Source: an uncultured Candidatus Saccharibacteria bacterium (GTDB lineage Bacteria > Patescibacteriota > Minisyncoccia > Phycocordibacterales > WO2-35-19). Taken from it: 64,000 bases of DNA. Shown one piece after another: positions 1-64,000 of this stretch. A model generated the notes under the pieces. That model worked only from the letters and a program-made list of their open reading frames with translations. It did no database searches and was not told the origin of the DNA. The position numbers and the translations under genes were made by a program. The stretch is from the NCBI GenBank assembly GCA_964589445.1, contig CAZPQX010000004.1:17632-81631 (forward strand). The letters are read 5' to 3'. The stretch's first letter is position 1. The number at the start of each line of letters is the position of its first letter.

Positions 1-219
1 AACTACCCAGACGATTGGTATAAAGGCAAAGTTTCAACAAAAGACTTCGTAGAAAAAGTAGACTTAATACAAAATCTTTTTTATAGGATCGGCGACCTAT
101 CAGATTTAGCAAATGAGGATATAGATGTGATAGATATTAAGTCGTCAAAAGACGATTCACATGTAGTATTCCGAAATAAAAACGACGGGTTTTTATGGAT
201 TCTTAGGATAACTGACTAA
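1..219 (+). CDS. Partial CDS (3' end, 72 codons) of an unknown protein; convergently overlaps the yidC 3' end by 27 nt
   Basis: Frame 1 is open from the window edge to TAA at 217-219 (...DGFLWILRITD*). No recognisable motifs. Confidence 0.3.
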   Translation, partial: NYPDDWYKGKVSTKDFVEKVDLIQNLFYRIGDLSDLANEDIDVIDIKSSKDDSHVVFRNKNDGFLWILRITD

Positions 220-918
220 ACCTCTCTTTATATACATATCTTGAAGTACACTCACAACATTACTTACAAACCAATATAGGGCTACTATACCCGAGATTTG
301 CCAGGATATAAAGAATACTACGCCCGGCATAACGTATTTCATTTGTTTTGACATCATTTTGGAAAATTCTTCGGATGTTGATGGTGTTTTGGAGTCACCT
401 ATAGAAACAGGGCTAGAATTACTCATCTGCCAATAAGTACTTGCCGATGCAAGCACAGCGAGCAAAAGGCTCTTTTTTGAAACATCAAGAATCCCTAGAA
501 AAATCATGGATATATTTTCTGGAATTTTCACAAAAGAATACAATATACTTGTATCAACATTTGGTAGACCTGATCTGAAAAAGATATAGTAAAGAGAGAA
601 AACAACGGGTATTTGTATAAGAAGAGCGAAAACACTAGAGAGTGGGTTTATTTTGTTTACTTTATAAAACTCCATCACCTTCAGAGCCTGTTCTTGGCTG
701 TCTTTATATTTTTCTTTTATGGAATTTAGTTCCCCCTCTTTTTCTTTCATTTTAACCTGAGTAACAACAGTCTTTTTAGTGAGAGGGTAGAGTACGAACT
801 TAACCAAAATAACTAAAATAACTGCAGCTAATCCAGCATCAACCGAAAATTTGTCTATTATAAAAATAAAGAAATTATAAAGGGGGGTATATACTATTGT
901 TTTGAAGAAATCTATCAT
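193..918 (-). CDS. yidC: Membrane protein insertase YidC (short Oxa1-type)
   Basis: 241 aa with multiple TM segments and a charged loop (KMKEKEGELNSIKEKYKD). Sits directly downstream of rnpA in the conserved rpmH-rnpA-yidC order next to dnaA. Confidence 0.85.
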   Translation of the reverse strand: MIDFFKTIVYTPLYNFFIFIIDKFSVDAGLAAVILVILVKFVLYPLTKKTVVTQVKMKEKEGELNSIKEKYKDSQEQALKVMEFYKVNKINPLSSVFALLIQIPVVFSLYYIFFRSGLPNVDTSILYSFVKIPENISMIFLGILDVSKKSLLLAVLASASTYWQMSNSSPVSIGDSKTPSTSEEFSKMMSKQMKYVMPGVVFFISWQISGIVALYWFVSNVVSVLQDMYIKRGLVSYPKNP

Positions 919-1245
919 TTAAATTAAGTTTGATTCTTTTAATATTGAACTTACATTATCAAAAACTTTTGCTTGAGTATCAACTTTTGTTTTAAAAGCA
1001 AAATTTCCAATTATATTTTCTTTTAAGTTTGGCCACAAAATTTCTAGACTACGGTAACCTTGGCGCCTCATTCTATTCCTATCTACAGCATTCTTGGCTA
1101 TTTTTTTAGAAACAGAAAAAGAAAATTTACTATTATTTAGATTTTTCTTAAATCTAAAATTAAGAACTGAGTTTGATTTAAAAAAAGCCCCTTTAGACAA
1201 AGAAGGGAAGTCCTCCTTCGACATTCTTTTGAGCTTAGAAAGCAT
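919..1245 (-). CDS. rnpA: RNase P protein component RnpA
   Basis: Basic protein with the RNR-type motif (AVDRNRMRRQGYRSL). The track ORF runs to 1305, but its first 20 codons overlap rpmH in another frame. The likely start is the ATG at 1243-1245 (MLSKLKR...), 1 nt after the rpmH stop. Confidence 0.75.
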   Translation of the reverse strand: MLSKLKRMSKEDFPSLSKGAFFKSNSVLNFRFKKNLNNSKFSFSVSKKIAKNAVDRNRMRRQGYRSLEILWPNLKENIIGNFAFKTKVDTQAKVFDNVSSILKESNLI

Positions 1246-1246
1246 T

Positions 1247-1381
1247 TTAAACTGATATTTTGCTCCTACCTTTTCTTCTTCTCTCCTGCAAAACCTTTTT
1301 ACCACTAGTTGATTTGCTTCTTTTTAGGAAACCGTGCTTCTTAGACCTTTTTCTTTTTTTGGGTTGGTAAGTTACTGACAT
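1247..1381 (-). CDS. rpmH: Ribosomal protein L34
   Basis: Not in the ORF track (44 aa). My translation of the minus strand gives [44 protein letters not shown], which matches the L34 consensus MKRTYQPS.RKR...HGFR.RM.T..GR.VL..RR.KGR..L. Confidence 0.85.
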
Positions 1382-1525
1382 TTGTATTTACTTAATAAAC
1401 GAATCTTGTATAAAGTTGTTATTCGCACATTATAAACAAAATTGTCTATAAAAACAAGTTCCGCCAAAATAATTTAAATATATAATTGAGGCATCCAAAA
1501 ATTATTTGGTTAACGCAAAAAAAGA
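1382..1525. promoter_or_regulatory. AT-rich rpmH/dnaA divergent intergenic region (putative dnaA promoter, possibly part of oriC)
   Basis: 144 bp of very AT-rich spacer between divergent rpmH and dnaA. No perfect DnaA box was seen. Confidence 0.3.
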
Positions 1526-2866
1526 ATGGATACTCAAGAACTTTGGAACGATATCTTGGTTAAGATAGAATCCTCAGTATCAAAAGCCAATTTTGCCACT
1601 TGGTTTAAAGACACAAAGATACATGGCTTTGAAAATGGAGTAGTTTATTTAAGCGTTCCAAACACTTTCGTAAAAGAGTGGCTCACTAAAAAATTTCACC
1701 AGATTATACTCAAGTTTTTGAGAGAATCTTCTGAATCAATAAATGCTTTAGAGTATGTAATCAAAGAGGAGAGTAGTGCCAAGAAACACTATATACCTAC
1801 AAAAGCACAAGCAACAAAAGAACTTCCTTTATCTGATTGTTATGTAAACAAAGACGATAATCTAAACCCAAGATACACTTTTGAGTCTTTTGTAGTTGGA
1901 CCTTTCAACGAACTTGCTTATGCAGCAGCTCAGGCAGTCATAAAAAACTTAGGAGTTGCTTATAACCCATTTTTTATATGGGGAAATACAGGACATGGCA
2001 AAACTCACATGATCCAAGCAATAGGCAATGCAGTAAAGAGTGCTTACCCAGACAAAAAGATACTTTATTTTAATTCAGAAAAGTTTATAAATGACTATGT
2101 CACCTCTGTTCAAGCAAACAAAGTAACTCAATTCAAGGATAAATATAGGAAATATGACATGCTTATCATGGACGATGTGCAATTCCTCTCAGGAAAAGAA
2201 AAGACTCAAGAAGAGTTATTCCACCTTTTCAATATAATGAAGGATAGCAACAAACATATTGTATTCTCTTGCGATAAACACCCAAACTTCGTAACTGGTT
2301 TAGAAGATAGGCTAAAATCTAGGTTTGCTGCTGGTATGGTTATTGATATTCCTCCACCAGACCAAGAGTCTAGAGTGGCGATAATAAAGAAAAAATGTGC
2401 CAGCATAAACCTATTTCTAGAAGACAACATAATCGAATATTTAGCTGACTCTATAAAAGGTAATATTAGAGACCTTGAAGGTGTTATAAACCTTATAGTT
2501 TGCCAAACAGAGGCTAAAAATAGGTCACTATGGATAAACGAGATAAAGGATTTGGTAAAAAACAGTATAAAACAAAAGAAACTCCTTTCTTATAAAGAAG
2601 TAGTAAAGATAATTTCAGATTTCTATAAAATAGAAGAAGGTTCTATTTATGAAAAGACTAGAAAAAAGGAGATAATAAAACCAAGACAGATAATAATGTA
2701 TATATTGAGAGAAGACTTCAATATATCTTATCCTTCAATAGGAGAAAAGCTTGGTGGTAGAGACCATACTACTGTCATACACTCCTGTGAAAAAATAAAA
2801 ACAGAGATGAAAATGGACCCAATACTTCTAAAGGAGCTTCAAGAAATAAGATCTTTGATAGGTTAG
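1526..2866 (+). CDS. dnaA: Chromosomal replication initiator DnaA
   Basis: Walker A motif GNTGHGKTHM, AAA+ core (DDVQFL), C-terminal DnaA-box-binding helix-turn-helix. Followed by dnaN. Confidence 0.95.
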   Translation: MDTQELWNDILVKIESSVSKANFATWFKDTKIHGFENGVVYLSVPNTFVKEWLTKKFHQIILKFLRESSESINALEYVIKEESSAKKHYIPTKAQATKELPLSDCYVNKDDNLNPRYTFESFVVGPFNELAYAAAQAVIKNLGVAYNPFFIWGNTGHGKTHMIQAIGNAVKSAYPDKKILYFNSEKFINDYVTSVQANKVTQFKDKYRKYDMLIMDDVQFLSGKEKTQEELFHLFNIMKDSNKHIVFSCDKHPNFVTGLEDRLKSRFAAGMVIDIPPPDQESRVAIIKKKCASINLFLEDNIIEYLADSIKGNIRDLEGVINLIVCQTEAKNRSLWINEIKDLVKNSIKQKKLLSYKEVVKIISDFYKIEEGSIYEKTRKKEIIKPRQIIMYILREDFNISYPSIGEKLGGRDHTTVIHSCEKIKTEMKMDPILLKELQEIRSLIG

Positions 2867-3082
2867 GTGTTTAAAACCTGTAGATAACTTGTTATTTATC
2901 TGGTTAGAAACTGTTGCAAAGTAAGTCATTTTTGGATAAAAATTAGATAGAGGCTTTTATTCAACCAGTTTATTAACAGTTATCAACAACCACTAGTCTA
3001 AATAACCTTTATGGTTTAAGGTTTAAAGTAGTAATCCACAAATCCACAGCCTTTATATAGTCCTTGTATTAAAAATATAGAA
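2867..3082. promoter_or_regulatory. dnaA-dnaN intergenic region with a DnaA-box-like 9-mer cluster; candidate oriC
   Basis: One-mismatch matches to TTATCCACA: ttatcaaca (2979-2987), taatccaca (3032-3040), aatccacag (3041-3049), and ttatccaaa on the minus strand (~2931-2939). AT-rich. Confidence 0.4.
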
Positions 3083-4189
3083 ATGAAAATAAAAATAGAG
3101 AAAAACAAAATAGAGTCTCATATCCAAAAAGTTTCTAGATTGGCTGGTAAACACCTGACACTACCCGTGTTGTCATGTGTTTATATTGAGGCTAATTCTC
3201 AAAAATTAATCTTTAAATCTACAAATTTAGATGTTGGTCTCGAGATTAGTATAAAGGCGGACGTTATTGAAGAGGGTAATATAGCAGTACCGGCGGCTAT
3301 ATTACTAGGTTCACTACAGTCTATAAAAGAAAATGACATTGTAATTGAAACTAATGATAATAATTTAAAAATATCATCTACTAAAAATTCTGTGGTTATA
3401 AAATCTATGCCACATGAAGACTTTCCTAGTATCCCTGTTATAAATAAAGAAGACAATCTAAAATCAATAAAAATAAATGCTAAAGATTTGATGCTTGGTT
3501 TTAAGTCAGTTTGGTATAGCTCATCAAATTCAAATATAAAACCAGAACTAAGTAGTGTTTTTGTTTATACTGAAGATTCAAAATTAGTATTCGTATCCAC
3601 AGACTCTTTTAGATTGGCTGAAAAAAGAGTAAATACAAAAGTCGATAGTGATTTTCCTCAAACTCTCATACCTTACAAAAATGTATCAGAAATCTTAAAG
3701 CTTTTTGAAGACTATGCAGGAGATATAGATATCTTGTTTGATAAAAATCAAGCTGCATTTATGGCTCCAAATATATACCTTGTCTCTAGGTTGGTTGATG
3801 GATCTTTCCCTGATTACAAACAAATAATACCTAAAGTATTCACTACTAAAGCTATCTTACTAAAGGCAGATCTTTTAAATTCCATAAAAGCTTCAAATTT
3901 ATTTTCTGACTCTTTAAATCAGGTCAGGATAAAAATAAAACCAAACGATAAGGATTTATCCATAGAAGCCAAAAATAATGACGTAGGAGAGTATAAGGAG
4001 TCTTTGAGAGCTAATTTAGAAGGGGATGATATAGAAATCAACTTCAATAATAAATATATTATAGATTCATTTCAGTCCATATCAGGAGACAGTGTTACTC
4101 TTGAATTTGGAGGAACAAATAAACCCTTGATAATAAAAGGATCTTCAGATAATAGTTTTATGTATATGGTGATGCCTATGAATAGATAA
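3083..4189 (+). CDS. dnaN: DNA polymerase III beta sliding clamp
   Basis: 368 aa with a three-domain clamp-like repeat structure, immediately downstream of dnaA. Confidence 0.9.
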   Translation: MKIKIEKNKIESHIQKVSRLAGKHLTLPVLSCVYIEANSQKLIFKSTNLDVGLEISIKADVIEEGNIAVPAAILLGSLQSIKENDIVIETNDNNLKISSTKNSVVIKSMPHEDFPSIPVINKEDNLKSIKINAKDLMLGFKSVWYSSSNSNIKPELSSVFVYTEDSKLVFVSTDSFRLAEKRVNTKVDSDFPQTLIPYKNVSEILKLFEDYAGDIDILFDKNQAAFMAPNIYLVSRLVDGSFPDYKQIIPKVFTTKAILLKADLLNSIKASNLFSDSLNQVRIKIKPNDKDLSIEAKNNDVGEYKESLRANLEGDDIEINFNNKYIIDSFQSISGDSVTLEFGGTNKPLIIKGSSDNSFMYMVMPMNR

Positions 4190-4190
4190 T

Positions 4191-4439
4191 ATGTTAGGTA
4201 TATCAAATTTTCTTAAAAAGTTTATTGTTATTCAAAAAAACAATGAAGATATTTTTTTGAATATATTAAAAACAATAAAAGAATTCACAGGTATTGAACT
4301 TAATAAAAGTCATATAGAGATAAAAGGGGATAATCTATATTTCAAAATAAAACCAGCAGTAAAAAATGCTATTTTTCTAAAAAAAGACTCCATAGAGTCT
4401 TCCTTTAAAAACAATAAAATTTTTTTAAAAATAAAATAA
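4191..4439 (+). CDS. Small Lys-rich hypothetical protein (82 aa) downstream of dnaN; possibly DUF721/DciA-like (speculative)
   Basis: ORF starts 2 nt after the dnaN stop. Position matches the small proteins often found after dnaN/recF. No motif confirmed. Confidence 0.35.
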   Translation: MLGISNFLKKFIVIQKNNEDIFLNILKTIKEFTGIELNKSHIEIKGDNLYFKIKPAVKNAIFLKKDSIESSFKNNKIFLKIK

Positions 4440-4442
4440 TTA

Positions 4443-6575
4443 TTATTGATTAACCACAAACGGGTTATCTTGATGTAGATTGTTTTGTTGCGCCCAAATT
4501 CTTACGGGGTATTCCCATCTTTCAAACTGTGAATCTTCACTAGGATTTTCTGGAATTTCTCCTTTAGGATCATCTTTTTTTACCCAATTAAGTATTGTGT
4601 GCACACCCCCCGTTACAATCCTTTCGTTTCGTGTTGATGTACTATAAACTCCACCTTGCCATATTCCTTCTAAAACTGGTTTAACTCCTTTTTCTTCTAT
4701 TAGAGGTGATTCGAATTGTTCTGAAGGTAGCTTTGTAAGTGCTCTATCCATAAAAGCTCTCCACATAGGTGCCACTATATATCCAGCAACTCTTTTTTCC
4801 ATAGATGTATTGTCGTTGTTTCCTGCCCAAGCACCCACTGCTATGTTTGGAGTATACCCAATTATCCAAGCGTCTTTATAGTCGTTTGTGGTACCAGTTT
4901 TTACAGCTACATCTGTGTTGGGGAAGTTTAATACCGAAGTTTGTCCATATGCAGGTGTCCTCGCTACGTTATCTGAAAGCACATCTGAAATTTTTAATGC
5001 TATTTCTTTATCTAAAACTTCCTTAGAAGAGTTGTCCGATTCTTCTATTACTTCTCCAGTCTTATCTTTTATTTCTAAAATAGAGTCTGTAGTTGCCTTT
5101 ACTCCATTGTTTGCAAAAACTCCATAAGCAGAAGTAAGTTCTAGTGGGGTAACTTCACCACCTCCAAGTACTAGTGTTAGACCATAGTCTCCTTTATTGC
5201 TAAGAGAGAGTATCCCCATATCTCTAGCCAATCTTATTGATTCGTTTAATCCGGCGAGGTAGAGCACTTTTACAGAGGGTATGTTTAGGGATTGAGCCAA
5301 GGCATTTCTGAGTGTTATAGGGCCTCTAAACAGCCCATCATAATTTTCTGGAGAATAACACCCGTTTCCCATAGTCATATCATTTGGGGCACATTTAGTA
5401 GAAAATTGCGTTTTAAGGTCAAATACTACTGTATCTGGTGTGTATCCTTTTTTAAATGCTTCTGCATAAACAAAGGGTTTAAAGGTTGAACCAGGCTGTC
5501 TTTTTGCTAATGTCACGTTGAATGCACCGTCTATTTCTTTATCAAAATAATCCCTGGAACCAACCATGGTCAATATTTCTCCTGTTTTAGGGTCCACAGC
5601 TACTATCGCAGCGTTTTCTGCATTGAACTTTTCTTTATTCTCTTTTGCATAATCAAAAGCTATTTCTTCTGCTATTTGTTGTAATTCGTAATTTAGAGTT
5701 GTTTTGACTCTTAGACCACCAGTGTTTATTATTTCTTCCCCATACTTATTTTTTATTTGCTCTAAAACATAAAATACAAAATGTGGTGCTTTTATACTAG
5801 AATCATTCTTTTTTAAGAATTCAACTTTTTCTTTTTTTGCCGAATCATATTCTTCTTGTGTTATAAAACCACTCTCAAGCATTTCTGATAACACAAGATT
5901 TTTTCTCTCATCAAGCCTGTCTTTATTTGGCCCATAAGGGGAGTAGAAACTAGGTGCTTTAGGTAGAGCTGCAAGGTAAGCAGCTTCGCTTAAAGTTACT
6001 TCTGAAGCACTTTTACCGAAAAAGCTTTCTGATGCCTCTTCTACACCATAAATAACTCCTCCATAAGGTATTTCATTTAAATACATAGAAAGGATTTCTT
6101 CTTTTGTTGATACTTGTTCAAGCTTGATTGCTAGTACCCACTCCTTTAATTTTCTAGAAATATCTTTATCGTTTGTAAGTATTGAATTTTTTACAACTTG
6201 CTGTGTAATTGTAGAGCCACCCTGGCTAAAATCAAATGTTAGGATATTTACCAAAATTGCTCTTAAAAATGCAGTAGGCTTAACACCTATATGGCTATAA
6301 AACTCTTTATCTTCTATGGCTATCGTGGCGTTTTTTATATTTTTGGATATTTCTTCTATAGGAACAATACTTCTGCGTATGTTGCCACCGGTGTCGTATA
6401 GAAGTATATCTCCAGTCCTATCATATATTTTGGTTGATTCGGTGACCCGCCTCTCTCTTATAGACTCTGTGGTAGGTACTTTAAATGTACTTATCCATAT
6501 AAGTATAGAAGCCCCAAGGATGAGACTTAAGGAAATAAATAATAAAGCAAGGTTCTTTTTTAACATAACTATCAT
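4443..6575 (-). CDS. Class A penicillin-binding protein (bifunctional transglycosylase/transpeptidase, PBP1A family)
   Basis: N-terminal TM; GT51 motifs (EDKEFYSHIGV, QGGSTITQQVVKN); transpeptidase SXXK (STFKPFVY) and KTGT. Confidence 0.85.
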   Translation of the reverse strand: MIVMLKKNLALLFISLSLILGASILIWISTFKVPTTESIRERRVTESTKIYDRTGDILLYDTGGNIRRSIVPIEEISKNIKNATIAIEDKEFYSHIGVKPTAFLRAILVNILTFDFSQGGSTITQQVVKNSILTNDKDISRKLKEWVLAIKLEQVSTKEEILSMYLNEIPYGGVIYGVEEASESFFGKSASEVTLSEAAYLAALPKAPSFYSPYGPNKDRLDERKNLVLSEMLESGFITQEEYDSAKKEKVEFLKKNDSSIKAPHFVFYVLEQIKNKYGEEIINTGGLRVKTTLNYELQQIAEEIAFDYAKENKEKFNAENAAIVAVDPKTGEILTMVGSRDYFDKEIDGAFNVTLAKRQPGSTFKPFVYAEAFKKGYTPDTVVFDLKTQFSTKCAPNDMTMGNGCYSPENYDGLFRGPITLRNALAQSLNIPSVKVLYLAGLNESIRLARDMGILSLSNKGDYGLTLVLGGGEVTPLELTSAYGVFANNGVKATTDSILEIKDKTGEVIEESDNSSKEVLDKEIALKISDVLSDNVARTPAYGQTSVLNFPNTDVAVKTGTTNDYKDAWIIGYTPNIAVGAWAGNNDNTSMEKRVAGYIVAPMWRAFMDRALTKLPSEQFESPLIEEKGVKPVLEGIWQGGVYSTSTRNERIVTGGVHTILNWVKKDDPKGEIPENPSEDSQFERWEYPVRIWAQQNNLHQDNPFVVNQ

Positions 6576-6611
6576 TATGCCAAAAATTTTGAATTATGGT
6601 AGAGTTTTAAG

Positions 6612-7985
6612 ATGAAGCAGGATATTTTTGAAGACGGAAGGATATTTGAATTTGTTGATCCAAACAACACTTTTAAGGACAAATTATCCAAAAAAATAAA
6701 CGGATCTTACGATAAAGACATAATAATTAAATTTGGAGTTGATCCAACAAGGCCAGATATTCACCTCGGGCATGCTGTCATTTTTAGGTTCTTACGAAAA
6801 ATGCAAGATTTAGGTTGTAAGGTGGTTTTCTTAGTTGGCGACTTTACTGCTCGAATAGGCGACCCTACTGGAAAGAGTAAGGTAAGACCCGAGATTGATC
6901 AAAAAGAAATAGAACACAATATGAATACCTACCTTGAGCAGGTGGGAAAGGTTTTAAATACAGACCCTAAATTTTTTTCTTGGATAAGAAATTCTGATTG
7001 GTTTGTTGGTATATCTGATATTTTTGGCGAAGAGGGTGCCCAGGTAAAATTGCCAGAGCCTTTAGTGGGGGAAGTACCTGGCAATACTTTTATTGGAAAA
7101 TCTATTTTATACGAAAATTCAAGGATGCAGAGGACACATCTAGGCAAGCAAGGGATTGTAGGTATCACCCTCTCTACTTTTATTTGGACACTCAAAAAAA
7201 TAACCCATCAAAATCTTATAGATAGAGACATGTTTCAAGATAGGATAAAAAATGGGGAGGAGCTCTATATGCATGAAATGATGTACCCAGTGCTCCAAGG
7301 GATAGACTCTTTCGTTCTACACCAAATATACGGATCTTGTGATTTGGAGATTGGTGGTACTGATCAAACATTTAACATGCTTTTGGGCAGGGAAGTGATG
7401 AAGTTTAACTCTGTAGAGCCTCAAAGCGTCATATCTATGAAACTACTTCGTGGCACTGATGGAAAAGAAAAGATGAGTAAGAGCCTTTTGAATTATATTT
7501 CTATAAATGACACAGCTTCCGATATTTTTGGAAAAGTCATGTCAATCCCAGATGATTTGATGCCTGAATATTTTGATTTGTGTACTGATATGACCAAAGA
7601 AGAAATAGAATTGGTCAAGTCACAGATAAACAAAAAAGAAAATCTGAAGTCTATAAAGATGGATTTGGCCAGAAAGATCGTAGAAATATATCATGGCAAC
7701 TTGGCGGCAAGCTCAGCTTTTTCTATGTTTGAAAATGTTTTTTCAAACGGTGATTTCCCTAGTGACGCACCTATCATAGAAGCTGTTATTGGTGAAAAAT
7801 TGATAGATGTTTTTGTTTCTAATAATATAGTCGAATCCAAATCAGAAGCGAGGCGCCTCATAGAAGCAGGTGCTCTTTCAGAATATCCTGATAAAAAAAT
7901 ATTAGATACTTCTGTTACTGTTGAAGAAGGGGAGAAGAAGTTTAGGTTAGGTAAAAAAACTTTTTTGATTGTAAGGTCAAAATAA
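6612..7985 (+). CDS. tyrS: Tyrosyl-tRNA synthetase (with ~65-aa lineage-specific insertion and C-terminal S4 domain)
   Basis: HIGH region (DPTRPDIHLGH), GDFTARIGDPTGKS, KMSKS (EKMSKS), C-terminal S4-like domain (ESKSEARRLIEAGA). Confidence 0.85.
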   Translation: MKQDIFEDGRIFEFVDPNNTFKDKLSKKINGSYDKDIIIKFGVDPTRPDIHLGHAVIFRFLRKMQDLGCKVVFLVGDFTARIGDPTGKSKVRPEIDQKEIEHNMNTYLEQVGKVLNTDPKFFSWIRNSDWFVGISDIFGEEGAQVKLPEPLVGEVPGNTFIGKSILYENSRMQRTHLGKQGIVGITLSTFIWTLKKITHQNLIDRDMFQDRIKNGEELYMHEMMYPVLQGIDSFVLHQIYGSCDLEIGGTDQTFNMLLGREVMKFNSVEPQSVISMKLLRGTDGKEKMSKSLLNYISINDTASDIFGKVMSIPDDLMPEYFDLCTDMTKEEIELVKSQINKKENLKSIKMDLARKIVEIYHGNLAASSAFSMFENVFSNGDFPSDAPIIEAVIGEKLIDVFVSNNIVESKSEARRLIEAGALSEYPDKKILDTSVTVEEGEKKFRLGKKTFLIVRSK

Positions 7986-7993
7986 AAATATAA

Positions 7994-8027
7994 AAACAAA
8001 AACACCCTGACTACCAGGGTGTTTTTG
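7994..8027. terminator. Rho-independent terminator hairpin shared by convergent genes
   Basis: aaaaacaccctg-acta-ccagggtgtttttgtt: 9-bp GC-rich stem followed by a T-run, directly after the tyrS stop. Confidence 0.6.
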
Positions 8028-8043
8028 TTTGATTACATTACTT

Positions 8044-8146
8044 CTTCATCCTCTACTTCACCTTCTAATTCTTCCTCTTCTCCTTCTTCATTATCCTCTA
8101 CTTCATCTGATTCTGGATCTAATACTGGATCAAGTTCATCACTCAT
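8044..8146 (-). CDS. Tiny, highly acidic ORF (34 aa: MSDELDPVLDPESDEVEDNEEGEEEELEGEVEDEEVM)
   Basis: Below the ORF-track cutoff; read by eye on the minus strand downstream of ruvC. Could be chance or a small acidic peptide. Confidence 0.25.
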
Positions 8147-8256
8147 TATATTTAAATTACTTTTTAATTCCGCTTGCGCGGGTCCGAAATGTTTAAATTT
8201 CCGGACAAGTTTTTAATTTTTAACATATTAAAAATCTTTTGCAAGACTTTTTAGTA

Positions 8257-8781
8257 TTATTTGTGGATAGTGGTGGCGCTGCAAGTCAGGGCTATAGCTA
8301 TAGCATCGTATTCATCATCAATCCTTTTTTTACCATCCTTTGTTGGTTTAACTTTTATTATCCTTTCTACCATTGCCTCTACTTGTTTTTTGTCACTTTT
8401 GCCGTAGCCAGTTATAGCAAGTTTTACTTGGTTTGGATTAAACTCTCTTATTAAAAGGCCTGCTTCCTCTGCCTCTACGATTATGACACCACGAGCTTCA
8501 GAAACTTTGAAAGCTGTTTTTTTATTTTTACTCCAAAGGAGTGATTCTATGGCTAGTACAGAAGGGGAGTATTCTTTTATTACTGATCTAATTTTTTCTT
8601 TGAGTAGAAGCAGTCTCTCACTCGGTTCGGTCGTCTTATTTGTTTCTAGGCATTCAGAATGCAAAAGGTTTTCTCTACCTTTGGTTTTTTCTAATACAGC
8701 TATACCAATCCTTCCGTAGCCTGGATCTATACCCAAAATAATTGAATCATGAGTCATGAAGTATGAATCATGATTATTCAT
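8257..8781 (-). CDS. ruvC: Holliday junction resolvase RuvC
   Basis: ILGIDPGYGRIGIAVLE matches the RuvC N-terminal catalytic motif. An alternative start at 8757 (MTHDS...) is likely. Confidence 0.85.
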   Translation of the reverse strand: MNNHDSYFMTHDSIILGIDPGYGRIGIAVLEKTKGRENLLHSECLETNKTTEPSERLLLLKEKIRSVIKEYSPSVLAIESLLWSKNKKTAFKVSEARGVIIVEAEEAGLLIREFNPNQVKLAITGYGKSDKKQVEAMVERIIKVKPTKDGKKRIDDEYDAIAIALTCSATTIHK

Positions 8782-8805
8782 AATTCCTACTTCTTAAACC
8801 ATATT

Positions 8806-9339
8806 CTATACTGCGTTTGTATAAACTTCTTGGACTTCCTCGTTTTCCTCGAGCATATCTATAAGCTCGTCCAGTTTTTTGCCATCTTCCTCGCTTATTT
8901 CTATCTCTAGATTTGGCTTCCACTCTCCTTCAATTGTTTTTGTAAATCCCCAAGATGCAGATCCGGGTACTGCAAGCTCGTAACCATTTTTGGTCAGAAT
9001 ATGTTTTATTTCTTGAGCAGCTTTATTTCTATTTGAGGTAAGGCTTTGTATGATGAGGGCACAACCCCCAGGACCATAACTCTCATAAGTTATACTCTCC
9101 ATGTTTTCGTCATTTCCGCCCACTCCTTTTTTGATAGCTCTTTCTATATTGTCGTTCGGTACATTTGCAGCTTTTGCTTTTTCTATAGCACTACGCAGTG
9201 AAGGAGAATTTACATCTCCTTTGCATATTTTTGATTCAACAGTTAGAAGTTTGATTAGTTTACTGAAGATTTTTGCTTTCTGGCCATCTGTGACGGCTTT
9301 CCTGTTTTTTATTTTTGACCATTTATTATGTCCTGCCAT
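8806..9339 (-). CDS. yebC: YebC/PmpR family DNA-binding regulator
   Basis: MAGHNKWSKIKNRKA... is the canonical YebC N-terminus. The true start is at the ATG complementary to 9337-9339; the track ORF extends 8 codons further upstream. Confidence 0.8.
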   Translation of the reverse strand: MAGHNKWSKIKNRKAVTDGQKAKIFSKLIKLLTVESKICKGDVNSPSLRSAIEKAKAANVPNDNIERAIKKGVGGNDENMESITYESYGPGGCALIIQSLTSNRNKAAQEIKHILTKNGYELAVPGSASWGFTKTIEGEWKPNLEIEISEEDGKKLDELIDMLEENEEVQEVYTNAV

Positions 9340-9386
9340 AAAGACAGGATATAAAATATACATACAATAATCAAGAATCTAGTTGC

Positions 9387-10406
9387 TTAGTTATCTTTGT
9401 TTGGGTTCTTTATATCTACATGGTTAAAACCCATTTCAGTCAAAACTCTTCCTCTTGGTGTCCTCTCTATGAGACCCACCTGCAAAAGGTACGGTTCACT
9501 AAATTCCTCTATTGTGGCTTGTTCTTCTGACATAGAGGCCGCTATCGTACTTAGTCCTACGGGCCCTCCACCGAACTTTTCTGCTATGGTCCTTAGTACA
9601 TTTCTATCTTCATTTGTAAGCCCAAGGTGATCTATTTGTAATAACTTAAAAGCTTTTTCTGCTAGTGCACCATTTATTTCACTTCTCTCCATCTGTGCGT
9701 AGTCACGAGCCCTTTTTAAAAGGTAATTGGCTGTTCTTGGTGTAAACCTACTTCTTCTTGCGATACTTACAAGTGCATCGTCTGTTATTTTTACACCAAG
9801 TATTTTTGCAGACCTACTTATTATTTTTTGTATTTCTTCTGGAGTGTAAAATTCGAGTCTAAAAATACCACCTGAAAATCTACTCCTTAAAGGAGATGAT
9901 ATATTTGCCACCTTAGTAGTCGCTCCAATGAGGGTAAATTTCTGGAGTTCAAGTTGAATAGTCCTTGCGCTCGGTCCTTTTCCTATAATAATATCAAGCG
10001 ATCCAGACTCCATGGCAGGGTAGAGGACCTCTTCGATACTTTTGTTTAGTCGATGTATCTCGTCTATAAACAGGATATCCCCATCTCCTAAGTTGGTGAG
10101 TATCGAAGCTAGATCACCCACTTTTTCAATGGCTGGCCCTGATGTTGATTTCATTTGGCTGCTTGTTTCCTTGGCTATAAGGTGTGCAAGGGTGGTCTTG
10201 CCGAGTCCTGGAGGGCCATAAAAGAGTAAATGCTCAGGAGGGTGACCCCTTTCGCTTGCCGCGGATAGTAAAATCTTAAGATTACTCTTTATATTTTCTT
10301 GTCCTATATAATCATCCCATTCTGAAGGTCGAAGAGTTTTGTCTAAAAATTCTAAATTTTCCTCCGCTTCCTCTCGAGGGTTTTCTCTATCAATTTCGCT
10401 TGACAT
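9387..10406 (-). CDS. ruvB: Holliday junction branch-migration ATPase RuvB
   Basis: Walker A motif GPPGLGKTTLA; AAA+ and winged-helix regions typical of RuvB. Confidence 0.9.
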   Translation of the reverse strand: MSSEIDRENPREEAEENLEFLDKTLRPSEWDDYIGQENIKSNLKILLSAASERGHPPEHLLFYGPPGLGKTTLAHLIAKETSSQMKSTSGPAIEKVGDLASILTNLGDGDILFIDEIHRLNKSIEEVLYPAMESGSLDIIIGKGPSARTIQLELQKFTLIGATTKVANISSPLRSRFSGGIFRLEFYTPEEIQKIISRSAKILGVKITDDALVSIARRSRFTPRTANYLLKRARDYAQMERSEINGALAEKAFKLLQIDHLGLTNEDRNVLRTIAEKFGGGPVGLSTIAASMSEEQATIEEFSEPYLLQVGLIERTPRGRVLTEMGFNHVDIKNPNKDN

Positions 10407-10455
10407 AATTTTTTAGATATGCTATACTTCCTAGGAAGTTAATATATTGTTTTTT

Positions 10456-10630
10456 GAGGGGTACAAATCTCTAAGCAGCGTTCTGCCTCAGGTGGGATTA
10501 GACGTTAAATCAAGGAATAACCGGTTCCATTCTTCAAGGAGGGAGCGCTAGTTATTTCCTCAGAGTAATGTTTTGCTTTTGGTATAAATATTAAAAGTGC
10601 TGCTTAGAGATTTACACCTCTCCCTCCCAA
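10456..10630. ncRNA. Candidate structured ncRNA or MITE-like element in the pilB-ruvB spacer
   Basis: A perfect 15-bp inverted repeat (aaatctctaagcagc at 10465-10479; gctgcttagagattt at 10599-10613) with imperfect extension (gagggg.../...ccctcc) closes ~120 nt containing internal hairpins. The 335-bp spacer is noncoding. Confidence 0.3.
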
Positions 10631-10741
10631 ATATTGATAGGAAGGTACAATTCCCATTATTCATAAAACAAGATTTGCAGCAACGAAATTTGTGTATAAC
10701 TCAATAAATCTCTGACGTGGAGTTTATTCTATAAGGATATT

Positions 10742-12421
10742 TTAATTTTCAAGATCTATGACTCTAGCGAGTTCTTTTATTGAGGTTACTCCCTGAAGCA
10801 CTTTTATTATCCCATCCTGAAGCATTGTTGGGATACCCTGGTCTTCTGCTGCTTTTGCCAACTCTCTTTCGCTCGGATTGTTTACCACAACTTCTTCTAT
10901 TTTCTCGTCTATTATTATGGCTTCGTATATTCCTGTCCTTCCTTTGAACCCAGTAAAATTACATTCTTTACAGCCCACTGGTTCATAAACATCTTGCATA
11001 TTAATACCTTTCAAAAGTTCTTTGTCTTTTACGCTGTCTACCACTTTTTTTATTATTTTTTTGTCTGTGTCGCTCGGGGCACTTTTCTTTTTGCATGCAG
11101 GACAAAGTTTTCTTATTAGTCTTTGGGCCATTGCGAGGTTGATGGCAGAGGTAAGTACTTTAGGGTTTACTCCAAGGTCGATGAGACGGGGAAAAGTACC
11201 AGCTGCGTTGTTTGTGTGTAGAGTTGAAAAAACAAGGTGTCCAGTCAAGGCTGAGTTTACAGCTATTTGAGCTGTTTCCTCGTCTCTAATTTCTCCAACC
11301 ATAATTATGTCAGGATCTTGTCTCAAGGCGCTCCTCAAACCCTCTGAAAAAGTATATTCCTTTTCTTCACTAGTTTGTGTTTGCAATATTCCTTTTATAT
11401 GGTATTCGATAGGATTTTCTATGGTAATAATTTTTATTTCGGGAGAATATGTTTTTTTAAGAAATGCATAGAGTGTAGTGGTCTTTCCTGAACCAGTAGG
11501 ACCAGTGTTCAGTATCATCCCGTTCGGTTTGTTTATCTCTTTCAAAATTATTTGTAGGAGTTTGTCGCTGATACCCAAATCTTCTAGAGGCACTGATATC
11601 GCATCGGGATTCAAAATCCTCAATACTACTGATTCACCGTATCCACCAGGTAAAAGGGAAGTTCTTATTTCTATTTCTACATCTGCTATTTTTATACTAA
11701 ACCTTCCGTCTTGTGCCTTACCATGCAGGTTTAGTTTTAGGTTTGATATTAATTTAATTCTTGATAGGAGGAGATTGTAAACATTTTCTTCAAGTTGTAA
11801 TACATCATTTAATACGCCGTCCATTCTATATCTAAGTCTTATAGAGGTTTCTTCTGGTTCTATGTGTACGTCCGATGCGCCTACAGATATTGCTCCGGCT
11901 AATATAATTTCTAGAATTCTAGATATCCTATAGCTTTTTCTTTGAGATAGTATCTCATCTACAGAAGATTTTATGTCTGATATATTTTTTACATCTTTTA
12001 TTATTTTTTGTATTTCTTCATTTTCTATGTCGAGGGCACCACTTTTTGTTTCCATTGAGTATGAAAGATCTCTGTATCTTTCCCATACCTTTTCAAGACT
12101 TTGATGAGAAACCATAAAGAGATTTAATTTATAGCCCCTTTCTTTCAAACCTTCTATTGTGGTTATTGTTTTTGGATTGTTAGGCGAAATAATCGCTAGA
12201 GATACATTTTTGTTTATTATGTTGAAAGGAGCAACTTCTGAGCTTCTTGACTCGGACTCTTTAAGTATCCTAAGAGCATCTATGTTTATTGGGCTTATCC
12301 CTAGATCTACATAAGAGAGGCCGTATTTTTGGGACATGAGTTTGGCGAGTCCCTCCTCCTCTTCTTCCCTTAAAACAGAGAGTTTTCTTATTTGTTTGTT
12401 TTCATTAAACTCTATTGTCAT
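10742..12421 (-). CDS. pilB: Type IV pilus assembly ATPase (GspE/PilB family)
   Basis: N-terminal GSPII_E-like domain, Walker A motif GPTGSGKTTTL, Asp box, C-terminal tetracysteine (CPACKK...CKEC). Confidence 0.8.
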   Translation of the reverse strand: MTIEFNENKQIRKLSVLREEEEEGLAKLMSQKYGLSYVDLGISPINIDALRILKESESRSSEVAPFNIINKNVSLAIISPNNPKTITTIEGLKERGYKLNLFMVSHQSLEKVWERYRDLSYSMETKSGALDIENEEIQKIIKDVKNISDIKSSVDEILSQRKSYRISRILEIILAGAISVGASDVHIEPEETSIRLRYRMDGVLNDVLQLEENVYNLLLSRIKLISNLKLNLHGKAQDGRFSIKIADVEIEIRTSLLPGGYGESVVLRILNPDAISVPLEDLGISDKLLQIILKEINKPNGMILNTGPTGSGKTTTLYAFLKKTYSPEIKIITIENPIEYHIKGILQTQTSEEKEYTFSEGLRSALRQDPDIIMVGEIRDEETAQIAVNSALTGHLVFSTLHTNNAAGTFPRLIDLGVNPKVLTSAINLAMAQRLIRKLCPACKKKSAPSDTDKKIIKKVVDSVKDKELLKGINMQDVYEPVGCKECNFTGFKGRTGIYEAIIIDEKIEEVVVNNPSERELAKAAEDQGIPTMLQDGIIKVLQGVTSIKELARVIDLEN

Positions 12422-12472
12422 ACAAAAATTGTATCATGAATTAACAATTGTTAATTATGGTAGGATAGGAAT

Positions 12473-12904
12473 ATGGAGTTTTTATCCAAAAATACTGAAG
12501 ATACAAAAAATATAGCGACCAAGTTTGTTTCTGGTTTAAAAAACAACTACCCAGAAGCCTTGGTTTTTGGCTTGTATGGTGAGCTTGGAGCTGGAAAGAC
12601 TACTTTTATGAAATATGTGGCTCTGTCTTTTGGTATAAAAGAAACCATCCAAAGCCCCACTTTTGTAATTATGAAGAGATATAAACTAATCAATTCATTT
12701 TTTGATTTTTTAGTTCATATCGATGCTTACAGGATGGAGAGGGGTGAGGAGATATTAAACCTTGGGTGGCTCCAAATTGTAAATGATCCCAAAAATATTA
12801 TTTTTATAGAGTGGCCTGATAAAATAAAAGATGTTATGCCTCCACACAAGAAGATATTTTTTGAACATGTGGGAGAAAATGAAAGGAAAATAATTTTTGA
12901 ATAA
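12473..12904 (+). CDS. tsaE: tRNA t6A37 biosynthesis ATPase TsaE
   Basis: P-loop LYGELGAGKTTF, SPTFVIMKRY and HIDAYRM motifs typical of TsaE/YjeE. Confidence 0.8.
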   Translation: MEFLSKNTEDTKNIATKFVSGLKNNYPEALVFGLYGELGAGKTTFMKYVALSFGIKETIQSPTFVIMKRYKLINSFFDFLVHIDAYRMERGEEILNLGWLQIVNDPKNIIFIEWPDKIKDVMPPHKKIFFEHVGENERKIIFE

Positions 12905-15266
12905 AATGGCAAAATCTAAGTCTAAAAAAAATCCTGAAAAAAAAGAAAGATTAATTCTTCTTGATGCACACGCTATAATACATAGGGCATATCACGCTCT
13001 ACCTGATTTCGCTACAAGTAAAGGGGAACCGACAGGAGCACTCTACGGCCTTGTGTCTATGGTTTTGAAAATAGCAACTGATTTTAATCCGGATTATTTA
13101 GTCGCGTGCTTTGATTTGCCCAAACCTACGTACAGGCACGAGGTTTACGACGCTTATAAAGCAGGCAGAGCAAAAACAGATGAAAATCTTTCTTTGCAAC
13201 TTGAAAAATCAAAAGAGGTTTGCAGAGCACTTAACATACCTATTTACTCAAAAGAAGGTTTTGAAGCAGATGATATGCTCGGTACCATCGTAGAACAACT
13301 TAAACAAAAAGACATAGAGACTGTGATAGCTTCGGGTGACATGGACACATTGCAGCTAGTAGGTAGGGGCGTACAAGTGTATACCTTAAAAAAGGGTATA
13401 CACGATACTGTCTTGTATGATGAAGAAAAGGTTCAAGAAAGATTTGGTTTTGGACCAAGTCTGCTGCCTGACTTTAAGGGTTTGCGAGGCGATCCATCGG
13501 ATAACATAATCGGTATAGAAGGAATAGGCGAGAAGACCGCCACAGAACTCATAAAAGAATTTGGAGATATCGATAGTATATATAAATCTTTAAATAAAGG
13601 GCTGCTTGAGGGGAAGGTAAAACCAAGAATTATAGGCTTACTAAAGGATGGTGAAGAGGAGGCTAGGTTTAGTAAAATGCTTGCAACTATAAGGAGAGAC
13701 GCTCCTATAGAGTTTGTTTTACCAACGCGAAAATGGAAAGAGGGTATAGATATAGTAAAGGCCAAGAGGTTTTTTGCAGATCTTGAATTTAGAAATATGG
13801 GTCAAAGGCTAGATCAGGTAATTGGTGTCGAACCCTCAAAAGAGGTGCATCCTCAAGAGGACGTTGACCCAAAACTTTTAGAAGAAACAAAAATAGCTCT
13901 TTGGGTCGTTGATTCTAATATTACAGATCCATCTCAAGAAGACATATTTAATTTCACAGGGAATAAAAATTTTACTAAATCCAGAGAAATAATTTTGAGT
14001 GAACTAAAGAAAAGGGATTCAGAATTTGTGTTTGAGTCAATAGAAAAACCTCTCATACCTATTTTGAAAAAAGCAGAAGAGTATGGAGTACTTGTCGATA
14101 AAGAAGTATTTTTGTTTTTGGATCAAAAATATTCAAAAGAAATTAAGGAAATAGAAAAAAAGATTTGGGCATACGCAGGGGGAGAATTTAATGTATCTTC
14201 CCCAAAACAACTCGGTGAGGTACTTTTCGGAAAACTTGAGCTTTCTGTTAAAAACCAAAAGAAAACATCGACAGGTGCTGCCTCAACCAAAGAGTCAGAG
14301 CTTGAAAAAATGAAAGACCTGCACCCCATAATCCCACTAGTGCTTGACTATAGGGAGCTCAGGAAACTCCTCTCTTCTTACATAGAACCCATACCAAAAC
14401 TTTTAGATGATAAATCTAGGTTGCACGCCAGGTTCATACAGACAGGCACCACTACAGGAAGGATGGCTTCCGAAAATCCAAATATGCAAAATATTCCTAT
14501 TGGTAGTGATAAAGGTAGAGTCATAAGAGATGCTTTTATTGCAGAAAAAGGTAAAAGTCTTGTGGCACTAGACTATTCTCAAGTGGAGCTCCGAATAGCC
14601 GCCTTTCTTTCTGGAGACCAGATACTCATAAATATCTTTAAAGAAGGTAAAGATATTCACTCAGCTGTTGCAAGTCAGATGTTTAAAGTCGCTGATTCAG
14701 AAGTGACTAAAGATATGAGGCGTCAGGCAAAGGTGATAAATTTTGGAATTCTTTATGGTATGGGTGTTACAGCTCTGCAGGCAAATTTAGGAACCGATAG
14801 AAAGACCGCTCAAGAATTTTTAAATTCTTATTTTGAAAACTTCAAAGGCCTCGCGTTGTATCTTGAAGACGTAAAAAGGCAGGCAGAAAAAGATGGTTAT
14901 ACAAAAACTTTTTTTGGTAGACGAAGATATTTTGAAGGTATTAAGTCGAGCATTCCTTTCATAAAAGCAGCAGCAGAGAGGATGGCAATAAACGCACCCA
15001 TTCAGGGTACCCAAGCTGACATGATCAAAATTGCTATGGCTCAAATTTATGATTTTATGGAAGAACAAAAAATAGAAGGATCATTGATTATGCAAATACA
15101 TGACGAGGTTATTTATGAGATTTCAAATAAAGATTTAGAAAAATTTGGAAAAAATGCAAAAAATATAATGCAAGAAGTTTTGTCTCTCGATGATACAAAA
15201 GGGGTACCAATAATTGCTAATGTCTCAGTAGGGGATAATTGGGGTAAAATGAAAGAGTTAAAATAA
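12897..15266 (+). CDS. polA: DNA polymerase I (5'-3' exonuclease plus polymerase domains)
   Basis: N-terminal FEN-like domain; Pol A motifs (RRQAKVINFGILYGMG; QIHDEVIYE). Overlaps the tsaE stop by 8 nt. Confidence 0.9.
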   Translation: MNKMAKSKSKKNPEKKERLILLDAHAIIHRAYHALPDFATSKGEPTGALYGLVSMVLKIATDFNPDYLVACFDLPKPTYRHEVYDAYKAGRAKTDENLSLQLEKSKEVCRALNIPIYSKEGFEADDMLGTIVEQLKQKDIETVIASGDMDTLQLVGRGVQVYTLKKGIHDTVLYDEEKVQERFGFGPSLLPDFKGLRGDPSDNIIGIEGIGEKTATELIKEFGDIDSIYKSLNKGLLEGKVKPRIIGLLKDGEEEARFSKMLATIRRDAPIEFVLPTRKWKEGIDIVKAKRFFADLEFRNMGQRLDQVIGVEPSKEVHPQEDVDPKLLEETKIALWVVDSNITDPSQEDIFNFTGNKNFTKSREIILSELKKRDSEFVFESIEKPLIPILKKAEEYGVLVDKEVFLFLDQKYSKEIKEIEKKIWAYAGGEFNVSSPKQLGEVLFGKLELSVKNQKKTSTGAASTKESELEKMKDLHPIIPLVLDYRELRKLLSSYIEPIPKLLDDKSRLHARFIQTGTTTGRMASENPNMQNIPIGSDKGRVIRDAFIAEKGKSLVALDYSQVELRIAAFLSGDQILINIFKEGKDIHSAVASQMFKVADSEVTKDMRRQAKVINFGILYGMGVTALQANLGTDRKTAQEFLNSYFENFKGLALYLEDVKRQAEKDGYTKTFFGRRRYFEGIKSSIPFIKAAAERMAINAPIQGTQADMIKIAMAQIYDFMEEQKIEGSLIMQIHDEVIYEISNKDLEKFGKNAKNIMQEVLSLDDTKGVPIIANVSVGDNWGKMKELK

Positions 15267-15267
15267 A

Positions 15268-15702
15268 ATGAGTGAACAAATAAATTTATTTAAACAGTTT
15301 GAAAATATCTTTAAAGCAGAAGAGGAACAGGAAGAAAAAAAGCCTTTTCAAAAAACTTATGATTATTCTCCTTTTGCATTACAAGATGCTATTGGTATAG
15401 CTGACAACAAGAGAGCCTGGATAGAATATCAGAAGTTAAAATTTGCGGGTATAGAAGATGAAGAAATTGTACACAACATCATAAGCAAAGTTCGTGACAT
15501 GATGCTTATAAATAAGGGGGCGAGTATCTTAGATATTGGTATAAAAGAATACCCGTATAATAAATCAAAAAAAGATATCAAAAATTGGAAAGAACACAGA
15601 CTTATTGGTTTCTATGAAAGACTTGTTGCGCTCTACCATGAGTCACGTATGGGGGGAGAGCCTTTGGACATTGCTTTGGAAAAGACCATCCTAAAACTTT
15701 GA
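15268..15702 (+). CDS. Hypothetical protein (144 aa), probably co-transcribed with polA
   Basis: Starts 2 nt after the polA stop. No recognisable motif. Confidence 0.5.
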   Translation: MSEQINLFKQFENIFKAEEEQEEKKPFQKTYDYSPFALQDAIGIADNKRAWIEYQKLKFAGIEDEEIVHNIISKVRDMMLINKGASILDIGIKEYPYNKSKKDIKNWKEHRLIGFYERLVALYHESRMGGEPLDIALEKTILKL

Positions 15703-15740
15703 GTTTTTAATATTTTGTAGTATATTTTGTCTCTGTAAGA

Positions 15741-15813
15741 CCGCCCGTAGCTCAGTCGGTAGAGCAGCTCCCTTTTAAGGAGATGGTCGTAGGTTCGATT
15801 CCTACCGGGCGGA
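15741..15813 (+). tRNA. tRNA-Lys (anticodon TTT)
   Basis: Cloverleaf folded by hand: 7-bp acceptor ccgcccg/cgggcgg, D arm gctc-agtcggta-gagc, anticodon loop cTTTTaa, T arm gtagg-ttcgatt-cctac. No encoded CCA. Confidence 0.8.
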
Positions 15814-15824
15814 CTAGTAAATAA

Positions 15825-15850
15825 AAAACGCAAACCGCTTTGCGTTTTTT
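15825..15850. terminator. Intrinsic terminator (bidirectional position between tRNA-Lys and doxX)
   Basis: aacgcaaa-ccgc-tttgcgtt: 8-bp stem followed by a T-run. Confidence 0.5.
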
Positions 15851-15852
15851 AG

Positions 15853-16257
15853 CTACAAAGGCAAATCTATTGCGAATGCTCCGGCACCTGATAAGAGGAG
15901 AGAGAGGAGGATGGTGAAAACCAACATATAGAAGACAATGTTTCTTTTTAGGATACTTGGGTCTTTGTACTCAAGATAAATTTCTATAAACGTGATAATT
16001 CCCAATACTAAGGCTGCGATTTGAGTATAGAACCCAGCAATAAGCATAATACCTCCAATTATTTGAATTAATGATAGTATTTTGGTTGCTACTTCAGGGC
16101 GGGGTATCCTGAGTGTTTTGAAAGATATAAGCCACCTCTCATTTTCTTTTTTGAATAATAGAATGCCCAGATCTATAAAAACGAAACCAACTATTAATCT
16201 TAATAAAAATGGTGCAAGAAGCGAATATGTGAGCAAGTCTGGAAATGGATTTAACAT
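15853..16257 (-). CDS. DoxX family membrane protein
   Basis: 134 aa, four TM helices, DoxX-like hydrophobic profile. Confidence 0.6.
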   Translation of the reverse strand: MLNPFPDLLTYSLLAPFLLRLIVGFVFIDLGILLFKKENERWLISFKTLRIPRPEVATKILSLIQIIGGIMLIAGFYTQIAALVLGIITFIEIYLEYKDPSILKRNIVFYMLVFTILLSLLLSGAGAFAIDLPL

Positions 16258-16275
16258 AAGTGTAGTATAGCAATT

Positions 16276-16881
16276 ATGGCAGAAAATTTAAATATGGTTG
16301 TTATATTGAACAATATAAGGAGCTCGGAAAATGTCGGCTCTATTTTTCGTACCGCGGATGCCTTTGGTGTTAAGAAAATATACTTGTGCGGCTACACTCC
16401 TAGTCCCTTAGATAGGTTTAATAGGAAAAACACCAAACTCATCAAAGCTTCTTTGGGTGCGGAGGAGTTTGTGGAGTGGGAAAAGTGTGAAAATTTGGAA
16501 GAAGTTATTGAGAAAAATAGAATCAACTTAAAAAATTCTGAAAATTATGTCTCCTCGCTCAGCACGGATAAAAGCCTGCTGGCTTTTTCCTCTGCTCGGC
16601 TCGTCAGCCTGCGCAAGGCATGCTCGGAGAATAATTTTCAGAATTTTTTGATCGTTGGAGTAGAGCAGAGTGAAGACTCAATTGATTATCGTGAATTAAA
16701 AAAGTCATGTCTCGCATCTCATAAAAATAACATCGCTTTGGTATTTGGAAATGAGGTAGAAGGGTTGTCAGAAGAAGATTTGAAACTTTGTGATGTTATT
16801 GCCGAAATCCCTATGCAGGGTAAAAAAGAATCTTTAAATGTTGCCGTATCTGTGGGTATAATTCTTTCAAGTCTAAACTAA
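16276..16881 (+). CDS. SpoU/TrmH family RNA 2'-O-methyltransferase carrying an in-frame ~33-aa repeat-element insertion
   Basis: SpoU motifs NVGSIFRTADAFGV, LVFGNEVEGLS, IPMQGKKESLNVAVSVGIIL. The inserted segment NYVSSLSTDKSLLAFSSARLVSLRKACSENNF is encoded by the repeat at 16544-16643. Confidence 0.75.
   Translation: MAENLNMVVILNNIRSSENVGSIFRTADAFGVKKIYLCGYTPSPLDRFNRKNTKLIKASLGAEEFVEWEKCENLEEVIEKNRINLKNSENYVSSLSTDKSLLAFSSARLVSLRKACSENNFQNFLIVGVEQSEDSIDYRELKKSCLASHKNNIALVFGNEVEGLSEEDLKLCDVIAEIPMQGKKESLNVAVSVGIILSSLN
16544..16643 (+). repeat. Palindromic repeat element copy 1 (~100 bp, terminal inverted repeats aaaattat/ataatttt), inserted in-frame in the trmH-like gene
   Basis: ~92% identical to the reverse complement of 18434-18538. 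GC-richer than its surroundings. Internal hairpin aaaagcc-tgct-ggctttt. Confidence 0.7.
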
Positions 16882-17831
16882 TAATTGACTGTAAAAGTAT
16901 CAACTATAAGTCCGTTTTTGTCGTAGAGGTTTACCTTTTCGCGTTTTTCTCTCCATAGAGGTCCAAATTTATTCAAGAAAATACGATATTCATTTCCGGG
17001 GAAATTTGTATCACTAAAATGTTTGGCTACACATGAATTGTAGTTTATCTGTGTTTGCATATAAGTTTTGCAGGAAGAAGATACTGTATCGGGCAAGTCT
17101 CTTATATACTCACTATTTACGGTTGTGCAACGAGACAGGCTTTCAAGTAGGTCTATACACTCATCATTCCTGTCTAAATCATTTGAAAATTTAGGAAGTT
17201 TGTCATCTTCTATTAGAGGACATTCGGTTGAGAGGCTTGGATAAAATGTCCTATTTTCTTCAAAGTATCCAGTACATTTGTTTGTTCTAAACGATATGCC
17301 TATTGGTGAAAAACCTTTTGTTATTATTGCTCGGTCTCCGTTTTTGAGTACCACGTTGCTTTCATTTTTAGAAAAAGGGAAGGGGAGAAGGGAGGCCCCA
17401 CCTATAAAAACAAAATTTCCAGTAACTTCACTTTTAAAATACCAACCGGTAATATTTACCTCTTCGTCTTTACCAAGATTTGTGTAGAGGTATATGTACT
17501 CTTTGCTGGGGTCGTCATCCCACGACTTGGAGAGGCTCGAAAGTGTCACTTTGCCATAATAAGGTGAACGGGTGCTTTCTTCTATTTTTTTCTGTACTTC
17601 TTCTTCTAGGTTTTCAATTTTTCTCTCTGTATTTTTTATTTCTTCTTCTGGTGTTTGATTTGAATTTTGATTTCCAAATCCAAAGAAAGAATTATTATTG
17701 CTTTGTATGGAAGATGGGTTGTTGCTACTAGTTGCTTCTCTATTTTCAGCTGCTTTTTTTAGTGGGGCATATGCAATGCCGAGGATGATAAACCCTATGA
17801 GTATTACTAATGCTGGTGAAGCTTCTTTCAT
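16878..17831 (-). CDS. Hypothetical membrane-anchored protein with N/S/Q-rich linker, coiled-coil and a C-terminal Lamin-tail-domain (LTD)-like Cys-containing domain
   Basis: N-terminal TM, NSNQ low-complexity region, EEE/K-rich heptads, and LTD-like segment EEVNITGWYFKSEVTGNFVF...VLKNGDRAIITKG. Confidence 0.55.
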   Translation of the reverse strand: MKEASPALVILIGFIILGIAYAPLKKAAENREATSSNNPSSIQSNNNSFFGFGNQNSNQTPEEEIKNTERKIENLEEEVQKKIEESTRSPYYGKVTLSSLSKSWDDDPSKEYIYLYTNLGKDEEVNITGWYFKSEVTGNFVFIGGASLLPFPFSKNESNVVLKNGDRAIITKGFSPIGISFRTNKCTGYFEENRTFYPSLSTECPLIEDDKLPKFSNDLDRNDECIDLLESLSRCTTVNSEYIRDLPDTVSSSCKTYMQTQINYNSCVAKHFSDTNFPGNEYRIFLNKFGPLWREKREKVNLYDKNGLIVDTFTVNY

Positions 17832-18856
17832 TTAAATAATTTTTGATGAACAGGGCAGAAGTGACTACTTCTAGTTTTGACCACTATTCTTTCTATTATA
17901 CCAGAGCATTTATTTCTTGGACATTTTTTGCCTTTATTTCCGTATGCTTTATGGAAGTTTTGGAAACCTCCCTTCTCACCAAAAATATTTCTATAGTCTG
18001 ATTTGGAATCGCCGCCTTTGCCTATTGAAAATTTCAAAATCCTTTTCATTTCTTTGTAAATTTCTGACAGTTTGGTTTCTGGTACTTTGTTTGCGGGGGA
18101 GAGTGGGTGCACTCCTGTTTGCCAAAGTATTTCATCCGAGTAAATATTTCCTATACCAGCTATTATTTCTTGATCTAGGAGCACTGTTTTTATGGGTCTC
18201 ATTTTGCCCATTTCTTTTATTCTTTTTTTGAAATCCTTAATGTCTATTTTGAGAGCATCTGGGCCGAGTAGTGAAAGGCTCGCGTGGGTGTGTAGGGAGT
18301 CACTTTTAAATATAGAAACACTCGCAAATCTTCGCATGTCTGAAAGTACCAAATGTTTGCCGCACGAGAGGGAGGCTACAAAATGTATGTATTGGTTGTA
18401 GGGATCCTGAAGAGGGCCTTCTTCTATGGTTTTCCAAAAATTATTTCCTGAGCGTGCCTTTCGCAGGCTGACGAGCCGAGAAGAGGAAAAAGCCAGCAGG
18501 CTTTTATCCGTGCTAAGCGAGGGAACATAATTTTTGGAAACACGAAAGGGATATTTTTGGAGTTCATATTTCCCATACATCAAATGCCCGGTCATTTTTA
18601 TGTGTATAGAAATAGTGTACCCAGACGATAGATGGATCAAAATATTTTTACCAAGTCTTTCTACATTTTCTATTTTTGATCCGGTAGCCAACTTTTTTAA
18701 ATTTTTATAATGCTTCTCGTTCTTTATATTGTCTCTCTCTCCGTGACTTGTTGAAACGTGAAAATCAGACCATATTTCTAGTATGGTTTTGCCCATGGCA
18801 ACTTTTTTTAACCCTGTGACCGTTGTGTGTACTTCTGGAAGTTCAGGCATACCCAA
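17828..18856 (-). CDS. mutM: Formamidopyrimidine-DNA glycosylase (Fpg/MutM) carrying an in-frame repeat-element insertion
   Basis: N-terminal MPELPEVHTTV with catalytic Pro2/Glu3; C-terminal zinc finger CPRNKC...CPVHQ. Insert NYVPSLSTDKSLLAFSSSRLVSLRKARSGNNF. Confidence 0.85.
   Translation of the reverse strand: MGMPELPEVHTTVTGLKKVAMGKTILEIWSDFHVSTSHGERDNIKNEKHYKNLKKLATGSKIENVERLGKNILIHLSSGYTISIHIKMTGHLMYGKYELQKYPFRVSKNYVPSLSTDKSLLAFSSSRLVSLRKARSGNNFWKTIEEGPLQDPYNQYIHFVASLSCGKHLVLSDMRRFASVSIFKSDSLHTHASLSLLGPDALKIDIKDFKKRIKEMGKMRPIKTVLLDQEIIAGIGNIYSDEILWQTGVHPLSPANKVPETKLSEIYKEMKRILKFSIGKGGDSKSDYRNIFGEKGGFQNFHKAYGNKGKKCPRNKCSGIIERIVVKTRSSHFCPVHQKLFK
18434..18538 (-). repeat. Palindromic repeat element copy 2, inserted in-frame in fpg (opposite chromosomal orientation to copy 1, same sense relative to host gene)
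   Basis: Its reverse complement aligns base-for-base with 16544-16643 (~8 mismatches per 95 nt), including the terminal aaaattatgt.../...ataatttt ends. Confidence 0.7.
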
Positions 18857-18897
18857 AAGTTAATAGATAATAGAAGATAGTCAATAGTTTAGTTTCT

Positions 18898-20253
18898 CTA
18901 TTTTTCAGTTTTCAAAACTTTTATAAGCTCCTCTCGTGCGACTGTCGCATCGTCCCATTTTTGTTTAGTGCCGTTTGGACCCATTATATAAGGGTCTGTA
19001 CCTTTACCAGTAATCAAAACAGCTGTTTTTTCTTTTTCTTGCATGCTCTTAGCTTTTGTTAGGGCAGAGGCCACGGCAGTTCTTCTGTCCATTATTATTT
19101 CTACTTTTTTCTTGTCTTGTATTCCAGAAAGCATTTCCTCGAGTATTTGGCGCGGATCTTCGTCGTAAGGATCTTCGTTGGTAAGTATTATTTCATCGCA
19201 ATATTCTCCTGCTATTTTGCCCATTTCTGGTCTTTTCCATTTATCTCTTCCACCACCCGTGTTTCCAAGTACACAAATCTTTTTTTGGTTTTTATAAGTT
19301 TCGTACACTGCTTTTAGGGAATCTGGGGTGTGGGCATAATCTACAACCACATCAAAGTCTTGTCCTTCACTTATTTTTTCCATTCTGCCTCTTATAAAAT
19401 TTATTCCTTCAAGCGACTTTTTTATAATCTCCTCTTTTATTCCTATAAATTTAGCAAGGGCGATACAACCGAGCATGTTTGATACATTGAATATTCCGGG
19501 TAGATTACTCCTTATAACTGTTTTACCAACTTGAAATATAGAACCACTTTCATCTGCTTTTATATTTATAGCATCGCTAAGAGAGTAGGGGATTTTATTT
19601 TTTATTCTTAGAGAAAGAAACTTTTCTGATTCCTTGTCGTCTATGTTTGCTACTAGTACTTTGCCCCCGTAATCAAAACAAAAATTTTTATCAGTGTGGG
19701 AACCCTTTAGGGAGGAACTGTAAAAAATTTTGTTTTGATTACGGGGTTCTAGCTCCCTCCCTATATTCAGTTTTGCATCGACGTATTTTTCATAAGAGCC
19801 ATGTGACTCAATATGCTCAGGTGCCAGGTTGGTAAAAATGAGTGCATCTAAAAAGAGAAATTTATGGCCAAATCTGAGCGTTGCCTCACTGCTTATTTCG
19901 AGGATTGCAAATCTCGCGCCTTTATTTAGAGCTTCTCTCAATAATCTTTGTGTAAAAAATCTACCCCTAGTTGTCATTTTTGAGAGATTTTTCCTTTCTT
20001 CCCCAACAACTTTTGTTCTTATGGTATTTGAAAGTACTGTTTTTTCGCCACATTCTTCTAAAATCGCATTCATTATTTCTGTGGTTGTAGATTTACCCTT
20101 GGTACCAGTCACCGCTATCACATACATTTTTTTAGCAGGGAAGCGGTATATGATCGCTCCAAGTAGAGAGAGTGTGAAGTGGTAGTAGGGTTGTAACTCC
20201 TTGAAAATTTTTTTAGGAATAATTTTTCTGCCTAAATCTAATATCTTTTCCAT
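18898..20253 (-). CDS. Mur ligase family protein (probably MurE-like UDP-MurNAc-tripeptide ligase)
   Basis: ATP-binding P-loop AVTGTKGKSTTTEIM; Mur ligase middle and C-terminal domains; GKGTDPY near the C-terminus resembles MurE GKGHE.Y. Confidence 0.6.
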   Translation of the reverse strand: MEKILDLGRKIIPKKIFKELQPYYHFTLSLLGAIIYRFPAKKMYVIAVTGTKGKSTTTEIMNAILEECGEKTVLSNTIRTKVVGEERKNLSKMTTRGRFFTQRLLREALNKGARFAILEISSEATLRFGHKFLFLDALIFTNLAPEHIESHGSYEKYVDAKLNIGRELEPRNQNKIFYSSSLKGSHTDKNFCFDYGGKVLVANIDDKESEKFLSLRIKNKIPYSLSDAINIKADESGSIFQVGKTVIRSNLPGIFNVSNMLGCIALAKFIGIKEEIIKKSLEGINFIRGRMEKISEGQDFDVVVDYAHTPDSLKAVYETYKNQKKICVLGNTGGGRDKWKRPEMGKIAGEYCDEIILTNEDPYDEDPRQILEEMLSGIQDKKKVEIIMDRRTAVASALTKAKSMQEKEKTAVLITGKGTDPYIMGPNGTKQKWDDATVAREELIKVLKTEK

Positions 20254-20255
20254 TT

Positions 20256-20816
20256 TTATTTTCCTAAGTTTACAAGAGCATATTTAATTTTTTCGTTCAT
20301 ACTCTCCAATTTTTCTGGCATCCCCCTCAATACATCTTGGATTTGTTTCTCTTTGTACCCAAGAGATTTTAAGGCTTCAAACACATCACTATTACTATCT
20401 TTAAAATCTTTTTCACTTCTTACTATTTTACCTGATAGCTCGAGTACTATCTTGTCAGCAGTTTTTTTACCGACACCTGATATTGTGGTGAGGTGAGATG
20501 TGTCTCCAGTTGAAACGGCAGCTTCTATTGCTCTTATGCCAGCCACACCTATTATGGTGAGTGCCGATTTTGGTCCCACTCCAGATACTGTCATGAGAAG
20601 CTCAAATATTTTAAGTTCTTCTTCTGTTTGAAAACCATAAATTTCTATAGAATTTTCTCTTACTGCGGTATGAGTCCAAAATGATGACTCAGCACCTAGC
20701 CTCAGGTTTTCTGTCGTACTTGGGGTAGTATTTATGTTAAAACCAATACCAGCAGTCCTGACTATGACTCTAGTTGGTTTTATATCGAATATTTCTCCTA
20801 TTATATATCCAAACAT
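20256..20816 (-). CDS. ruvA: Holliday junction DNA helicase subunit RuvA
   Basis: MFGYIIGEIFDIKPTRVIVRTAGIGFNI OB-fold N-terminus, paired HhH motifs (GVGPKSALTI; GVGKKTADKIV), C-terminal domain III. Confidence 0.85.
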   Translation of the reverse strand: MFGYIIGEIFDIKPTRVIVRTAGIGFNINTTPSTTENLRLGAESSFWTHTAVRENSIEIYGFQTEEELKIFELLMTVSGVGPKSALTIIGVAGIRAIEAAVSTGDTSHLTTISGVGKKTADKIVLELSGKIVRSEKDFKDSNSDVFEALKSLGYKEKQIQDVLRGMPEKLESMNEKIKYALVNLGK

Positions 20817-20965
20817 GTAAATAATGCTTAGAGCCTAAGGCTAAAAGTTATTAGTAATAATACATTAAAAACAAATATAGAGCATTTGCCAAATTTGGTC
20901 AGGTATGTTAAATTGCTCCTGCTTGGTAGCTCTAAGCCATAAGCTTTTAGCTCTAAGCTAAAAAC

Positions 20966-21223
20966 ATGCCAATAACAACTTCAGCAAAAAAAGCAATCAG
21001 ATCTTCTACAAAGAAGAAAATTTTTAATTTAAGAAAGAAAAACCAGATGAGTTCTGTGGTTAAGCAATACAAAAAGCTTATAGACACAAAAGATTCAAAG
21101 GGTGCCGAAAAGCTCCTACCGAGCTTGCAGAAGGCGATAGACAAGGCGGCCAAGACGGGACTCATAAAGAAAAATACAGCAGCTCGCAAAAAATCAAGAC
21201 TTATGAAAAAACTGGCAAAATAG
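20966..21223 (+). CDS. rpsT: Ribosomal protein S20
   Basis: 85 aa basic protein. SAKKAIRSSTKKK...KKNTAARKKSRLMKKLAK matches S20 (SAKKR....HNAS..K...AARHK..L). Confidence 0.85.
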   Translation: MPITTSAKKAIRSSTKKKIFNLRKKNQMSSVVKQYKKLIDTKDSKGAEKLLPSLQKAIDKAAKTGLIKKNTAARKKSRLMKKLAK

Positions 21224-21247
21224 CCAGTTTTTTCTTTTCCACACACT

Positions 21248-21787
21248 TTGATTGCTTATAGTGCTACACAATATAAAATTGTATACATGGAAAACTCTCT
21301 AAACAATCAACCCAATTCTTTTGGGGCGGCACAGGCGCCAAAAAAGAGCGGGGCAGTTAAAATTTTAAAATTATTTTTTGTATTGGTGGTCTTTGGGCTA
21401 CTTATATATTTTGGTCTATCGTTTTACCAAAAGTATAAAGTATCAAAAATAGTCCCAGAAGATTTTTTGGTTGATTCAGGGGTTGATTTCAATATTGTTA
21501 AATCTGAGCCTTTGCCAATAATGAAATTTGAGACTAACGAGGTACTGGCCGAAGAGGCAGTGGTTTATACAGAAAGTAAATACCAATACGAAGTATTGAA
21601 AGATTTCTATAATAGGATAATAAGCGGCGAGTGGGTCGCGGTAGATGGTACCAAACAAGAAGAGGACAAGAGTATATTTAAGGTCGTAGATCAGTCAGGT
21701 ACCCTTATGTTTATATATATAGAAGGTGGTTTGAACGAACCTTCTACTAGTGTAAAAATATACAAGGTTTATAAAAATGTAAATTAA
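21248..21787 (+). CDS. Hypothetical membrane protein (single TM, 179 aa)
   Basis: TM helix ILKLFFVLVVFGLLIYFGL; no known motif. Confidence 0.5.
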   Translation: MIAYSATQYKIVYMENSLNNQPNSFGAAQAPKKSGAVKILKLFFVLVVFGLLIYFGLSFYQKYKVSKIVPEDFLVDSGVDFNIVKSEPLPIMKFETNEVLAEEAVVYTESKYQYEVLKDFYNRIISGEWVAVDGTKQEEDKSIFKVVDQSGTLMFIYIEGGLNEPSTSVKIYKVYKNVN

Positions 21788-21788
21788 T

Positions 21789-24700
21789 ATGAACTTTAAT
21801 TCAATAAAAAAGGTAATTTTATTTTCTCTATTTCTTCTTTTTGGAAATACCATGGTTGCTTCGGCTGCGAGTACAGTCACTATAAATAACTACTACAATC
21901 TTAATAGTGGTCAGACTTGTAACCTAAGCTCTTCTTCTATCGAAACCTGTAGCTCTTTTGTAAGTGATCTTGGAGGTTACTCTTTTTTACCAGTCTCCAA
22001 TAACAAAATGAATTACAACTCCGCTTCCTACGGAGGCGAGTCCATTACAAATTTTACCAATAATGTAATAGGTCCAAATGCGGTCACTCAATATGTAGGA
22101 AGTAGTGTCGCGTCTAATGTTGCAGTGGCTTATGTTCCCGGGGATATTACTGCAGTTAGTGCCACATATCTCTGTAGTGGACCTGGTGGCGTGAGGCAAT
22201 ATTCTGTCCCGGTCACACAAACAAACGGTACAGTATCAACTTTTGCTAATGTTGACACAACAGCACAGGATTGTTCTGTAACTATAAATTTCAATCAAAT
22301 TAACACCAATTCTGGTGATGGCGATAGTGGAAGCGGGGGCACACCCCCTCCAACTCCTCCACCCCCACCTATAATAGACGATCCTTTTTCAAGTATTTCC
22401 ATTTCAGCCACACCAGAATCAACAACAGTTGATTATGGAGTCGCTACTACGACTTACTTCACTGTAGTTGTTAATAAAAATGGAGATTTTCCTGCAGATA
22501 TTTTGGTTGACTGTGAAAGATTTTCTATACCAGGCAACGGAGGGGGCGAGTGTTCTTTTGTAGATAACTCCAATAATCCTATACCAAGGACCCAAGCAAA
22601 CCAACCTACACAACCTGCTGCATTTTCTAGGTACCCAAAATATTATATGAACCCAGGACTTTCCTCTGTAACACTTAGACTTGCTGTAAGAAATTATGAT
22701 CAGTATGGAGGTGTTTCGAGCGTTAAGACTCATACAATACCTATACAGGCTGGGCTCTTGGATTCTCCAATACCAATAATTACTTTCAATGGTCCACAAA
22801 TACAAAGCCCAAGATGTAGTGGTAGTTGCACAGCAGGAGACACTATAAACTTAGTCGTTCAAAATCCAGCTATTTGTGAACCTACTACTTCTGTAAATGC
22901 TACTTCGCCAGCTAATGCAAATAGGACATTTACTTTATCCTGGGCTCCTGTTTCGAATGCTCTAAATTATACAGTTGAGGTGAGAGACCAAACCTCTTGT
23001 GTATCACAGGGGTGCGGACCCGTTGTTTATAGCTCAACTGTATCGGGTACTTCCGCAACCATACCTTTTGGTGGTGATGTCGCTGGTGTACCAAATAAAA
23101 GATTTGGTTACTTTATAGGCACAAATTATTCTCCAGCAAGAACTGCTTGTAGTAATATTGGCTCGGTATTTGTCTCTCAACCTACGGGAGGATCTACGTC
23201 TACACCATCAGGTCCGTCTGGAACAGTAAATATTACTTGTAACGGATCTCAAAATGTAACCATAAGCTCGGGGCAGAATTGTAACCTAGCCTGGAACTCT
23301 TCTAATATTGTGGCTGGTTCTTGTAACGCTTCTGGTAACTGGTCTGGTGCAAAAGCGGGGAGTGGCACAGAAACTAGGTCAAACATAACTCAAAATAGTA
23401 GCTACACTATTACTTGTAGAGACAACAATGGCGCCAATGTGACTTCAACTGCTAATGTAAATGTAGCAAATGCGCCTACTGCAGATATAAGGTGTAATGG
23501 AGGTGATGCGTGTACTGCCATTAGATTTTCAAGTACACCAAACCTCACATGGAGTTGTACAAATACTAATGGAGGTTCTGCCAGTGTTTCTCCTGGGGGG
23601 TACACTGCTCACCCCAATGGTGCGGTCACGGTAGGGCCATTTTCTGGGACAAGTGCGACTTACAACCTAACATGTACTTCAGCTACTGGTGCAGTGGCTA
23701 CCGATAGTGTGACTATAAACGTGGTAAACAATGTAGCACCAGGTACTCCTGCATACAGGGTAGACTTATACCCAGATCCTCTTACGTTTAATGTTGAGAA
23801 GGGTGGAAGTTGGAGTGGTAGTGCAACCATTACTAACATAGGTGATACGACTCTAAATATAAGTGCTTTTATAGATAATGTTGTAAGTAATTTTGGTGGT
23901 TGGTATTCTCAAATAAACCCTTCTCTTGTTTGTCCAAATCTTTTGCCATCAACATTTTATACATGTTCTGTTGGTTTTGGTGGACATACTATAAATGTTG
24001 ATCAGTTTACCACTAACACCTTTGACCTAAACTTTACCGAGCCAACAGCAGGTAATAGGCTTGATATACCAGTAACTGTAAATGTGGGTGGAAGACCGTC
24101 TTGTCCCACTGCTTCTGTTTCTCTTTCAAGTAACACCGTGGATGTAGGAAGTTCAGTTACAGCCAGTGCCCCAAATAGTGATCTTTCAAATTGTACTTAT
24201 TCTACAAGCAATGCCTCCGTTGCATCTCTTTCTGGTAACCCAAGGAATGTTGTAAATGGTGTAAGTGTCGGTACTTCAAATATATCAGCTCAGTGTGATT
24301 TTATGAGTAATTGGAGATGTAATGTAAATCCAGCTACATTAAACGTAGTAAACCCATCAGCTCCTTCTCCTACTACGTACTCATTCTCTGTGGCTCCAAC
24401 ATCACTTTCTTTTAGTGCAATCCAAAATGCAGCGGCGCCTGCTTCTAAGACAGTGACTGTGACAAATACAGGTACAGGAGCTTTGAATATAACTAGAACT
24501 CAAAACATGACGAGCGGCCCATTTAACTGGGGTAGCAGCGACTCTTCAAATTTCTCTCTTGCAGTAGGTGCTTCTAGAGTTGTCACTGTTTCTATAAATA
24601 GTACTGCAGGTGACCCAGGCAACTATGATGGCATAGTTACTTTTACTGATAGTAATGCTGGTTCAAAACAAGTACCTGTGGCTTTGGTGCTCGCACCATC

Positions 24701-24971
24701 TTCTTCTACTAGAACAATAGATGTAGGTACAAACTGGTGCGGTACGGTGACAAGCTCTCCAGCTGGGATAAGTTGTGGTACTACATGTAATGCTGGGTTT
24801 ACTTACAACAACACAGTGACTCTCACCGCTACTCCAAATACTCAATGCCTCTTTATTGGGTGGCTAGGGGACTGTGCTGGGCAAGACGCTACTTGTGACT
24901 TACTCATGACTTCAAATAGGAGTGCCACTCCAATATTTGGCCTCAAACCTTTCAACTACGAGGAATTCTAA
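21789..24971 (+). CDS. Giant secreted Cys/Thr/Ser/Asn-rich surface protein (1060 aa) with a proline-rich linker
   Basis: Signal peptide (LFLLFGNTMVASAAS), GDGDSGSGGTPPPTPPPPPI linker, numerous Cys-containing beta-rich repeats (Ig/FN3-like by composition). Confidence 0.7.
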   Translation: MNFNSIKKVILFSLFLLFGNTMVASAASTVTINNYYNLNSGQTCNLSSSSIETCSSFVSDLGGYSFLPVSNNKMNYNSASYGGESITNFTNNVIGPNAVTQYVGSSVASNVAVAYVPGDITAVSATYLCSGPGGVRQYSVPVTQTNGTVSTFANVDTTAQDCSVTINFNQINTNSGDGDSGSGGTPPPTPPPPPIIDDPFSSISISATPESTTVDYGVATTTYFTVVVNKNGDFPADILVDCERFSIPGNGGGECSFVDNSNNPIPRTQANQPTQPAAFSRYPKYYMNPGLSSVTLRLAVRNYDQYGGVSSVKTHTIPIQAGLLDSPIPIITFNGPQIQSPRCSGSCTAGDTINLVVQNPAICEPTTSVNATSPANANRTFTLSWAPVSNALNYTVEVRDQTSCVSQGCGPVVYSSTVSGTSATIPFGGDVAGVPNKRFGYFIGTNYSPARTACSNIGSVFVSQPTGGSTSTPSGPSGTVNITCNGSQNVTISSGQNCNLAWNSSNIVAGSCNASGNWSGAKAGSGTETRSNITQNSSYTITCRDNNGANVTSTANVNVANAPTADIRCNGGDACTAIRFSSTPNLTWSCTNTNGGSASVSPGGYTAHPNGAVTVGPFSGTSATYNLTCTSATGAVATDSVTINVVNNVAPGTPAYRVDLYPDPLTFNVEKGGSWSGSATITNIGDTTLNISAFIDNVVSNFGGWYSQINPSLVCPNLLPSTFYTCSVGFGGHTINVDQFTTNTFDLNFTEPTAGNRLDIPVTVNVGGRPSCPTASVSLSSNTVDVGSSVTASAPNSDLSNCTYSTSNASVASLSGNPRNVVNGVSVGTSNISAQCDFMSNWRCNVNPATLNVVNPSAPSPTTYSFSVAPTSLSFSAIQNAAAPASKTVTVTNTGTGALNITRTQNMTSGPFNWGSSDSSNFSLAVGASRVVTVSINSTAGDPGNYDGIVTFTDSNAGSKQVPVALVLAPSSSTRTIDVGTNWCGTVTSSPAGISCGTTCNAGFTYNNTVTLTATPNTQCLFIGWLGDCAGQDATCDLLMTSNRSATPIFGLKPFNYEEF

Positions 24972-25016
24972 GCCAAACCTAAGCCTAAATTAGGACATAA
25001 ACTTTTATGAAATAAA

Positions 25017-25046
25017 ATAACCCTATTGACAAACAGGGTTATTTTA
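25017..25046 (+). terminator. Intrinsic terminator of the giant secreted-protein gene
   Basis: aaccct-attgacaaac-agggtt followed by atttta. Confidence 0.55.
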
Positions 25047-25114
25047 TGATATTATATTAGGTAGATACCAGCGGTTAAACCGTCGGTCAAGATTTTTGAT
25101 ATTAGGAGACTACC

Positions 25115-26578
25115 ATGTCCTTTCGCTTATTTTTTGCGATGTACCTTGTCTTTGGTACAACCTCGTCCTTCTCTCAAATGGTTCCGCCCGAACGGGCAGA
25201 GCTAGTCAGTATCGGAGGACAATGGGGGGACGTGTTGCCTCCCAAAACCGAAGTCCGTGCCGTGGAGGTTCTCGGGTCGTCTGACCCGCTGCTGCCTTGG
25301 CAGGAGGAACTCTTCCAGAAGACGGGCTATGCTCGTCTCTTGGAACAGCGCGGCGCGGGTTTTTCCCACATTCGCGGAGCGGCTGTCGTCGTGATGGGTA
25401 CGGGGGTAGATGCAAATCACCCCGACCTTGTCGGCCGGGTGGATTGTGCCGTCTCGGAGACGTTCATTGAAGGAGGGGGAGACCCCTGTGTCGATGAATA
25501 CGGACATGATACCGCTGTTGCCACCATTGGCTTCGCCAATGGTGGGGACGGCATTGGGATGAAAGGATTTGCGAATAATACGCGAATCATCTCCCTCAAA
25601 GTCATGACGACCGGGATCAACGAATTCGGTCGGACAGTACTCAAGACTTCTCTTGACGCCATCATTAAGGCGTTCAGACGGGTTGGGGAGCTCGCTTTGA
25701 CCGAGGAAGCAGTGATTGTTATTGCTGCCTTTTCGATCGACGGCGTTGACCCGACGCTTCGAGGACTCTTCGCTGAGCTCGAGAAACAGGATCGAGTTTA
25801 TGTTGTCAGTTCAACTGACAACATACGCTTCTTGAACTCGGAGACCCAACCGGGTCTTCCATGTTCGGCGTCGACGCTCTCCAATGTGGATTGCGTCGCT
25901 ACGTTGACCATGGATGGCGGGCTCGCTCCCTGGAGTGCTTATGGCAAGCGTATCACCCAAACTGGGCGTGCTGCTTCATCCGGTGTGATCGCTGGGTACC
26001 CTGGAGGTCGCTACGGCAACTTCCTAGGGAACAGCGGAAGCGCTCCTCAGGTTGCGGCTCTTGCTTCACTCGTGTGGGGCTACGCGTACGGGAGGGGGAG
26101 GAACCTCACGGCTGCAGAGCTTAAAATGCTTATGCAGAGAGGCGCGAGCTTTTCTCCTGGCCTCGTCTCGGCGATCGTGCAGTACGAGGTGGCCACACCC
26201 CACACCTTGGACGCCTACCGGCTGTTTGAGGTAGTTGACCTTTACCTCGAAGGGAAGCTCCAGGCGCTCACCGAAGGGACTCTCAGGGTCTCTGGGGTGA
26301 AGTCGGGAGAGTTCGGTGTCGCTACTGACCTAAAGGTCCGTGAGCGGTACACAATTGTCGGACAGGGTTTTTCGGAGGGCTACTTGCTATTACTGAACGG
26401 GATGCCGATCCGGTTCAGTTACTCGGGGGAAATCGCGGAGTTTGAGCTCCCTGAGGCAGCATCTTTCTTCTCTTTGAGAGGAGGAGACAATGTCTTGTAC
26501 TTCGCCAGAGTGGACGAGGAGGGGAGGGCCTGTCCTTTCTCAGTCACTAAAGTCCTTAGCGGATTCCAAATCCGCTAA
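25115..26578 (+). CDS. Subtilase (peptidase S8)-like protein encoded in a foreign GC-rich island; the catalytic Asp may be substituted
   Basis: Signal peptide; VVVMGTGVDANHPDL (subtilase Asp-region, with G where the catalytic D of IDTG is expected); GHDTAVATIG (His-region); GNSGSAPQVAALAS (Ser-region, Ser conserved). RBS aggaga at -10. GC ~58-60% versus ~35% in the flanks. Confidence 0.7.
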   Translation: MSFRLFFAMYLVFGTTSSFSQMVPPERAELVSIGGQWGDVLPPKTEVRAVEVLGSSDPLLPWQEELFQKTGYARLLEQRGAGFSHIRGAAVVVMGTGVDANHPDLVGRVDCAVSETFIEGGGDPCVDEYGHDTAVATIGFANGGDGIGMKGFANNTRIISLKVMTTGINEFGRTVLKTSLDAIIKAFRRVGELALTEEAVIVIAAFSIDGVDPTLRGLFAELEKQDRVYVVSSTDNIRFLNSETQPGLPCSASTLSNVDCVATLTMDGGLAPWSAYGKRITQTGRAASSGVIAGYPGGRYGNFLGNSGSAPQVAALASLVWGYAYGRGRNLTAAELKMLMQRGASFSPGLVSAIVQYEVATPHTLDAYRLFEVVDLYLEGKLQALTEGTLRVSGVKSGEFGVATDLKVRERYTIVGQGFSEGYLLLLNGMPIRFSYSGEIAEFELPEAASFFSLRGGDNVLYFARVDEEGRACPFSVTKVLSGFQIR

Positions 26579-26651
26579 GGCACGCAATGGTTCGCCGCGA
26601 CACGCGGCAAAACAAAAGCGAGTTCGTTTTGTTGTGGAGGGTGACTCTACG

Positions 26652-26676
26652 GCAAGCGACTCGCTTTTTATCTTTT
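26652..26676 (+). terminator. Intrinsic terminator at the right edge of the GC-rich island
   Basis: aagcga-c-tcgctt palindrome followed by ttttatctttt. Confidence 0.5.
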
Positions 26677-26690
26677 ATTAATTTTTAATT

Positions 26691-28469
26691 TTACTGAACA
26701 ACTATCTCAATCCAAGTGTTTGCTGGTACCAAGCCTCCAAAAGCTGCTATTTGGTTGCTTGGATTGTTGTTTGTGCCTATTGAGACAATGTGCTGAGCAT
26801 TTGCTGGGCTTGGATTGTTCTCAGTGAGCAGTCTTATTTTAGATACATTTTTGGTTGATCCATAGTCGAGGACTATCCAGCCAGTACGATCCATCCTTGT
26901 GTTGTCTATGTTTGCAGCTATGCAAGCGTCTATTGTTTCGTTTAGTTTGGACCAGTCACAGCCTGGGGCAGTTTCTCCCGCATTCCATGTTGTGCTTATA
27001 TTTCCGTCATAAACCTTGTTTGCACCACCTGTATTGTTGTCTCTAAAGTAACTGTTTTTACACCACTCACAACTTACTTGGCCTGATGTTGGAGTTATTT
27101 TATTTCCCTGCAAATCATAAATTTCTATTTCTCTCCAACCTACCCAAGACCTACTCTTTGTATCAACTTTTAAATATCTGAAAGAAAGGGGACCTGTAAT
27201 TGTCTTTGAAGGGGAGAAGGTGGTAGGGATGGTAACAGTAGTACCTGTGTTTGTATTGCCTCCAGTACTTGTGTTGCCGGTGCCATTTAATTGAGCTAAG
27301 AGTGAATCTATAAGTGCTTGCAAACTACTTATCTGGGTTTGTAGTCCGCCTGCGGTGGTATTGCTGCCTGTAGTTGAGCCTCCTGTGGTGGACCCGCCGG
27401 TGTTCGAAGATGAGCAGGTCATTTTTGAATTCATAAAACTCAAAGTTGATGGACCTACAAACCCGCTACCTCGAGTCAAACCAACAGGGGAGAGTATGTA
27501 AGAAGCATACTTTTCTTGGTAAGCGATCACAGCATTATAAACTTGTGTATCGAAGGTTGTCTTTGATTGAGACAACAAGCCTTCTTTTACTAGTTCTGCT
27601 GTGAGTAGCGCTACTTCTGATCCGCTGTCTCCCATTCTTAGGCTAGAGGTTATCCTGGCGCAACTACTATTGTTTGTGGCTGTTGAGTTGTTGCTAGGTG
27701 TAATTGGGCTCGTTGGTGTTGTGAAGGTTGGGAGGGTGTAGCTTGAGCTTCCGGAAGTGATAAATGAAAGTGCATTTTTGGCTGCATTTACTTGGTTTGC
27801 CACAACTCCACTTATTGTAGTGGGGTAGTTTGTGCTACCTGAAGCAAATCCTGACCCCGTGCTTGTATTTGTGTTGGTATTTGTACTAGTGTTGTTTGTG
27901 CCCGTGTTTGTGTTGGTGGGAGTTGCACTAGTAAATAGAGACCATGTCGGGTTTAGATTTGAGTTTGTGAGTGCTGTGCCGTTATATCCTGCGAGTAGCA
28001 CAGCGTCGTGTCCAGTGCTCCCGTTTACTGTACAAGGAATATTGTAGTAGTAACCAGGAAGCCCTGGTGCAGATAATGGGTATGTAGCGATGCTTACTTG
28101 GCAGCTCACATTTAGTCCTCTCGCAAGACCTTCTTGTCTTGCTATTTGTGCACAAGCCAGGGCATCCTCCATGTTTAGTCTTGGATCACCGGTACATACA
28201 GTAGAGCTGGAGTTGCTATCGGAATTTGAATTATCAGAATTATTTGTACCCACATTGGAAAGATTTTGGTAGAAAGTTCCGTAGTAAGTTTGATTTGCTT
28301 GTTGTAGCTGGCTCTGTGTTGCAGGCTGTCCTGTAGCAGGATCTGTACCAGTAGAGAGTATTATCCTGGCTATTTCCTGATCAGAAGTTAGAGTTGATTG
28401 TGCAAATCCGTAAAATGGGTAAACAAGAAATAAGGAAAGAGTCAGGATTGATATTGTTTTTTTATTCAT
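26691..28469 (-). CDS. Secreted protein with peptidoglycan-binding-like domain, Q-rich heptad motif and C-terminal F5/8 type C (discoidin) domain
   Basis: Signal peptide; MGDSGSEVALLTAELVKEGLL (PG_binding_1-like); LQTQISSLQALIDSLLAQLNG; C-terminal KVYDGNISTTWNAG...WIVLDYG discoidin signature; Thr/Asn-rich linkers. Confidence 0.65.
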   Translation of the reverse strand: MNKKTISILTLSLFLVYPFYGFAQSTLTSDQEIARIILSTGTDPATGQPATQSQLQQANQTYYGTFYQNLSNVGTNNSDNSNSDSNSSSTVCTGDPRLNMEDALACAQIARQEGLARGLNVSCQVSIATYPLSAPGLPGYYYNIPCTVNGSTGHDAVLLAGYNGTALTNSNLNPTWSLFTSATPTNTNTGTNNTSTNTNTNTSTGSGFASGSTNYPTTISGVVANQVNAAKNALSFITSGSSSYTLPTFTTPTSPITPSNNSTATNNSSCARITSSLRMGDSGSEVALLTAELVKEGLLSQSKTTFDTQVYNAVIAYQEKYASYILSPVGLTRGSGFVGPSTLSFMNSKMTCSSSNTGGSTTGGSTTGSNTTAGGLQTQISSLQALIDSLLAQLNGTGNTSTGGNTNTGTTVTIPTTFSPSKTITGPLSFRYLKVDTKSRSWVGWREIEIYDLQGNKITPTSGQVSCEWCKNSYFRDNNTGGANKVYDGNISTTWNAGETAPGCDWSKLNETIDACIAANIDNTRMDRTGWIVLDYGSTKNVSKIRLLTENNPSPANAQHIVSIGTNNNPSNQIAAFGGLVPANTWIEIVVQ

Positions 28470-28482
28470 GTTTTTTGTCTAA

Positions 28483-31197
28483 CTACTTAGTAGTACATGA
28501 CCATGTTTCATCTTTAAATACCTGATTTGCTTGTCCAAAGTTACATACCGCTGCAGTTCTAAACCAGTATTTTGTTTTTGGTTTAAGACCCGTGACCTGT
28601 ATGCCGCCTCCTGCCATATCACCATCTTGTTGTGCATACCCCACATTCACACCCCATATCTGGTCTAGCTTCAAGAAACACTCTGAGGCATTGGCGCAAC
28701 CTCCTTTGACTGCTGCTTCACCTTTACCACCGTTATCCTCTGCTACTCTAAGGACCATTCTTGCATTAGGGAAGTTTTTTGGATACCAAGCCGTTGTTAC
28801 AGGAAGTCCGACATCAACCATTGTTGATGTAACATTTGAACAGCTACTATTTCCTGTCCAACCTACTTGAGGCATACCAACTTTTGTAAAGTCTAGGGTA
28901 GCCAGTGCTTGTTCACATGAAGAAGTAAATGTGGGGGCAGCAGGGGGATTTACTTTTGTTCCATAATCTCCGCTCTTGTACTCTGTATTTACTTGTCCAT
29001 TTAGGAATATATTTTTGCTATCTCCAAATATTCCATTGTCTGCTACTACGCGCACAAAGAAGTTTGCTTGTGTTTTTTGTACTGCTTGATCGAGCACACC
29101 TCCAGATAGGCTTCCGTATAATCTACTTCCAGCGTGTACCTGTCCCGGTACTGGTAGGGAAGTCTCTGGAGGTATCGTGAAGTTAAATGTGTTCACACCT
29201 TGTCCACTAGAAATACCTTCAGCAAGAGTTGCCTCCACACCCAGTTCGTTTTCGTGTCCAGGCACTACTCCTCTTGTAAGAAGATATATACTTACATTTC
29301 TTACTCCGCTTGGAGCCTGCCAAGAAACTGTACCAGTCCTATCTGAGGTTGTATTGACACTAACATTTACTATACCCATACACGACTGAGGTACTGTTGT
29401 AAGTGTGGTTGCTGTATTAGGTCTAAATACACCTTTTGTTGCGTCATATGTTACGTCCCAAGCACCAGCTGCTTTTCTAGCCAATTCTGCATTAAAGTAC
29501 CATAGCCACTGATACCAACCTTGAGGTTCTCCATGTGGGGATGAGGCTCCAAAATCATTACCTACAGCTGAACTTGCTTCTCCTACAAATAATTTTTCTC
29601 CGCGCTCTCCTAGGCTACATGATGTTGCTCTACCCCAATATTGCTGGTTTGCACTACAGAAACCGTCTGGGGTGCCATCTCCAACTCCACAGTATTCACC
29701 GACGCTGCATGATGCGTCGTCAAACCCTAGTCTTTTTGCTTGTGATACGAATAGGTCGGCACATTCTTGGGCATATCTTCTCTGGTCAGCCAAGCTTACT
29801 GTGTTTATAACCTTTCCGTCCGGACCTGCGTGGTTGAACCCAGCACCACCCGCTGCATAGTGACACCTTTGCCAAGTTTTCATTTCTTGAGCTAGACTTG
29901 AAGAAACTGTAAATCTTGGTGAAATAGCAGTTCCTGGTGAGAATTTCTGATTTCCTAGTGCCGCAAGACACGAATTAACATTTTCTGATTTTGGAGTTGA
30001 AGCGGGGCATTGATCAAACTGACAACTCTTCAAATTGTTTCTATATGTAAGGCTTCCATCTGGGCATACCTCAGGATAAGGGTCACATGTGCCGTATATT
30101 CCTGTTATCTTACTATTATTTTCACATTCAGAGAATGAACATATTCCTCCTGCAAAAATTTTTCCGTGGGCCGTTGTTCTGTTAGGGCAAACCCTTAGAG
30201 TGTCAGTAGGACAAACGTTATTAGGAGGATTTACAATAGTTACAGTCATGGTCTTGGCATTTGTTAAGGAGTTTGCTTGGGCTACAGTAGGACATTGTTC
30301 ATTTGAACATACTGCTGTACCCGTGTTAGTACAGATTACGAAATTTTTACATTGAGAATCTGAAGTATAAACTTTTGCGGTTACTACCTGGGTACCTGTT
30401 GGATACCCTGCGTAAGGATCTTGTGGAACTGGGCGAGTTATTATTGTTAGTGGCCCTGTTGCTGTGTTGGTCGAGCTTCCTGTTGTTGTAGTGCCGGTTG
30501 TACCTATAGGAATGTTTGCTACTGTTGTATTTCCACCAAGTTTTGCCAAGAGAGATTGTACTATTGCAAGGAGTTGGTTTATTTGAGCCTGGAGGCCTGC
30601 GATCGTTTGGTCTCCAGATGTGGTTGTTGTGGTGGTCGTAGTATCTGCTGTAACTGAAGTACCTCCTCTTGAGATTGGTATTTCCGAAACTGACATAACT
30701 CTGCCACTTTCGTTCCTAGTATTGAAATATACGCTTCTTATTATTGCACATTCTGGGTCGCTGCTACCAAGACTTTCATTACATAGACTGCTTGGTCCAG
30801 CGAAATATTTAACTACATACCTTGTCGCCGGATCGAGTTTTACTGCTAGTGGATTTGATGATGTGCGTTCTCTTCCAGCGGGGTCTACGTCTACTACATA
30901 GGAGTATTCATTTGTAGCAGGGGCTACAACGAACCTACCTTCAGAGTCCCGAGTTCTTTTCCATGTGAAATTGTATGTCCACTTGCCTCCACTAAACTCG
31001 ATTGCTTGTGTTTGGAGAAGGAAATTTACATCCCCAGAGTCTGTTAGTGTTGCTACTGGGTATGATGTGCTTTGAGCGAAAGCGCCCATCTTTGATCCAA
31101 GAAACACAGCAGACAAAATCAGTATCACGGCCGCTGGCAGGGTAGCTGAAATTATTTTTTTATTTAACATAAACCTTATTTTTAATTTAATCCACAA
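28483..31197 (-). CDS. Giant secreted Cys-rich protein (904 aa) with FN3-like C-terminal domains and Q-rich heptad motif
   Basis: Signal peptide/TM; poly-Thr (TTTTTTTT) linker; LQAQINQLLAIVQSLLAKLGG; FN3-like segments (TGTVSWQAP...; LKPKTKYWFRTAAV). Confidence 0.65.
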   Translation of the reverse strand: MWIKLKIRFMLNKKIISATLPAAVILILSAVFLGSKMGAFAQSTSYPVATLTDSGDVNFLLQTQAIEFSGGKWTYNFTWKRTRDSEGRFVVAPATNEYSYVVDVDPAGRERTSSNPLAVKLDPATRYVVKYFAGPSSLCNESLGSSDPECAIIRSVYFNTRNESGRVMSVSEIPISRGGTSVTADTTTTTTTTSGDQTIAGLQAQINQLLAIVQSLLAKLGGNTTVANIPIGTTGTTTTGSSTNTATGPLTIITRPVPQDPYAGYPTGTQVVTAKVYTSDSQCKNFVICTNTGTAVCSNEQCPTVAQANSLTNAKTMTVTIVNPPNNVCPTDTLRVCPNRTTAHGKIFAGGICSFSECENNSKITGIYGTCDPYPEVCPDGSLTYRNNLKSCQFDQCPASTPKSENVNSCLAALGNQKFSPGTAISPRFTVSSSLAQEMKTWQRCHYAAGGAGFNHAGPDGKVINTVSLADQRRYAQECADLFVSQAKRLGFDDASCSVGEYCGVGDGTPDGFCSANQQYWGRATSCSLGERGEKLFVGEASSAVGNDFGASSPHGEPQGWYQWLWYFNAELARKAAGAWDVTYDATKGVFRPNTATTLTTVPQSCMGIVNVSVNTTSDRTGTVSWQAPSGVRNVSIYLLTRGVVPGHENELGVEATLAEGISSGQGVNTFNFTIPPETSLPVPGQVHAGSRLYGSLSGGVLDQAVQKTQANFFVRVVADNGIFGDSKNIFLNGQVNTEYKSGDYGTKVNPPAAPTFTSSCEQALATLDFTKVGMPQVGWTGNSSCSNVTSTMVDVGLPVTTAWYPKNFPNARMVLRVAEDNGGKGEAAVKGGCANASECFLKLDQIWGVNVGYAQQDGDMAGGGIQVTGLKPKTKYWFRTAAVCNFGQANQVFKDETWSCTTK

Positions 31198-31310
31198 TTA
31201 ATAAAATTCTCTTTTTTCAGAGATTGATAACTAATAAAATTATCGCAATTTGGTACCTTTGTGTCTATCGCGTGTGTGTATAAGTTGATATAATTTTTTA
31301 AAACAAAACA

Positions 31311-34001
31311 ATGTTCCCACACACAAAAACAATACCCGAGGTGATGACAATCTTAGACTCTAGTGAGGGTGGTTTAACCGAGACCCAGGTATCTGAAAGG
31401 TTTTTAAAATATGGGCACAACAAACTCCCCGAAGAGAAAAAAGAAACTATCCTAAGTATTTTTTTAAGGCAATTTCAAAGTCCTCTCATATATCTCCTTC
31501 TCCTGGCTGCTATTACGGTTTTTATTATGGGTGATGTGACAGAGGCACTTATAATATTTGTTGTTCTTTTTATAAATGCACTTATTGGGATGGTGCAAGA
31601 AGGTAGGGTGCAGAATACACTCTCTGCTCTTAAGAAGTTTTCCGAGACATCTGCCACTGTCTTGCGTAATGGTCGCGAAGTAATTGTTAAAGATTACGAA
31701 ATAGTTCCAGGTGACATCATAATCCTTCAAGAGGGAGAAAAGGTGCCTTCTGATGCCAGGATTATTTTTGAGAACTCTCTTAAGGTGGACGAAGCAAGTC
31801 TTACAGGTGAGTCTATGCCTGTTATTAAGACATCCAAAGAGATGGAAGATAAAAATACTCCCATATCAGATCAAAAGAATATGGTTTTTAAGGGCACCAA
31901 TATATTAAGCGGTAATGCGACAGCTGTTGTCGTGTCTACTGGTATAAATACAGAGATAGGTAAGATAGCCCAAAAAATATCATCAATCGATACAGAAATC
32001 CCTCTCAAAAAAAATATAAAATATTTATCTCAGCTTGTCATAGCGGTTGTAGTTTCGATTAGTGTCATTTTGTTTATCGTTGGAATTTTTGTAGGTAAAG
32101 ATCCTAAAGAAATATTTAGAGTAGTTGTAGCTCTTTCAGTCTCTGTAATTCCAGAAGGTTTACCAATCGTAATGACTCTTATTTTGGCGACAGGCGTAAG
32201 GCGAATGTCAAAGAGTAATGTTTTAGTGAAGAGGTTACAGGCCGTAGAGGCCTTAGGTCAGACAAAGGTCATTGCAGTGGATAAAACAGGTACTCTTACT
32301 AGAAATGAAATGGTTGTCCAAAAAGTTTTTGTTGGAGGGAAACTTTTTGAAGTTGATGGAAAAGGTTATGAGCCAAATGGCGATATTGTTTTTGGAGGCA
32401 ATATAATAGAGCCCCTTAGTCACGCAGATATTTTACTAAGTGGTAAGGTTGCCGCCTTTTGTGCAAACGCAAAAATTTCTTTCCTTGAAGAGGAGAAACT
32501 TTGGAGGGTCACTGGGGATCCAACAGAGGCTGCCATGTTGGTGTTCTCAAAAAAAGTGGGATTTTCTAAAGAAACAATCGAGAACGAATTCCCTAAAGTA
32601 CTAGAAATTCCTTTTAACTATAAAAATAAATATCATGCCGTAGTCAGGAAGTTTCAAGAGGGTAATTTTTTAAGTGTAGTCGGTGCCCCAGAGAGTGTAC
32701 TTGGTAAATGTTCAAGAATTTTTGAAAATGGAAAATATCAAAAGCTTACTGAGCAAAAAATAAAAGAGATAGAACAAACGTTTTTTGATTTGGCTAGACA
32801 AGGGCTTCGTGTCATAGCTTTTGCTGTAAATGAAAATTTAAAAAAAATAGAAGACGCAGGTACGGATCATTTGCCGGAGCTTGCCTTCGCAGGCTTTTTT
32901 GGGATGAAAGATGCGCTTAGGTTTGAAGTCAAAGATTCGGTTGAAAAGGTGAGGAAGGCTGGGATGAGAGTGGTCATGATAACTGGGGATCATGTGCTAA
33001 CTGCAGAGGCCATAGGCAAGGAAGCTGGTATTTGGAGACATGGAGACATCATCATTACAGGAGAGGAGATAGAGTCTTTAAGTGATGATTTACTTATAAA
33101 AAAACTTCCAAAGACAACTATATTTGCGAGAGTCACTCCTGAACATAAATTTAGGATAATCGAAGCATTTAAAAAAACAGGTGAAGTGGTAGCCATGACC
33201 GGGGATGGTGTAAACGATGCGCCGTCTCTCGTTGCTGCAGACTTAGGGGTTGCGATGGGTAAGATAGGTACTGAAGTCGCAAAAGAGGCTTCTGACATTG
33301 TTTTACTCGATGACAATTTTGAAGGTATTGTGAGCGCTGCTGAGGAGGGAAGGTCTATTTATAAAACAATAAAGAAAGTAATTTTGTATCTTTTCTCAAC
33401 TAGCGCAGCTGAAATAGTAGTTATAGTCGTCGCGGTGTTCTCAGGTTTTCCTTTGTTGTTTCTGGCTACTCAAATAATATGGTTAAACTTTGTGACGGAT
33501 GGATTTCTTGTGCTCGCTCTATCTATGGAATCAAAAGAAAAAGGCCTTATAAACAACACTTTTGAAAAACCTAAAAAATGGATAATAGATGGACTGATGG
33601 CAGAAAGGATGTTACTTATGGCAATAGTGATGGCACTCGGCACTCTCTATTTGTTTAAAATTTCCTTACCTCAAAATTTTGGAGAAGCGGATCTTTTAAA
33701 ATCCCAAAGTATAGCCCTGACTGCCTTAGCTGTATTTCAATGGTTTAATGCTTGGAACTGTAGATCTGAAAAGAAGTCTGTTTTTACTAAAAATCCTTTT
33801 TCAAATATTCATCTTGTATTTGCAACACTTATCGTTATTATGCTACAAATACTCGCTCTAAATACTAGTTTTTTACAAAAGATATTGCATACGGTGCCAC
33901 TTTCTTTTGGTGATTGGCAGATGGTATTAATCGTTTCTATTTCAATAATAGTAGTCGAAGAAATAAGGAAGGGTGTTTATAATTTAATGTATTCAAAATG
34001 A
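31311..34001 (+). CDS. P-type cation-transporting ATPase (P2-type, Ca2+/Mg2+-like)
   Basis: DKTGTLT phosphorylation site, TGES, GDGVNDAPSL hinge motif, 10 predicted TM helices. Confidence 0.9.
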   Translation: MFPHTKTIPEVMTILDSSEGGLTETQVSERFLKYGHNKLPEEKKETILSIFLRQFQSPLIYLLLLAAITVFIMGDVTEALIIFVVLFINALIGMVQEGRVQNTLSALKKFSETSATVLRNGREVIVKDYEIVPGDIIILQEGEKVPSDARIIFENSLKVDEASLTGESMPVIKTSKEMEDKNTPISDQKNMVFKGTNILSGNATAVVVSTGINTEIGKIAQKISSIDTEIPLKKNIKYLSQLVIAVVVSISVILFIVGIFVGKDPKEIFRVVVALSVSVIPEGLPIVMTLILATGVRRMSKSNVLVKRLQAVEALGQTKVIAVDKTGTLTRNEMVVQKVFVGGKLFEVDGKGYEPNGDIVFGGNIIEPLSHADILLSGKVAAFCANAKISFLEEEKLWRVTGDPTEAAMLVFSKKVGFSKETIENEFPKVLEIPFNYKNKYHAVVRKFQEGNFLSVVGAPESVLGKCSRIFENGKYQKLTEQKIKEIEQTFFDLARQGLRVIAFAVNENLKKIEDAGTDHLPELAFAGFFGMKDALRFEVKDSVEKVRKAGMRVVMITGDHVLTAEAIGKEAGIWRHGDIIITGEEIESLSDDLLIKKLPKTTIFARVTPEHKFRIIEAFKKTGEVVAMTGDGVNDAPSLVAADLGVAMGKIGTEVAKEASDIVLLDDNFEGIVSAAEEGRSIYKTIKKVILYLFSTSAAEIVVIVVAVFSGFPLLFLATQIIWLNFVTDGFLVLALSMESKEKGLINNTFEKPKKWIIDGLMAERMLLMAIVMALGTLYLFKISLPQNFGEADLLKSQSIALTALAVFQWFNAWNCRSEKKSVFTKNPFSNIHLVFATLIVIMLQILALNTSFLQKILHTVPLSFGDWQMVLIVSISIIVVEEIRKGVYNLMYSK

Positions 34002-34378
34002 GATATTTAGGTGTTGATTTCGGAGCAAAAAGAGTAGGCCTTTCTCTTTCTGATGAAAATTTATCTTTTGCATTACCGCACTCTGTTTTAGATAATGATA
34101 AAAAGATAATTGGAAAAATTAAAAAAATTATTTCTGAAAATAATGTAGGGATGGTTATTTTGGGTGAATCTCTTGATTATGCAGGTAAACCAAACAAGAT
34201 AATGGAGAAGATAGAAGAGTTTAAAAAAAACTTACAAGAAGAAACTAAAATTAGTATAATATTTGAACCAGAATTCATGACATCATCCCAAGCAAAACTT
34301 TTGCAGGGTGAAAATAAAATGCATGATGCATCCGCAGCAAGTTTGATACTCCAAAGTTATTTAAATAAATTAAAATAA
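33998..34378 (+). CDS. ruvX: YqgF/RuvX putative pre-16S rRNA nuclease / Holliday junction resolvase-like
   Basis: MRYLGVDFGAKRVGLSLSD N-terminus typical of the RNase H-fold YqgF family. Overlaps the ATPase stop by 4 nt. Confidence 0.8.
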   Translation: MRYLGVDFGAKRVGLSLSDENLSFALPHSVLDNDKKIIGKIKKIISENNVGMVILGESLDYAGKPNKIMEKIEEFKKNLQEETKISIIFEPEFMTSSQAKLLQGENKMHDASAASLILQSYLNKLK

Positions 34379-34408
34379 TTTTATTTGTGATATAATTTTT
34401 TATGAATT

Positions 34409-35371
34409 ATGAATCTTGTTTTTATATCTAAATATTTTCCTACTCCAGAATTTATAAACCCTAGACACATAGGAGTTTCCTTTTCTGATTCAAATATCAA
34501 AGCCATATATTTCCATTCTGAAAGTAATAACTCCGAAATAAAAAGTGTGGTAATACCACTTGAAAAAGGTATCATATCAGAGGGTAAAATCCTCGATGAA
34601 AAGCGTTTGATACCAAAGATTTCTGCACTCAAAGAAGTTTTTGATTCTAGGTTTATATTCTTTACTCTACCAGACGAACTTACTTTTGTATTCAATGTTT
34701 CTGTGCCTGTAAATAAAAAAGATGATGTGACTGAAAGCGTTTCTTTTATGATTGAAGAAAATGTACCTTTTAAACTTTCAGAAACTATTTTTGATTTTGT
34801 GCCTACGGATTTAACAAGTATTCCCGGAGGCTATCAATCTAGAGTGGTTGTTGTTGCTTCTGAAAAAACAGAAACAGAAAAATTTGTAAAGTGTGTAAGA
34901 CTGGCGGGTTTTGATTCCCTTGGTTGTATCCATGAGTCCCAGGCAATAGCAAACGCTCTATTGTCTCCCAAGTTGGGAGGGATGGTTTCTATAGTGCACG
35001 CAAGACAGGAAAGGGTGGGTATATATCTGGTCAAGGACAAAGTAGTTTACTTTTCTACAATTAGAAATTTAGAGGGAGGGGACTACAAAACACAGTTTCT
35101 AGACGAATATATGAAATTTTTAGAATATTCTATTCGTTATGGCAAAACTAAGGAACAGGTCATATCATCCACCTTTGTGTGTGGGGAGTTTGAATATGCT
35201 AAAAAATCAGTAGAGGCTTTGTCGGGCATTAAAGAAAATGTGGGCAATGTCAAACTTTCAAATGTTTGGACCAATGTTTTAGAAATAGAAAAAACAACAC
35301 CGTCGATAAGTTATGAGGAGTCTTTAAATTTCGCAGGACCTATTGGTGCTGTTATATCTGATTTAACATAA
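34409..35371 (+). CDS. pilM: Type IV pilus assembly protein PilM-like (actin-like ATPase fold)
   Basis: 320 aa cytoplasmic protein, first in an M-N-O-like cluster. N-terminal HIGVSFSDSNIKAIYF resembles the PilM GIDIGS.SIK motif. Assignment is by synteny and weak motif. Confidence 0.5.
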   Translation: MNLVFISKYFPTPEFINPRHIGVSFSDSNIKAIYFHSESNNSEIKSVVIPLEKGIISEGKILDEKRLIPKISALKEVFDSRFIFFTLPDELTFVFNVSVPVNKKDDVTESVSFMIEENVPFKLSETIFDFVPTDLTSIPGGYQSRVVVVASEKTETEKFVKCVRLAGFDSLGCIHESQAIANALLSPKLGGMVSIVHARQERVGIYLVKDKVVYFSTIRNLEGGDYKTQFLDEYMKFLEYSIRYGKTKEQVISSTFVCGEFEYAKKSVEALSGIKENVGNVKLSNVWTNVLEIEKTTPSISYEESLNFAGPIGAVISDLT

Positions 35372-35938
35372 ATGAATCTTTTACCAAGTGAAGAAAAAGA
35401 AATATTAAAGAAAGGTTTTAGAATCAGGGTTTTTATTCTGCTCAATATTTTTCTGACTATATTTTTTATTGCGGCTTCTATATTTTTGATACCATCATAT
35501 TTTTTAGCGAGAGAACAGCTTTCGGTCATTTATTCCTTAAATACCTCTATAAAACCTGAAGATGAAGAATCAATAAGTAAAACGCTTCTTGTGCCTGCAG
35601 AGCTTGAAAATAAAATTAAATTCTTCGAGACGAACTTGAGGAATAAAAAAACATTTGAAGCAATATCAGAGGTTGTTTCCTTAAAAAATTCGGGTATAAA
35701 AATTGGCTCGATCTTCTTTAGTAAGATACCAGAAGGTCCAGAGGCAAAAGTATCGATTTTGATTTCAGGTAGGGCAGAAAGGAGGGACTCTCTTATAAAT
35801 TTTCAGACAGCCCTTAGAGAGTCTCAAAAGTTTCAATCTGTGGATGTGCCAGTCTCTAGTCTTGCTAAGGATAAGGACTTACCGTTTTCGATAGATTTAA
35901 TAATCTCAAGAGAGAAAAATGAAAAATTGGATTCCTAA
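35372..35938 (+). CDS. pilN: PilN-like bitopic membrane protein
   Basis: 188 aa, single N-terminal TM then periplasmic domain; starts at the pilM stop. Confidence 0.45.
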   Translation: MNLLPSEEKEILKKGFRIRVFILLNIFLTIFFIAASIFLIPSYFLAREQLSVIYSLNTSIKPEDEESISKTLLVPAELENKIKFFETNLRNKKTFEAISEVVSLKNSGIKIGSIFFSKIPEGPEAKVSILISGRAERRDSLINFQTALRESQKFQSVDVPVSSLAKDKDLPFSIDLIISREKNEKLDS

Positions 35939-36446
35939 AAAAAGTTTGGTAATAGTTTCCTCTGCATTTTCTGTGGGATTCTTTCTTATTTATCTCATTT
36001 CTTCAATTTATGTTTTTTGGCAGATAGATAAGATTGAAAGTTATTATTCTGATACAGAGTCAAGATCTGGGAGGGAGGAGAGGGCAATGGCCATAAGGTT
36101 ATTTTCTGAGAATAATAAAGAACAGATAAATACTATTCGCAGTTTTTTTATAAAAGAAGGTGAAGAAGCTAATTTTATAGAGAATATAGAGCTTGCAGCA
36201 ACTAAATCAGGAGTCAAATTTGATATAGCAGAAATAAATATACAGAATAGTGAAAATCAAAACTTCAAAGAAAATGTTGAAGTTAATATGAAGGTTGAAG
36301 GTGATTGGGGTTCGATCATGTCATTTATTGATTCTTTGGAAAAAATGCCTTTTGGTACTTACGTTTATGATGTCGGTTTAGATAAGGGAAATAGTGTTTG
36401 GTCAGGCACTATTAATTTTTTAGTATTTAGAGAAAAGAATATATGA
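35919..36446 (+). CDS. pilO: PilO-like bitopic membrane protein
   Basis: 175 aa, N-terminal TM and coiled-coil; overlaps the pilN end by 20 nt. Confidence 0.4.
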   Translation: MKNWIPKKSLVIVSSAFSVGFFLIYLISSIYVFWQIDKIESYYSDTESRSGREERAMAIRLFSENNKEQINTIRSFFIKEGEEANFIENIELAATKSGVKFDIAEINIQNSENQNFKENVEVNMKVEGDWGSIMSFIDSLEKMPFGTYVYDVGLDKGNSVWSGTINFLVFREKNI

Positions 36447-36748
36447 ACCTTTCCTTTTTGAAATTCAATAGAAATGCGATGCCTGAAAATTCTTCTTTGC
36501 GACCGCTAATTTTCAACGTAAATCTTTATTGGTTTTTGATACTACTCGCTTCTTTATTTATTTTTATATTTGGAGCTGCTCTTGGATTCAAACTTTTTTC
36601 AACTTTGTATCTTGAGAGTTATAAAAAAGATACTTCTAATTTAAGTGCTAATGACCTTTTAGATCTTAAAAGACTTGAAAGAAATATAGAAAATAGGAAT
36701 AAATTTATTCTTTCCCCAAGAGAAATTCCAACTGACCCGTCGATATAA
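36443..36748 (+). CDS. Small membrane protein (101 aa), possibly PilP-like last gene of the pilMNO cluster
   Basis: Single TM (LYWFLILLASLFIFIFGAALGF); overlaps the upstream stop by 4 nt. Confidence 0.3.
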   Translation: MNLSFLKFNRNAMPENSSLRPLIFNVNLYWFLILLASLFIFIFGAALGFKLFSTLYLESYKKDTSNLSANDLLDLKRLERNIENRNKFILSPREIPTDPSI

Positions 36749-36757
36749 AATTATTTT

Positions 36758-36782
36758 AGTGTGTGCTTACGCCAGGAATCGC
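36758..36782 (-). pseudogene. Duplicated 3'-end fragment of tRNA-Arg (partial T-arm plus acceptor), possible att-site remnant
   Basis: tgtgcttacgccaggaatcg versus the tRNA-Arg 3' end tgtgctcccgccaggaatcg: 18/20 identical. Does not fold into a complete tRNA. Confidence 0.35.
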
Positions 36783-36873
36783 CTCTCGCTACGGTCGAGA
36801 TGCACCATTTTTATAGTCGCTAACACTCCTTAAAAATGGGCACCTTTGGTTCGATTCCTGCCGAGGCTATCTG

Positions 36874-36915
36874 ATATGAAAAATGTCGAGTAAAAATACT
36901 CGACATTTTTCATAT
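36874..36915. repeat. Perfect 19-bp stem / 4-nt loop palindrome abutting the tRNA-Arg 3' end
   Basis: atatgaaaaatgtcgagta-aaaa-tactcgacatttttcatat; both arms exactly complementary. Confidence 0.6.
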
Positions 36916-36917
36916 TG

Positions 36918-36989
36918 TGCTCCCGCCAGGAATCGAACCTAGAATAAGGAATTAGAAGTTCCTCGTTATATCCATTTAACTACGGGAGC
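36918..36989 (-). tRNA. tRNA-Arg (anticodon TCT)
   Basis: Hand-folded: acceptor gctcccg/cgggagc, D arm gtta-aatggata-taac, anticodon arm aggaa-cTTCTaa-ttcct, T arm ctagg-ttcgatt-cctgg. No encoded CCA. Confidence 0.8.
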
Positions 36990-37040
36990 GTTTCTTCGTG
37001 CTTGCACCGCGAAGAACTTAAACCTGGGTGAACATCGAAG

Positions 37041-37116
37041 TGGTGCGCGCTGAGGGACTTGAACCCCCGACCTTCCCAGTGTAAATGGGTTGCTCTACCA
37101 ACTGAGCTAAGCGCGC
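37041..37116 (-). tRNA. tRNA-Val (anticodon TAC) with encoded CCA
   Basis: Hand-folded: acceptor gcgcgct/agcgcgc, D arm gctc-agttggta-gagc, anticodon loop ttTACac, T arm ggggg-ttcaagt-ccctc, 3' acca. Confidence 0.8.
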
Positions 37117-37166
37117 GATTTCACGAACCAATATACCATAACATACTTTTATGTCATAGTATACTT

Positions 37167-37934
37167 ATGGAAATTAAAATATTATATGAAGACGAATCTG
37201 TCTTGGCAGTTAACAAGCCATCTGGTCTTTTAGTTCACCCCGATGGTCGGGCTAGTGATTACACCCTGACTCATTGGATAGGCGAAAAATACCCGGAGCT
37301 TGCTGATGTGGGCGAGCTACAGGTGTTACATTCTGGGGGTGTGATAAAACGTCCAGGCATAGTACATAGACTTGATAGAGACACGAGCGGAGTCATTTTG
37401 ATTGCTAAAACAAAAGAATCTCACCAGTTTTTGAAGGAGCAGTTTCAATCTCATAATGTTGAAAAAATATATAACACAGTTGTGTATGGAAAATTTGGCG
37501 AAGATAAACTAGAGGGAATAATTGATCTCGGTATTGGTAGAAGTGCTCATGACTTTAGGAAGTGGATAGCTAATGATGGTAAGGCTTCTGTACAGGGAGA
37601 TGTGAGAGAAGCGCTAACTCAATATAAGGTATTAGCCCAGGGAGAAGTAGAAGGGGCAAATTTTGCCTATGTTGAAGTTAGACCTAAAACTGGCAGGACT
37701 CACCAAATCAGGGTGCATATGAAAGCCGTGGGGCATATTGTGGTTTGTGACAAAGTGTATGCGCCAAAAATGATTTGTGATGGTTCACTTGGTTGCCTTG
37801 GATTTAATAGGTTAGCTCTCCACGCTCTTTCAATTAGTCTTATGCTTCCAAACCATACAATTATAAAGATAGAGTCCGAATTACCACAGGAATTCGAAAA
37901 CGCCAAAAACCTTTTGAAAAATAAAGAAAACTGA
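37167..37934 (+). CDS. RluA family pseudouridine synthase
   Basis: HRLDRDTSGVILIAK (catalytic Asp motif), KPSGLLVHP. The track ORF begins inside tRNA-Val; the real start is the ATG at 37167 (MEIKILYEDE). Confidence 0.8.
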   Translation: MEIKILYEDESVLAVNKPSGLLVHPDGRASDYTLTHWIGEKYPELADVGELQVLHSGGVIKRPGIVHRLDRDTSGVILIAKTKESHQFLKEQFQSHNVEKIYNTVVYGKFGEDKLEGIIDLGIGRSAHDFRKWIANDGKASVQGDVREALTQYKVLAQGEVEGANFAYVEVRPKTGRTHQIRVHMKAVGHIVVCDKVYAPKMICDGSLGCLGFNRLALHALSISLMLPNHTIIKIESELPQEFENAKNLLKNKEN

Positions 37935-37946
37935 TAATATGGGTTT

Positions 37947-40900
37947 ATGTCTCAAGAACCTATAAAAAAATCAGAAGCTGCTGAAAGGGAAGAGCAAATA
38001 CTCAAATTTTGGCAAGAAAATAAAATATTTGAAAAGACTCTCCAAAAACCTTCTCCAAAGGGAGAATTTGTTTTTTATGATGGGCCACCATTTGCAACGG
38101 GACTGCCTCATTATGGTCATATGCTTGCCGGCACAATGAAAGATGTGATTCCTAGGTATAAGACCATGAATGGTTATCATGTAAATCGTGTTTGGGGTTG
38201 GGACTGTCACGGGCTACCAATTGAAAACTTGGTAGAAAAGGAGCTCGGTCTCGAAACGAAAAAAGATATAGAAAAATATGGTATAGATAAATTTAATAAA
38301 GCAGCTAGAGAAAGTGTGCTTCGATATGATGCAGAATGGAAAAAGTTTGTACCTAGGTTTGGAAGGTGGGTTGATATGGATACTCCATACAAAACTATGG
38401 ACTCCAAATATACTGAATCAGTATGGTGGTCTTGGAAGGAGCTTACTCAAAAAAATCTTGTTTACGAAGGATTTAAGGTGATGCCATACTGCCCTCATTG
38501 TGGTACGACCCTCTCCAATTTTGAGGTCAACCAAGGATATAAGGATATTTCTGATATTTCTGTATATGTAAAATTTAAAATAAAAAAATTTCCAAATAGC
38601 TATTTTGTGGCTTGGACCACCACCCCCTGGACTCTTCCGGGCAACACGGCTTTGGCTGTAGGTGCTGAAATAGAATATGTAGAAGTAGAAGTAAAGGATC
38701 AGGTTTTGGTTTTAGCAAAAGAGAAACTTTCTTTAATAAAAGAAGAATACAAAATCCTCGCAACTCATAAGGGTAGTGAAATGGTGGGTATGGAATATGA
38801 ACCAGTCTTTAATTATTTCGAAAGCCAAGATATAAAAAACAAAGAAAATGGATGGAGGGTGGTGGCGGGTGATTTCGTGACCACTGAAGATGGTACGGGC
38901 ATTGTGCATATTGCACCTGCTTTTGGTGGCGATGACTATGAGTTATCACAGAAAGAAAACCTACCGATTATTGTGCATGTTGATCTCGAGGGTAAGATGA
39001 AACCGGAAATCAAAGATTTTGCCGGAATGCTTGTTAAACCAAAGAGTAATGATGAAAAAGAAAGATTGGCGACAGATATTTCAATAATAAGATATTTGCA
39101 GGATAGAGGTAGTTTTTTTGATAAAGAAAAAATAAAACACTCTTATCCTCACTGTTGGAGATGTGATACACCTCTCTTAAACTACGCCACCTCTTCCTGG
39201 TTTATAAAGGTGACTGATCTTAAAGATAAAATGCTCAGTCTAAATTCAAAAGTAAGTTGGGTGCCAAGTGATATTGGGGAAAATAGATTTGGTAAGTGGA
39301 TAGAGGGTGCAAGAGATTGGGCCGTATCAAGGTCGCGTTATTGGGGCGCACCAATACCTGTATGGAAGTGTAACTCGTGCAAAGCGGTAGAAACCCTTGG
39401 TTCTTTTGAAGAACTAAAAAATAAAATCCACAAGAGTGGCAACAAATACTTTACTATACGCCACGGTGAGGCCGAGCAAAATATAAAAGATCTAATAAAT
39501 TCTGAGCTTTCAAACAATATTTATCATTTGACTGAAGAGGGTAGGAAGAGAGTTTTGGAAGCTAGTGAAAATATAAAAAAAGAAAAAATAGATTTTATAA
39601 TCACTTCTCCATTTTTAAGGTGTAAGGAAACTGCTGAGATAGTGCGAGGGGCTTTAGGTCTCGATGCTTCTTGTGTCCAAGAAGACGAGAGGCTTGCTGA
39701 ATTCAAGAAGGGCCCAGGATTTGAAGGTAAAAGTTGGCAAGAATATTGGGGACTGTTCTCTAGCACCAAAGAGAGATTTGAAAAGTCTCCTGACGGTGGA
39801 GAAAATCTTACTGATCTAAATAAAAGAGCAGGAGAATTTATTTATGATTTAGAGAAAAGATACTCAGGAAAAAATATTTTGATTGTGAGTCATCAGGGTC
39901 CTATTGCCTCTATGCATATGATTGCTGAAGGTGCTGATGCCGGTAGATTTATAGAGGCCAAAGAAAAGCAGATTTATACATTTGGTTTTGCTGATTTTAG
40001 AAAATTGGATTTCGCCCCGCTACCTCACAATGAAAATTATGAACTCGATGTGCACCGACCCTTTATTGATGAGGTAAGGTGGTCTTGTGAATGTGGAGGT
40101 GAGTTTGAGAGGATAAAAGAAGTGTTTGATACTTGGTATGACTCTGGTTCGATGCCCTATGCTTCAGTCCATCATCCATTTGAATCAGAAGAAACATTTT
40201 TAGGTAAGAAAAAATTTCCTTTCCCGGCTGATTTTATAGCAGAAGGTTTAGATCAGACGCGAGGTTGGTTTTATACTTTGCTTGTACTAGGCGCGGGTAT
40301 TTTTAGTAAGTCTCCTTACGACAACGTTATAGTAAATGGCATTGTGCTTGCAGAAGATGGTCAGAAAATGAGTAAAAAATTAAAAAACTATCCTGATCCA
40401 ATGGATATGGTCAATAAGTATGGCGCTGATACCATAAGGTATTACATGACAGCTTCTCCTGTCGTTAGGGCAGAAGACTTAGCTTTTTCTGAAAAAGGCT
40501 TGGACGAGGTAAGTAAAAAGCTTATCAAGCGACTAGGGAACGTGTGTGAATTTTATTTAATGTATGGCGATAGTTCTGTGACAGCAAATAATGAGTCTCC
40601 TAAGATAATAGACAGGTGGATTATTTCTCGCTTGAGCCAAGCAGGGAAGGATATAGATATGTACTTAAGTAAATACGAACTTGAAAAAGCTGCTAGGCCG
40701 GTCATGGATTTTGTGGAGGATTTGTCTACTTGGTACTTAAGAAGATCGCGCGACAGATTTAAGGCGGAAGATCAAGAAGAAAAGAAATTTGCTCTCGCTA
40801 CTATGAGGTTTATTTTGCTCGAACTTAGTAAATATATGGCACCTTTCACACCATTTTTTGCGGAAGACTTATATAGAAGTGTAAGGGGTGATAAAGAAAC

Positions 40901-41432
40901 ACAAAGTGTCCATCTTTGCGATTGGCCGGAAGATGTAAAAATAGAAAAAGACGTACTTGAAGGAATGAAGGAGGTAAGGAGGCTCGTCTCTGTTGCTTTA
41001 GAAAAAAGGAATGTCGCCGGAGTGAAGGTTAGACAACCCCTACAAAAAGTGACTCTTAAAAACTTGAAATTTGAAGGCAAAAAAGAATATATCGATTTAA
41101 TACGAGACGAAGTAAATGTAAAGGAAGTTTTGTTTAATGAAAATCTTGAAGAAGAGATAGAGCTGGACACTCTAATAACAGAAGGGCTCAAAAAAGAGGG
41201 GATGGAAAGAGATATTATAAGGCTAATCCAAGAATTAAGAAAAACCAGCAACTTAAACCCTTCCGATTCAAAAAACCTTTTAGTAGATACAGATGAAAAT
41301 GGAAAACGTTTCCTTGAAGATGCAGCAGAAAGAATCAAAACACCTACCAACATAAATAGTTTTATTTTTGAAGCCAACGATGGTCAAGAAAATCTTATCG
41401 AAAATATGAAATTTAAATTCAAGATTAGTTAG
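37947..41432 (+). CDS. ileS: Isoleucyl-tRNA synthetase with an inserted histidine-phosphatase (PGAM-like) domain
   Basis: HIGH-type PFATGLPHYGHML, CP1 editing region, Zn-binding CWRCDTPL, KMSKKL (KMSKS), anticodon-binding C-terminus. 1161 aa versus ~920-1040 for typical IleRS. Extra ~220 aa at nt ~39420-40040 carry RHGEAEQN, SPFLRCKETA and SHQG motifs. Confidence 0.9.
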   Translation: MSQEPIKKSEAAEREEQILKFWQENKIFEKTLQKPSPKGEFVFYDGPPFATGLPHYGHMLAGTMKDVIPRYKTMNGYHVNRVWGWDCHGLPIENLVEKELGLETKKDIEKYGIDKFNKAARESVLRYDAEWKKFVPRFGRWVDMDTPYKTMDSKYTESVWWSWKELTQKNLVYEGFKVMPYCPHCGTTLSNFEVNQGYKDISDISVYVKFKIKKFPNSYFVAWTTTPWTLPGNTALAVGAEIEYVEVEVKDQVLVLAKEKLSLIKEEYKILATHKGSEMVGMEYEPVFNYFESQDIKNKENGWRVVAGDFVTTEDGTGIVHIAPAFGGDDYELSQKENLPIIVHVDLEGKMKPEIKDFAGMLVKPKSNDEKERLATDISIIRYLQDRGSFFDKEKIKHSYPHCWRCDTPLLNYATSSWFIKVTDLKDKMLSLNSKVSWVPSDIGENRFGKWIEGARDWAVSRSRYWGAPIPVWKCNSCKAVETLGSFEELKNKIHKSGNKYFTIRHGEAEQNIKDLINSELSNNIYHLTEEGRKRVLEASENIKKEKIDFIITSPFLRCKETAEIVRGALGLDASCVQEDERLAEFKKGPGFEGKSWQEYWGLFSSTKERFEKSPDGGENLTDLNKRAGEFIYDLEKRYSGKNILIVSHQGPIASMHMIAEGADAGRFIEAKEKQIYTFGFADFRKLDFAPLPHNENYELDVHRPFIDEVRWSCECGGEFERIKEVFDTWYDSGSMPYASVHHPFESEETFLGKKKFPFPADFIAEGLDQTRGWFYTLLVLGAGIFSKSPYDNVIVNGIVLAEDGQKMSKKLKNYPDPMDMVNKYGADTIRYYMTASPVVRAEDLAFSEKGLDEVSKKLIKRLGNVCEFYLMYGDSSVTANNESPKIIDRWIISRLSQAGKDIDMYLSKYELEKAARPVMDFVEDLSTWYLRRSRDRFKAEDQEEKKFALATMRFILLELSKYMAPFTPFFAEDLYRSVRGDKETQSVHLCDWPEDVKIEKDVLEGMKEVRRLVSVALEKRNVAGVKVRQPLQKVTLKNLKFEGKKEYIDLIRDEVNVKEVLFNENLEEEIELDTLITEGLKKEGMERDIIRLIQELRKTSNLNPSDSKNLLVDTDENGKRFLEDAAERIKTPTNINSFIFEANDGQENLIENMKFKFKIS

Positions 41433-41436
41433 TGCT

Positions 41437-42018
41437 ATGTATCACAAGTATCATGTAAAAGGGCTAATCTTGTCATCTTTGGAAGAGGGGCAGGATAATA
41501 AAAGGGTGTGGATGTTGACTGATCACTTGGGTCTCATAAGTGCTAAATCAGTTTCTGGGAGGTCTTTAAGTTCAAAAATGAGACTTGCCATACAAGAATA
41601 CACGCTGGGCAATTTTTCTCTTGTTTATGGTAAGGGTGGCTGGAGACTTGTGGGAGCTTCCTCCGATAAAAATTATTTTGAGTTGATGAGAGGTTATTCT
41701 TTGAAATTGAAAGCATTTCTCAATGTATCTAATCTTTTAAAGAGGCTAGTAATGGAACAGGAAATGGGCAGAGAACTTTTTGATGTGGTCGTGAGTTTCT
41801 TAGATTTTATTTATTCTTCAGAAGAAAAACATGTTTTTTTGGCAGAATGTATTACTGTACTCAGGGTTTTGTATAGGCTTGGATTTTTAGATAAAGATGT
41901 TTCCCCAGATTTATATTTACAGGATGTTGATTTGAAAAATTCTTTTGTTTATTTGCCATATGAAAGTTCATATTTGGTTTCAATAATAAACAAATCTCTT
42001 AAAGAAACAGGGATATAA
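41437..42018 (+). CDS. Hypothetical protein, possibly a short RecO-like recombination mediator
   Basis: N-terminal OB-like segment HVKGLILSSLEEGQDNKRVWMLTDHLGLISAKSVSGRS resembles the RecO N-terminus (...G.VL......E.D.....FT...G...A.A.GA..). Only 193 aa. Confidence 0.35.
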   Translation: MYHKYHVKGLILSSLEEGQDNKRVWMLTDHLGLISAKSVSGRSLSSKMRLAIQEYTLGNFSLVYGKGGWRLVGASSDKNYFELMRGYSLKLKAFLNVSNLLKRLVMEQEMGRELFDVVVSFLDFIYSSEEKHVFLAECITVLRVLYRLGFLDKDVSPDLYLQDVDLKNSFVYLPYESSYLVSIINKSLKETGI

Positions 42019-42037
42019 TTGTGATATAATATTAAAA

Positions 42038-43996
42038 ATGAGTTACGAAGAGGGGGATAAAGAAAAACTTAATAATTTAGAGAATAAGCTCTATTCTAGA
42101 GGTGCCCCAGATATTTTAGATAAGGGCAGGAGTTCTCTTGTAAAAGAAGAAGTCGATCAAGTTGGACTGGTTACTCCTAAGGAAACTATTTGGGGTAATG
42201 CCAAGCCTGGTAAGTTTGATGAAATTTCTGCAAAAATGTCTCACCTAAGCCAAAAAAAAAGTAATTTTATAAACAAACTATTTATTGTTTCTTTGTTATT
42301 TTTTGCTCTAGCTTCTGTCGTTGCTATTTTTGTATTTATAGGCGGCGGCAACTTAGTATCTTCCAAAAATGTAGATATTCTTGTTTTTGGACCAGTTTCA
42401 ATACCGAGCGGCCAAGAAGTTTCTTTTGATATAAATGTTGTAAACAACAACAATACTGACCTTACGAGTGCAGTCCTTTTAGTCGAGTATCCAAACGGTA
42501 CGAGGTCCTCTCTAGATTTATCTAAGGATTTAATCCGCGAGAAGTTTGATATCGGGGTTGTAAAATCAAAAGAAAGTTATAAACAAACAGTAAACCCAGT
42601 CATATTTGGTGATAAGGATGAATTAAGAAATATAAAAATATCTCTTGAATATAGAGTTGAAAATTCAAGTGCTCTTTTTTATAAGGAAAAGAATCACGAG
42701 GTGGTTATAAGTTCTGCTCCTGTGATAATCACACCTATATATCCAAAAGAGATAAATTCAAATCAAGATATTTCATTTGATTTAGAGCTTACGTCAAACT
42801 CAAAAGATAAATTAAGTAATTTGCTAGTAAACTTAGAGTATCCTTTCGGCTTTGTTTTTAAAGGTGCTTCTCCAGAAGCTAGTTTCGGTAATGATGTTTG
42901 GAAAGTATCGAGTCTAAATCCGGGAGAAAAAAAGAAAATTACAATAATAGGGGCCATTATAGGTCAAAACAATGAAGAAAAAGTTTTTAGGATAAAGGTG
43001 GGCACACCAAGTGAAGACGATGAAAGAGTTATTGCTGTAGCTTTTTCTGAAGTCACAGAGACTATTTTGTTAAAGAGATCTTTTATTGAACTCTCGGCAA
43101 AAGTTAATGGGGTGGAGGGTGATGCGGTTGTCCCCGCTAGTGGTGCGGTGAATGTAAATTTAGATGTAAGAAATAACCTCCCATCAAGACTTTTCAATTT
43201 GGTTACAAAGGTGGAATTCAATGGGAGCGCTTTTGATAGGACCGCAGTCTCTCCAAGTAATGGAGGTTTTTTTGAGTCTTCATCAAACAGGATAATTTGG
43301 GACAAAAGGGGCGTGAGTAATTTTGCAGACATGGAGCCAGGGCGTAGTCAGTCTCTAAGTTTTTCATTCACACCTCTTCCCTACGGAAGTATACCAAAGG
43401 GTTCTAAACCACAAGTGGACGTCACTATAACAACCGAGGGAGAGAGGGTCCTTGAGTCTGGTTCTGTGGAGAAAGTTTCAGCAACGGAAACATTTAAAGT
43501 TTCTCTTTCTACCAATATTTATCTTGGGTCAAAAATTTATAGGTCCGAGGGTAATATTGAAAATTATGGTCCGATACCTCCAAAGGCCGACACTCCTACA
43601 AGTTATACAGTGCATTGGTCTCTTGGTAATACTTTTAATCAAGTAAGTAATGTTGAGGTAAGGGCAGAGCTCCCTTTGTATGTTAAGTGGAAGGGTTTAT
43701 ATAGTCCTTCAGGAGAAAAGATTTCTTTCAATTCGGTTACTAATCAAGTGGTGTGGGAAGTAGGTTCTGTTTTGCCTGATACCGGCTCTTCTTCAAAGAG
43801 GGAGGTTTATTTCCAGATTGAGCTTACTCCTAGCATCAATCAAATTGGAAATAGTCCTATGTTGATAGGGGATGCGATGCTTACCGGCATAGACAAGGTA
43901 ACGGGTTTGAAGTTAAATACATCAGCGCGTTCTCTTGATACAAATTTTGGTGGAGATTCTACATTTAGAATTGGTGACGAAAAGGTGTCACAATAA
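42038..43996 (+). CDS. Hypothetical bitopic membrane protein with large beta-rich extracytoplasmic region (652 aa)
   Basis: ~85-aa cytoplasmic N-terminus, TM (LFIVSLLFFALASVVAIFVFIGG), then repetitive beta-strand-like domains. Contains an A9 homopolymer at 42252-42260. Confidence 0.5.
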   Translation: MSYEEGDKEKLNNLENKLYSRGAPDILDKGRSSLVKEEVDQVGLVTPKETIWGNAKPGKFDEISAKMSHLSQKKSNFINKLFIVSLLFFALASVVAIFVFIGGGNLVSSKNVDILVFGPVSIPSGQEVSFDINVVNNNNTDLTSAVLLVEYPNGTRSSLDLSKDLIREKFDIGVVKSKESYKQTVNPVIFGDKDELRNIKISLEYRVENSSALFYKEKNHEVVISSAPVIITPIYPKEINSNQDISFDLELTSNSKDKLSNLLVNLEYPFGFVFKGASPEASFGNDVWKVSSLNPGEKKKITIIGAIIGQNNEEKVFRIKVGTPSEDDERVIAVAFSEVTETILLKRSFIELSAKVNGVEGDAVVPASGAVNVNLDVRNNLPSRLFNLVTKVEFNGSAFDRTAVSPSNGGFFESSSNRIIWDKRGVSNFADMEPGRSQSLSFSFTPLPYGSIPKGSKPQVDVTITTEGERVLESGSVEKVSATETFKVSLSTNIYLGSKIYRSEGNIENYGPIPPKADTPTSYTVHWSLGNTFNQVSNVEVRAELPLYVKWKGLYSPSGEKISFNSVTNQVVWEVGSVLPDTGSSSKREVYFQIELTPSINQIGNSPMLIGDAMLTGIDKVTGLKLNTSARSLDTNFGGDSTFRIGDEKVSQ

Positions 43997-44041
43997 ATAA
44001 AAAACTTGAAGTGCAATGCTTTAGGTGTTAGAAATAAAAAC

Positions 44042-45424
44042 ATGTCACAAGAAAATAAAATGGAAAAGTTGGTTTCTCTCTGTAAGAGGCGAGGTTTTGT
44101 ATTTCAAGGTAGTGATATATATGGGGGAATGGCGGGTCTTTATGATTTCGGTCCATATGGCACAGAGCTTTTGAATAATCTAAAAAGGGAGTGGTGGAAC
44201 GCTCATGTGCAATACCGGGATGATTTTGTAGGTATAGATTCTGCTATGTTTAAAGATCCTAAGGTTTGGGAGGCGTCAGGTCACACAAGTGGCTTTTCCG
44301 ATCCACTTTCAGAATGTAAAAAATGCAATACCAGGATCAGGGTAGATAAAGAGTTAAATAAAATAGGTATAGAAGCTGATGAAAAGATGGGTGAAGAAGA
44401 GCTCGCAAGGATTTTTGATGAAAATAAAAATAAAATATCTTGTCCAAAATGTGGCTCACATGATTTTTCTCCGGCCAGATCTTTCAATTTGCTTGTAAAA
44501 TCAAATTTAGGAGATTTTACGGGAGAGGGAAAAACTCCAGTATATCTTCCTGGTGAAGCATGTCAGGGTATATACTTAAATTTTAAAAATGTAGTGAATT
44601 CAACTAGGATGCAAATACCATTCGGTATTGCTCAAATAGGAAAAGCTTTTAGAAATGAGATATCACCAAGGAATTTTTTGTTCCGTACTCGTGAACTAGA
44701 GCAGGCAGATACACAATACTTTGTTCGTCCAAATGAAAACAAAGTGCAATATGAAAAAATAAAAAAAGATAGGTTTGATTGGTATATAAGTCTCGGTATA
44801 AAACCTGAAAATCTTAAATTTTCTCAACACAAAAATTTAGTTTTTTATGCCAAAGACGCTTGGGATATTGAATACAATTTTCCTACGGGTTTTGATGAGC
44901 TTGAAGGTATTCATGATAGGTCTGATTATGATTTAAGTCAGCACATGAAGTATTCGGGTACAGATTTGAATTACACAGATCCACATACAGGAGAAAAATA
45001 TATCCCGTGGATTTTGGAAACTTCAGTTGGTATGGGTAGGATGTTCCTCGCATTTATTTCGGACGCATACTATGAGGATGAGCTAGGCGGGGAAGCTCGC
45101 ACGGTACTAAAGCTTTCCCCAAAGATTGCTCCTATAAAGGTGGCAGTATTTCCACTACTTAAAAACAAACCACAGCTCTTAGAGAAGGCGAGAGAAGTCT
45201 ATGTAGAATTGAAAAAACATTTTATGTGTGAGTTTGATGATAATGGTAATATTGGTAAAAGATATCGAAGGCAGGATGAAATAGGAACCCCGTTTTGTGT
45301 CACTGTGGATTTCGACACAATAGAAAAAGATGGCACTGTCACAGTGAGAGATAGGGATAGTGGTGAACAGCAAAGAATAAACTCTTCAGAACTTGTTCAT
45401 TACTTCAAAGAAAAGTTGTGCTAA
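44042..45424 (+). CDS. glyQS: Glycyl-tRNA synthetase (alpha2 dimeric type)
   Basis: MSQENKMEKLVSLCKRRGFVFQGSDIYGG... class II motifs and C-terminal anticodon-binding domain. The track ORF starts 12 codons earlier at 44006. Confidence 0.85.
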   Translation: MSQENKMEKLVSLCKRRGFVFQGSDIYGGMAGLYDFGPYGTELLNNLKREWWNAHVQYRDDFVGIDSAMFKDPKVWEASGHTSGFSDPLSECKKCNTRIRVDKELNKIGIEADEKMGEEELARIFDENKNKISCPKCGSHDFSPARSFNLLVKSNLGDFTGEGKTPVYLPGEACQGIYLNFKNVVNSTRMQIPFGIAQIGKAFRNEISPRNFLFRTRELEQADTQYFVRPNENKVQYEKIKKDRFDWYISLGIKPENLKFSQHKNLVFYAKDAWDIEYNFPTGFDELEGIHDRSDYDLSQHMKYSGTDLNYTDPHTGEKYIPWILETSVGMGRMFLAFISDAYYEDELGGEARTVLKLSPKIAPIKVAVFPLLKNKPQLLEKAREVYVELKKHFMCEFDDNGNIGKRYRRQDEIGTPFCVTVDFDTIEKDGTVTVRDRDSGEQQRINSSELVHYFKEKLC

Positions 45425-45434
45425 AATAAAGCGA

Positions 45435-46526
45435 ATGAATCGCTCTCAAGAAGATAAAATAATCCAAATAAGCTCAGGTACCATAATAAAATCCATACTT
45501 ATAGTTTTGGGTTTTGCTGTTATATATTATTTGCGTGACATTGCTCTTGTCGTAGTGCTTGCAATTATAATAGCTTCGGCTGTTGAGCCTGGAGCACAAA
45601 AGTTTTTAAAGTGGGGTGTTCCTAGGATAATTTCTGTTCTATTCTTATATTTTTCTGTTCTTATGATGCTTGTGGGTGTATTTTATTTTCTTTTTCTACC
45701 TCTCCTAAATCAATCAGCAAGCTTCCTCTCTACACTACCTGGGTATTTGGGAGAACTTCAGGTTTGGAATCCTCTCCAGGATAGTGAACTCTTATCATCA
45801 AATTCTGCCATAGAAGGTTTTTCCAAAAACTTTTCTCTTGCACAAATAGTCGATCAGATAAATACCTCCGTTTCTAATTTATCGAATGGTTTCTTTAGTG
45901 CTGCGAGTACTATCTTTGGAGGCGTTCTCAGCTTTATTCTTGTTATAGTATTGTCATTTTATCTTTCAGTTGAAACTGACGGTGTTGGTAAGTTTTTACG
46001 CATTGTTACGCCGTTAAAAAATGAGCAGTATGTTTTAGATTTGTGGAAGAGGTCTCAGTCAAAGATTGGTCTTTGGATGCAAGGTCAGATAATACTTGCT
46101 GTAATCGTGGCTATGCTTGTATTTTTAGGCCTTACTCTTCTTAGGGTTGAAAACGCTCTTCTTCTTGCTGTTATAGCTGGTATATTTGAAATTATACCTC
46201 TATTTGGCCCCATACTTGCTGCGATCCCAGCCGTTACTCTGGCTCTCGTGAGCGATGGTCTTACAAGTGCTCTTCTTGTGATAGGTCTTTATATAATAAT
46301 TCAGCAGTTTGAAAATCAGCTTATTTATCCTCTTGTGGTGAGTAAGATCGTGGGTGTGCCGCCGCTTGTATCTATTTTGGCGCTTATTGTGGGTGGTAAA
46401 CTCGCAGGTTTTGTGGGTATGCTCATTTCTGTCCCTATAGCTACTATGCTTATGGAACTTTTGGATGATGTAGAGAAACATAAAATAGCTCTGTCTCAAA
46501 AAAATAACTCTAAAGAGGCCATCTAA
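45435..46526 (+). CDS. AI-2E family transporter (PerM/UPF0118 permease)
   Basis: 8 TM helices; conserved AI-2E C-terminal region (IPLFGPILAAIPA...QLIYPLVVSK). Start chosen at MNRSQ; the track begins at 45393. Confidence 0.75.
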   Translation: MNRSQEDKIIQISSGTIIKSILIVLGFAVIYYLRDIALVVVLAIIIASAVEPGAQKFLKWGVPRIISVLFLYFSVLMMLVGVFYFLFLPLLNQSASFLSTLPGYLGELQVWNPLQDSELLSSNSAIEGFSKNFSLAQIVDQINTSVSNLSNGFFSAASTIFGGVLSFILVIVLSFYLSVETDGVGKFLRIVTPLKNEQYVLDLWKRSQSKIGLWMQGQIILAVIVAMLVFLGLTLLRVENALLLAVIAGIFEIIPLFGPILAAIPAVTLALVSDGLTSALLVIGLYIIIQQFENQLIYPLVVSKIVGVPPLVSILALIVGGKLAGFVGMLISVPIATMLMELLDDVEKHKIALSQKNNSKEAI

Positions 46527-46557
46527 ACTTATTCCAAAATTGTGATATATTTGGAGG

Positions 46558-47997
46558 ATGAGTAAAAGTTTTTATATAACAACCACACTTCCTTATGTGA
46601 ATTCTGATCCGCATGTTGGTTTTGCTATGGAAATAATAAGAGCGGATGTTATCGCTAGATATAAAAAACTTTTAGGCTACGAGGTATTTTTTAATACCGG
46701 TACTGACGAACACGGTCAGAAGATTTTTGAAAAGGCCCTATCTCTCGGAAAGGATACACAGGAGTATGTTGATGAGTACGCTCTAAAATTTAAAGGTCTT
46801 AAATCCGCTCTCGGTCTAGACCAGGAGCTTCACTTCATAAGAACTACTGATGAACATCATAAAAAAGCAGCTCAAGAATTTTGGAATAGGTGTGCAGAAA
46901 AGGGTGACATATATAAAAAGAACTATAAAGTAAAATATTGCGTAGGTTGCGAGCTTGAAAAAACAGAATCAGAACTTGAAAATGATAGATGTATAGTCCA
47001 TCCAAATTTGAATCTTGAGATAAGGGAGGAGGAAAATTATTTTTTCAAGTGGAGTAAATATGAAAAACCTTTGCTTGATTTGTATGATAAAAATCCAGGG
47101 TTGGTTATCCCTGGATTTAGATTTAATGAAATAAAGGCCTTTGTAGAAAGGGGACTTCAGGATTTCAGTATCTCAAGATTGAAATCAAAAATGTCTTGGG
47201 GTGTGCCAGTGCCAGGGGACGAAGATCATGTGATGTATGTTTGGTTTGATGCTCTAGTCAACTACATCTCTACTTTGGGTTGGCCAGAGGATGAACAAAA
47301 TTTTGATAAGTTTTGGACAAACGGAACTCCTGTCCAATACGCAGGAAAGGATAACTTGAGGCAGCAGTCAGCTATGTGGCAGGCGATGCTTATGTCTGCT
47401 GGGTTACCAAATACACATACTATAGTTATAGATGGATTTATAACTTCTGGTGGCCACAAGATGAGTAAGTCTCTGGGTAATGTTATAAACCCTTATGACA
47501 TTGTCGCTGAGTACGGCACTGATGCTCTGAGATACTATTTGCTCCGAGAAATTTCTTCTTTTGAAGACGGAGATATGACTATAGAAAAATTTAAGGAAGT
47601 CTACAATGCCAACCTTGCAAATGGTCTCGGTAATTTAGTGAGTAGAATAATGAAGATGGCGACTGATAATCTTGATATCACTCCTGAAATCCCAGAAGAA
47701 TGGAAAAATAATACCATTATTCATGAATATCTGGATAAATTTGAAGTATCAAAGGCCATGGATCATATTTGGCTTAATATAGGTTTAATAGATAAAACTA
47801 TACAAGAGGAGCAACCTTTTAAAATTGTAAAAATAGACAAAGAGAAGGGTAAAAAAATGATTAAAGAATTGGTAAATAGATTACATGCTGTTGCCTATGC
47901 TCTTGGTGTTTTTCTCCCAGAAACTTCTTCAAAAATAAAAGCCCTTATAAAGGAAAACAAAACTCCTGAAGCTCCTCTTTTTGCCAGGAAAGACTAG
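46558..47997 (+). CDS. metG: Methionyl-tRNA synthetase (short form)
   Basis: TTTLPYVNSDPHVGFAME (HIGH-like), Zn knuckle CVGCE, KMSKSLGNVI. Confidence 0.85.
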   Translation: MSKSFYITTTLPYVNSDPHVGFAMEIIRADVIARYKKLLGYEVFFNTGTDEHGQKIFEKALSLGKDTQEYVDEYALKFKGLKSALGLDQELHFIRTTDEHHKKAAQEFWNRCAEKGDIYKKNYKVKYCVGCELEKTESELENDRCIVHPNLNLEIREEENYFFKWSKYEKPLLDLYDKNPGLVIPGFRFNEIKAFVERGLQDFSISRLKSKMSWGVPVPGDEDHVMYVWFDALVNYISTLGWPEDEQNFDKFWTNGTPVQYAGKDNLRQQSAMWQAMLMSAGLPNTHTIVIDGFITSGGHKMSKSLGNVINPYDIVAEYGTDALRYYLLREISSFEDGDMTIEKFKEVYNANLANGLGNLVSRIMKMATDNLDITPEIPEEWKNNTIIHEYLDKFEVSKAMDHIWLNIGLIDKTIQEEQPFKIVKIDKEKGKKMIKELVNRLHAVAYALGVFLPETSSKIKALIKENKTPEAPLFARKD

Positions 47998-48013
47998 TTT
48001 TGAATTAACTGAG

Positions 48014-48868
48014 ATGAAATACATCGATATACACTGTCACTTGGATTTTCCGGATTATGGAGCGGAAATTTCTGGTGTTTTAGAACGCATGAGAGATGGA
48101 GGGGTGGGTGCTGTTACTATCGGTACTGACCTAGAAAGCTCTAAGAAGGCTGTCAAAATATCGGAAGAAAATGAAAATGCCCGCCTGTCATCGCCTGAAG
48201 GCTCAGACAATGGTGGACAGGTTTGGGCGTGTATCGGGGTGCATCCGATACAAGAAACTGGCAGCCAGCAAGAACTTAAAAGAGCCGAGGATGTTATTTT
48301 TGAAGAAGGTGGATTCGAGGAACTGGTCAAAAGTCCAAAGGTTGTGGCGATAGGCGAGTGCGGTCTTGATTGGTTTCGTATACCCGAAGAAAAAATGAAG
48401 GAGGAGAGGAAGAGGCAGGGTACTCTTTTTGAGTCTCAGATAAACTTTGCTTTAAAACATGATAAGCCTTTGATGCTCCATTGCCGCAACTCTTATGATG
48501 ATGTTTTAGATATTTTAGAAGTTTACAAAAGAGAAGCTGGCGATAAACTAAGGGGTAATTCACATTTTTTTGCAGGAAATGTCGATCAAGCAAGGAGGTT
48601 CCTTGATATAGGATTTACACTTTCGTTTACAGGGGTCATTACCTTTACAAAAGACTATGATGAGGTTATCAAATTTATCCCTGATAATTCTATAATGTCT
48701 GAAACCGACGCTCCTTTTGTGGCTCCAGTGCCACACAGAGGCAAGAGAAACGAGCCTGTTTTTGTAAGGGAAGTAGTGGCTCGCATGGCTCAAATAAGAG
48801 GGGAGAGTGAGGAGGTGATGGCTAAAAAAATACTTCAAAATGCTCGTAATTTGTTTAGCTTGGCTTAA
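48014..48868 (+). CDS. tatD: TatD family metal-dependent hydrolase/DNase
   Basis: YIDIHCHLDF, ACIGVHP, ECGLDW, MLHCRNS, SETDAPF metal-ligand motifs. Extra ~35-aa loop after the first beta-strand. The track ORF starts at 47981, overlapping metG. Confidence 0.75.
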   Translation: MKYIDIHCHLDFPDYGAEISGVLERMRDGGVGAVTIGTDLESSKKAVKISEENENARLSSPEGSDNGGQVWACIGVHPIQETGSQQELKRAEDVIFEEGGFEELVKSPKVVAIGECGLDWFRIPEEKMKEERKRQGTLFESQINFALKHDKPLMLHCRNSYDDVLDILEVYKREAGDKLRGNSHFFAGNVDQARRFLDIGFTLSFTGVITFTKDYDEVIKFIPDNSIMSETDAPFVAPVPHRGKRNEPVFVREVVARMAQIRGESEEVMAKKILQNARNLFSLA

Positions 48869-49006
48869 TTGTCTTTTTATGATAGTTGTGGTATCTTGAG
48901 ATATCTGGACCAGAGGCATTTTTATTATAACAGCCTCTACTTGAGCAAAACAAAACCTTTGAAATTTTGAGGGTTGAGTGAGTAAGAGCGCCGTCCAGGT
49001 TAAATT

Positions 49007-49519
49007 ATGACAGAAAATTTGGAAGAAAATATTTTAGAAGAAGGGGACACCGATATATATGAAATCGGTTACCATTTATTGCCAACTATAGGCGATGAAA
49101 ATATGCTTGTAGAATCTTCAAAAATCAAAGAAATGATTTTGGGTTCAGGGGGACAGTTTGTTTCTGAAGGAGTGCCTTCAATGAAGCAGCTTGCTTACCC
49201 AATGATTAAGAAGCACGAAAACAAGAATCTTAACTTTACTAAGGCATACTTTGGCTGGGTAAAGTTTGAGGCTCCAACATCTAAAATAGAAGAAATAAAT
49301 AAAAATATAGAAGCAAACCAGAACGTTCTTAGGTTTCTTACAATAAAGACTGTTAAGGAAAGCACACTTTATACTCCTAAGGCACCAATGTTCAAAAAAG
49401 AAGAACATAAGGGAGATATCAAAGTAGACACAGAGGAGCTTCCAGTTGAGAATAAAGCACCTGTATCTGAAACAGAAATAGATAAGAGTATTGATGATCT
49501 TGTAACAACTATTAATTAA
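49007..49519 (+). CDS. rpsF: Ribosomal protein S6 (with acidic C-terminal extension)
   Basis: QLAYPM...KAYFGWVKFEAP...VLRFLTIKT matches the S6 core. First gene of the conserved rpsF-ssb-rpsR operon. Confidence 0.75.
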   Translation: MTENLEENILEEGDTDIYEIGYHLLPTIGDENMLVESSKIKEMILGSGGQFVSEGVPSMKQLAYPMIKKHENKNLNFTKAYFGWVKFEAPTSKIEEINKNIEANQNVLRFLTIKTVKESTLYTPKAPMFKKEEHKGDIKVDTEELPVENKAPVSETEIDKSIDDLVTTIN

Positions 49520-49534
49520 GTTAAGTATAAAATT

Positions 49535-49984
49535 ATGTATATCAATAAGGCGATAATTTACGGTAACCTTACAAGGGATCCGGAACTCAAATCTCTTCCT
49601 TCGGGTATACAGGTGTGTGAAATCGGAGTGGCTACAAACAGGACTTGGAAAGATAAAAATGGTGCTAAACAAGAATCAACTGATTATCACAATGTGGTTA
49701 CTTTTGGTAAGCAGGCTGAGCTCGTGAAGCAATATCTTTCTAAGGGAAATGGCATTTTTATTGAGGGCAGGATCCAGACAAGAAGCTGGGATGCTCAAGA
49801 CGGAACCAAGAGGTATAGGACAGAAATAGTGGCTGATAGGATACAATTTGGTCCTAAAGGTGGCCCTGCTGCCCCTGGTGCTTATCAAAAGAGTGCTCCT
49901 GTTCAGAAGAAAGAAGACCAACCAGAAACACCAACTATAGATTACCCAGAAGAAGAAATAAATGCCGAAGATATACCATTCTAA
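49535..49984 (+). CDS. ssb: Single-stranded DNA-binding protein
   Basis: MYINKAIIYGNLTRDPEL... OB fold, Gly/Pro-rich tail ending in acidic DIPF. Confidence 0.85.
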   Translation: MYINKAIIYGNLTRDPELKSLPSGIQVCEIGVATNRTWKDKNGAKQESTDYHNVVTFGKQAELVKQYLSKGNGIFIEGRIQTRSWDAQDGTKRYRTEIVADRIQFGPKGGPAAPGAYQKSAPVQKKEDQPETPTIDYPEEEINAEDIPF

Positions 49985-50008
49985 TTATTAAATCGCTAGA
50001 TAGATTAT

Positions 50009-50215
50009 ATGAAAAAACAAAATTGTTACTTTAAGCAGAACGGAATAAAGCACATAGATTATAAGGACACTGATCTTTTGAAAAAGTTTCTCAATCCTCA
50101 TGCTCGAATCCTTGGTAAGAAGAGGACTGGAGTATCGGCTGAATACCAAAAGAAGCTTGCTACAGCTATAAAAAGAGCTAGATTTATGGGTCTACTACCT
50201 TACATTTCTCACTAA
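50009..50215 (+). CDS. rpsR: Ribosomal protein S18
   Basis: IDYKDTDLLKKFL...AEYQKKLATAIKRARFMGLLPY matches S18. Confidence 0.85.
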   Translation: MKKQNCYFKQNGIKHIDYKDTDLLKKFLNPHARILGKKRTGVSAEYQKKLATAIKRARFMGLLPYISH

Positions 50216-50235
50216 ATAAAATTCCAGTTTAAAAC

Positions 50236-50270
50236 AAAACACTCCCGGCTCTGCGGGAGTGTTTTGTTTT
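50236..50270. terminator. Intrinsic terminator after rpsR (bidirectional position with efp)
   Basis: cactcccg-gctctg-cgggagtg: 8-bp stem followed by ttttgtttt. Confidence 0.7.
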
Positions 50271-50315
50271 ACTTGTTTATATTTTTTAAACTGTCTCAAT
50301 CTTCAGTTTTTGTGA

Positions 50316-50876
50316 TTAAGCTCTCTCAACATATTCACCAGTTTCTGTATTTACCACTATAGTATTTCCTTCTTCTATGAAAAGAGGTGCGTTTACAGAG
50401 GCTCCAGTCTCTACTTTGACTACTTTATTGCCTCCTTGAGCTGTATTGCCTCGCATGTTTGGAGGAGCTTCTACTACTTTCAAATTTATTTTTATTGGTA
50501 GCTTAACACCAATTATTTTGTCTTCAAAAATCATTGCCTTGGCTGTTGTGCCAGCCTTCAAAAACTTTGCACCTAAGCCAACCTGAGTATCTGAAAGAGG
50601 AAACCTTTTTGATTTGTCATCCATTTCATGGAACCAGTATTCTCCTTTTTGTTCGTATATGAAGCTTATCTGTTTTTCCTCGAGTTCGGCCTCTTCTGCT
50701 TTCTCTGACTGATGAAAGGAGTACTCAGTGACTCTACCAGTGATCATGTTTTTGAGTTTGGTCGCGTTTACGGGTTTTCTTTGTTGCTTTCTAAACACAT
50801 GAGATGCCAAAACCTCCCAAGGTTCATTATCAAATATTATAAATTTTCCAATTGTTATTTCGTTGTATTCAAGCAT
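50316..50876 (-). CDS. efp: Elongation factor P
   Basis: 186 aa; KOW-like N-terminal domain (GKFIIFDNEPWEVL), conserved TKLKNMITG loop. Confidence 0.9.
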   Translation of the reverse strand: MLEYNEITIGKFIIFDNEPWEVLASHVFRKQQRKPVNATKLKNMITGRVTEYSFHQSEKAEEAELEEKQISFIYEQKGEYWFHEMDDKSKRFPLSDTQVGLGAKFLKAGTTAKAMIFEDKIIGVKLPIKINLKVVEAPPNMRGNTAQGGNKVVKVETGASVNAPLFIEEGNTIVVNTETGEYVERA

Positions 50877-50945
50877 TTCTGATTTTTGTTAGCAGAGTAA
50901 AAACGCCAAAGGCCAGGCAATAGTAACCTAAAAATTTAAAAAAGT

Positions 50946-52025
50946 CTATTCCTCTGGTTCCTCTTCTTTTTCTTCTGTTTCTGTGACAGGGGAGACTGAG
51001 CCACCGCGTTCAAGAAGCTTTTCTTTTATCTTTAACAGCAATTCATCGCTTGTTTCGGTATTTTGTTTAAGAAATTGTCTTGTGGCATCATAACCTCTAC
51101 CAAGTGGCATGTCGCCGTATTTATATGAGGCTCCTGATTTTTGTATCATGCCAAGCTTTTCTCCTAGGGCGATTATTTCTCCTTCTCTTGATATACCTTC
51201 GTTGTACATCAGGTCAAATTCTGTTTGTTTAAATGGTGCCGCCACCTTATTTTTAACTACCTTTACTCTTACTCTTCCACCCATCACTTCCTCACCTTTT
51301 TTGATCTGAGCTATCCTCCTTATGTCGAGCCTGACTGAAGTGTAAAATTTGAGAGCTTTTCCTCCTGGTGTTGTTTCTGGGTTGCCAAACATTACTCCAA
51401 TTTGCATTCTTATTTGGTTTATAAATATGACTATAGTTTTAGATTTGGCGACTATGGCGGTGAGCTTCCTAAGTGCCTGACTCATAAGTCTTGCTTGTTT
51501 ACCTACATGGTGTGCACCCATATCACCTTCAATTTCGTCTTTAGGTGTAAGGGCGGCTACAGAGTCAATAACTATCACATCTAGCTTGCTAGATCTGACA
51601 AGTGACTCTACTATTTCAAGGGCCTGTTCACCTGTGTCTGGTTGTGAAATGAGAAGCTCATCTATTTTTACACCTATCCTTTTTGCATATTCTGGGTCAA
51701 GGGCGTGTTCTGCGTCGATAAAGGCACAAATTCCACTATGTTTTTGAGCCTCTGCAATCACATGTAAAGAAAGGGTTGTTTTACCTGAAGATTCTGGACC
51801 AAATATTTCGATAATCCTGCCTCTAGGTAGGCCACCCACCCCAAGGGCCGTGTCTAATCCTATAGAACCAGTGCTTATGCTACCCACATCTACTCTAGGC
51901 GCTTCTCCTAGGGTCATTATGGCATCTTCTCCAAATTTGGTTTTTATCTCTTTTATGGTGTCTAATATTTTGCTTGATCCGCTGTTTTCGCTTTTACTGA
52001 CCTGACCCTTTGTTTTCTTTGCCAT
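50946..52025 (-). CDS. recA: Recombinase RecA
   Basis: Walker A motif [10 protein letters not shown], Walker B motif [10 protein letters not shown]1/L2 loops, acidic C-terminal tail. Confidence 0.95.
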
Positions 52026-52035
52026 GATTTTGGTA

Positions 52036-52449
52036 TTAATTTTCTTCTTTGTAATTATCCTCTATTTGCTCTACATAATACACCTTTATTAGCTTTTTAA
52101 CCTCATTTTTAAATCTATCCTTGGCTTTTAACTCTATTATATTGGAGCCAGGGGATAATAGTATTTTTTCTTCAAATACACCATCTGTATCCACAAGTAT
52201 GCGTCTCTCGTTTAGGGTGATAGCGGATATATTTTTAGCTTCGCCCTTTATTCTTATAATTTTATCATTTGTTTCCAGGTTTTCTGATGAAGGAGAATAG
52301 ATGTCTATCGTAGGCCCGATGATCATGCCTCTAGCATTATAAAAACCATAAAATGTCATGAATAGGAAAAGTAAAAAAACAGATATTTTCTTTACTCTGG
52401 ATTCCAAGCTTTTATTAAGGGAATTTTTTTCTATTTTCTCAAAAGTCAT
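52036..52449 (-). CDS. Hypothetical membrane-anchored protein (137 aa)
   Basis: N-terminal TM ([16 protein letters not shown]); overlaps the ftsK 3' end by 11 nt, suggesting an operon. Confidence 0.4.
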
Positions 52450-54619
52450 TTTCTTTTTCTTCTATTGATTCGGTTTCGAAATTAGCTCCTCCGTCTGGTT
52501 TGATGAGTACATCTCTTGGTTTCGAGCCACTGCCTTCCCCAATAACTCCTTTTTCCTCGAGTATGTCCATGAGTCTTGCTGCGCGGGCATAGCCTATGCG
52601 GAGCTTCCTTTGAAGATAAGAAGTAGATGCTTTACCTGCTCTTATTACAGTTTCTCTAGCTTCTTCGTACAAATCATCTTCGTCACCACCATCTTCGGAC
52701 ACTGAGTCAAAAATAACATTTTTGCTCTCAGCCTCTTTTTCCATATCAATACTTGTAGGTATCTCGTCCTCGCTGTTTTTTATGAGGTAGTCAGTAACCT
52801 TTTTTACTTCTGACTCTGATATATAAGGTGACTGAAGTCTTATTGGTTTTGACATTTCGCCTGATAGGTAAAGCATGTCTCCTGCACCCATAAGTTTCTC
52901 TGCTCCTGCGCCATCGAGTATGGTCCTAGAGTCAAATTGTGAAGCTACTTGTAGCGCGATCCTGGCTGGTACGTTTGCTTTGATTAGACCAGTGATCACG
53001 TTGACGCTTGGTCTTTGAGTTGAAAGTATAAGATGTATTCCTACTGCGCGGCTCATTTGTGCAAGTCTCACGATCGCCGATTCAAGTTCTCTTGGGTATG
53101 CTTGCATTATATCAGCAAGCTCATCTATCACAACCACAATATACGGCATCAGCTCTATTTCACTATTTGTCTCTTTGTTTTTCCTAAGGCTTTCAAGTTC
53201 GGGGGCTAGGATGTTTTTGTGATAGGACTCTATGTCTCTTGTCTTCTTACCCTCAAGCACATTATACCTTCTATCCATTTCTTTTGCCGCCCACTTGAGA
53301 GACATTATTGCCTTTTTTGCGTCAGTTATCACTGGTGTAAGCAAATGTGGGATTTTGTTGTATTGAGTAAGCTCAACCCTCTTAGGGTCTATCATGAGAA
53401 GTTTTAGATTTTCTGGTGAGTTTCTAAAAAGAAGGGAGTTGATTATTGCGTGTATCGTCACAGATTTACCGCTACCTGTGGTACCCGCGATAAGTAGGTG
53501 TGGCATTTTGGCCAAGTTTGCAAACGTGGCGTTACCTGAAATGCCCTTACCTAATGATACAAGTAGAGGTTTTTCTGAAGATTTATAATCTTCTTGTGAT
53601 AGAAGGGAAGCAAGGCCCACTGTGGTTTTCACTACATTTGGTATTTCAATACCGACAAGTGACTTTCCTGGTATAGGTGCTTCAATCCTTACAGGGTGTG
53701 CTGCCAGGGCAAGTTCGAGGTTGTTTTGGAGGCCAAGTATTTTAGAAAGTTTTACTCCTTCTGCTGGTTTTAGTGCGTACCTCGTGACCGATGGTCCTAT
53801 TGATATTTCATCCATCTCTACCACTATACCGAAATTCAAGAGGGTTCTTTTTATTATATTTGCATTAGCTTTTATATCTCCAACTTCTGGTTTACCTTTG
53901 TCTCTTTCGAGTAGTGAAATAGGGGGTAGGGAAAATGGTTTTAGTAGGAGAGAATTTTTAAATATATTTATTTCAGAATCCTCTGATGCAACAGGTTTTT
54001 TTGCGACCACCTCTGCTACTTTTGTTTTTAGAGACTCATTCACTACCTCTCCGTTGTTTATTATTTTGGTTTCTTTTTTTGGAATTTCTATTTCTTCTTC
54101 CTGCTCTTCTTCTGGTTTTTTCTTTCTAAATAGTTCTACCAAGGAAGAGAAGTTTATGGTGGTGTCAAATATCACAAGGATGCTTATGACCACGAGTGCT
54201 CCTAATATGATTGATGTGGCGTAGCTTTCAAAAAGCCTTACAAGTGGTATGTGTAAAAATTTACCAACAAGACCTCCTTTGTCTGTCAGGGTTAGGTCTA
54301 GAAGGGCCAAAGATGATAAAAAGAAAAGTATAGCTCCAACAGCTCTGGTTGCTCCAAATGAATGCTTCATTGACTTAGCAAAGGAGATAGAAAGTAGTAG
54401 GCACAGTATTGGAATTAGAAAATATCCTAGACCAAATAATATGCTAAACCATTCATAAATCTTATCGCCAACAGCCCCAGCCATACCAAGGGAAGATAGT
54501 ATGGAAATAATAAAAAGTACGAAAAAAACTACCGCAACTATCATAGAAAAAGTCTCATCCTTTAAACCATTTTTTTCACTATCTATAAGTGTATCTTTTT
54601 TTGTTTTTCTTCTGCCCAT
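52439..54619 (-). CDS. ftsK: DNA translocase FtsK/SpoIIIE
   Basis: N-terminal 4-5 TM helices, linker, motor domain with Walker A motif GTTGSGKS, Walker B motif VVVIDELAD, C-terminal gamma winged helix. Confidence 0.9.
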   Translation of the reverse strand: MGRRKTKKDTLIDSEKNGLKDETFSMIVAVVFFVLFIISILSSLGMAGAVGDKIYEWFSILFGLGYFLIPILCLLLSISFAKSMKHSFGATRAVGAILFFLSSLALLDLTLTDKGGLVGKFLHIPLVRLFESYATSIILGALVVISILVIFDTTINFSSLVELFRKKKPEEEQEEEIEIPKKETKIINNGEVVNESLKTKVAEVVAKKPVASEDSEINIFKNSLLLKPFSLPPISLLERDKGKPEVGDIKANANIIKRTLLNFGIVVEMDEISIGPSVTRYALKPAEGVKLSKILGLQNNLELALAAHPVRIEAPIPGKSLVGIEIPNVVKTTVGLASLLSQEDYKSSEKPLLVSLGKGISGNATFANLAKMPHLLIAGTTGSGKSVTIHAIINSLLFRNSPENLKLLMIDPKRVELTQYNKIPHLLTPVITDAKKAIMSLKWAAKEMDRRYNVLEGKKTRDIESYHKNILAPELESLRKNKETNSEIELMPYIVVVIDELADIMQAYPRELESAIVRLAQMSRAVGIHLILSTQRPSVNVITGLIKANVPARIALQVASQFDSRTILDGAGAEKLMGAGDMLYLSGEMSKPIRLQSPYISESEVKKVTDYLIKNSEDEIPTSIDMEKEAESKNVIFDSVSEDGGDEDDLYEEARETVIRAGKASTSYLQRKLRIGYARAARLMDILEEKGVIGEGSGSKPRDVLIKPDGGANFETESIEEKENDF

Positions 54620-54821
54620 TTTTGTATTCTTATGAATTGTAACATAACGAATCTGTTAATTTTAGAAGTAGTGTTGACTTAGTCTATAAGACAATATAAC
54701 CTTCATATAAGCCATAATTTTCTTTATTGACTTTTTATGTCTTTTTGTATATAATATATAGGACAGTAATAAAGTACATAAAGTCCGATATAAGACAGTA
54801 GTCTTTTAAAATATCAAAATA

Positions 54822-55532
54822 ATGAACAGTTTAACAACCTCAAATACTGATTTTAATCAAATATATAAACATTCTCAGAGGATAGCCGCTGCGGTCTTTG
54901 CCGTCTCTTCTGTCATAGACAATAATGAAGAATTAAAGACAAAACTGAAGAGTGTCTCTATAGAAGTTGTCTCTATGACTATAAACTTAAAAGACAAAGA
55001 TTCTTTAGATATAAAAAAAGTACTTAACGAAATCCAGAAAAAAACTCTCTTGCTTATGTCACTCCTCGACATCGCATCTTTGTCTGGACTTATATCAAAA
55101 ATGAATGGGGAAGTTTTGAACGAGGAGTTCAAGGGGTTTATTTCTGGTCTACAAAAATTTGAAAATAATTTTGATCATGAAAGAAAAAATTCTGTAGAAA
55201 ATATTCTTAAAAGTGAAGCTAGTGATATAAATTTCGGAAGTCAGGAAAATGTATTAACCCAGCAAAACTTGGCAAATCATCAAAATTTTTTACCCAGAAG
55301 TAATGTTAAGAATCAATTAAAACCCCAGTCTGATACAAGTAGAAAAGCTTCTAGGAAGACAGCAATCCTAGAGTTTATTAAAGACAATAGTAATTCAAGT
55401 ATAAAGGACATAGTGCCTAATATCATAGGCTGCAGTGAAAAAACGATTCAAAGGGAGCTCATAGATCTTATAAATGAAGGAAAAATAAGGAAAGTGGGGG
55501 AAAGAAGGTGGAGTAGATACTCATTAATATAG
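54822..55532 (+). CDS. Hypothetical protein with C-terminal DeoR-like winged helix-turn-helix
   Basis: C-terminal ILEFIKDNSNSSIKDIVPNIIGCSEKTIQRELIDLINEGKIRKVGERRWSRY resembles HTH_DeoR/HTH_11. N-terminal 180 aa unknown, helical. Confidence 0.45.
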   Translation: MNSLTTSNTDFNQIYKHSQRIAAAVFAVSSVIDNNEELKTKLKSVSIEVVSMTINLKDKDSLDIKKVLNEIQKKTLLLMSLLDIASLSGLISKMNGEVLNEEFKGFISGLQKFENNFDHERKNSVENILKSEASDINFGSQENVLTQQNLANHQNFLPRSNVKNQLKPQSDTSRKASRKTAILEFIKDNSNSSIKDIVPNIIGCSEKTIQRELIDLINEGKIRKVGERRWSRYSLI

Positions 55533-55824
55533 ACAATATAATGAAATTGCTAGCCCGTGATTTCGATATAAGTACGATTGACTATTTGCTTTATTTGTGA
55601 AATCATAGGCTAGCTGTTTTATCCACACATATATATTTGATAAGTGTGGCTAAGGCGGTAAAATTCCTTTAATACTGGGCCGGTTGTTTCTTGTCGATTA
55701 CAGAAGCAGCAGGTTTAGTTGAAAAAATTATTAAGTCATTATCAGTTTCAGGTGATTCTTTAATTGGTCTCACTTGAAAGTAATCATTCGAACTACTTCA
55801 CAAAATTAGAATAAGAAGTATCGG

Positions 55825-57789
55825 GTGAATAAAAAAATTATGAATTTCAAAAAATTGGTTGCGGGCTTCGTAGGCGCAGCAATGGTTCTAGGCATGGCAG
55901 TTCCTGCTTCTGCTCAGACTACTGCAGAGCTTACAGCTCAAATAAATAGCTTGCTCGCTATGATCGCTCAGCTTCAAGCTCAGGTTGGTCAGGGCGGAAC
56001 TCCTACTACTGGAGGCGCAAGCGTTATGTTTACTCAGGATCTTACTGTAGGCTCAACAGGAGCACAGGTTACTGCTCTTCAGCAGTGGCTAGCATCTAAG
56101 GGTTACCTTATGATGCCAGCTGGCGTTGCTTACGGTTACTTCGGTAACTTGACTGCATCTGCTTTGGCTAAATACCAGGCAGAAGCTGGTATTTCTCCAG
56201 CTGCTGGTTACTTCGGTCCTATAACAAGGGCTAAAGTAAATGCTATGGCTTCAGTTCCAACAACTCCTACTACTCCTACTACTCCTACAACAGGAACAGG
56301 TATAACAACTCCTGGAGTTGAAGGTACACTTACAGCTACTTCAAACAATGCAGGTTTGGTTTCAACAGCATACGAAGGTGACTCTATGATATCTATCCTT
56401 GGTTTCAATGTAGAAGCTAAGACATCTGATATCTCTCTTCAGAGAATAAAGTTGCAGCTCGGTACTGACACAACTTTGGTATGGAGAAAGGGTTACTCAA
56501 GACTTTACGTAACAGTTGATGGTAATACTCTCGCTTCTATTGATCTAAACAGCTCAACAGTTGTAAAGGAGGGTAGCGACTACTACGTAACAGTTACTGG
56601 ATTCAACTATGTTGTTCCAAAGGGTGCCAAGAAACAAGTTGTTATCAAGGCTGACGTTATGTCATCAATTGATTCAACAGACAGAACAAACCTAAGCAGC
56701 GAACCTGTTAGCTTGGTTATCAATGGTGTAAGAGGTGTAGATGGTGCTGGTATAGACCAATACTCTCCTGCAACTGCAATATCAAGAACAGTTTCATTCA
56801 GCGCAGAGCTTTCTGAAAATGCAACTTTGAAGTTGTCTCTAAACTCTTCTTCTCCTAAGAAGGTAGATGTTGTTGCAGCTTCTGGTGCAGATGAGGATGA
56901 ACTCGACAAACTTACAACACTCGTATTCGATGTTAAGGCTGAAAAGGATGCAGTTACAATTACAGATATGAGAGTTGGAGTTGTTAAGAGCGGTTCTGGT
57001 GCAGCTACAGCTCAGACAGCTTACCTCTTCGAAGGTTCAACAGAACTTGATAACGCTTCAGTTACAGGTGGTATGGCTTCTTTCTCAGACTTTGACTACG
57101 TAGTTCCAAAAGATACTACAAAGACTTTGACTGTTAAGATTGATGTCAGAGACGCAAATGCAACTGTTGCAAACTTTGTGACTCAGGCTTCTACAACTAT
57201 CGCAGCTGACTTGGTTGCAGAAAACTCTCAGGGCGACAGCGTAGTTGAGAGCGGTTCAGCAATCGGTTACTCAATGGGTATAAGAAATGTTGGTCCTGAA
57301 GTTACTCTTGTATCTAAGAGCGTAACAACTCAGGGCGTTGCTCAGACAAATGGTTCACCAGTAAGCACATCTACTCTTACAGCTACATTTAACGTAAAAG
57401 TTAAAGCTGTAGGTGGAGACCTAATGTTCGGTACAGCTGCTTCTGGTACTCCAATGTTTGCAAGCTCAACAACAAGCTTCAAGGTTTACAGAAACGGTGC
57501 GTATGACGGATCTATCAGCGCTGCTGCTACATCTACTTCATACACAACTCCTTCTGGTGTAACTACTTCTGGTTTGACAAACAGCTTTACATTGTCTGAA
57601 GGCAATGAAGTTACTATCCCTGTAACATTCCAGATAATTGGAAGAAACGCAGCGGGTACAGCTCTAACTTCAGCTTTGTACTCTGTCGGATTTGAAGGTC
57701 TACAGTATGTTGCTAACGGCACAGCTGGAACCATCAACTTCATGGCAGGTGAGGCTGATTGGAGGACTTCTGATGTAAGCTTCCCTTAA
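55825..57789 (+). CDS. Candidate major surface (S-layer-like) protein: signal peptide, Q-rich heptad motif, peptidoglycan-binding domain, TTPTTPTTP linker, large beta-rich domain
   Basis: Signal peptide ending AQT; ELTAQINSLLAMIAQLQAQVGQGG; PG_binding_1-like TGAQVTALQQWLASKGYL...FGNLTASALAKYQAEAGI. Strong bias toward gct/ggt/act/gtt codons and elevated GC. Strong terminator downstream. Confidence 0.65.
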   Translation: MNKKIMNFKKLVAGFVGAAMVLGMAVPASAQTTAELTAQINSLLAMIAQLQAQVGQGGTPTTGGASVMFTQDLTVGSTGAQVTALQQWLASKGYLMMPAGVAYGYFGNLTASALAKYQAEAGISPAAGYFGPITRAKVNAMASVPTTPTTPTTPTTGTGITTPGVEGTLTATSNNAGLVSTAYEGDSMISILGFNVEAKTSDISLQRIKLQLGTDTTLVWRKGYSRLYVTVDGNTLASIDLNSSTVVKEGSDYYVTVTGFNYVVPKGAKKQVVIKADVMSSIDSTDRTNLSSEPVSLVINGVRGVDGAGIDQYSPATAISRTVSFSAELSENATLKLSLNSSSPKKVDVVAASGADEDELDKLTTLVFDVKAEKDAVTITDMRVGVVKSGSGAATAQTAYLFEGSTELDNASVTGGMASFSDFDYVVPKDTTKTLTVKIDVRDANATVANFVTQASTTIAADLVAENSQGDSVVESGSAIGYSMGIRNVGPEVTLVSKSVTTQGVAQTNGSPVSTSTLTATFNVKVKAVGGDLMFGTAASGTPMFASSTTSFKVYRNGAYDGSISAAATSTSYTTPSGVTTSGLTNSFTLSEGNEVTIPVTFQIIGRNAAGTALTSALYSVGFEGLQYVANGTAGTINFMAGEADWRTSDVSFP

Positions 57790-57816
57790 TCTAATCTCGA
57801 AAGAGATAAGTATTAA

Positions 57817-57846
57817 CAAAAAACCGCCTCAGGGCGGTTTTTTGTT
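57817..57846 (+). terminator. Strong intrinsic terminator
   Basis: aaaaaaccgcc-tcag-ggcggttttttgtt. Confidence 0.75.
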
Positions 57847-57898
57847 TGCTTGTGTAAAACTTTTTACATAATTTGTAAGGTTTTGATATTATTTATTT

Positions 57899-59245
57899 AT
57901 GATTAAATTTTTCAATAAGAATTTTTTTAAATTTTCCTTAGGTTTTCTCGCTATAATTTTAACAAGCCTCCTATTTATGGTGGCGGTTTCCGCTTATGCT
58001 GCGACTGTCTCTAAAATATCTTTCACCTCCGAAGAGAGGAGTGTGGCAATAAACCAAATATCGGAAGCACTCACTTTTCAAACTCAAGATTCATCAGGCA
58101 CTTCAATTCAAACTCCAGAGACTCTAGACCTGGAGTTTTTTTCTACATCACCAACAGGCGAGTTTGTAAGTTCGACCGGAGCTGCTGCCACCAAGACTAT
58201 GAACAAAAATACCTCAAACAGGACCTTTTATTATAGAGATTCTACAAGTGGGTCTTTTACTTTGAGGGTTAAGGCCACTGGCAGGGATAGTGGTCAGTCT
58301 TTTGAAGCAAGCCAGAAGATATCTGTAGGAGATGGCACCTCATTAACTGAGGGTAATGTTTTGGGAGTTTCTACCAATAGCAATGAACAACAAAACTCAA
58401 CCCTCTCTGCGACGTCTGGTGCCTCCTCTCCCTCTTATTCAACCCAAGATACAAAACTTGAGGTTTCGGCTGGGCAAGACAGGCTTACATCGATCGGAAG
58501 TCCAATAAACTTCCAGGCTCAGATAAAGAAAAATACATCGGCCAATAGCTCGGTAAAATTCAGTTGGTCTTTTGGTGATGGACATGTAGGTGAAGGCCCG
58601 CTTGTTAATCATATTTACAAATATCCAGGCGAATATGCACTTGTCCTAAATGCAATTTCTGGGAATACTTTTGCTTCTAGTAGGCTCAAGGTTTTAGTGA
58701 TAGATCCAGAAATTTCTATTTTTGATAAAGGAGAACATGTTGAAATACTAAATAATTCAAAGTACGAGATTAATTTATTTAAATGGAAAATTGTGAGTGA
58801 CAATAAAGGCTTTATTTTTCAACCAGATACTATAATTTTCCCAAAATCAAAAATAAAATTGGATAAAAACTTTTTTACTATGAGGGGAGAAGATAGCTCA
58901 GGTATTGTTTTAAAAAATTCTATTGGTGACGTGATCGCACACTCTTCTTCTTTAAAGGAGATGGAAAAAATGAAGCAGGAATTAGAGGATGCCAAGGTAG
59001 AGGTTTCAAAAATAATTGATTTGGCTGTTGCTATAGGTGCTGTTAGAGAGCTTCGTCCGCAAGTTTCCCTAAAAGAAACTGTACTCAATAAGATAGAGGG
59101 AGAAAAAATAGCGGTAGATACCGGGAAGACCGACGTACTTGACCAAGACGTTTCTAGTACTAGTTCTGAAATTATATATGAAGCAGAGCAGACGGGGCTT
59201 GTTTATAAGTTGACAAATTTCATAAAAAGGTTATTTTATGAGTAA
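57899..59245 (+). CDS. Secreted/membrane-anchored protein with PKD domain and Lamin-tail-domain (LTD)
   Basis: N-terminal TM/signal; PKD signature KFSWSFGDGHVGEGPLVNHIYKYPGEYALVLNAISGN; LTD-like GEHVEILNNSKYEINLFKWKIVSD...FIFQPDTIIFPKSKIKL. Confidence 0.6.
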   Translation: MIKFFNKNFFKFSLGFLAIILTSLLFMVAVSAYAATVSKISFTSEERSVAINQISEALTFQTQDSSGTSIQTPETLDLEFFSTSPTGEFVSSTGAAATKTMNKNTSNRTFYYRDSTSGSFTLRVKATGRDSGQSFEASQKISVGDGTSLTEGNVLGVSTNSNEQQNSTLSATSGASSPSYSTQDTKLEVSAGQDRLTSIGSPINFQAQIKKNTSANSSVKFSWSFGDGHVGEGPLVNHIYKYPGEYALVLNAISGNTFASSRLKVLVIDPEISIFDKGEHVEILNNSKYEINLFKWKIVSDNKGFIFQPDTIIFPKSKIKLDKNFFTMRGEDSSGIVLKNSIGDVIAHSSSLKEMEKMKQELEDAKVEVSKIIDLAVAIGAVRELRPQVSLKETVLNKIEGEKIAVDTGKTDVLDQDVSSTSSEIIYEAEQTGLVYKLTNFIKRLFYE

Positions 59246-59280
59246 CGGCTTCAAAGACTGTGGGTTGGGGATCTCAAGAT

Positions 59281-59392
59281 TTATCTAGGAGTGCCCATAA
59301 ATCCTGCATAGGAGTTTATCTCAATTGTTGCTGCCGTTTGGTCGAAATTTAACCAGTTTTTAGGTATGTGCTTAGCATATGCCACAAAATTT
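59281..59392 (+). promoter_or_regulatory. rplJ 5' leader (candidate L10(L12)4 autoregulatory leader)
   Basis: ~110-nt untranslated leader upstream of rplJ with hairpin-forming segments (gcatatgc). By analogy to the L10 leaders of other bacteria. Confidence 0.3.
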
Positions 59393-59881
59393 ATGGCTAT
59401 TACAAAAGAAAAGAAACAAAGTATAATCTCGAAACTCGAGGATGTGCTTAAGACTTCAAAGTCTGTGGTTTTTGTAAACTTCAATAAACTTCTAGTTAAG
59501 GACGTTTCTGAAATAAGAAGGTCTCTAAAAAAAGAAGGTGTTGGATATACAGTAGCCAAGAAAACTCTTGTAAAAAGAGTGTTTGGTAATTCTTCCACAA
59601 AGGGTGAGATTCCTTCTCTTGAAGGAGAGCTCGCTATTGCTTACGGAGAAGATCCACTTTCTGCATCAAGAGAAATACTTGGTTTCCAGAAAAAGTTAGA
59701 TGGGAAGGTGAACATTGTTGGGGGTATCTATGATGGTGAATACAAAACTAAGGAGGAAATGTTGGTAATCGCTTCGATTCCTTCTATACAAGTACTTCGT
59801 GGTATGTTTGTAAATATCATCAACTCTCCTATACAGAGATTTGCTATCGCTCTAAACCAGATAGCTGAGAAAAAGGTCTAA
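59393..59881 (+). CDS. rplJ: Ribosomal protein L10
   Basis: [49 protein letters not shown] matches L10. The track ORF starts 9 codons earlier. Confidence 0.85.
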
Positions 59882-59907
59882 TAAAATTAATAATTAAATT
59901 TAAAAAT

Positions 59908-60324
59908 ATGTCAGAAGAAACAAATATTCCTGCAGCTACAGAAACAGTAGAAGTACCTGCTAAATTCGCAAAGATAGTTGAAGAAATAGAAAAGATGTCA
60001 GTGCTTGATCTTAATGAACTTGTAAAAGTTTTTGAAAAGAAGTTTGGTGTGTCAGCTACAGCTGTGGCTGCTGCTGGGCCTGCAGCTAGCGGTGCAGCTG
60101 CTGCAGAAGAGAAATCTTCATTCGTAGTGGAGCTCACAGATGGTGGTGCAACCAAGATTGCGGTTATAAAGGTTGTTAAGGAAGCTCTTGCTCTAGGTCT
60201 CAAGGATGCTAAAGACAAGGTAGACGCTGCTCCTTCTGTGCTTTCTGAAAGCATGAAGAAAGAGGAGGCAGAAGCTCTCAAAGCTGCTATCGAGGCAGCA
60301 GGAGGAAAAGTGACATTGAAGTAA
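59908..60324 (+). CDS. rplL: Ribosomal protein L7/L12
   Basis: N-terminal dimerisation helix, Ala-rich hinge, C-terminal [24 protein letters not shown]...[19 protein letters not shown]. Confidence 0.9.
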
Positions 60325-60350
60325 ATCTTTTTATTGTAAAAGGAAAAATC

Positions 60351-60383
60351 AAAAAATCCCTTCACGGGATTTTTTGATTTTTT
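60351..60383 (+). terminator. Intrinsic terminator after rplL
   Basis: aaaaaatccc-ttcac-gggattttttgattttttt. Confidence 0.7.
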
Positions 60384-60400
60384 TCATGTTTGGTAATAGA

Positions 60401-61027
60401 ATGCCAAAGATGAATGTATTAGAAAACTTATTTGGCCTGGGGACGAGAGTTAAACTCATAAAACTTTTTCTTATGAATCCAGACTCTGTTTTTGATGCGC
60501 AGGAAGTTTCGGAAAGGCTTTCTATTTCTCCTGTAGTGGCTAAAAAAGAAATACATGACTTACAAAAAACTGGGTTCATAAGAGATAAGTCTCATTTAAA
60601 GGAATTTAAGAAGCAGAAGGATAGGACAATAGTTTTGTCTAAAAAGCGTGTGGATGGCTGGATCTTAGACAAGAGTTTCCCTTATCTCGAACCACTCGAA
60701 TCTTTTATTTCAAACGTAAACCCATTTAAAAATAGGGAAACTGTAGACAGGATACTCCGCACCGGCAAGATACACCTCCTCCTTATTTCTGGAGTTTTTA
60801 TAAAATATGAAGATGCGAGGGTTGACCTCCTTGTTGTAGGTGATGATATAAAAAATCACCAAATCGAAAATGTGATAAAAGAAATAGAGGCTGAAATTGG
60901 TAGAGAAATAAAATACGTTGTTTTTGACACCTCTGAATTCAAATATAGACATTCTCTTTTTGATAAACTCGTGATGGATATCATTGAATTTCCTCATGAA
61001 AAAATAATAAATAAGCTCGGTATTTAG
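60401..61027 (+). CDS. Hypothetical protein with N-terminal winged-helix-like domain
   Basis: MNVLENLFGLGTRVKLIKLFLMNPDSVFDAQEVSERLSISPVVAKKEIHDLQKTGFI resembles ArsR/MarR-like wHTH. C-terminal half unknown. Start uncertain; the track ORF begins at 60374. Confidence 0.45.
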   Translation: MPKMNVLENLFGLGTRVKLIKLFLMNPDSVFDAQEVSERLSISPVVAKKEIHDLQKTGFIRDKSHLKEFKKQKDRTIVLSKKRVDGWILDKSFPYLEPLESFISNVNPFKNRETVDRILRTGKIHLLLISGVFIKYEDARVDLLVVGDDIKNHQIENVIKEIEAEIGREIKYVVFDTSEFKYRHSLFDKLVMDIIEFPHEKIINKLGI

Positions 61028-61138
61028 GCTTTTTGATCGTAAACTCGATAAAGGGGATATCCACAAAGTATGTTGTAAAAACCCTTGTTCGATGTATATT
61101 TTATTGTGTAATTACAAGTTTTTAATATTAGTAAATTT

Positions 61139-61825
61139 ATGACAATAAGTACTTGGAGCGAAGTTTTGACACTTTCTTTCCAGAATCTGTGGTATGGCGT
61201 GGTTGGTTTCGTGCCAAATCTGCTCGCTGCTGCAGTAATAGTTTTTGTTGGTTGGGGTATAGGAGCTATATTTGGTAGGGTAGTGTCTCAGATAATAAAG
61301 TCTATAAAAGTAGACGATATGCTAAGAAGGGCTGGTGTTGAAGACTTTCTAAATAAGGGAGGCCTCGAACTTAATTCGGGTGACTTCTTGGGAGCACTTG
61401 TGAAGTGGTTTGTAATGTTGGTGTTCCTTATCGGCGCTTTTGAGATTTTGAAACTAAATCAAGTAACAGCATTTCTCCGAGATATACTCGACTACTTGCC
61501 ACAGGTTATAGTAGCTGTGATTATACTTATCGCTGCTGGTATGGTAGCTGATGTTATGAAGAGAGTTGTGCAGTCATCAGCTATGACAGCAGGTGTTTCT
61601 TCTTCAGGATTTTTGGCCACTATTACTAAGTGGGTCATATGGGTATTTGCAATACTTGTAGCACTCTCTCAACTTGGTATAGCTTCTGCTTTTATCCAGA
61701 CAATATTTACAGGACTCATAGTTGCATTGTCTCTTGGCCTAGGTCTTGCTTTTGGTCTCGGTGGTCAAGAAGCTGCCTCTAAATTGATTGAAAAGGTGGG
61801 CAAAGAAATTTCTGATAAAAGATAA
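61139..61825 (+). CDS. Membrane protein with repeated conserved-TM-helix motifs (mechanosensitive-channel-associated type)
   Basis: Several TM helices each preceded by similar amphipathic segments (LLAAAVIVFVGWGIGAIFGRVVSQII; VIVAVIILIAAGMVADVMKRVV; VIWVFAILVALSQLGIASAFIQ). Confidence 0.55.
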   Translation: MTISTWSEVLTLSFQNLWYGVVGFVPNLLAAAVIVFVGWGIGAIFGRVVSQIIKSIKVDDMLRRAGVEDFLNKGGLELNSGDFLGALVKWFVMLVFLIGAFEILKLNQVTAFLRDILDYLPQVIVAVIILIAAGMVADVMKRVVQSSAMTAGVSSSGFLATITKWVIWVFAILVALSQLGIASAFIQTIFTGLIVALSLGLGLAFGLGGQEAASKLIEKVGKEISDKR

Positions 61826-61857
61826 ATTAGTCACTCGTTTCTAAAATTAGAATACCT

Positions 61858-61888
61858 AAAAAACCGCTTTAAATTAAGCGGTTTTTTG
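61858..61888 (+). terminator. Intrinsic terminator
   Basis: aaaaaccgctt-taaatt-aagcggttttttgg. Confidence 0.75.
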
Positions 61889-62051
61889 GAGTTTGAGTCC
61901 ATATTCCACTATCCCCAGGATCTCCACATAGAAATTTCATAGTAAGTTTGACAGTTTAAATTCGGCGTGTATACTTATGGCACATGTTTATAAGGTTTAA
62001 CTTTAAGAAGCGTTAAAGAGGGTAAAGACCCTTTATGCCTTTGCGGGCAAC

Positions 62052-62074
62052 GCTTCCGAAAGGAAGCTTTTTTG
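62052..62074 (+). terminator. Terminator-like GNRA hairpin with T-run in the 23S upstream region (candidate end of a small RNA or leader attenuator)
   Basis: gcttcc-gaaa-ggaagc followed by ttttttg. Lies ~170 nt after the previous terminator and ~360 nt before the 23S 5' end. Confidence 0.4.
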
Positions 62075-62431
62075 TTTCGTTTCTGGATCGCCGAGAGACC
62101 TGCAATAAATGCTAGTTTCCCGGCGGTAGAGAAGATTTCAAGTTCGGAATGAGAGAATTTTGACAAATAAAAGCCACTGCAACATCGCTTTTCGATAGAC
62201 TTTGTTCTCTAAGGGTTAGCCCTAAGTGAGCGGAGCGAGTCGGAGGGGTCTTTGTTTGTTGTAAGTGGACAAAATCCCGTGACCTTTAATTTATTAAAGA
62301 TTTTACGGGAGTAAGGTAAGGTCCTATGCTGTTCAACACAGCGATAGGACAAATTGCCTTTTAAGTTTGGTCTTAAAAGGCAGGATAGAATGATGAATTT
62401 TCCTTTGCCGCCAATAGGGTAGGCTTGGAAA

Positions 62432-64000
<1,569 letters not shown>

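Follow-up and report, generated by a model that had tools for sequence, protein, structure and literature searches.

A candidate mobile hairpin repeat of the MITE/RPE kind inserted in frame into housekeeping genes of CPR bacteria

The stretch of DNA analysed in this study (64 kb in total, referred to as the window) carries two copies of a palindromic repeat, one inside a trmH-like gene and one inside fpg, and neither copy disrupts the reading frame of its host gene. We consider it reasonably probable that they represent a non-autonomous, hairpin-forming mobile DNA repeat of the MITE or RPE kind, which is read through as a disordered loop of the host protein. The nearest named relatives are Parcubacteria/Patescibacteria, and the repeat would belong to a superfamily distributed among Parcubacteria and related CPR bacteria. 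The features on which the following is based are located in the window as follows.

16276-16881, plus strand: host gene 1, a SpoU/TrmH-family RNA 2'-O-methyltransferase of 201 aa; the insert corresponds to residues ~85-121
16530-16649, plus strand: outer limits of copy 1, with perfect 19-nt outer arms
16535-16645, plus strand: element copy 1 (arms and core) inside trmH; covariance model R1, 125.4 bits, E 2.8e-28
16555-16625, plus strand: GC-rich core of copy 1, 71 nt, consisting of TCGCTCAGCAC, the P2 hairpin and TCTGCTCGGCTCGTCAGCCTGCGCAAGGCATGCTC
16570-16576 and 16581-16587 with the loop 16577-16580, plus strand: P2 hairpin of copy 1
17828-18856, minus strand: host gene 2, formamidopyrimidine-DNA glycosylase (Fpg/MutM), 342 aa as listed; the insert corresponds to residues ~105-140
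18430-18540, minus strand: element copy 2 (arms and core) inside fpg; R1, 116.1 bits, E 5.4e-26
18450-18520, minus strand: core of copy 2
19665-19746, minus strand: a third in-frame palindromic insert, of a short type, in a Mur-ligase ORF (18898-20253, minus strand)

The 26-mer GATAAAAGCCTGCTGGCTTTTTCCTC occurs at exactly two sites in the window (16567-16592 on the plus and 18483-18508 on the minus strand), with none expected in 100 shuffles; a repeat search returned an inverted pair of 108 nt (16536-16643 and 18432-18539) that is 88% complementary, and the two copies can be aligned across ~100 nt. This bears out the first-pass annotation of the window, which had placed one palindromic copy in each of the two genes. 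Searched over all 64 kb with filters off, the 111-nt covariance model R1 found these two copies only (125 and 116 bits), and the next best match remained below 20 bits. The density of canonical copies is modest, with 2 in 64 kb. Relative to their host ORFs both copies have the identical orientation and reading frame, in which they encode the peptides NYVSSLSTDKSLLAFSSARLVSLRKACSENNF and NYVPSLSTDKSLLAFSSSRLVSLRKARSGNNF, and the core is open in four of its six reading frames. Since the window begins at the origin region (rnpA, yidC, dnaA, dnaN), the two copies share a replichore, on which they point in opposite directions; a strict lagging-strand orientation rule like that of IS200/IS605 gets no support from this, which is a weak point with only two copies. 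Copy orientation in the window tracks the host genes and not the replichore.

As RNA, each copy folds into a long terminal stem enclosing a branched GC-rich centre. With -51.9 kcal/mol (z = -6.45) for copy 1 and -41.8 kcal/mol (z = -3.77) for copy 2, which carries uncompensated mismatches relative to copy 1, the predicted hairpins are stable, and the internal hairpin AAAAGCC-TGCT-GGCTTTT noted earlier is present at 16570-16587. The terminal inverted repeats exist as well, but are longer than the proposed aaaattat/ataatttt; in copy 1 they form a perfect 19-mer (16530-16548 and 16631-16649). The description of the whole segment of ~100 bp as GC-rich holds for the 71-nt core (56-59% GC in a window of 38%), whereas the arms reach only 25-28%.

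The two host proteins are readily recognized. TrmH matches Pfam PF00588 (1.7e-35) in two separate stretches, and its homologues in the PDB skip residues ~77-121; in the AlphaFold model, whose host fold is confident, residues 85-121 are coil with a pLDDT below 50, located between H74-83 and E125-129. Fpg, whose true start is probably the ATG giving MPELPEV, matches PF01149, PF06831 and PF06827 and has 58 residues where its PDB homologues have 6; its model, again with a confident host fold, shows residues 105-136 as coil with a pLDDT below 50 between E97-101 and E139-143. The inserts are thus predicted to form low-confidence coil between well-predicted secondary-structure elements of the host. 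The placement in surface loops anticipated by the first-pass annotation would agree with these models and with the lack of the segments in PDB homologues.

That the segments are insertions follows from a close relative that does without either of them. Among the Fpg orthologues, P0001 is the closest, with 91% identity across aligned columns and no such segment. Its contig (L004) shares synteny with the window (Mur ligase, fpg, LTD-like ORF, SpoU) and is empty at both sites: 120 nt (40 aa) are absent from trmH and 111 nt (37 aa) from fpg. As the empty sites have only ~80% identity with the window and alignment of the loops is poor, several junction models fit. Measured against this closest empty orthologue, the inserts are larger than the ~33 aa initially estimated. 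A second empty trmH allele (L023) lacks the same 120 nt. Orthologous trmH sites are thus polymorphic for presence and absence, being filled in the window and in L022 and empty in L004 and L023, and solved structures of TrmH and Fpg have no counterpart of the inserted segments. Together with the open frames, the empty sites and the PDB homologues uphold the claim of in-frame insertion into two unrelated housekeeping genes.

The third insert is not a canonical copy. Its 26-nt arms are 96% complementary, it folds with -39.6 kcal/mol, and 17 aa (the FYSSSLKGSHTDKNFCFDYG region) are missing in the L004 orthologue, but it matches the R1 model only weakly (18.8 bits). It is an element of this kind but from another sequence family, and counts among the diverged relatives of the repeat.

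Further copies were found well beyond the two genes. An exact-pattern scan of genomes yielded a third copy in a KsgA/RsmA ORF of a Saccharibacteria MAG (L002), which has the opposite orientation and is read in an antisense frame; two other hits of the same scan (L001 and L003) were chance matches. When metagenome contigs were scanned with a degenerate 24-mer from the core, 13 loci were obtained, comprising trmH genes with a copy at the same site as in the window (L007, L009, L011, L014, L018), copies immediately 5' of a gene (L006, L010, L015) and copies without a spanning ORF (L008, L012, L013, L016, L017). One fpg gene with a copy at the same site (L005) was reached via the Fpg orthologue P0002 and matches the 24-mer pattern too. 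The covariance model added diverged relatives in frame in a PolA-like ORF (L009) and a Tgt-like ORF (L015), in antisense in a 555-aa ORF (L013), and one more copy without a spanning ORF, and an exhaustive peptide-profile search contributed a Dus-like protein (P0124) and another TrmH-like protein. Only P0121 and P0124 were real in that search; two other hits were spurious and represent unrelated repeat proteins with a recurring PS[LI]SADG..[LI]AF[AS]S motif. No copy of the core was found in the viral contigs scanned. Although the 64 kb itself holds just two copies, the occurrence in ksgA, at metagenome loci and at extragenic sites answers the question of whether the repeat is confined to trmH and fpg.

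In every genic copy the host ORF stays open, the added length is a multiple of three, and the insert is free of stop codons in the host frame. This holds for at least eight host genes or sites and for both orientations; neither the frame nor freedom from stop codons would matter to an element that leaves the transcript or is skipped during translation. We regard it as very improbable that the segment is untranslated, whether excised from the transcript like an intron or bypassed by ribosomes in the manner of byp elements in yeast mitochondria. A compact and stable hairpin inside ORFs would suit such a reading, and introns in rRNA and tRNA genes of CPR bacteria (PMC13011429) lend it some plausibility, but the elements have no Rfam intron or ribozyme match and are far below the size of group I or group II introns.

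Most informative with respect to mobility is trmH, where a single site between ...LK(N) and (N)F.I.G.EQ was surveyed in the 120 closest TrmH orthologues. The canonical element occupies it in 12 of the 120 proteins, with three P2 variants, and a second subfamily (CTDIFLLKNSSCS.QS.SQG) in 8; short hairpin-type inserts (VRSQLLRKSR or GSQMLRISR) are found in 15 and the SSSLKGSH type in 2, the SSSLKGSH.D.NF peptide of the Mur-ligase insert filling the site in P0180 and P0191. Several others have arms-only footprints (LKNFSKNF), and the rest are empty or contain other inserts. At the DNA level, a small centre is enclosed by the same outer arms in a short-type allele (L019), little beyond A(n)T(n) is left in an arms-only allele (L020), and a subfamily-2 allele (L021) shows the same nested-hairpin design. 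In a host tree calculated with the insert masked, which is short and weakly resolved, insert classes are scattered (nearest-neighbour concordance 54/120 versus a shuffled mean of 48.7). Within the TrmH clade of the window, whose members share 74-81% amino acid identity, three alleles (L004/P0128, L023/P0129 and P0132) have no insert at this site, the window itself has the canonical element in sense, and P0126/L022 has a subfamily-2 element in antisense.

Scattered occupancy and the coexistence of empty, sense and antisense alleles in one clade indicate a hotspot and not an ancestral domain. Homologous sequence at the same position in orthologues, which the first-pass annotation had put forward as the mark of such a domain, does exist in many related TrmH proteins and some Fpg orthologues, and at first sight it favours a lineage-specific loop or domain ancestral to TrmH and Fpg, with gene conversion between neighbours accounting for the similarity of the trmH and fpg segments. 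However, the closest relative is empty at both sites, the insert class is uncorrelated with the host tree, the same DNA is found in antisense in ksgA as well as outside ORFs, and the peptide, which is predicted to be disordered, varies freely while the hairpin is kept. Copies in multiple genes, outside genes and in antisense effectively refute this reading, and we assign it hardly any probability.

The clearest trace of movement is found in L022. Its insertion of 126 nt is located between perfect 9-bp direct repeats of AAGATTTTT, a sequence that is single in the empty allele L023 at the same position of the gene, and the empty architecture is recovered once the element and one of the repeats are taken out. 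This is a textbook target-site duplication, which points to recent transposition within the superfamily. Around the 13 canonical copies, including both in the window, 9-mer target duplications were not above chance. The analogy with RPEs drawn in the first-pass annotation gains from this duplication in a sister subfamily, and from the additional copies in other genes, in both orientations and outside genes.

The structure of the element was derived from 13 non-redundant copies, which have in common a near-invariant framework of TCGCTTAGCAC...TCTGCTCGGCTCGTCAGCCTGCGCAAGGCACGCTC; the 24 nt of the search pattern are invariant by ascertainment and therefore uninformative on conservation. Each copy consists of a GC-rich branched core of ~71 nt, with the long P2 hairpin and a small 3' hairpin, and of AT-rich complementary arms of 15-25 bp. 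While pairing in P2 is kept, its sequence varies (AAAAGCC/GGCTTTT, AATTTTC/GAAAATT, AAAAGCT/AGCTTTT, ATTTCC/GGAAAT), and the outer stem of 15-25 bp has a locus-specific sequence. RNAalifold predicts 40 pairs, 21 of which show double compensatory changes, and 94.4% of cells are paired compared to 75.7% after shuffling (none of 500 shuffles reached the observed value) and to 31-57% after a shift of the partners by one to three columns. In L002 and L005, a change from T-A to C-G speaks for an alternative small hairpin, GGCY-CGTC-RGCC. Invariant nucleotides at the junctions and in the core combined with freely covarying stems are the reverse of the pattern in a classical MITE and resemble a functional structured nucleic acid.

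Identity between copies amounts to 15-95% in the arms and to 74-100% in the cores. The core of the window trmH copy is 94% identical to the fpg cores of the window and of L005 and 93% identical to the ksgA core of L002, compared to 83-86% for the trmH cores of L007 and L011; cores group by subfamily and not by host gene. Between the fpg genes of the window and L005 the core is 94% identical and the flanking host gene 71-72%; a core better conserved than the gene around it fits copies that are younger than the divergence of their hosts. Differences between close orthologous copies (L007 and L011), and between the fpg and trmH copies of the window, are uncompensated, which suggests decay in place. 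Taken together, the alignments indicate that it is the hairpin that is conserved and that the peptide changes freely. The idea of a structural peptide module is therefore unsupported, as the inserts are coil with a pLDDT below 50 and conservation lies in the hairpin.

Such covariation, together with the conservation of unpaired and junction nucleotides, is also what would be expected if the core were a functional structured RNA (or single-stranded DNA) module used by the host or a partner protein, e.g. in mRNA stability, processing or protein binding, which resides in 3' regions, is tolerated in ORFs, and for which mobility is secondary. At shared sites the core is conserved above the surrounding coding sequence, orientation in the window follows the host genes rather than the replichore, and copies outside ORFs are mostly found in sense orientation 4-13 nt past the stop codon of the upstream gene. 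We nevertheless consider a module of this type improbable. The closest relative does without both copies, both orientations occur, even at one trmH site, and uncompensated mismatches accumulate in close orthologous copies. Counts of G-U versus A-C mismatches in the stems favour neither strand, no Rfam match was obtained at E<=10 over 16300-18800 or at gathering thresholds across the whole window, and a terminator scan called no terminator-like site inside the elements. ARAGORN detected nothing tRNA-like in them.

The arm motif CTGAAAAATTC is common to L007, L011 and L012, and as L012 has no spanning ORF and yet shares its arms with trmH copies, the arms travel with the core. In fpg, however, the right arm AATAATTTTTGGAAA aligns with host sequence AATATTTATTGGAAG that is already there at the empty site, and this overlap includes a Trp codon conserved in all Fpg orthologues; the left arm is thus complementary to DNA that the host already had. 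The Mur-ligase insert behaves similarly, its 3'-side arm aligning with host sequence of the empty site. Simple cut-and-paste of arms plus core leaves this overlap in fpg and the Mur ligase unaccounted for. Insertion at A(n)T(n) quasi-palindromes, microhomology between arm and target, template switching, and recombinational transfer of filled alleles are possible processes in this context.

Some of these processes could act without a dedicated transposase. Filled alleles would then be taken up as DNA and pass between orthologous genes through homologous recombination, and template switching during replication (quasi-palindrome correction) would create or perfect hairpins where the sequence is rich in A(n)T(n). 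We regard this as unlikely. In its favour, the same site is filled in diverged trmH and fpg genes, the 3' arm overlaps existing host sequence in fpg and in the Mur ligase, canonical copies are without target duplications, and the window encodes RecA, RuvABC and components of a type IV pilus/T2SSE and no transposase. Left unexplained are the occurrence of one core both in unrelated genes and at extragenic positions, the different subfamilies and orientations at one site, and the perfect 9-bp duplication in L022; moreover, the arms shared between L012 and trmH copies show that arms move with the core.

A more speculative alternative, to which we give about as little weight as to the functional RNA module, takes the core as a recognition module for a CPR-specific enzyme and the arms as choosing the target by pairing with, or templating on, the host flank, i.e. 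as a site-preferring, partly programmable 'homing' hairpin transposon, or else takes the core as a dual-use structured RNA that is also translated. Arm-guided homing would account for repeated occupation of the trmH and fpg sites as well as for arms that overlap host codons.

If the repeat is a non-autonomous mobile element, as we favour, it would be moved in trans by an enzyme encoded elsewhere, with transposase-mediated movement of the canonical subfamily, and would land where A/T is abundant. A genic insertion in a small genome, densely filled with essential genes, would be kept only if it is a multiple of three bases, free of stop codons in the frame used and situated in a permissive loop. 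Genic copies would then be part of the host transcript and appear in the protein as a disordered loop of ~35-40 residues, and the hairpin would be retained for propagation and not for the benefit of the host. None of the 50 ORFs in the window with 110 aa or more matched a transposase or recombinase family in Pfam, a result that covers the 64 kb, nor did an autonomous partner with matching ends turn up.

The genomes of CPR/Patescibacteria are very small and are usually discussed in terms of loss. If a selfish hairpin superfamily colonizes essential genes of these bacteria and is carried as extra protein loops, the inserts would inflate and diversify CPR proteins and explain lineage-specific 'insertions' in alignments of CPR proteins, and they could cause chimeric assemblies and pseudogene calls. 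With its empty, arms-only, short and full alleles, the trmH hotspot offers a natural system to follow both the movement of such an element and its absorption by a protein.

In the literature on CPR, Patescibacteria or Parcubacteria together with palindromic, MITE or RPE elements we found no earlier description of such a repeat, but coverage was incomplete and prior reports are possible; these taxa are also absent from a 2024 review of prokaryotic MITEs. Among known systems, REP/REPtron elements are palindromes of 20-40 bp that have a GTAG or CGTC head and are associated with a RAYT gene (PMC3733652). Our element differs from these in its ~111 nt and its branched core, and no Y1/HUH transposase is encoded in the window. 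The GC-cluster or byp elements of yeast mitochondria are GC-rich hairpin repeats in the protein-coding genes of an AT-rich, reduced genome, and because byp elements are bypassed by the ribosome, they need not keep the frame. The invasion of protein-coding genes by a GC-rich hairpin repeat is shared with the element described here, whose copies, however, always keep the frame; in addition, byp genomes are organellar and eukaryotic.

A similar size class is represented by the betaproteobacterial BRE and the pneumococcal BOX, RUP and SPRITE repeats, which are internal to genes (BRE, inside about nine protein genes) or extend the ends of ORFs, SPRITE being a terminator-like hairpin repeat of ~105 bp (PMC3184786). 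Extragenic copies near stop codons are a further point of resemblance. Our element differs in its taxon, in having no terminator signature, and in a much higher incidence in essential genes compared to extragenic sites, within the copies sampled.

With bacterial MITEs such as Correia/CREE, ERIC, RUP, Nezha and QMITE1, which are occasionally fused in frame with ORFs (PMC3184786; PMC10969869), the element shares its small size, the lack of a transposase ORF of its own, inverted-repeat ends, presence/absence polymorphism and, in one member (L022), a target-site duplication. Most copies are nevertheless without a recognizable duplication, and whereas classical MITEs derive from a recognizable IS element and conserve their terminal inverted repeats, no parent IS was found here and variation is greatest in the arms, which are complementary in every copy but differ in sequence from one copy to the next (15-95% identity).

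The closest resemblance in behaviour is to RPEs, which are interspersed palindromic repeats of 100-150 bp that occur between genes and in protein-coding genes, form several families and have proliferated in a lineage-specific manner (PMC1779305; see also PMC3184786). In-frame fusions with housekeeping genes unrelated to one another are frequent, and the host fold is predicted to accommodate them (PMC10969869). The repeat described here has a comparable size (a model of 111 nt and inserts of 111, 120 and 126 nt), is palindromic with a stable hairpin, and is found in frame in unrelated genes (trmH, fpg, ksgA, PolA-like, Tgt-like, Dus-like and Mur ligase) as well as in extragenic copies; short or decayed forms at the trmH site are reminiscent of the short RPE-7-like insert in PheT of Rickettsia (PMC1779305). 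It is distinguished by its host phylum (Parcubacteria/CPR and not Rickettsiales), by a low density of canonical copies (2 in 64 kb), by a conserved GC-rich branched core with variable arms, and by the trmH hotspot, which is used by several subfamilies in both orientations and includes one member with a 9-bp target duplication. We therefore classify the element as RPE-like and not as an RPE, the likeness being one of behaviour, with no relationship in sequence expected, and on this analogy a phenomenon so far known mainly from Rickettsia would extend to a distant phylum.

The Mur-ligase gene of the window (ORF 18898-20253) also proved to carry a palindromic insert that leaves the reading frame intact:

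19665-19746, minus strand, short-type palindromic insert with 26-nt arms that are 96% complementary

The insert encodes the peptide FYSSSLKGSHTDKNFCFDYG, and the same peptide type occupies the TrmH hotspot, the trmH site that holds different inserts among orthologues, in the two homologues P0180 and P0191. The Mur-ligase orthologue of the syntenic relative L004 lacks the 19665-19746 insert, so that each of three neighbouring genes of the window (trmH, fpg and the Mur-ligase gene, within less than 4 kb) contains a hairpin insert and the closest relative has none of the three. Gene order in this region (window 15853-20253), i.e. DoxX, trmH, an LTD-like ORF, fpg and also the Mur ligase, is kept among the diverged Parcubacteria contigs L004, L019, L020 and L023; this conserved order makes the region a convenient marker block for the comparison of insert states.

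The window TrmH is identical to an entry of the protein collection (P0125). For the window Fpg (17828-18856) the collection contains no identical entry, the best match being 81%; because of its insert, the source annotation may have left fpg uncalled or flagged it as pseudogenic. The TTG start listed for fpg (MGMPELPEV) is probably wrong, because the ATG start yields MPELPEV, in agreement with all orthologues.

Several further hairpins are present in the window:

62685-62819, hairpin within the gene for 23S rRNA, whose arms (24 nt, 96% complementary) enclose an AT-rich centre of 87 nt
36874-36915, 50230-50271, 60344-60382, 7994-8030, 25012-25047 and 15817-15856, perfect or near-perfect hairpins

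The first of these lies within the Rfam LSU match at 62424-64000 and probably represents an rRNA expansion or an intervening sequence; its sequence shows no relationship to that of the element. The other six (16-19 bp, 4-6-nt loops, A-rich/T-rich arms) look like bidirectional terminators and account for the weak covariance-model matches.

Two other regions of the window deserve mention:

1-4450, chromosomal origin region, with yidC and rnpA on the minus strand, dnaA (1526-2866) and dnaN (3083-4189) on the plus strand, and an AT-rich palindromic stretch after dnaN (4221-4448)
37947-41432, plus strand, class I tRNA-synthetase ORF of 1161 aa with tRNA-synt_1 and Anticodon_1 domains, possibly IleRS

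Embedded in the synthetase ORF is a histidine phosphatase domain (His_Phos_1, residues 504-668), which is an unusual domain insertion.

In other contigs, local element density can far exceed that of the window, as illustrated by L009 (Parcubacteria GW2011_GWB1_35_5) with three elements in less than 7 kb:

702-812, 4173-4287 and 6398-6508, canonical or diverged elements

One is canonical and located in trmH, one is diverged and in-frame in a PolA-like ORF, and one is diverged without a spanning ORF. The 156-aa protein P0121 consists of the C-terminal half of TrmH, including the element, joined to an unrelated N-terminal sequence, and may be a chimeric assembly with its join at the repeat. L006 (3297-3407) has the element and the downstream gene in common with L010 (1062-1172) and L015 (1428-1538), but the left flank and the left arm differ, which means that either synteny is broken or an assembly was joined precisely where the element lies. 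On L021, a bAvd-family gene (1890-2141) is found about 1.2 kb from a trmH carrying subfamily 2, the second element type at this site; bAvd is an accessory protein of diversity-generating retroelements, and this proximity is probably coincidental.

In the alignment of Fpg orthologues, the loop that carries the element in the window also holds other GC-rich-looking in-frame inserts, e.g. PPTPSPKERGFKK... and PNPLPFARGGSRGRG, and a short insert of the NPSTSSGQ[AV]K type recurs at two other Fpg loops, twice within P0009 (orthologues with other inserts: P0009, P0012, P0013, P0014, P0015, P0023, P0029, P0047 and P0083). These inserts suggest additional repeat families in CPR proteins.

What the first reader, a model, noticed from the sequence alone, without database searches (positions are those of the whole stretch)
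18434..18538. Second copy of the palindromic element, in-frame in fpg/mutM on the opposite strand
The reverse complement of 18434-18538 aligns with 16544-16643 at about 92% identity, including both termini. Because fpg is on the minus strand, the element is translated in the same sense in both hosts (NYVPSLSTDKSLLAFSSSRLVSLRKARSGNNF). The differences are scattered (c/t, g/t, c/a, t/c, g/a) rather than A-specific.
Basis: seen in the sequence. Interest (0 to 1): 0.65.

Follow-up and report, generated by a model that had tools for sequence, protein, structure and literature searches.

The report
In-frame mobile palindrome inside fpg
The fpg DNA-repair gene of this small-genome (Patescibacteria-type) bacterium carries a recently inserted ~115-base, GC-rich folded palindrome that is read through as a floppy protein loop; it has a sister copy in a nearby rRNA-methylase gene and near-identical cores in other genes of other bacteria, so it resembles the "protein-coding palindromes" of Rickettsia, here in a new group of organisms.

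Summary
Window 18427-18545 (minus strand, in fpg) and 16530-16649 (plus strand, in a SpoU methylase gene) are two copies of one palindromic element. Both are in frame and in the same sense. A syntenic close relative (L016, ~82% DNA identity) lacks both copies, so they are insertions.

Each copy has a 71-nt GC-rich core closed by a 14-24 bp AT-rich perfect stem. The predicted core fold is a three-way junction: a long hairpin with loop TGCT, GGCY-CGTC-RGCC, and TGC-GCAAG-GCA.

Seven further copies were found in other Patescibacteria. They sit at the same fpg site in three lineages, antisense in KsgA in three lineages, and in RNase R. Cores in different genes and organisms are 96-99% identical, while fpg flanks are about 70% identical.

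Across 9 copies, 28 of 43 base pairs changed on both sides, almost only Watson-Crick to Watson-Crick. Indels are mirrored between the arms. Loop and junction bases are more conserved than stems.

The outer stem differs by site and partly consists of native host codons plus their inverted copy. No reverse transcriptase or transposase was found in the window, and mismatches are not A-biased, so it is not a DGR. The inserted peptide is predicted to be a disordered loop.

Best reading: an RPE/REP-like selfish DNA palindrome. How it moves is unknown.

The parts
18427..18545 (-). Copy B, the finding: the complete palindromic element inside fpg.
   Evidence: CM hit 18427-18542 at 125.6 bits. The fold has z -3.7/-4.9.
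18437..18550 (-). Block of 114 nt (38 codons, PFRVSKNYVPS...SGNNF) present in the window fpg but absent from the 91%-identical orthologue P0001/L016. It lies between the Y codon and the conserved W codon.
   Evidence: Protein alignment A2 and DNA alignments.
18450..18520 (-). 71-nt GC-rich core of copy B (TCGCTTAGCACGG...GGCACGCTC), predicted three-way junction.
18527..18540 (-). Left arm of the outer stem of copy B (TTTCCAAAAATTAT).
   Evidence: I21, 14 bp, 100% complementary.
18431..18444 (-). Right arm of the outer stem of copy B (ATAATTTTTGGAAA). Its last bases include the native, conserved Trp codon of Fpg (18434-18436).
16530..16649 (+). Copy A: the sister element inside the SpoU-family rRNA methylase gene. 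Arms are 16530-16548 and 16631-16649 (19 bp perfect), the inner stem is TCTCC/GGAGA, and the core is 16555-16625.
   Evidence: (134.7 bits).
16516..16644 (+). Stretch of 43 codons (NRINLKNSENYV...CSENNFQN) that replaces 3 codons (LGG) of the L016 SpoU orthologue.
17828..18856 (-). Host gene of copy B: formamidopyrimidine-DNA glycosylase (Fpg/MutM), 342 aa.
   Evidence: Pfam PF01149, PF06831, PF06827.
16276..16881 (+). Host gene of copy A: SpoU-family RNA methyltransferase, 201 aa.
   Evidence: Pfam PF00588, matched in two stretches.
19665..19746 (-). Related phenomenon, not a copy: an arms-only in-frame palindrome in the Mur ligase gene (26-nt arms, 96% complementary, 30-nt spacer). It is also absent from L016.

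Best explanation
**What it is.** It is a small, non-autonomous, selfish DNA palindrome of the same general kind as Rickettsia palindromic elements and intragenic REPs, here in a Patescibacteria (CPR)-type genome.

**The conserved unit.** This is a ~71-nt GC-rich core in a ~36% GC genome. Its predicted fold is a three-way junction with fixed loops (TGCT, CGTC, GCAAG). A long AT-rich perfect stem closes the junction.

**Shown here.**
- The element is an insertion, because empty sites exist in a close relative.
- It occurs in several unrelated housekeeping genes, in both orientations, always in frame.
- Its cores are far more alike across genes and organisms than the host genes are.
- Pairing is kept by Watson-Crick double changes and mirrored indels, while loop bases stay fixed.
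- Part of the outer stem is native host coding sequence paired with an inverted copy of it.
- The encoded 38 residues are predicted to be a disordered loop between two beta strands of Fpg.

**Inferred.**
- The folded form that matters is single-stranded or cruciform DNA, not mRNA. The element works in both orientations and avoids G-U pairs.
- The structure plus loop sequence is what a trans-acting machinery recognises to copy the core to new sites.
- After or during insertion, replication template switching copies one flank or arm onto the other. This keeps the arms perfect and extends the palindrome into unconstrained host codons.
- The peptide is a tolerated passenger. Only in-frame, stop-free insertions in surface loops or linkers survive.
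- The SpoU copy was probably copied from the fpg copy. It carries the fpg-type inner stem (AAAATTATG) and shares the P3 variant GGCT/AGCC.
For: - **Empty sites.** L016 is syntenic (Mur ligase-Fpg-LTD-SpoU) at 75-86% DNA identity. It lacks the fpg copy, the SpoU copy and the Mur-ligase palindrome. The SpoU site is also empty in L020/L022.
- **Other copies.** These are L002/L028 (KsgA, antisense), L009 (RNase R, in the CSD2-RNB linker), L017, L018/L019 and L020-22 (same fpg site), and L023 and L025 (KsgA).
- **Core identity.** It is 96-99% among the L017, L002 and L009 cores. The fpg flanks of window copy B against L017, L018 and L020 are only 67-73% identical.
- **Structure.** The consensus is a three-way junction. 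On 9 copies, 93.5% of cells are paired and 28 of 43 pairs changed on both sides, against 14.3 in shuffles (0/500). Slid controls give 32-55% paired (7-copy version). G-U pairs are very rare.
- **Mirrored indels.** TTTCCAAAAATTAT/ATAATTTTTGGAAA versus TTCCAAAATTAT/ATAATTTTGGAA.
- **Loops versus stems.** Unpaired core columns differ from consensus at 4.5% and paired columns at 12.1%. L018 has 10 paired changes and 0 unpaired changes.
- **Host-derived arms.**
  - KsgA: the arm encodes ISKK(K/R)F(F), which is conserved in all orthologues, including the empty P0132.
  - fpg: the arm encodes F-Q-N, which is native in empty orthologues.
  - Window copy B: the conserved Trp codon lies inside the arm.
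- **No linked enzyme.** No RT, transposase or integrase was found among the scanned window ORFs.
- **Protein context.** In the AF2 model (mean pLDDT 82), residues 105-136 have pLDDT <50 and are coil, between strands 97-101 and 139-143.
- **Literature.** Template switching is documented to create and repair perfect hairpins (PMC8794818). In-frame palindromes are documented in Rickettsia and for REPs (PMC10969869, PMC3733652).
Against: - No mobilising enzyme was identified, and no mobility event was observed directly.
- Copy number is low: 2 in 64 kb, and none elsewhere in ~200 kb of related contigs.
- The family is rare in public data. Exact-pattern scans of GTDB genomes and JGI metagenomes gave one true hit each. 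These scans are demonstrably incomplete, because L017 matches the pattern but was not returned.
- Same-site occupancy of fpg and KsgA in diverged lineages could partly reflect vertical inheritance with loss, rather than repeated insertion.
- Exact insertion boundaries are uncertain by several nt, because the empty-site relative is only ~82% identical.
- The excess of paired over unpaired changes (2.7-fold) is not far from the 2-fold that neutral mirroring by template switching would give. Selection on the fold is therefore not proven.
- Which arm is native differs between sites (the right arm in KsgA, the left arm in the L017/L018/L020 fpg copies), so no single polarity rule emerged.
Confidence: 0.62

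Rival explanations
1. Classical MITE: a deletion derivative of an insertion sequence, cut and pasted by a transposase supplied in trans. The transposase would recognise fixed terminal inverted repeats and make target-site duplications.
For: The element is small and non-coding for any enzyme. It has inverted-repeat ends, two copies in one genome, and empty sites in a relative.
Against: - The terminal repeats are not conserved between insertion sites. Only the internal core is.
- No direct target-site duplication is visible at the SpoU or fpg junctions.
- Arms overlap native host codons.
- No transposase is in the window.
Confidence: 0.1
2. Functional cis-acting RNA structure. The fold would be selected because, in the mRNA, it controls translation, stability or processing of the host genes.
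For: There is strong covariation with conserved loops. The P4 loop varies GCAA/GAAA, and both are GNRA-type. All hosts are nucleic-acid enzymes.
Against: - KsgA copies are antisense to the mRNA, so the transcript there carries the complement.
- G-U pairs are essentially absent.
- A close relative does without it in both genes.
- At the same sites, other lineages carry unrelated GC-rich inserts or arms only.
- There is no Rfam match, even at E<=10.
Confidence: 0.08
3. No dedicated mobility at all. The palindromes would be created and copied purely by replication errors: template switching and microhomology-mediated templated insertion from another copy. The lineage may lack hairpin-removing nucleases, and similar cores would spread by recombination of gene fragments between relatives.
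For: - The arms-only palindrome in the Mur ligase gene arose in the same lineage, and there is an arms-only KsgA allele, L026.
- Indels are mirrored between arms.
- Copy A carries part of copy B's stem, so the ends are imprecise.
- The same sites are hit in diverged lineages.
- Three synonymous sites upstream of copy B match L017/L020 rather than L016.
- The literature documents template switching (PMC8794818).
Against: - It does not explain why loop and junction bases of the core are more conserved than stems in old copies.
- It does not explain why cores in different genes of different organisms are 96-99% identical.
- Flanks of copy B are otherwise closest to L016, so there is no clear imported tract.
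Confidence: 0.15
4. Diversity-generating retroelement, template/variable repeat pair.
For: Two ~90% identical repeats lie within 2 kb, one of them inside a gene.
Against: - Mismatches are not A-specific: 2 of 12.
- No reverse transcriptase is in the window.
- Both repeats are palindromes inside conserved housekeeping genes, not at the 3' end of a variable-protein gene.
- Both are absent from a close relative.
Confidence: 0.01

Closest known systems
Rickettsia palindromic elements (RPE-1 to RPE-10), the 'protein-coding palindromes' of Ogata/Claverie, as summarised in PMC10969869 and PMC3733652
   Same: - Palindromic repeat of ~100-150 nt in a reduced, AT-rich genome.
- Inserted in frame into unrelated housekeeping genes without destroying them.
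- The encoded peptide sits at a tolerated position.
- No linked transposase.
- Empty sites exist in relatives.
   Different: - Different phylum (Patescibacteria) and no known sequence relationship.
- Copies occur in both orientations relative to the host gene.
- The conserved part is an internal 71-nt three-way-junction core, while the closing stem changes with the site and is partly host-derived.
- Much lower copy number in the sequence available.
Intragenic REP / REPIN elements (GTAG- and CGTC-tagged REPs; RAYT-associated), PMC3733652 and PMC3116915
   Same: - GC-rich hairpins conserved as structures, occasionally found inside genes, often replication or repair genes.
- Thought to move as folded single-stranded DNA.
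- CGTC REPs also lack a known transposase.
   Different: - REPs are 20-40 bp single hairpins with an unpaired terminal tag and occur in tens to thousands of mostly extragenic copies.
- Here CGTC is the loop of a 4-bp internal hairpin.
- The unit is a 71-nt multi-hairpin core.
- Copies are few, and all of them are intragenic.
Template-switch-generated perfect inverted repeats, including coding palindromes of Nematomorpha mitochondria (PMC8794818, PMC6649704)
   Same: - Perfect inverted repeats inside translated genes.
- Multi-base 'compensatory' changes and mirrored indels that fit one-step copying of one arm from the other.
- Extension of arms into neighbouring sequence.
   Different: - Those repeats are made of local sequence only.
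- Here a foreign, GC-rich core shared between genes and organisms sits at the apex.
- The arms encode variable loop residues rather than conserved protein segments.
Mobile GC clusters of yeast mitochondrial DNA, including optional in-frame clusters in var1 (recalled from memory, not checked here)
   Same: GC-rich palindromic modules in a very AT-rich genome. They insert into AT-rich sites, sometimes in frame in a protein gene, and are polymorphic between strains.
   Different: They belong to an organelle, are shorter (30-50 bp) and have no three-way junction. No sequence relationship is expected. This comparison is a lead only.

Membership tests
Rickettsia palindromic elements (RPE) | Palindromic repeat of ~100-150 bp present in several copies | tested here: met
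   Elements of 116-120 nt with folding z -3.7 to -5.5. There are two copies in the window and seven elsewhere.
Rickettsia palindromic elements (RPE) | Inserted in frame in unrelated protein genes, leaving them intact | tested here: met
   SpoU, Fpg, KsgA and RNase R ORFs are all intact with their Pfam domains on both sides of the insert.
Rickettsia palindromic elements (RPE) | Insert lies at a structurally tolerated (surface or loop) position | tested here: met
   In the AF2 model of the window Fpg, residues 105-136 are coil with pLDDT <50, between two strands. The RNase R copy lies in the CSD2-RNB linker.
Rickettsia palindromic elements (RPE) | Sequence homology to an RPE family consensus; Rickettsia host | not tested
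   No RPE sequences were available in the tools. The host genes' best named relatives are Patescibacteria, so it is not filed as an RPE, only as the same kind of thing.
Classical MITE | Terminal inverted repeats of conserved sequence shared by all copies | tested here: not met
   Outer arms differ completely between the fpg/SpoU, KsgA and RNase R copies. Only the core is shared.
Classical MITE | Direct target-site duplication | tested here: not met
   None is visible at the SpoU and fpg junctions when compared with L016. Boundaries are uncertain by a few nt.
Classical MITE | Cognate IS or transposase with the same ends in the genome | not testable with these tools
   Only 64 kb of the genome is available. 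No transposase is in it.
REP / REPIN (GTAG or CGTC tagged) | 20-40 bp hairpin with an unpaired terminal GTAG or CGTC tag and an 8-9 bp (CGTC) or 5-13 bp (GTAG) stem | tested here: not met
   CGTC is present, but as the loop of a 4-bp internal hairpin (GGCY-CGTC-RGCC). Definition taken from PMC3733652.
REP / REPIN (GTAG or CGTC tagged) | Abundant, predominantly extragenic copies; RAYT gene | tested here: not met
   There are two copies in 64 kb, both intragenic. No Y1 transposase is in the window.
Diversity-generating retroelement | Reverse transcriptase next to a template repeat | tested here: not met
   No RT domain was found in any scanned window ORF.
Diversity-generating retroelement | Template/variable repeat differences confined to adenines | tested here: not met
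   2 of 12 substitutions start from A.
Known structured RNA families (Rfam 15), including self-cleaving ribozymes | Covariance-model match | tested here: not met
   There is no hit to either copy, even at E<=10, and none at gathering threshold.

The most novel reading that the evidence does not exclude
The 71-nt three-way-junction core is a new type of mobile module of CPR/Patescibacteria.

- It is recognised as folded single-stranded DNA by an as yet unidentified enzyme.
- It lands in, or builds for itself, AT-rich hairpins made from host coding sequence.
- It can carry part of a previous host's stem to the next site.
- It repeatedly hits the same protein loops in diverged lineages (the fpg N-terminal loop, and the KsgA loop before EKKFFEI), where different GC-rich cores replace one another.
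Probability: 0.25. Interest if true: 0.8.

Novelty: new variant of a known kind. Interest (0 to 1): 0.55.

Why it matters
In-frame palindromic selfish DNA has been regarded as a near-unique feature of Rickettsia, plus a few REP and MITE cases.

Finding the same lifestyle in Patescibacteria would show that reduced, AT-rich genomes repeatedly tolerate, and perhaps generate, palindromes inside essential genes. The case here adds a conserved multi-hairpin core, host-derived stems, insertion hot spots, and cores shared between genes and organisms.

It also gives a clean natural test case for a more general question: is 'compensatory' covariation evidence of function, or a by-product of replication template switching?

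Practically, such inserts inflate and distort protein families from CPR metagenomes. They also produce strong covariation signals that could be mistaken for new RNA genes.

Tried and rejected
- **Rfam** (gathering on the window; E<=10 on 16300-18800): nothing at the element.
P0002, found later, contains the peptide, so this is an index limitation.
- **HMMER search** of 1.84 billion representatives with the 35-aa peptide: only two spurious hits to repeat proteins with a PSISADGS-IAF motif.
- **Exact-pattern scans.**
  - GTDB genomes gave 1 true and 2 chance hits.
  - JGI metagenomes gave 1 true and 11 chance hits.
  - Two degenerate patterns on viral contigs gave nothing.
- **blastn** against plasmids and phages: nothing.
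- **Covariance-model searches** of all held loci, and of the window with filters off: no extra copies. The next best hits are the Mur-ligase palindrome and terminator hairpins, which match only the stem.
- **A fixed polarity rule** ('right arm is always the native one'): rejected. In the L017/L018/L020 fpg copies the left arm carries the native F-Q-N codons.
- **Import of copy B with a recombination tract** from an L017/L020-like fpg: only 3 synonymous sites support it, and the rest of the flanks are closest to L016. Left open.
- **Composite transposon** formed by the two inverted copies: rejected. The gene between them is syntenic in relatives that lack the copies.
- **dN/dS between the two peptides** (0.43): too few sites to be informative.
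- **Literature searches** found no description of this in CPR/Patescibacteria.
Full report
**1. The observation**

Window 16400-16800(+) and 18300-18700(-) contain the same ~110-nt sequence.
- The repeat finder gives arms 16536-16643 / 18432-18539: 108 nt, 88% complementary, 1,788 nt apart.
- A shared exact 32-mer occurs twice in the window against none in 100 shuffles.
The 71-nt cores are 94.4% identical.
- The hosts are a SpoU-family methylase ORF (16276-16881, +) and an Fpg ORF (17828-18856, -).
- Both copies are in frame and in the same sense.
Perfect arms are 19 bp in copy A (16530-16548/16631-16649) and 14 bp in copy B (18431-18444/18527-18540), each followed by a 4-5 bp inner stem.
- The two copies differ in the outer stem by two base pairs changed on both sides (TTCTGAAAATTAT/ATAATTTTCAGAA versus TTCCAAAAATTAT/ATAATTTTTGGAA).

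**2. They are insertions**

- The closest Fpg homologue, P0001 (91% identity over aligned residues, 303 aa versus 342 aa), lacks the segment.
- Its contig L016 is syntenic with the window (Mur ligase, Fpg, LTD protein, SpoU) at 75-86% DNA identity.
- L016 is empty at the fpg site, at the SpoU site, and at a third palindrome in the Mur ligase gene (window 19665-19746).
- In fpg, 114 nt (18437-18550) are extra, between a Tyr codon and the conserved Trp codon.
- In SpoU, 43 codons (16516-16644) replace three.
- The SpoU site is also empty in the more distant L020/L022, so that copy is a gain in the window's lineage.

**3. Relatives elsewhere**

- Exact-pattern scans gave one copy in a MAG labelled Saccharibacteria (L002, extended as L028) and one in a JGI metagenome contig (L009).
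- Fpg orthologues of 57-64% identity carry the same element at the same site: L017, L018/L019, L020-22.
- The L002 copy lies in KsgA/RsmA in antisense orientation. KsgA orthologues give two more copies, L023 (decaying) and L025.
- The L009 copy lies in the linker between the CSD2 and RNB domains of an RNase R.
- Cores in L017 (fpg), L002 (KsgA) and L009 (RNase R) are 96-99% identical. The fpg flanks of window copy B against L017, L018 and L020 are only 67-73% identical.
- Copies A and B share the P3 variant GGCT/AGCC and the inner stem AAAATTATG, so they are sister copies within this genome.
- The family is otherwise rare. There are no further copies in the window, even with filters off, or in about 200 kb of related contigs. 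Nothing was found in viral, plasmid or phage collections. No protein representative carries the peptide.

**4. Anatomy**

- RNAalifold on seven copies gives a long outer stem, a 2-bp inner closure and a three-way junction. The junction has three hairpins:
  - P2, a long imperfect hairpin with loop TGCT
  - P3, GGCY-CGTC-RGCC
  - P4, TGC-GCAAG-GCA
- On nine copies aligned to the model (an alignment that leans towards the structure), 93.5% of cells pair. Twenty-eight of 43 pairs changed on both sides, against 14.3 in shuffles (0 of 500). Slid controls give 32-55% paired. The model-free 7-copy alignment gives 24 of 43 against 8.8.
- Examples of double changes:
  - P2: AAAAGCC/GGCTTTT versus ATTTCCC/GGGAAAT (L018) versus ATTTTC/GAAAAT (L025)
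  - P3: GGCT/AGCC, GGCC/GGCC, GCTC/GAGC, GTGC/GCAC
- G-U pairs are almost absent, and indels are mirrored between arms.
- Within the core, unpaired columns differ from the consensus at 4.5% and paired columns at 12.1%. L018 has ten paired and no unpaired changes.
- The peptide is not conserved where the stems change (DKSLLAFSS versus DISLLGNSS versus RKNLRAFRF).

**5. The arms are partly host sequence**

- In KsgA, the arm next to the core encodes ISKK(K/R)F(F). This motif is present in all orthologues, including the empty one (P0132: ISRIRFGAVKEKRFFEIL). The other arm (EKNFFL) is its inverted copy.
- In the L017/L018/L020 fpg copies, the left arm carries the native F-Q-N codons.
- In window copy B, the right arm contains the conserved Trp codon.
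- In copy A, the outermost right arm overlaps the native Phe codon.
- The native side differs between sites, so there is no fixed polarity.
- At the same two protein loops, other lineages carry other things:
  - Unrelated GC-rich palindromes, for example CCCCCTCCCCTGATCAAGGGGAGGGGG directly after the element in L017.
  - CCCCCCTTAATGTAAGGGGGG replacing all but the last 11 nt of the core in L024, whose host protein is 92% identical to that of L002.
  - Arms without a core (L026).
- These loops are therefore hot spots where cores are gained, replaced and lost.

**6. What it is not**

- **Not a DGR.** Twelve substitutions separate A and B, only two from A. No reverse transcriptase was found among about 45 window ORFs. 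They are ordinary housekeeping genes from the origin region: rnpA, yidC, dnaA, dnaN, PBP, RuvABC, PolA, aminoacyl-tRNA synthetases, RecA, FtsK and others.
- **Not a classical MITE.** Termini are not conserved between sites, no target-site duplication is visible, and no transposase is present.
- **Not a GTAG/CGTC REP.** CGTC is an internal loop, the unit is a 71-nt multi-hairpin, and copies are few and intragenic (definition from PMC3733652).
- **Not a known RNA family**.
- **Not a composite transposon.** The gene between the two copies is syntenic in relatives without them.

**7. Effect on the protein**

An AlphaFold2 model of the window Fpg has mean pLDDT 82 and pTM 0.81. Residues 105-136, the inserted peptide, have pLDDT below 50 and no secondary structure. 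They lie between strands 97-101 and 139-143. All nine copies keep the host frame open, including L009 with a +1 indel in P3 and L025 with a 12-nt expansion. This argues that they are translated through. The core is open in four of six frames (my reading of the sequence), so lack of stops is only weak evidence on its own.

**8. Mechanism**

*Shown:*
- insertion polymorphism
- spread between genes and organisms
- structure kept by Watson-Crick double changes
- conserved loops
- host-derived arms

*Inferred:*
- The relevant fold is DNA (single-stranded or cruciform). The element occurs in both orientations and avoids G-U pairs.
- The fold plus loop sequence is what an unidentified trans-acting activity recognises.
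- The arms are kept perfect and extended into unconstrained host codons by replication template switching. This process is documented to create and repair hairpins in one step (PMC8794818).

*Main rival:* no dedicated machinery exists at all, and template switching plus recombination do everything. The arms-only palindromes favour this. The loop conservation and the 96-99% identical cores in unrelated genes argue against it. A regulatory RNA role is unlikely because of the antisense copies and the dispensability in a close relative.

**9. Comparison and novelty**

- The nearest known things are the in-frame Rickettsia palindromic elements and intragenic REPs (PMC10969869, PMC3733652), and template-switch-derived coding palindromes (PMC6649704).
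- This case has the same lifestyle in a different phylum.
- Its distinctive features are a conserved three-way-junction core, site-specific and partly host-derived stems, both orientations, and hot-spot loops shared by several core types.
- I found no description of it for CPR/Patescibacteria in the searchable literature. That library is incomplete.
- I rate it a new variant of a known kind, of moderate interest.

Noticed in passing
window 19665-19746: A 26-nt-arm, 96% complementary palindrome with a 30-nt spacer lies in frame in the Mur ligase gene (18898-20253, -). It has no GC-rich core and is absent from the close relative L016. It looks like a de novo inverted duplication of downstream coding sequence.
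   Followed up: partly
window 10456-10622: An intergenic 24-nt inverted repeat (88% complementary) encloses 119 nt of moderately GC-rich sequence, between ruvB and a T2SSE ATPase gene. It could be an unannotated structured RNA. There is no Rfam hit at gathering threshold.
   Followed up: no
window 47006-47185: A 17-nt inverted repeat (94% complementary) has arms 146 nt apart, both inside the MetRS coding region. One arm encodes the SISR motif region. It may be a 'coding palindrome'.
   Followed up: no
window ~48200-48260: A local GC spike (0.61 versus 0.38 background) with a palindromic core (GCCCGCCTGTC...GACAGGTTTGGGC) lies inside the TatD gene. It may be another in-frame GC-rich insert; TatD aligns with ~26 extra residues.
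   Followed up: no
window 37947-41432: The isoleucyl-tRNA synthetase (1161 aa) carries a complete histidine-phosphatase (His_Phos_1) domain at residues 504-668, inserted within the class I synthetase domain.
   Followed up: no
L018 1055-2110 (fpg orthologue P0009): A 24-nt GC-rich unit, CCCTTCGACAAGCTCAGGGCAAG (peptide NPSTSSGQ), occurs twice in the same gene at two different loops. Similar inserts are seen in P0023, P0029 and P0014. It is a second family of in-frame mini-inserts.
   Followed up: partly
L017 ~2090-2150; L024 ~2780-2840: Other GC-rich palindromes (CCCCCTCCCCTGATCAAGGGGAGGGGG and CCCCCCTTAATGTAAGGGGGG; peptides PPPLIKGRG and PLTPLTLRGG) sit next to the element or replace most of it at the same protein loops.
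   Followed up: partly
window 193-4189: rnpA, yidC, then dnaA and dnaN: the window starts at the chromosomal origin region. The two element copies lie 12-17 kb from it and are in opposite orientation relative to replication.
   Followed up: no
window 62685-62819: A 24-nt inverted repeat (96% complementary) encloses 87 nt within the first 400 nt of the 23S rRNA gene. It may be an expansion or insertion in the rRNA.
   Followed up: no
window 22000-31200: This region has higher GC (0.42-0.48 versus ~0.36). It holds large ORFs without Pfam families (26691-28469, 28483-31197), a subtilase and a 1060-aa repeat protein. It may be a horizontally acquired island.
   Followed up: no
window 18580-18600 (fpg codons ACC GGG CAT upstream of copy B): Three synonymous sites just upstream of the element match the element-bearing orthologues L017/L020 rather than the closest relative L016. 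This may be a short conversion tract, but the evidence is too little to decide.
   Followed up: partly

What the first reader, a model, noticed from the sequence alone, without database searches (positions are those of the whole stretch)
25065..26690. Sharply bounded GC-rich (~58-60%) island carrying a subtilase-like gene inside an AT-rich secreted-protein locus
Base composition jumps from about 33-36% GC to nearly 60% within a few bases at both ends. The island contains exactly one gene with its own SD (aggaga) and terminator (aagcgactcgctt + T-run). It is flanked by a terminator of the upstream giant secreted-protein gene and by the 3' end of another secreted-protein gene. Codon usage (third-position G/C) is that of a high-GC donor. 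This is either very recent horizontal acquisition or a chimeric assembly join. The antisense strand shows long ORFs only because stop codons are rare at this GC.
Basis: seen in the sequence. Interest (0 to 1): 0.7.

Follow-up and report, generated by a model that had tools for sequence, protein, structure and literature searches.

The report
GC-rich, hyper-structured subtilase gene cassette
A single secreted-protease-like gene in an AT-rich candidate-phyla-radiation bacterium is GC-rich because its whole messenger RNA appears to be selected to fold into unusually stable hairpins, not because it arrived recently from a GC-rich donor or was mis-assembled; the trait is kept in every relative examined but one while alleles of the gene are swapped between lineages.

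Summary
The island is real. ORF 25115-26578 (487 aa, Peptidase_S8) has GC 0.56 and GC3 0.62. The 50 other ORFs in the window have GC3 0.20-0.39 (z=8.6).

It is not a chimera: three independent assemblies are 100% identical across both junctions.

It is not a recent import from a high-GC donor. Syntenic orthologues in Ca. Paceibacterota (81-39% aa identity, synonymous sites saturated) keep GC3 0.57-0.66, against neighbour GC3 of 0.27-0.44. No donor-like homologue turned up in the public protein collections searched.

The decisive new result is RNA structure. The mRNA folds far more stably than synonymous-codon shuffles (z=-10.4). Twenty-six other window genes average z=-1.0, with a minimum of -4.2. 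Every family member tested shows the excess, the sense strand more than the antisense. Some helices are conserved with compensatory changes.

The GC-rich tract equals the transcript body. Upstream lie a conserved near-consensus promoter and a covarying 5' hairpin. Downstream lie a stop-codon hairpin and a terminator.

Gene trees conflict with housekeeping trees, and 100%-identical blocks alternate with 60-82% blocks. Alleles are therefore exchanged by recombination within a hypervariable secreted-protein locus.

Best reading: selection for a hyper-stable transcript drives the composition. The link to GC content is inferred.

The parts
25019..25040 (+). Terminator-like hairpin (AACCCT-loop-AGGGTT plus T-run) that closes the upstream 1060-aa secreted-protein gene. 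Its loop carries the -35 box of the S8 promoter.
   Evidence: Read from the sequence. Conserved as CCCTATTGACAAgTAGGG in L004, L013 and L009. Not listed by the terminator scan because the loop is 10 nt.
25026..25055 (+). Sigma-70-type promoter: TTGACA, 18-nt spacer, TG-extended TATTAT (11 of 12 consensus positions).
   Evidence: An equivalent 10-12/12 match lies 47-88 nt upstream of the ATG in 11 of 12 family loci, all but L016. Function is inferred, not shown.
25067..25087 (+). Hairpin at the predicted 5' end of the transcript (about +5 to +25). Likely an mRNA stabiliser.
   Evidence: Local MFE folds. RNAalifold on 5 orthologues gives 9 pairs, 5 of them with compensatory double changes. Different hairpins occupy the same place in L007 and L015.
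25104..25108 (+). Shine-Dalgarno AGGAG, 6 nt before the ATG, preceded by the conserved U-rich linker GATTTTTGAT.
25115..26578 (+). CDS of a 487-aa secreted subtilase-family (S8) protein. Layout: signal peptide, S8 domain (about aa 85-345), C-terminal beta-rich domain (about aa 390-487). The catalytic Asp position is Gly; His131, Asn236 and Ser307 are kept.
   Evidence: Pfam PF00082, E 2.3e-15, 57.1 bits. PDB alignments. Family alignment. dN/dS 0.17-0.20. AlphaFold2 model with mean pLDDT 64.7 matches subtilisins with TM up to 0.72 normalised to the target.
25115..25160 (+). AT-richer start of the CDS (signal-peptide codons, GC 0.38-0.42). Predicted to be less paired than the body of the gene.
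   Evidence: The same dip is seen in all nine orthologues.
25160..26660 (+). GC-rich, hyper-structured body of the transcript. Mean MFE is -59 kcal/mol per 150 nt, and about 70% of bases are paired in the local MFE fold.
   Evidence: Synonymous-shuffle z = -10.4; 26 other genes have mean -0.98, sd 1.32, minimum -4.2. Dinucleotide-shuffle z of five consecutive segments (four of 300 nt, the last 376 nt) = -3.4, -6.1, -4.9, -1.0, -5.6. Sense -59.1 against antisense -49.2 kcal/mol. Fraction paired.
25223..25244 (+). Best-conserved internal helix (UGGGGGG...CCUCCCA; GGAGGG/CCCUCC in relatives).
   Evidence: Helix 7: 94.8% of cells paired across 11 sequences, with G-C to A-U compensatory changes that also change the encoded residues (Gly/Arg and Pro/Ser; alignment).
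25521..25545 (+). Perfect 11-bp hairpin CCACCATTGGC-TTC-GCCAATGGTGG, encoding ATIGFANGG.
   Evidence: Also present in L004. Codon shuffles give a mean of 0.64 such hairpin calls per gene.
25799..25825 (+). Perfect 12-bp hairpin TATGTTGTCAGT-TCA-ACTGACAACATA, encoding YVVSSTDNI (includes the oxyanion Asn motif).
26554..26580 (+). Perfect 12-bp hairpin spanning the stop codon (CCTTAGCGGATT-CCA-AATCCGCTAAGG), encoding VLSGFQIR*.
   Evidence: Kept in L011, L013 and L009. In the distant clade most positions (columns 1585-1597) still pair, some as G-U, while the outer pairs are broken (helix 66, 67% of cells paired).
26594..26608 (+). 3' UTR hairpin GCCGCG-ACA-CGCGGC.
   Evidence: Helix 67 (92% paired where present).
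26612..26669 (+). Long terminator hairpin (AAAAGCGAG...CTCGCTTTT) followed by a T-run.
   Evidence: Helix 68: 79.7% paired, and 11 of 24 pairs have changes on both sides. Compensatory GCGAG/CTCGC, GCGG/CCGC and GCGGG/CCCGC.
21248..24971 (+). Linked genes: a small membrane-anchored protein (179 aa) and a 1060-aa Cys/Ser/Thr-rich secreted protein. Together with the S8 gene they recur as a module whose order varies between lineages.
   Evidence: The order is S8-small-giant in L007 and L016, and small-giant-S8 in the window, L008 and L017.
26691..31197 (-). Two further secreted-protein genes (592 and 904 aa) of the same hypervariable, mosaic locus.
   Evidence: Mosaic identity profile.

Best explanation
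The island is one transcription unit of a Candidatus Paceibacterota (CPR) bacterium. It encodes a secreted subtilase-family protein that belongs to a hypervariable secreted/surface-protein locus.

Its GC-richness is a long-standing property of this gene family, not a trace of a foreign genome. The most likely cause is selection for an unusually stable, hairpin-dense mRNA. A strong promoter is followed by a 5'-terminal protective hairpin and then an AT-rich, more open ribosome-binding and start region. Next comes a coding body in which synonymous sites, and some amino-acid choices, are arranged to maximise base pairing. The transcript ends with a hairpin over the stop codon, a further 3' hairpin and a long terminator. 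Favouring stable pairing pushes flexible positions towards G and C whatever the host's AT bias. That explains why the GC-rich tract matches the transcript body and why GC3 stays near 0.6 in hosts whose other genes have GC3 0.27-0.46.

The probable benefit is a long functional mRNA half-life, or controlled translation, of this secreted protein. Independently of this, alleles of the gene are exchanged among related lineages by homologous recombination, as happens in other surface-antigen-type loci.

Shown: the composition anomaly and its conservation; protein-coding constraint; the excess RNA structure and its specificity to this gene family; partial covariation; gene-tree conflict and mosaicism.

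Inferred: that selection on structure causes the GC content, and that its purpose is mRNA stability or expression control.
For: 1. The anomaly is conserved. S8 GC3 is 0.575-0.663 in the window, L004, L009, L013, L011, L007, L008, L010 and L015, 0.596 in L019, and 0.57 in both S8 genes of L017. Neighbours have GC3 0.27-0.44. It is 0.637 in the distant L018, the highest value on that contig, where other genes range 0.28-0.59. Alleles differ by dS 0.6 to over 2, so the synonymous sites have turned over while GC3 stayed put.
2. The gene really codes for protein: dN/dS 0.17-0.20, intact 472-499-aa ORFs, an S8 Pfam match and a subtilisin fold.
3. RNA structure exceeds what composition predicts. Synonymous-codon shuffles give z = -10.4 (window), -8.0, -9.9, -9.1, -7.5, -9.4 and -7.8 in orthologues, and -5.5, -5.7 and -3.6 in distant members. 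The 26 other window genes have mean -0.98, minimum -4.2. GC-matched ordinary genes from relatives give -0.5 and -0.7, and a Bacillus phage S8 gene gives -1.8. Dinucleotide-shuffle z reaches -6.1.
4. The effect is stronger on the transcribed strand: sense -59.1 against antisense -49.2 kcal/mol per 150 nt.
5. Covariation is present. On an 11-sequence alignment the window-derived structure has 64% of cells paired, against 40-44% when partners are slid. It has 299 double-sided changes, against 141-187 (slid) and 195 (shuffled). The covariation score is 0.176 against about 0.10. Compensatory changes occur in the 5' hairpin, the terminator and internal hairpins.
6. The architecture fits a stabilised transcript. 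A near-consensus promoter is conserved in 11 of 12 loci. The GC-rich tract starts about 45 nt into the CDS and ends at the terminator in all nine orthologues.
7. Other genes next to S8 in relatives that have raised GC also show excess structure (L008 229 aa, z -5.5; L018 709 aa, z -5.5).
8. Published precedent for the logic. A highly structured CDS raises functional mRNA half-life and protein output in engineered mRNAs in eukaryotic cells (PMC6883848). Bacteria select AU-rich, unfolded codons at gene starts (PMC3964316).
9. Recombination is evident.
- Window versus L009: MurLig, RuvA and S20 are 93, 97 and 98% identical (aa), but S8 only 65%.
- L007 versus L008: the same three are 68, 66 and 81%, but S8 is 92%, with dS 0.53 against saturated neighbours.
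- The 86%-identical segment between L007 and L008 is the island itself, and it sits at a different position in the locus.
- Window versus L004 shows 100%-identical blocks alternating with 60-82% blocks.
Against: - The causal step from selected structure to GC-richness is inferred. GC-richness of independent origin would also raise absolute stability, although it would not produce the shuffle z-scores.
- Predicted MFE pair sets overlap only 3-12% between distant clades. Much of the structure is therefore lineage-specific, so 'generic stability' rather than one defined fold is being claimed. All structure evidence is thermodynamic prediction.
- L016 shows excess structure (z -5.5) without a GC anomaly (GC3 0.46 in a 46%-GC contig), so structure excess does not always require a GC jump.
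- The codon shift covers every family, including Arg CGN and NCG codons. That also looks like a general GC-rich 'genome signature'.
- The start region is only moderately open in the predicted folds.
- There are no expression or half-life data.
- The window subclade lacks the canonical catalytic Asp, so the protein's activity is uncertain.
Confidence: 0.55

Rival explanations
1. Reservoir model. The S8 cassette evolves mainly in an unsampled GC-rich lineage and is repeatedly imported into AT-rich Paceibacterota by recombination. It is replaced before it can ameliorate, so its composition is the donor's genomic signature.
For: Gene-tree conflict and mosaicism show that alleles really move. All codon families shift together, including Arg CGN 72% against 16% and NCG codons. 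The amino-acid composition is also GC-type: GARP/FYMINK 1.51 against 0.62 +/- 0.24. Polarised synonymous changes on terminal branches lean from strong (G/C) to weak (A/T), 81 against 36.
Against: None of the 13 distinct family loci (the window included) has a background GC3 close to the gene's ~0.6; means are 0.27-0.46. No further close relatives were found among 5.8 billion protein clusters, 1.84 billion representatives, GTDB genomes, JGI metagenomes, IMG/VR or GenBank phages. The model does not predict the z of about -10 for excess structure, nor the coincidence of the GC-rich tract with the transcript body. The 81:36 ratio matches what parsimony bias alone gives at a GC3 equilibrium of 0.62 (simulated ratios 1.4-1.9; p 0.1-0.4 for 1.6-1.9, 0.02 for 1.4).
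Confidence: 0.17
2. GC-biased gene conversion. The S8 gene is a recombination hot spot, and biased mismatch repair in heteroduplexes drives it towards GC.
For: Intense recombination is evident in and around the gene. All three codon positions and part of the 3' UTR are GC-enriched.
Against: The neighbouring secreted-protein genes are equally mosaic and deeply divergent between close strains (dS 0.9-1.3), yet keep GC3 0.27-0.36. From background knowledge (not checked here), a +0.3 shift in GC3 is far larger than the gBGC effects reported in bacteria. The model does not explain structure beyond composition.
Confidence: 0.07
3. Very recent horizontal acquisition from a high-GC donor.
For: The codon usage is an extreme outlier for this genome. 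Window versus L004 shows that part of the gene was replaced recently.
Against: The gene is present, syntenic and GC-rich in orthologues from 81% down to 39% aa identity. No high-GC homologues were found. There are no mobility genes, tRNA or flanking repeats.
Confidence: 0.03
4. Chimeric assembly join.
For: None beyond the abrupt change in composition. One assembly (L002) ends 166 nt upstream of the gene.
Against: Independent Logan assemblies from three runs are 100% identical to the window, two of them across both junctions. The same gene order is seen in unrelated samples.
Confidence: 0.01
5. Selection for non-preferred (rare, GC-ending) codons to slow or limit translation of a potentially harmful protease. 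The structure would be a by-product.
For: Lowest codon-adaptation index in the window, 0.457 against 0.716. The protein is secreted and carries a signal peptide.
Against: Codon choice alone cannot give a z of -10, because the shuffles keep every codon count. The strong conserved promoter and the stabilising 5' and 3' hairpins point to high rather than low expression. GC1, GC2 and the 3' UTR are also shifted.
Confidence: 0.07
6. The hairpins are a mutational by-product, not selected. The idea is quasi-palindrome template switching in a DNA segment that is often single-stranded during transformation or recombination.
For: Three perfect 11-12-bp palindromes lie inside the coding sequence. The genome also carries a palindromic insertion element in two genes. 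The gene is exchanged frequently.
Against: The sense strand is clearly more stable than the antisense, which implies G-U pairs and hence RNA rather than DNA. The equally recombining neighbours have z from 0 to -2.9. The excess is spread over nearly all 150-nt windows and is not confined to a few palindromes.
Confidence: 0.05

Closest known systems
Subtilases (MEROPS/Pfam family S8: subtilisin, thermitase, mycosin, lanthipeptide leader peptidases, site-1 protease)
   Same: Pfam PF00082 well above the gathering score. The His, Asn (oxyanion) and Ser motifs are in the canonical order. The AlphaFold2 model superposes on subtilisins (TM up to 0.72 normalised to the target). It is a secreted precursor with a signal peptide and an extra C-terminal beta-domain, as in many subtilases.
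   Different: In the window subclade the catalytic Asp (D of 'xDTG') is Gly, and the Gly after the catalytic His is Asp (GHGT to GHDT). This swap covaries perfectly in 21 family members and occurs in at least three separate lineages. The family is tiny and restricted to Patescibacteria: 13 proteins with E below 1e-30 among 1.84 billion representatives. No classical I9 propeptide match was found.
Horizontally acquired genomic islands, and surface-polysaccharide or antigen loci whose atypical GC content persists across strains (for example O-antigen clusters; from general knowledge)
   Same: Atypical composition, a sharply bounded tract, gene-tree conflict, mosaic recombination between strains, and a location in a variable cell-surface locus.
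   Different: It is a single gene, without integrase, tRNA, repeats or transposase. It is present in all syntenic relatives found. Only this gene of the variable locus is compositionally deviant. The deviation matches the transcript body and comes with excess RNA structure.
mRNAs with highly structured coding sequences that gain functional half-life (Mauger et al. 2019, PMC6883848), and the rule that bacterial gene starts are kept AU-rich and unfolded (Bentele et al. 2013, PMC3964316)
   Same: A more open, AT-rich start followed by a strongly paired CDS body, with 5' and 3' protective hairpins.
   Different: The published cases are engineered mRNAs in eukaryotic cells, or genome-wide weak trends. 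Here a natural bacterial gene shows the pattern at an extreme level (z about -10, +18 GC points over background), and the pattern is conserved across a family. No stability measurements exist for it.
Genome-scale ordered RNA structure of RNA phages and viruses; GC-rich structured non-coding RNA islands in AT-rich genomes (Klein, Misulovin and Eddy 2002; from general knowledge)
   Same: Pervasive stable pairing that overlaps coding sequence, and a GC-rich island in an AT-rich genome that signals structured RNA.
   Different: This is a chromosomal, DNA-encoded, protein-coding gene under purifying selection on the protein. No Rfam family matches.

Membership tests
Peptidase family S8 (subtilases) | Significant match to the S8 profile over the catalytic domain | tested here: met
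   PF00082, E 2.3e-15, 57.1 bits against a cutoff of 21.8, residues 88-345. 44 PDB subtilases match at E of 0.01 or below.
Peptidase family S8 (subtilases) | Subtilisin-like alpha/beta fold | tested here: met
   The AlphaFold2 model (mean pLDDT 64.7, core 75-93) matches subtilisin, thermitase and S1P by Foldseek, E 1e-12 to 1e-9, target-normalised TM about 0.7.
Peptidase family S8 (subtilases) | Catalytic Asp in the D-[ST]-G motif | tested here: not met
   The window protein has VMGTG where subtilases have viDTG. Distant orthologues (P0008-P0012, L010) keep DTG.
Peptidase family S8 (subtilases) | Catalytic His (H-G-T), oxyanion Asn and catalytic Ser (G-x-S-x-[AS]-x-P) | tested here: met
   H131, N236 and S307 are invariant in the 13-member alignment. 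The motif reads GHDT rather than GHGT in the window subclade.
Peptidase family S8 (subtilases) | Proteolytic activity | not testable with these tools
   Needs an enzyme assay. Whether Asp132 can replace the missing Asp could not be judged, because the tools do not return model coordinates.
Recently acquired genomic island (HGT from a compositionally different donor) | Atypical base composition and codon usage | tested here: met
   GC3 z = 8.6; CAI 0.457 against 0.716 +/- 0.033.
Recently acquired genomic island (HGT from a compositionally different donor) | Patchy presence among close relatives (absent from sister genomes at the same site) | tested here: not met
   The gene is present in the same neighbourhood in every related locus retrieved. 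Caveat: those loci were found through the gene itself, so empty sites were not searched for.
Recently acquired genomic island (HGT from a compositionally different donor) | Mobility signatures (integrase or transposase, tRNA target, flanking direct repeats) | tested here: not met
   No repeats flank the island. The nearest tRNAs are at 15741 and 36917. The neighbours are secreted proteins.
Recently acquired genomic island (HGT from a compositionally different donor) | Closest homologues in a donor lineage with matching composition | tested here: not met
   All close homologues whose context was read lie in Paceibacterota-type contigs with GC3 0.27-0.46.
Recombining or laterally exchanged allele in a hypervariable locus | Gene tree in conflict with flanking housekeeping genes, and mosaic identity blocks | tested here: met
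Assembly chimera | The junctions are not reproducible in independent assemblies | tested here: not met
   Contigs from three runs are 100% identical to the window, two of them across both junctions.
Known structured non-coding RNA family (Rfam) | Covariance-model match | tested here: not met
   Only two chance-level hits, E 0.04 and 0.42, far below the gathering scores. At gathering threshold the whole window yields only tRNAs and 23S rRNA.
Diversity-generating retroelement target | A template/variable repeat pair and a nearby reverse transcriptase | tested here: not met
   No repeat pairs the island with any other part of the 64 kb. No RT domain appeared among the ~19 window ORFs scanned with Pfam; the remaining ORFs were not scanned. 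An RVT_1 gene lies about 4 kb upstream of the S8 gene only in L015.

The most novel reading that the evidence does not exclude
A natural bacterial protein-coding gene whose entire transcript is under strong, family-wide selection for secondary structure. On this reading the selection is strong enough to override the genome's AT mutational bias by about 18 GC points, to impose covarying amino-acid changes (Gly/Arg with Pro/Ser), and to define a 'compositional island' that mimics horizontal transfer. This would be a bacterial, DNA-encoded counterpart of the genome-scale ordered RNA structure of RNA viruses. It might mark a class of self-stabilised or dual-function mRNAs in reduced-genome CPR bacteria. 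A more exotic extension cannot be excluded: the unit exchanged between L007 and L008 runs from just upstream of the SD to the terminator, so the RNA itself might take part in the cassette's spread.
Probability: 0.4. Interest if true: 0.75.

Novelty: new variant of a known kind. Interest (0 to 1): 0.6.

Why it matters
Compositional outliers are routinely read as recent horizontal transfer or as contamination in metagenome-assembled genomes. Here the signal is neither. It is a conserved, gene-specific property that goes together with extreme mRNA structure.

If selection on transcript structure can move a gene's GC content by about 18 points, two things follow. HGT and contamination screens based on GC or codon usage will give false positives for such genes. 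And mRNA stability becomes a visible evolutionary force on bacterial coding sequence, one that here even shapes amino-acid choices.

The case also offers testable handles on how slow-growing, reduced-genome CPR bacteria control expression of cell-surface proteins. It exposes a recombining, hypervariable secreted-protein locus that is probably involved in host or phage interactions. Finally, the subtilase family shows a recurrent Asp/Gly swap at the active site, which may be a case of catalytic-residue relocation.

Tried and rejected
- Assembly chimera: rejected from three identical independent assemblies.
- Donor search: no GC-rich donor found. Searched the word-indexed protein collection, a full HMMER profile scan of 1.84 billion representatives, GTDB genomes (one Paceibacterota locus), JGI metagenomes (one locus), IMG/VR (none) and GenBank phages (only Bacillus phage S8 proteins at 25% identity).
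- DGR or repeat-mediated origin: no repeat partner for the island in the window.
- Known RNA family: none.
- Overlapping antisense gene: only 101- and 82-aa antisense ORFs, and the antisense strand folds less stably.
- Polarised substitution test for ongoing amelioration. It gave 81 strong-to-weak (G/C to A/T) changes against 36 weak-to-strong. Simulations showed that parsimony bias alone gives ratios of 1.4-1.9 at equilibrium, and controls in AT-rich genes show the mirror bias. The test is inconclusive and is not used.
- gBGC: rejected as the main cause, because equally recombining neighbours stay AT-rich at third positions.
- Hidden paralogy as the cause of the tree conflict. L017 does carry a second S8 gene, but it is only 20-24% identical to the main family (27% to P0017). 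It therefore cannot account for 92%-identical S8 genes at different positions in L007 and L008.
- Function of the neighbours: Pfam and NCBIfam gave only weak hints (Flg_new_2, choice-of-anchor D, fn3).
- Partition-function folding of whole transcripts timed out and was replaced by local MFE folds.
- Literature searches found no description of this family or phenomenon.


Full report
OBSERVATION

The window is 37.9% GC. Its 1-kb bins are 0.30-0.44 GC, apart from two bins covering 25001-27000 (0.53 and 0.52) and the last bin, 63001-64000 (0.50), which lies in the 23S rRNA gene that starts at 62424.

The ORF 25115-26578 (+, 487 aa) is 56.1% GC, with GC1 0.60, GC2 0.46 and GC3 0.62. 200-nt windows peak at 0.61-0.615. 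The other 50 ORFs of at least 100 aa have GC3 0.197-0.391 (mean 0.30, sd 0.037), so this ORF is 8.6 sd away. Its codon-adaptation index relative to the rest of the window is 0.457, against 0.716 +/- 0.033. Arg is 72% CGN against 16% elsewhere, ATA is 5% against 59%, and NCG codons are 26-31% against 5-9%.

The flanking genes are 41.7% and 43.1% GC, with high GC2 and low GC3 because they are Ser/Thr/Gly-rich. Only the intergenic spacers are 20-28% GC. The 3' edge is sharp. The 5' edge ramps through a 0.40-0.45 GC 5' UTR and a 0.38-0.42 GC signal-peptide region before GC reaches 0.60 at about 25160.

NOT A CHIMERA

The exact protein is encoded on contigs assembled independently from three sequencing runs. 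All three are 100% identical to the window over 8.9-18.1 kb, and two of them span both junctions.

WHAT THE GENE IS

The product matches Pfam Peptidase_S8 (E 2.3e-15) and 44 solved subtilases. The best NCBIfam hit is mycosin, far below its cutoff. An AlphaFold2 model (mean pLDDT 64.7, core well predicted) superposes on subtilisins, thermitase and site-1 protease.

The protein has a signal peptide and a C-terminal beta-rich domain. dN/dS against three orthologues is 0.18-0.20, and 0.17 against L011. ORF length is conserved (472-499 aa). It is a genuine protein-coding gene.

One oddity concerns the active site. In the window subclade the catalytic Asp is Gly (VMGTG), and the residue after the catalytic His is Asp (GHDT instead of GHGT). 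More distant orthologues keep DTG/GHGT. Across 21 family members the two states covary perfectly, and the swapped state appears in at least three separate lineages.

LINEAGE AND FAMILY SIZE

The one species-representative genome that carries a relative is a Candidatus Paceibacterota MAG. The nearest named outgroup protein is labelled Patescibacteria. The window also has CPR-typical content: type IV pilus genes, few tRNAs, and a 23S rRNA gene with no 16S gene upstream of it within the window.

The family is very small. There are 13 close homologues among 5.8 billion clusters. A profile search of 1.84 billion representatives finds 4 clusters below 1e-98 and 13 proteins below 1e-30. There is one JGI metagenome locus and none in viral collections.

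THE ANOMALY IS CONSERVED, NOT RECENT

In relatives sharing 81% down to 39% aa identity the gene lies in the same neighbourhood: Fpg, Mur ligase, RuvA, S20, small protein, giant secreted protein, S8, more secreted proteins, P-type ATPase, RuvX, PilM.

In the window and eleven of the twelve other distinct loci the S8 gene has the highest GC3 of its neighbourhood:
- 0.575-0.663 in the window, L004, L009, L013, L011, L007, L008, L010 and L015, where the other ORFs average 0.27-0.44;
- 0.596 in L019, and 0.57 for both S8 genes of L017;
- 0.637 in the distant L018, the highest value on that contig.

Only L016 (46% GC background) shows no jump. Pairwise dS between alleles ranges from 0.5 to above 2. 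The synonymous sites have therefore been rewritten while GC3 stayed near 0.6, independently of host GC3.

A recent arrival from a high-GC donor cannot produce this pattern, and no donor-like homologue was found.

I tried to detect ongoing decay with polarised synonymous changes. The count was 81 strong-to-weak (G/C to A/T) against 36 weak-to-strong. Simulations and AT-rich control genes show that parsimony bias alone gives similar ratios, so the test is uninformative.

THE ALLELES ARE EXCHANGED

- Window versus L009: Mur ligase, RuvA and S20 are 93, 97 and 98% identical, but S8 is 65%. dS is 1.49 for S8 against 0.12-0.34 for the housekeeping genes.
- L007 versus L008 shows the reverse. The housekeeping proteins are 66-81% identical with saturated synonymous sites, but S8 is 92% identical with dS 0.53.
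- Between L007 and L008 the only segment with 86% nucleotide identity is the island itself, from 30 nt upstream of the ATG to about 100 nt past the stop. It sits at a different place in the locus: after S20 in L007 and L015, after the giant gene in L008 and the window.
- The S8 identity matrix groups L007 with L008, whereas the housekeeping genes group L007 with L015.
- Window versus L004 is a mosaic. Blocks of 100% identity (most of the giant gene, 26172-26372 inside S8, and 30372-30772) alternate with blocks of 60-82%, including the first kilobase of S8.

The locus is therefore a recombining, hypervariable secreted-protein region, and S8 alleles move within it. Hidden paralogy does not explain this. 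The second S8 gene in L017 is only 20-24% identical to the main family.

Recombination alone also does not explain the composition. The equally mosaic neighbours keep GC3 0.27-0.36.

THE NEW FINDING: THE TRANSCRIPT IS HYPER-STRUCTURED

I permuted synonymous codons within the gene, which keeps the protein and every codon count. The native mRNA folds much more stably than these shuffles: the mean MFE of 150-nt windows is -59 against -49 kcal/mol, z = -10.4.

The same test gives:
- -8.0, -9.9, -9.1, -7.5, -9.4 and -7.8 for orthologues;
- -5.5, -5.7 and -3.6 for distant family members;
- a mean of -0.98 (sd 1.32, minimum -4.2) for the 26 other window genes of at least 290 aa;
- -0.5 and -0.7 for ordinary genes of about 50% GC in relatives, and -1.8 for a Bacillus phage S8 gene.

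Dinucleotide-preserving shuffles of five consecutive segments (four of 300 nt, the last 376 nt) give z = -3.4, -6.1, -4.9, -1.0 and -5.6. The sense strand is 10 kcal/mol per 150 nt more stable than the antisense. That fits G-U pairing in a G- and U-rich transcript and points to RNA rather than DNA.

The coding sequence contains three perfect 11-12-bp hairpins: 25521-25545, 25799-25825, and 26554-26580 across the stop codon. Codon shuffles average 0.64 hairpin calls per gene.

CONSERVATION OF THE STRUCTURE IS PARTIAL

Structures predicted independently share about 35% of pairs within close groups, but only 3-12% between distant groups. The window-derived structure, scored on an 11-sequence alignment, does better than the controls:
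- 64% of cells paired, against 40-44% when partners are slid;
- 299 double-sided changes, against 141-187 (slid) and 195 (shuffled);
- a covariation score of 0.176, against about 0.10.

Several helices are well kept. One is 25223-25244, where a G-C to A-U compensatory change also converts Gly/Pro to Arg/Ser. Others are the hairpins shared by L013 and L009 with a G-C to A-T double change and the terminator. I read this as selection for overall stability, with some fixed helices and a good deal of turnover.

TRANSCRIPT ARCHITECTURE

A near-consensus promoter (TTGACA, 18 nt, TG-extended TATTAT; 25026-25055) sits in the loop of the upstream gene's terminator hairpin. Equivalent 10-12/12 matches precede the gene in 11 of 12 loci.

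The predicted 5' end is followed at once by a hairpin (25067-25087), in which 5 of 9 pairs show compensatory changes among five orthologues. Next come a conserved U-rich linker, the SD and an AT-richer start. The GC-rich body runs to the stop-codon hairpin, a GC hairpin (26594-26608) and a long terminator (26612-26669) with compensatory changes.

The GC-rich tract therefore coincides with the body of one mRNA in all nine orthologues examined.

INTERPRETATION

The simplest account of all these facts is that this gene family is selected for an exceptionally stable, hairpin-dense transcript. Such selection favours G and C at every flexible position, whatever the host's mutational bias.

That would explain the host-independent GC3, the shift towards Arg over Lys and a GARP-rich composition, the exact match between island and transcript, the AT-rich start (compare PMC3964316), and the excess structure beyond composition.

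Extended functional half-life and higher protein output from a structured CDS have been demonstrated for engineered mRNAs (PMC6883848). The 5'-terminal and 3' hairpins are classical bacterial stabilisers (general knowledge). The purpose — stability, translation control or something else — is inferred, and the causal arrow from structure to GC is not proven.

The main rival is a GC-rich reservoir lineage that keeps re-donating the cassette. It is weakened by the absence of any such genome among the 13 family loci (the window included) and in the large searches, and by its failure to predict the structure signal. gBGC, rare-codon selection, mutational palindrome formation, recent HGT and chimerism all fare worse; the reasons are listed under the rival explanations.

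COMPARISON WITH KNOWN THINGS, AND NOVELTY

The protein belongs to the S8 fold family, but in this subclade it fails the canonical Asp criterion. The island resembles an HGT island only in its composition and its recombination history. It lacks mobility signatures, patchy distribution and a donor.

Pervasive coding-region structure is known from RNA viruses and from engineered mRNAs. I know of no description of it as a conserved, composition-shifting property of a bacterial chromosomal gene, and the literature searches found none. I therefore rate it a new variant of a known kind, with moderate to high interest (0.6).

Noticed in passing
window 16536-16643 (+) and 18432-18539 (-): A ~108-nt palindromic element occurs twice at 88% identity. 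It has terminal inverted repeats (TTCTGAAAATTAT...ATAATTTTCAGAA) and a GC-rich core, and folds with z = -7.3. It is inserted in frame in two unrelated genes: SpoU methylase (16276-16881) and Fpg (17828-18856). Both ORFs stay open and their Pfam matches are split or stretched. It resembles the Rickettsia palindromic elements that insert into coding sequences.
   Followed up: partly
window 25397-25399 (Gly95) and 25508-25510 (Asp132); family alignments: The catalytic Asp of the subtilase triad is Gly, and the Gly after the catalytic His is Asp. The two changes covary perfectly in 21 family members and occur in at least three separate lineages: P0001-P0007, P0166/P0018 and P0020. This may be a relocation of the catalytic acid, or a pseudoprotease state. 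P0020 has also lost the His and the Ser.
   Followed up: partly
window 62424-64000 (+): A 23S rRNA gene starts here and runs off the window. No 16S rRNA or tRNA gene lies upstream of it within the window, so the rRNA genes may be unlinked.
   Followed up: no
window 37947-41432 (+): A class-I aminoacyl-tRNA synthetase ORF (1161 aa) carries an inserted histidine-phosphatase (His_Phos_1) domain at aa 504-668, between the two halves of the catalytic domain.
   Followed up: no
L017 4872-6065 and 10001-11500: One relative carries two S8 genes flanking the small and giant genes. They share only about 23% identity. Both have GC3 0.57, against neighbours at 0.30-0.45, and both show excess mRNA structure (z -3.6 and -7.8).
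   Followed up: partly
L008 11601-12290; L018 7690-9819; L015 7443-8123: Other genes next to the S8 gene in relatives also combine raised GC (0.48-0.53) with excess mRNA structure (z -5.5, -5.5 and -2.3). The property may extend to a few partner genes of the locus.
   Followed up: partly
window 21248-31197 versus L004, L009, L013: The whole secreted-protein locus is a recombination mosaic. Against L004, blocks of 100% identity alternate with blocks of 60-82%. Against L009, the housekeeping flanks have dS 0.12-0.34 while the locus has dS 0.9-1.5. One assembly of the same population (L002) breaks at 24949, inside the 3' end of the giant gene.
   Followed up: yes
window 25019-25055: The -35 box of the S8 promoter lies in the loop of the upstream gene's terminator hairpin. 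This compact terminator-promoter overlap is conserved in the four closest relatives.
   Followed up: partly
L015 700-1524: A reverse-transcriptase (RVT_1) gene of 274 aa lies about 4 kb upstream of the S8 gene in one relative only. No template/variable repeat was looked for there.
   Followed up: no
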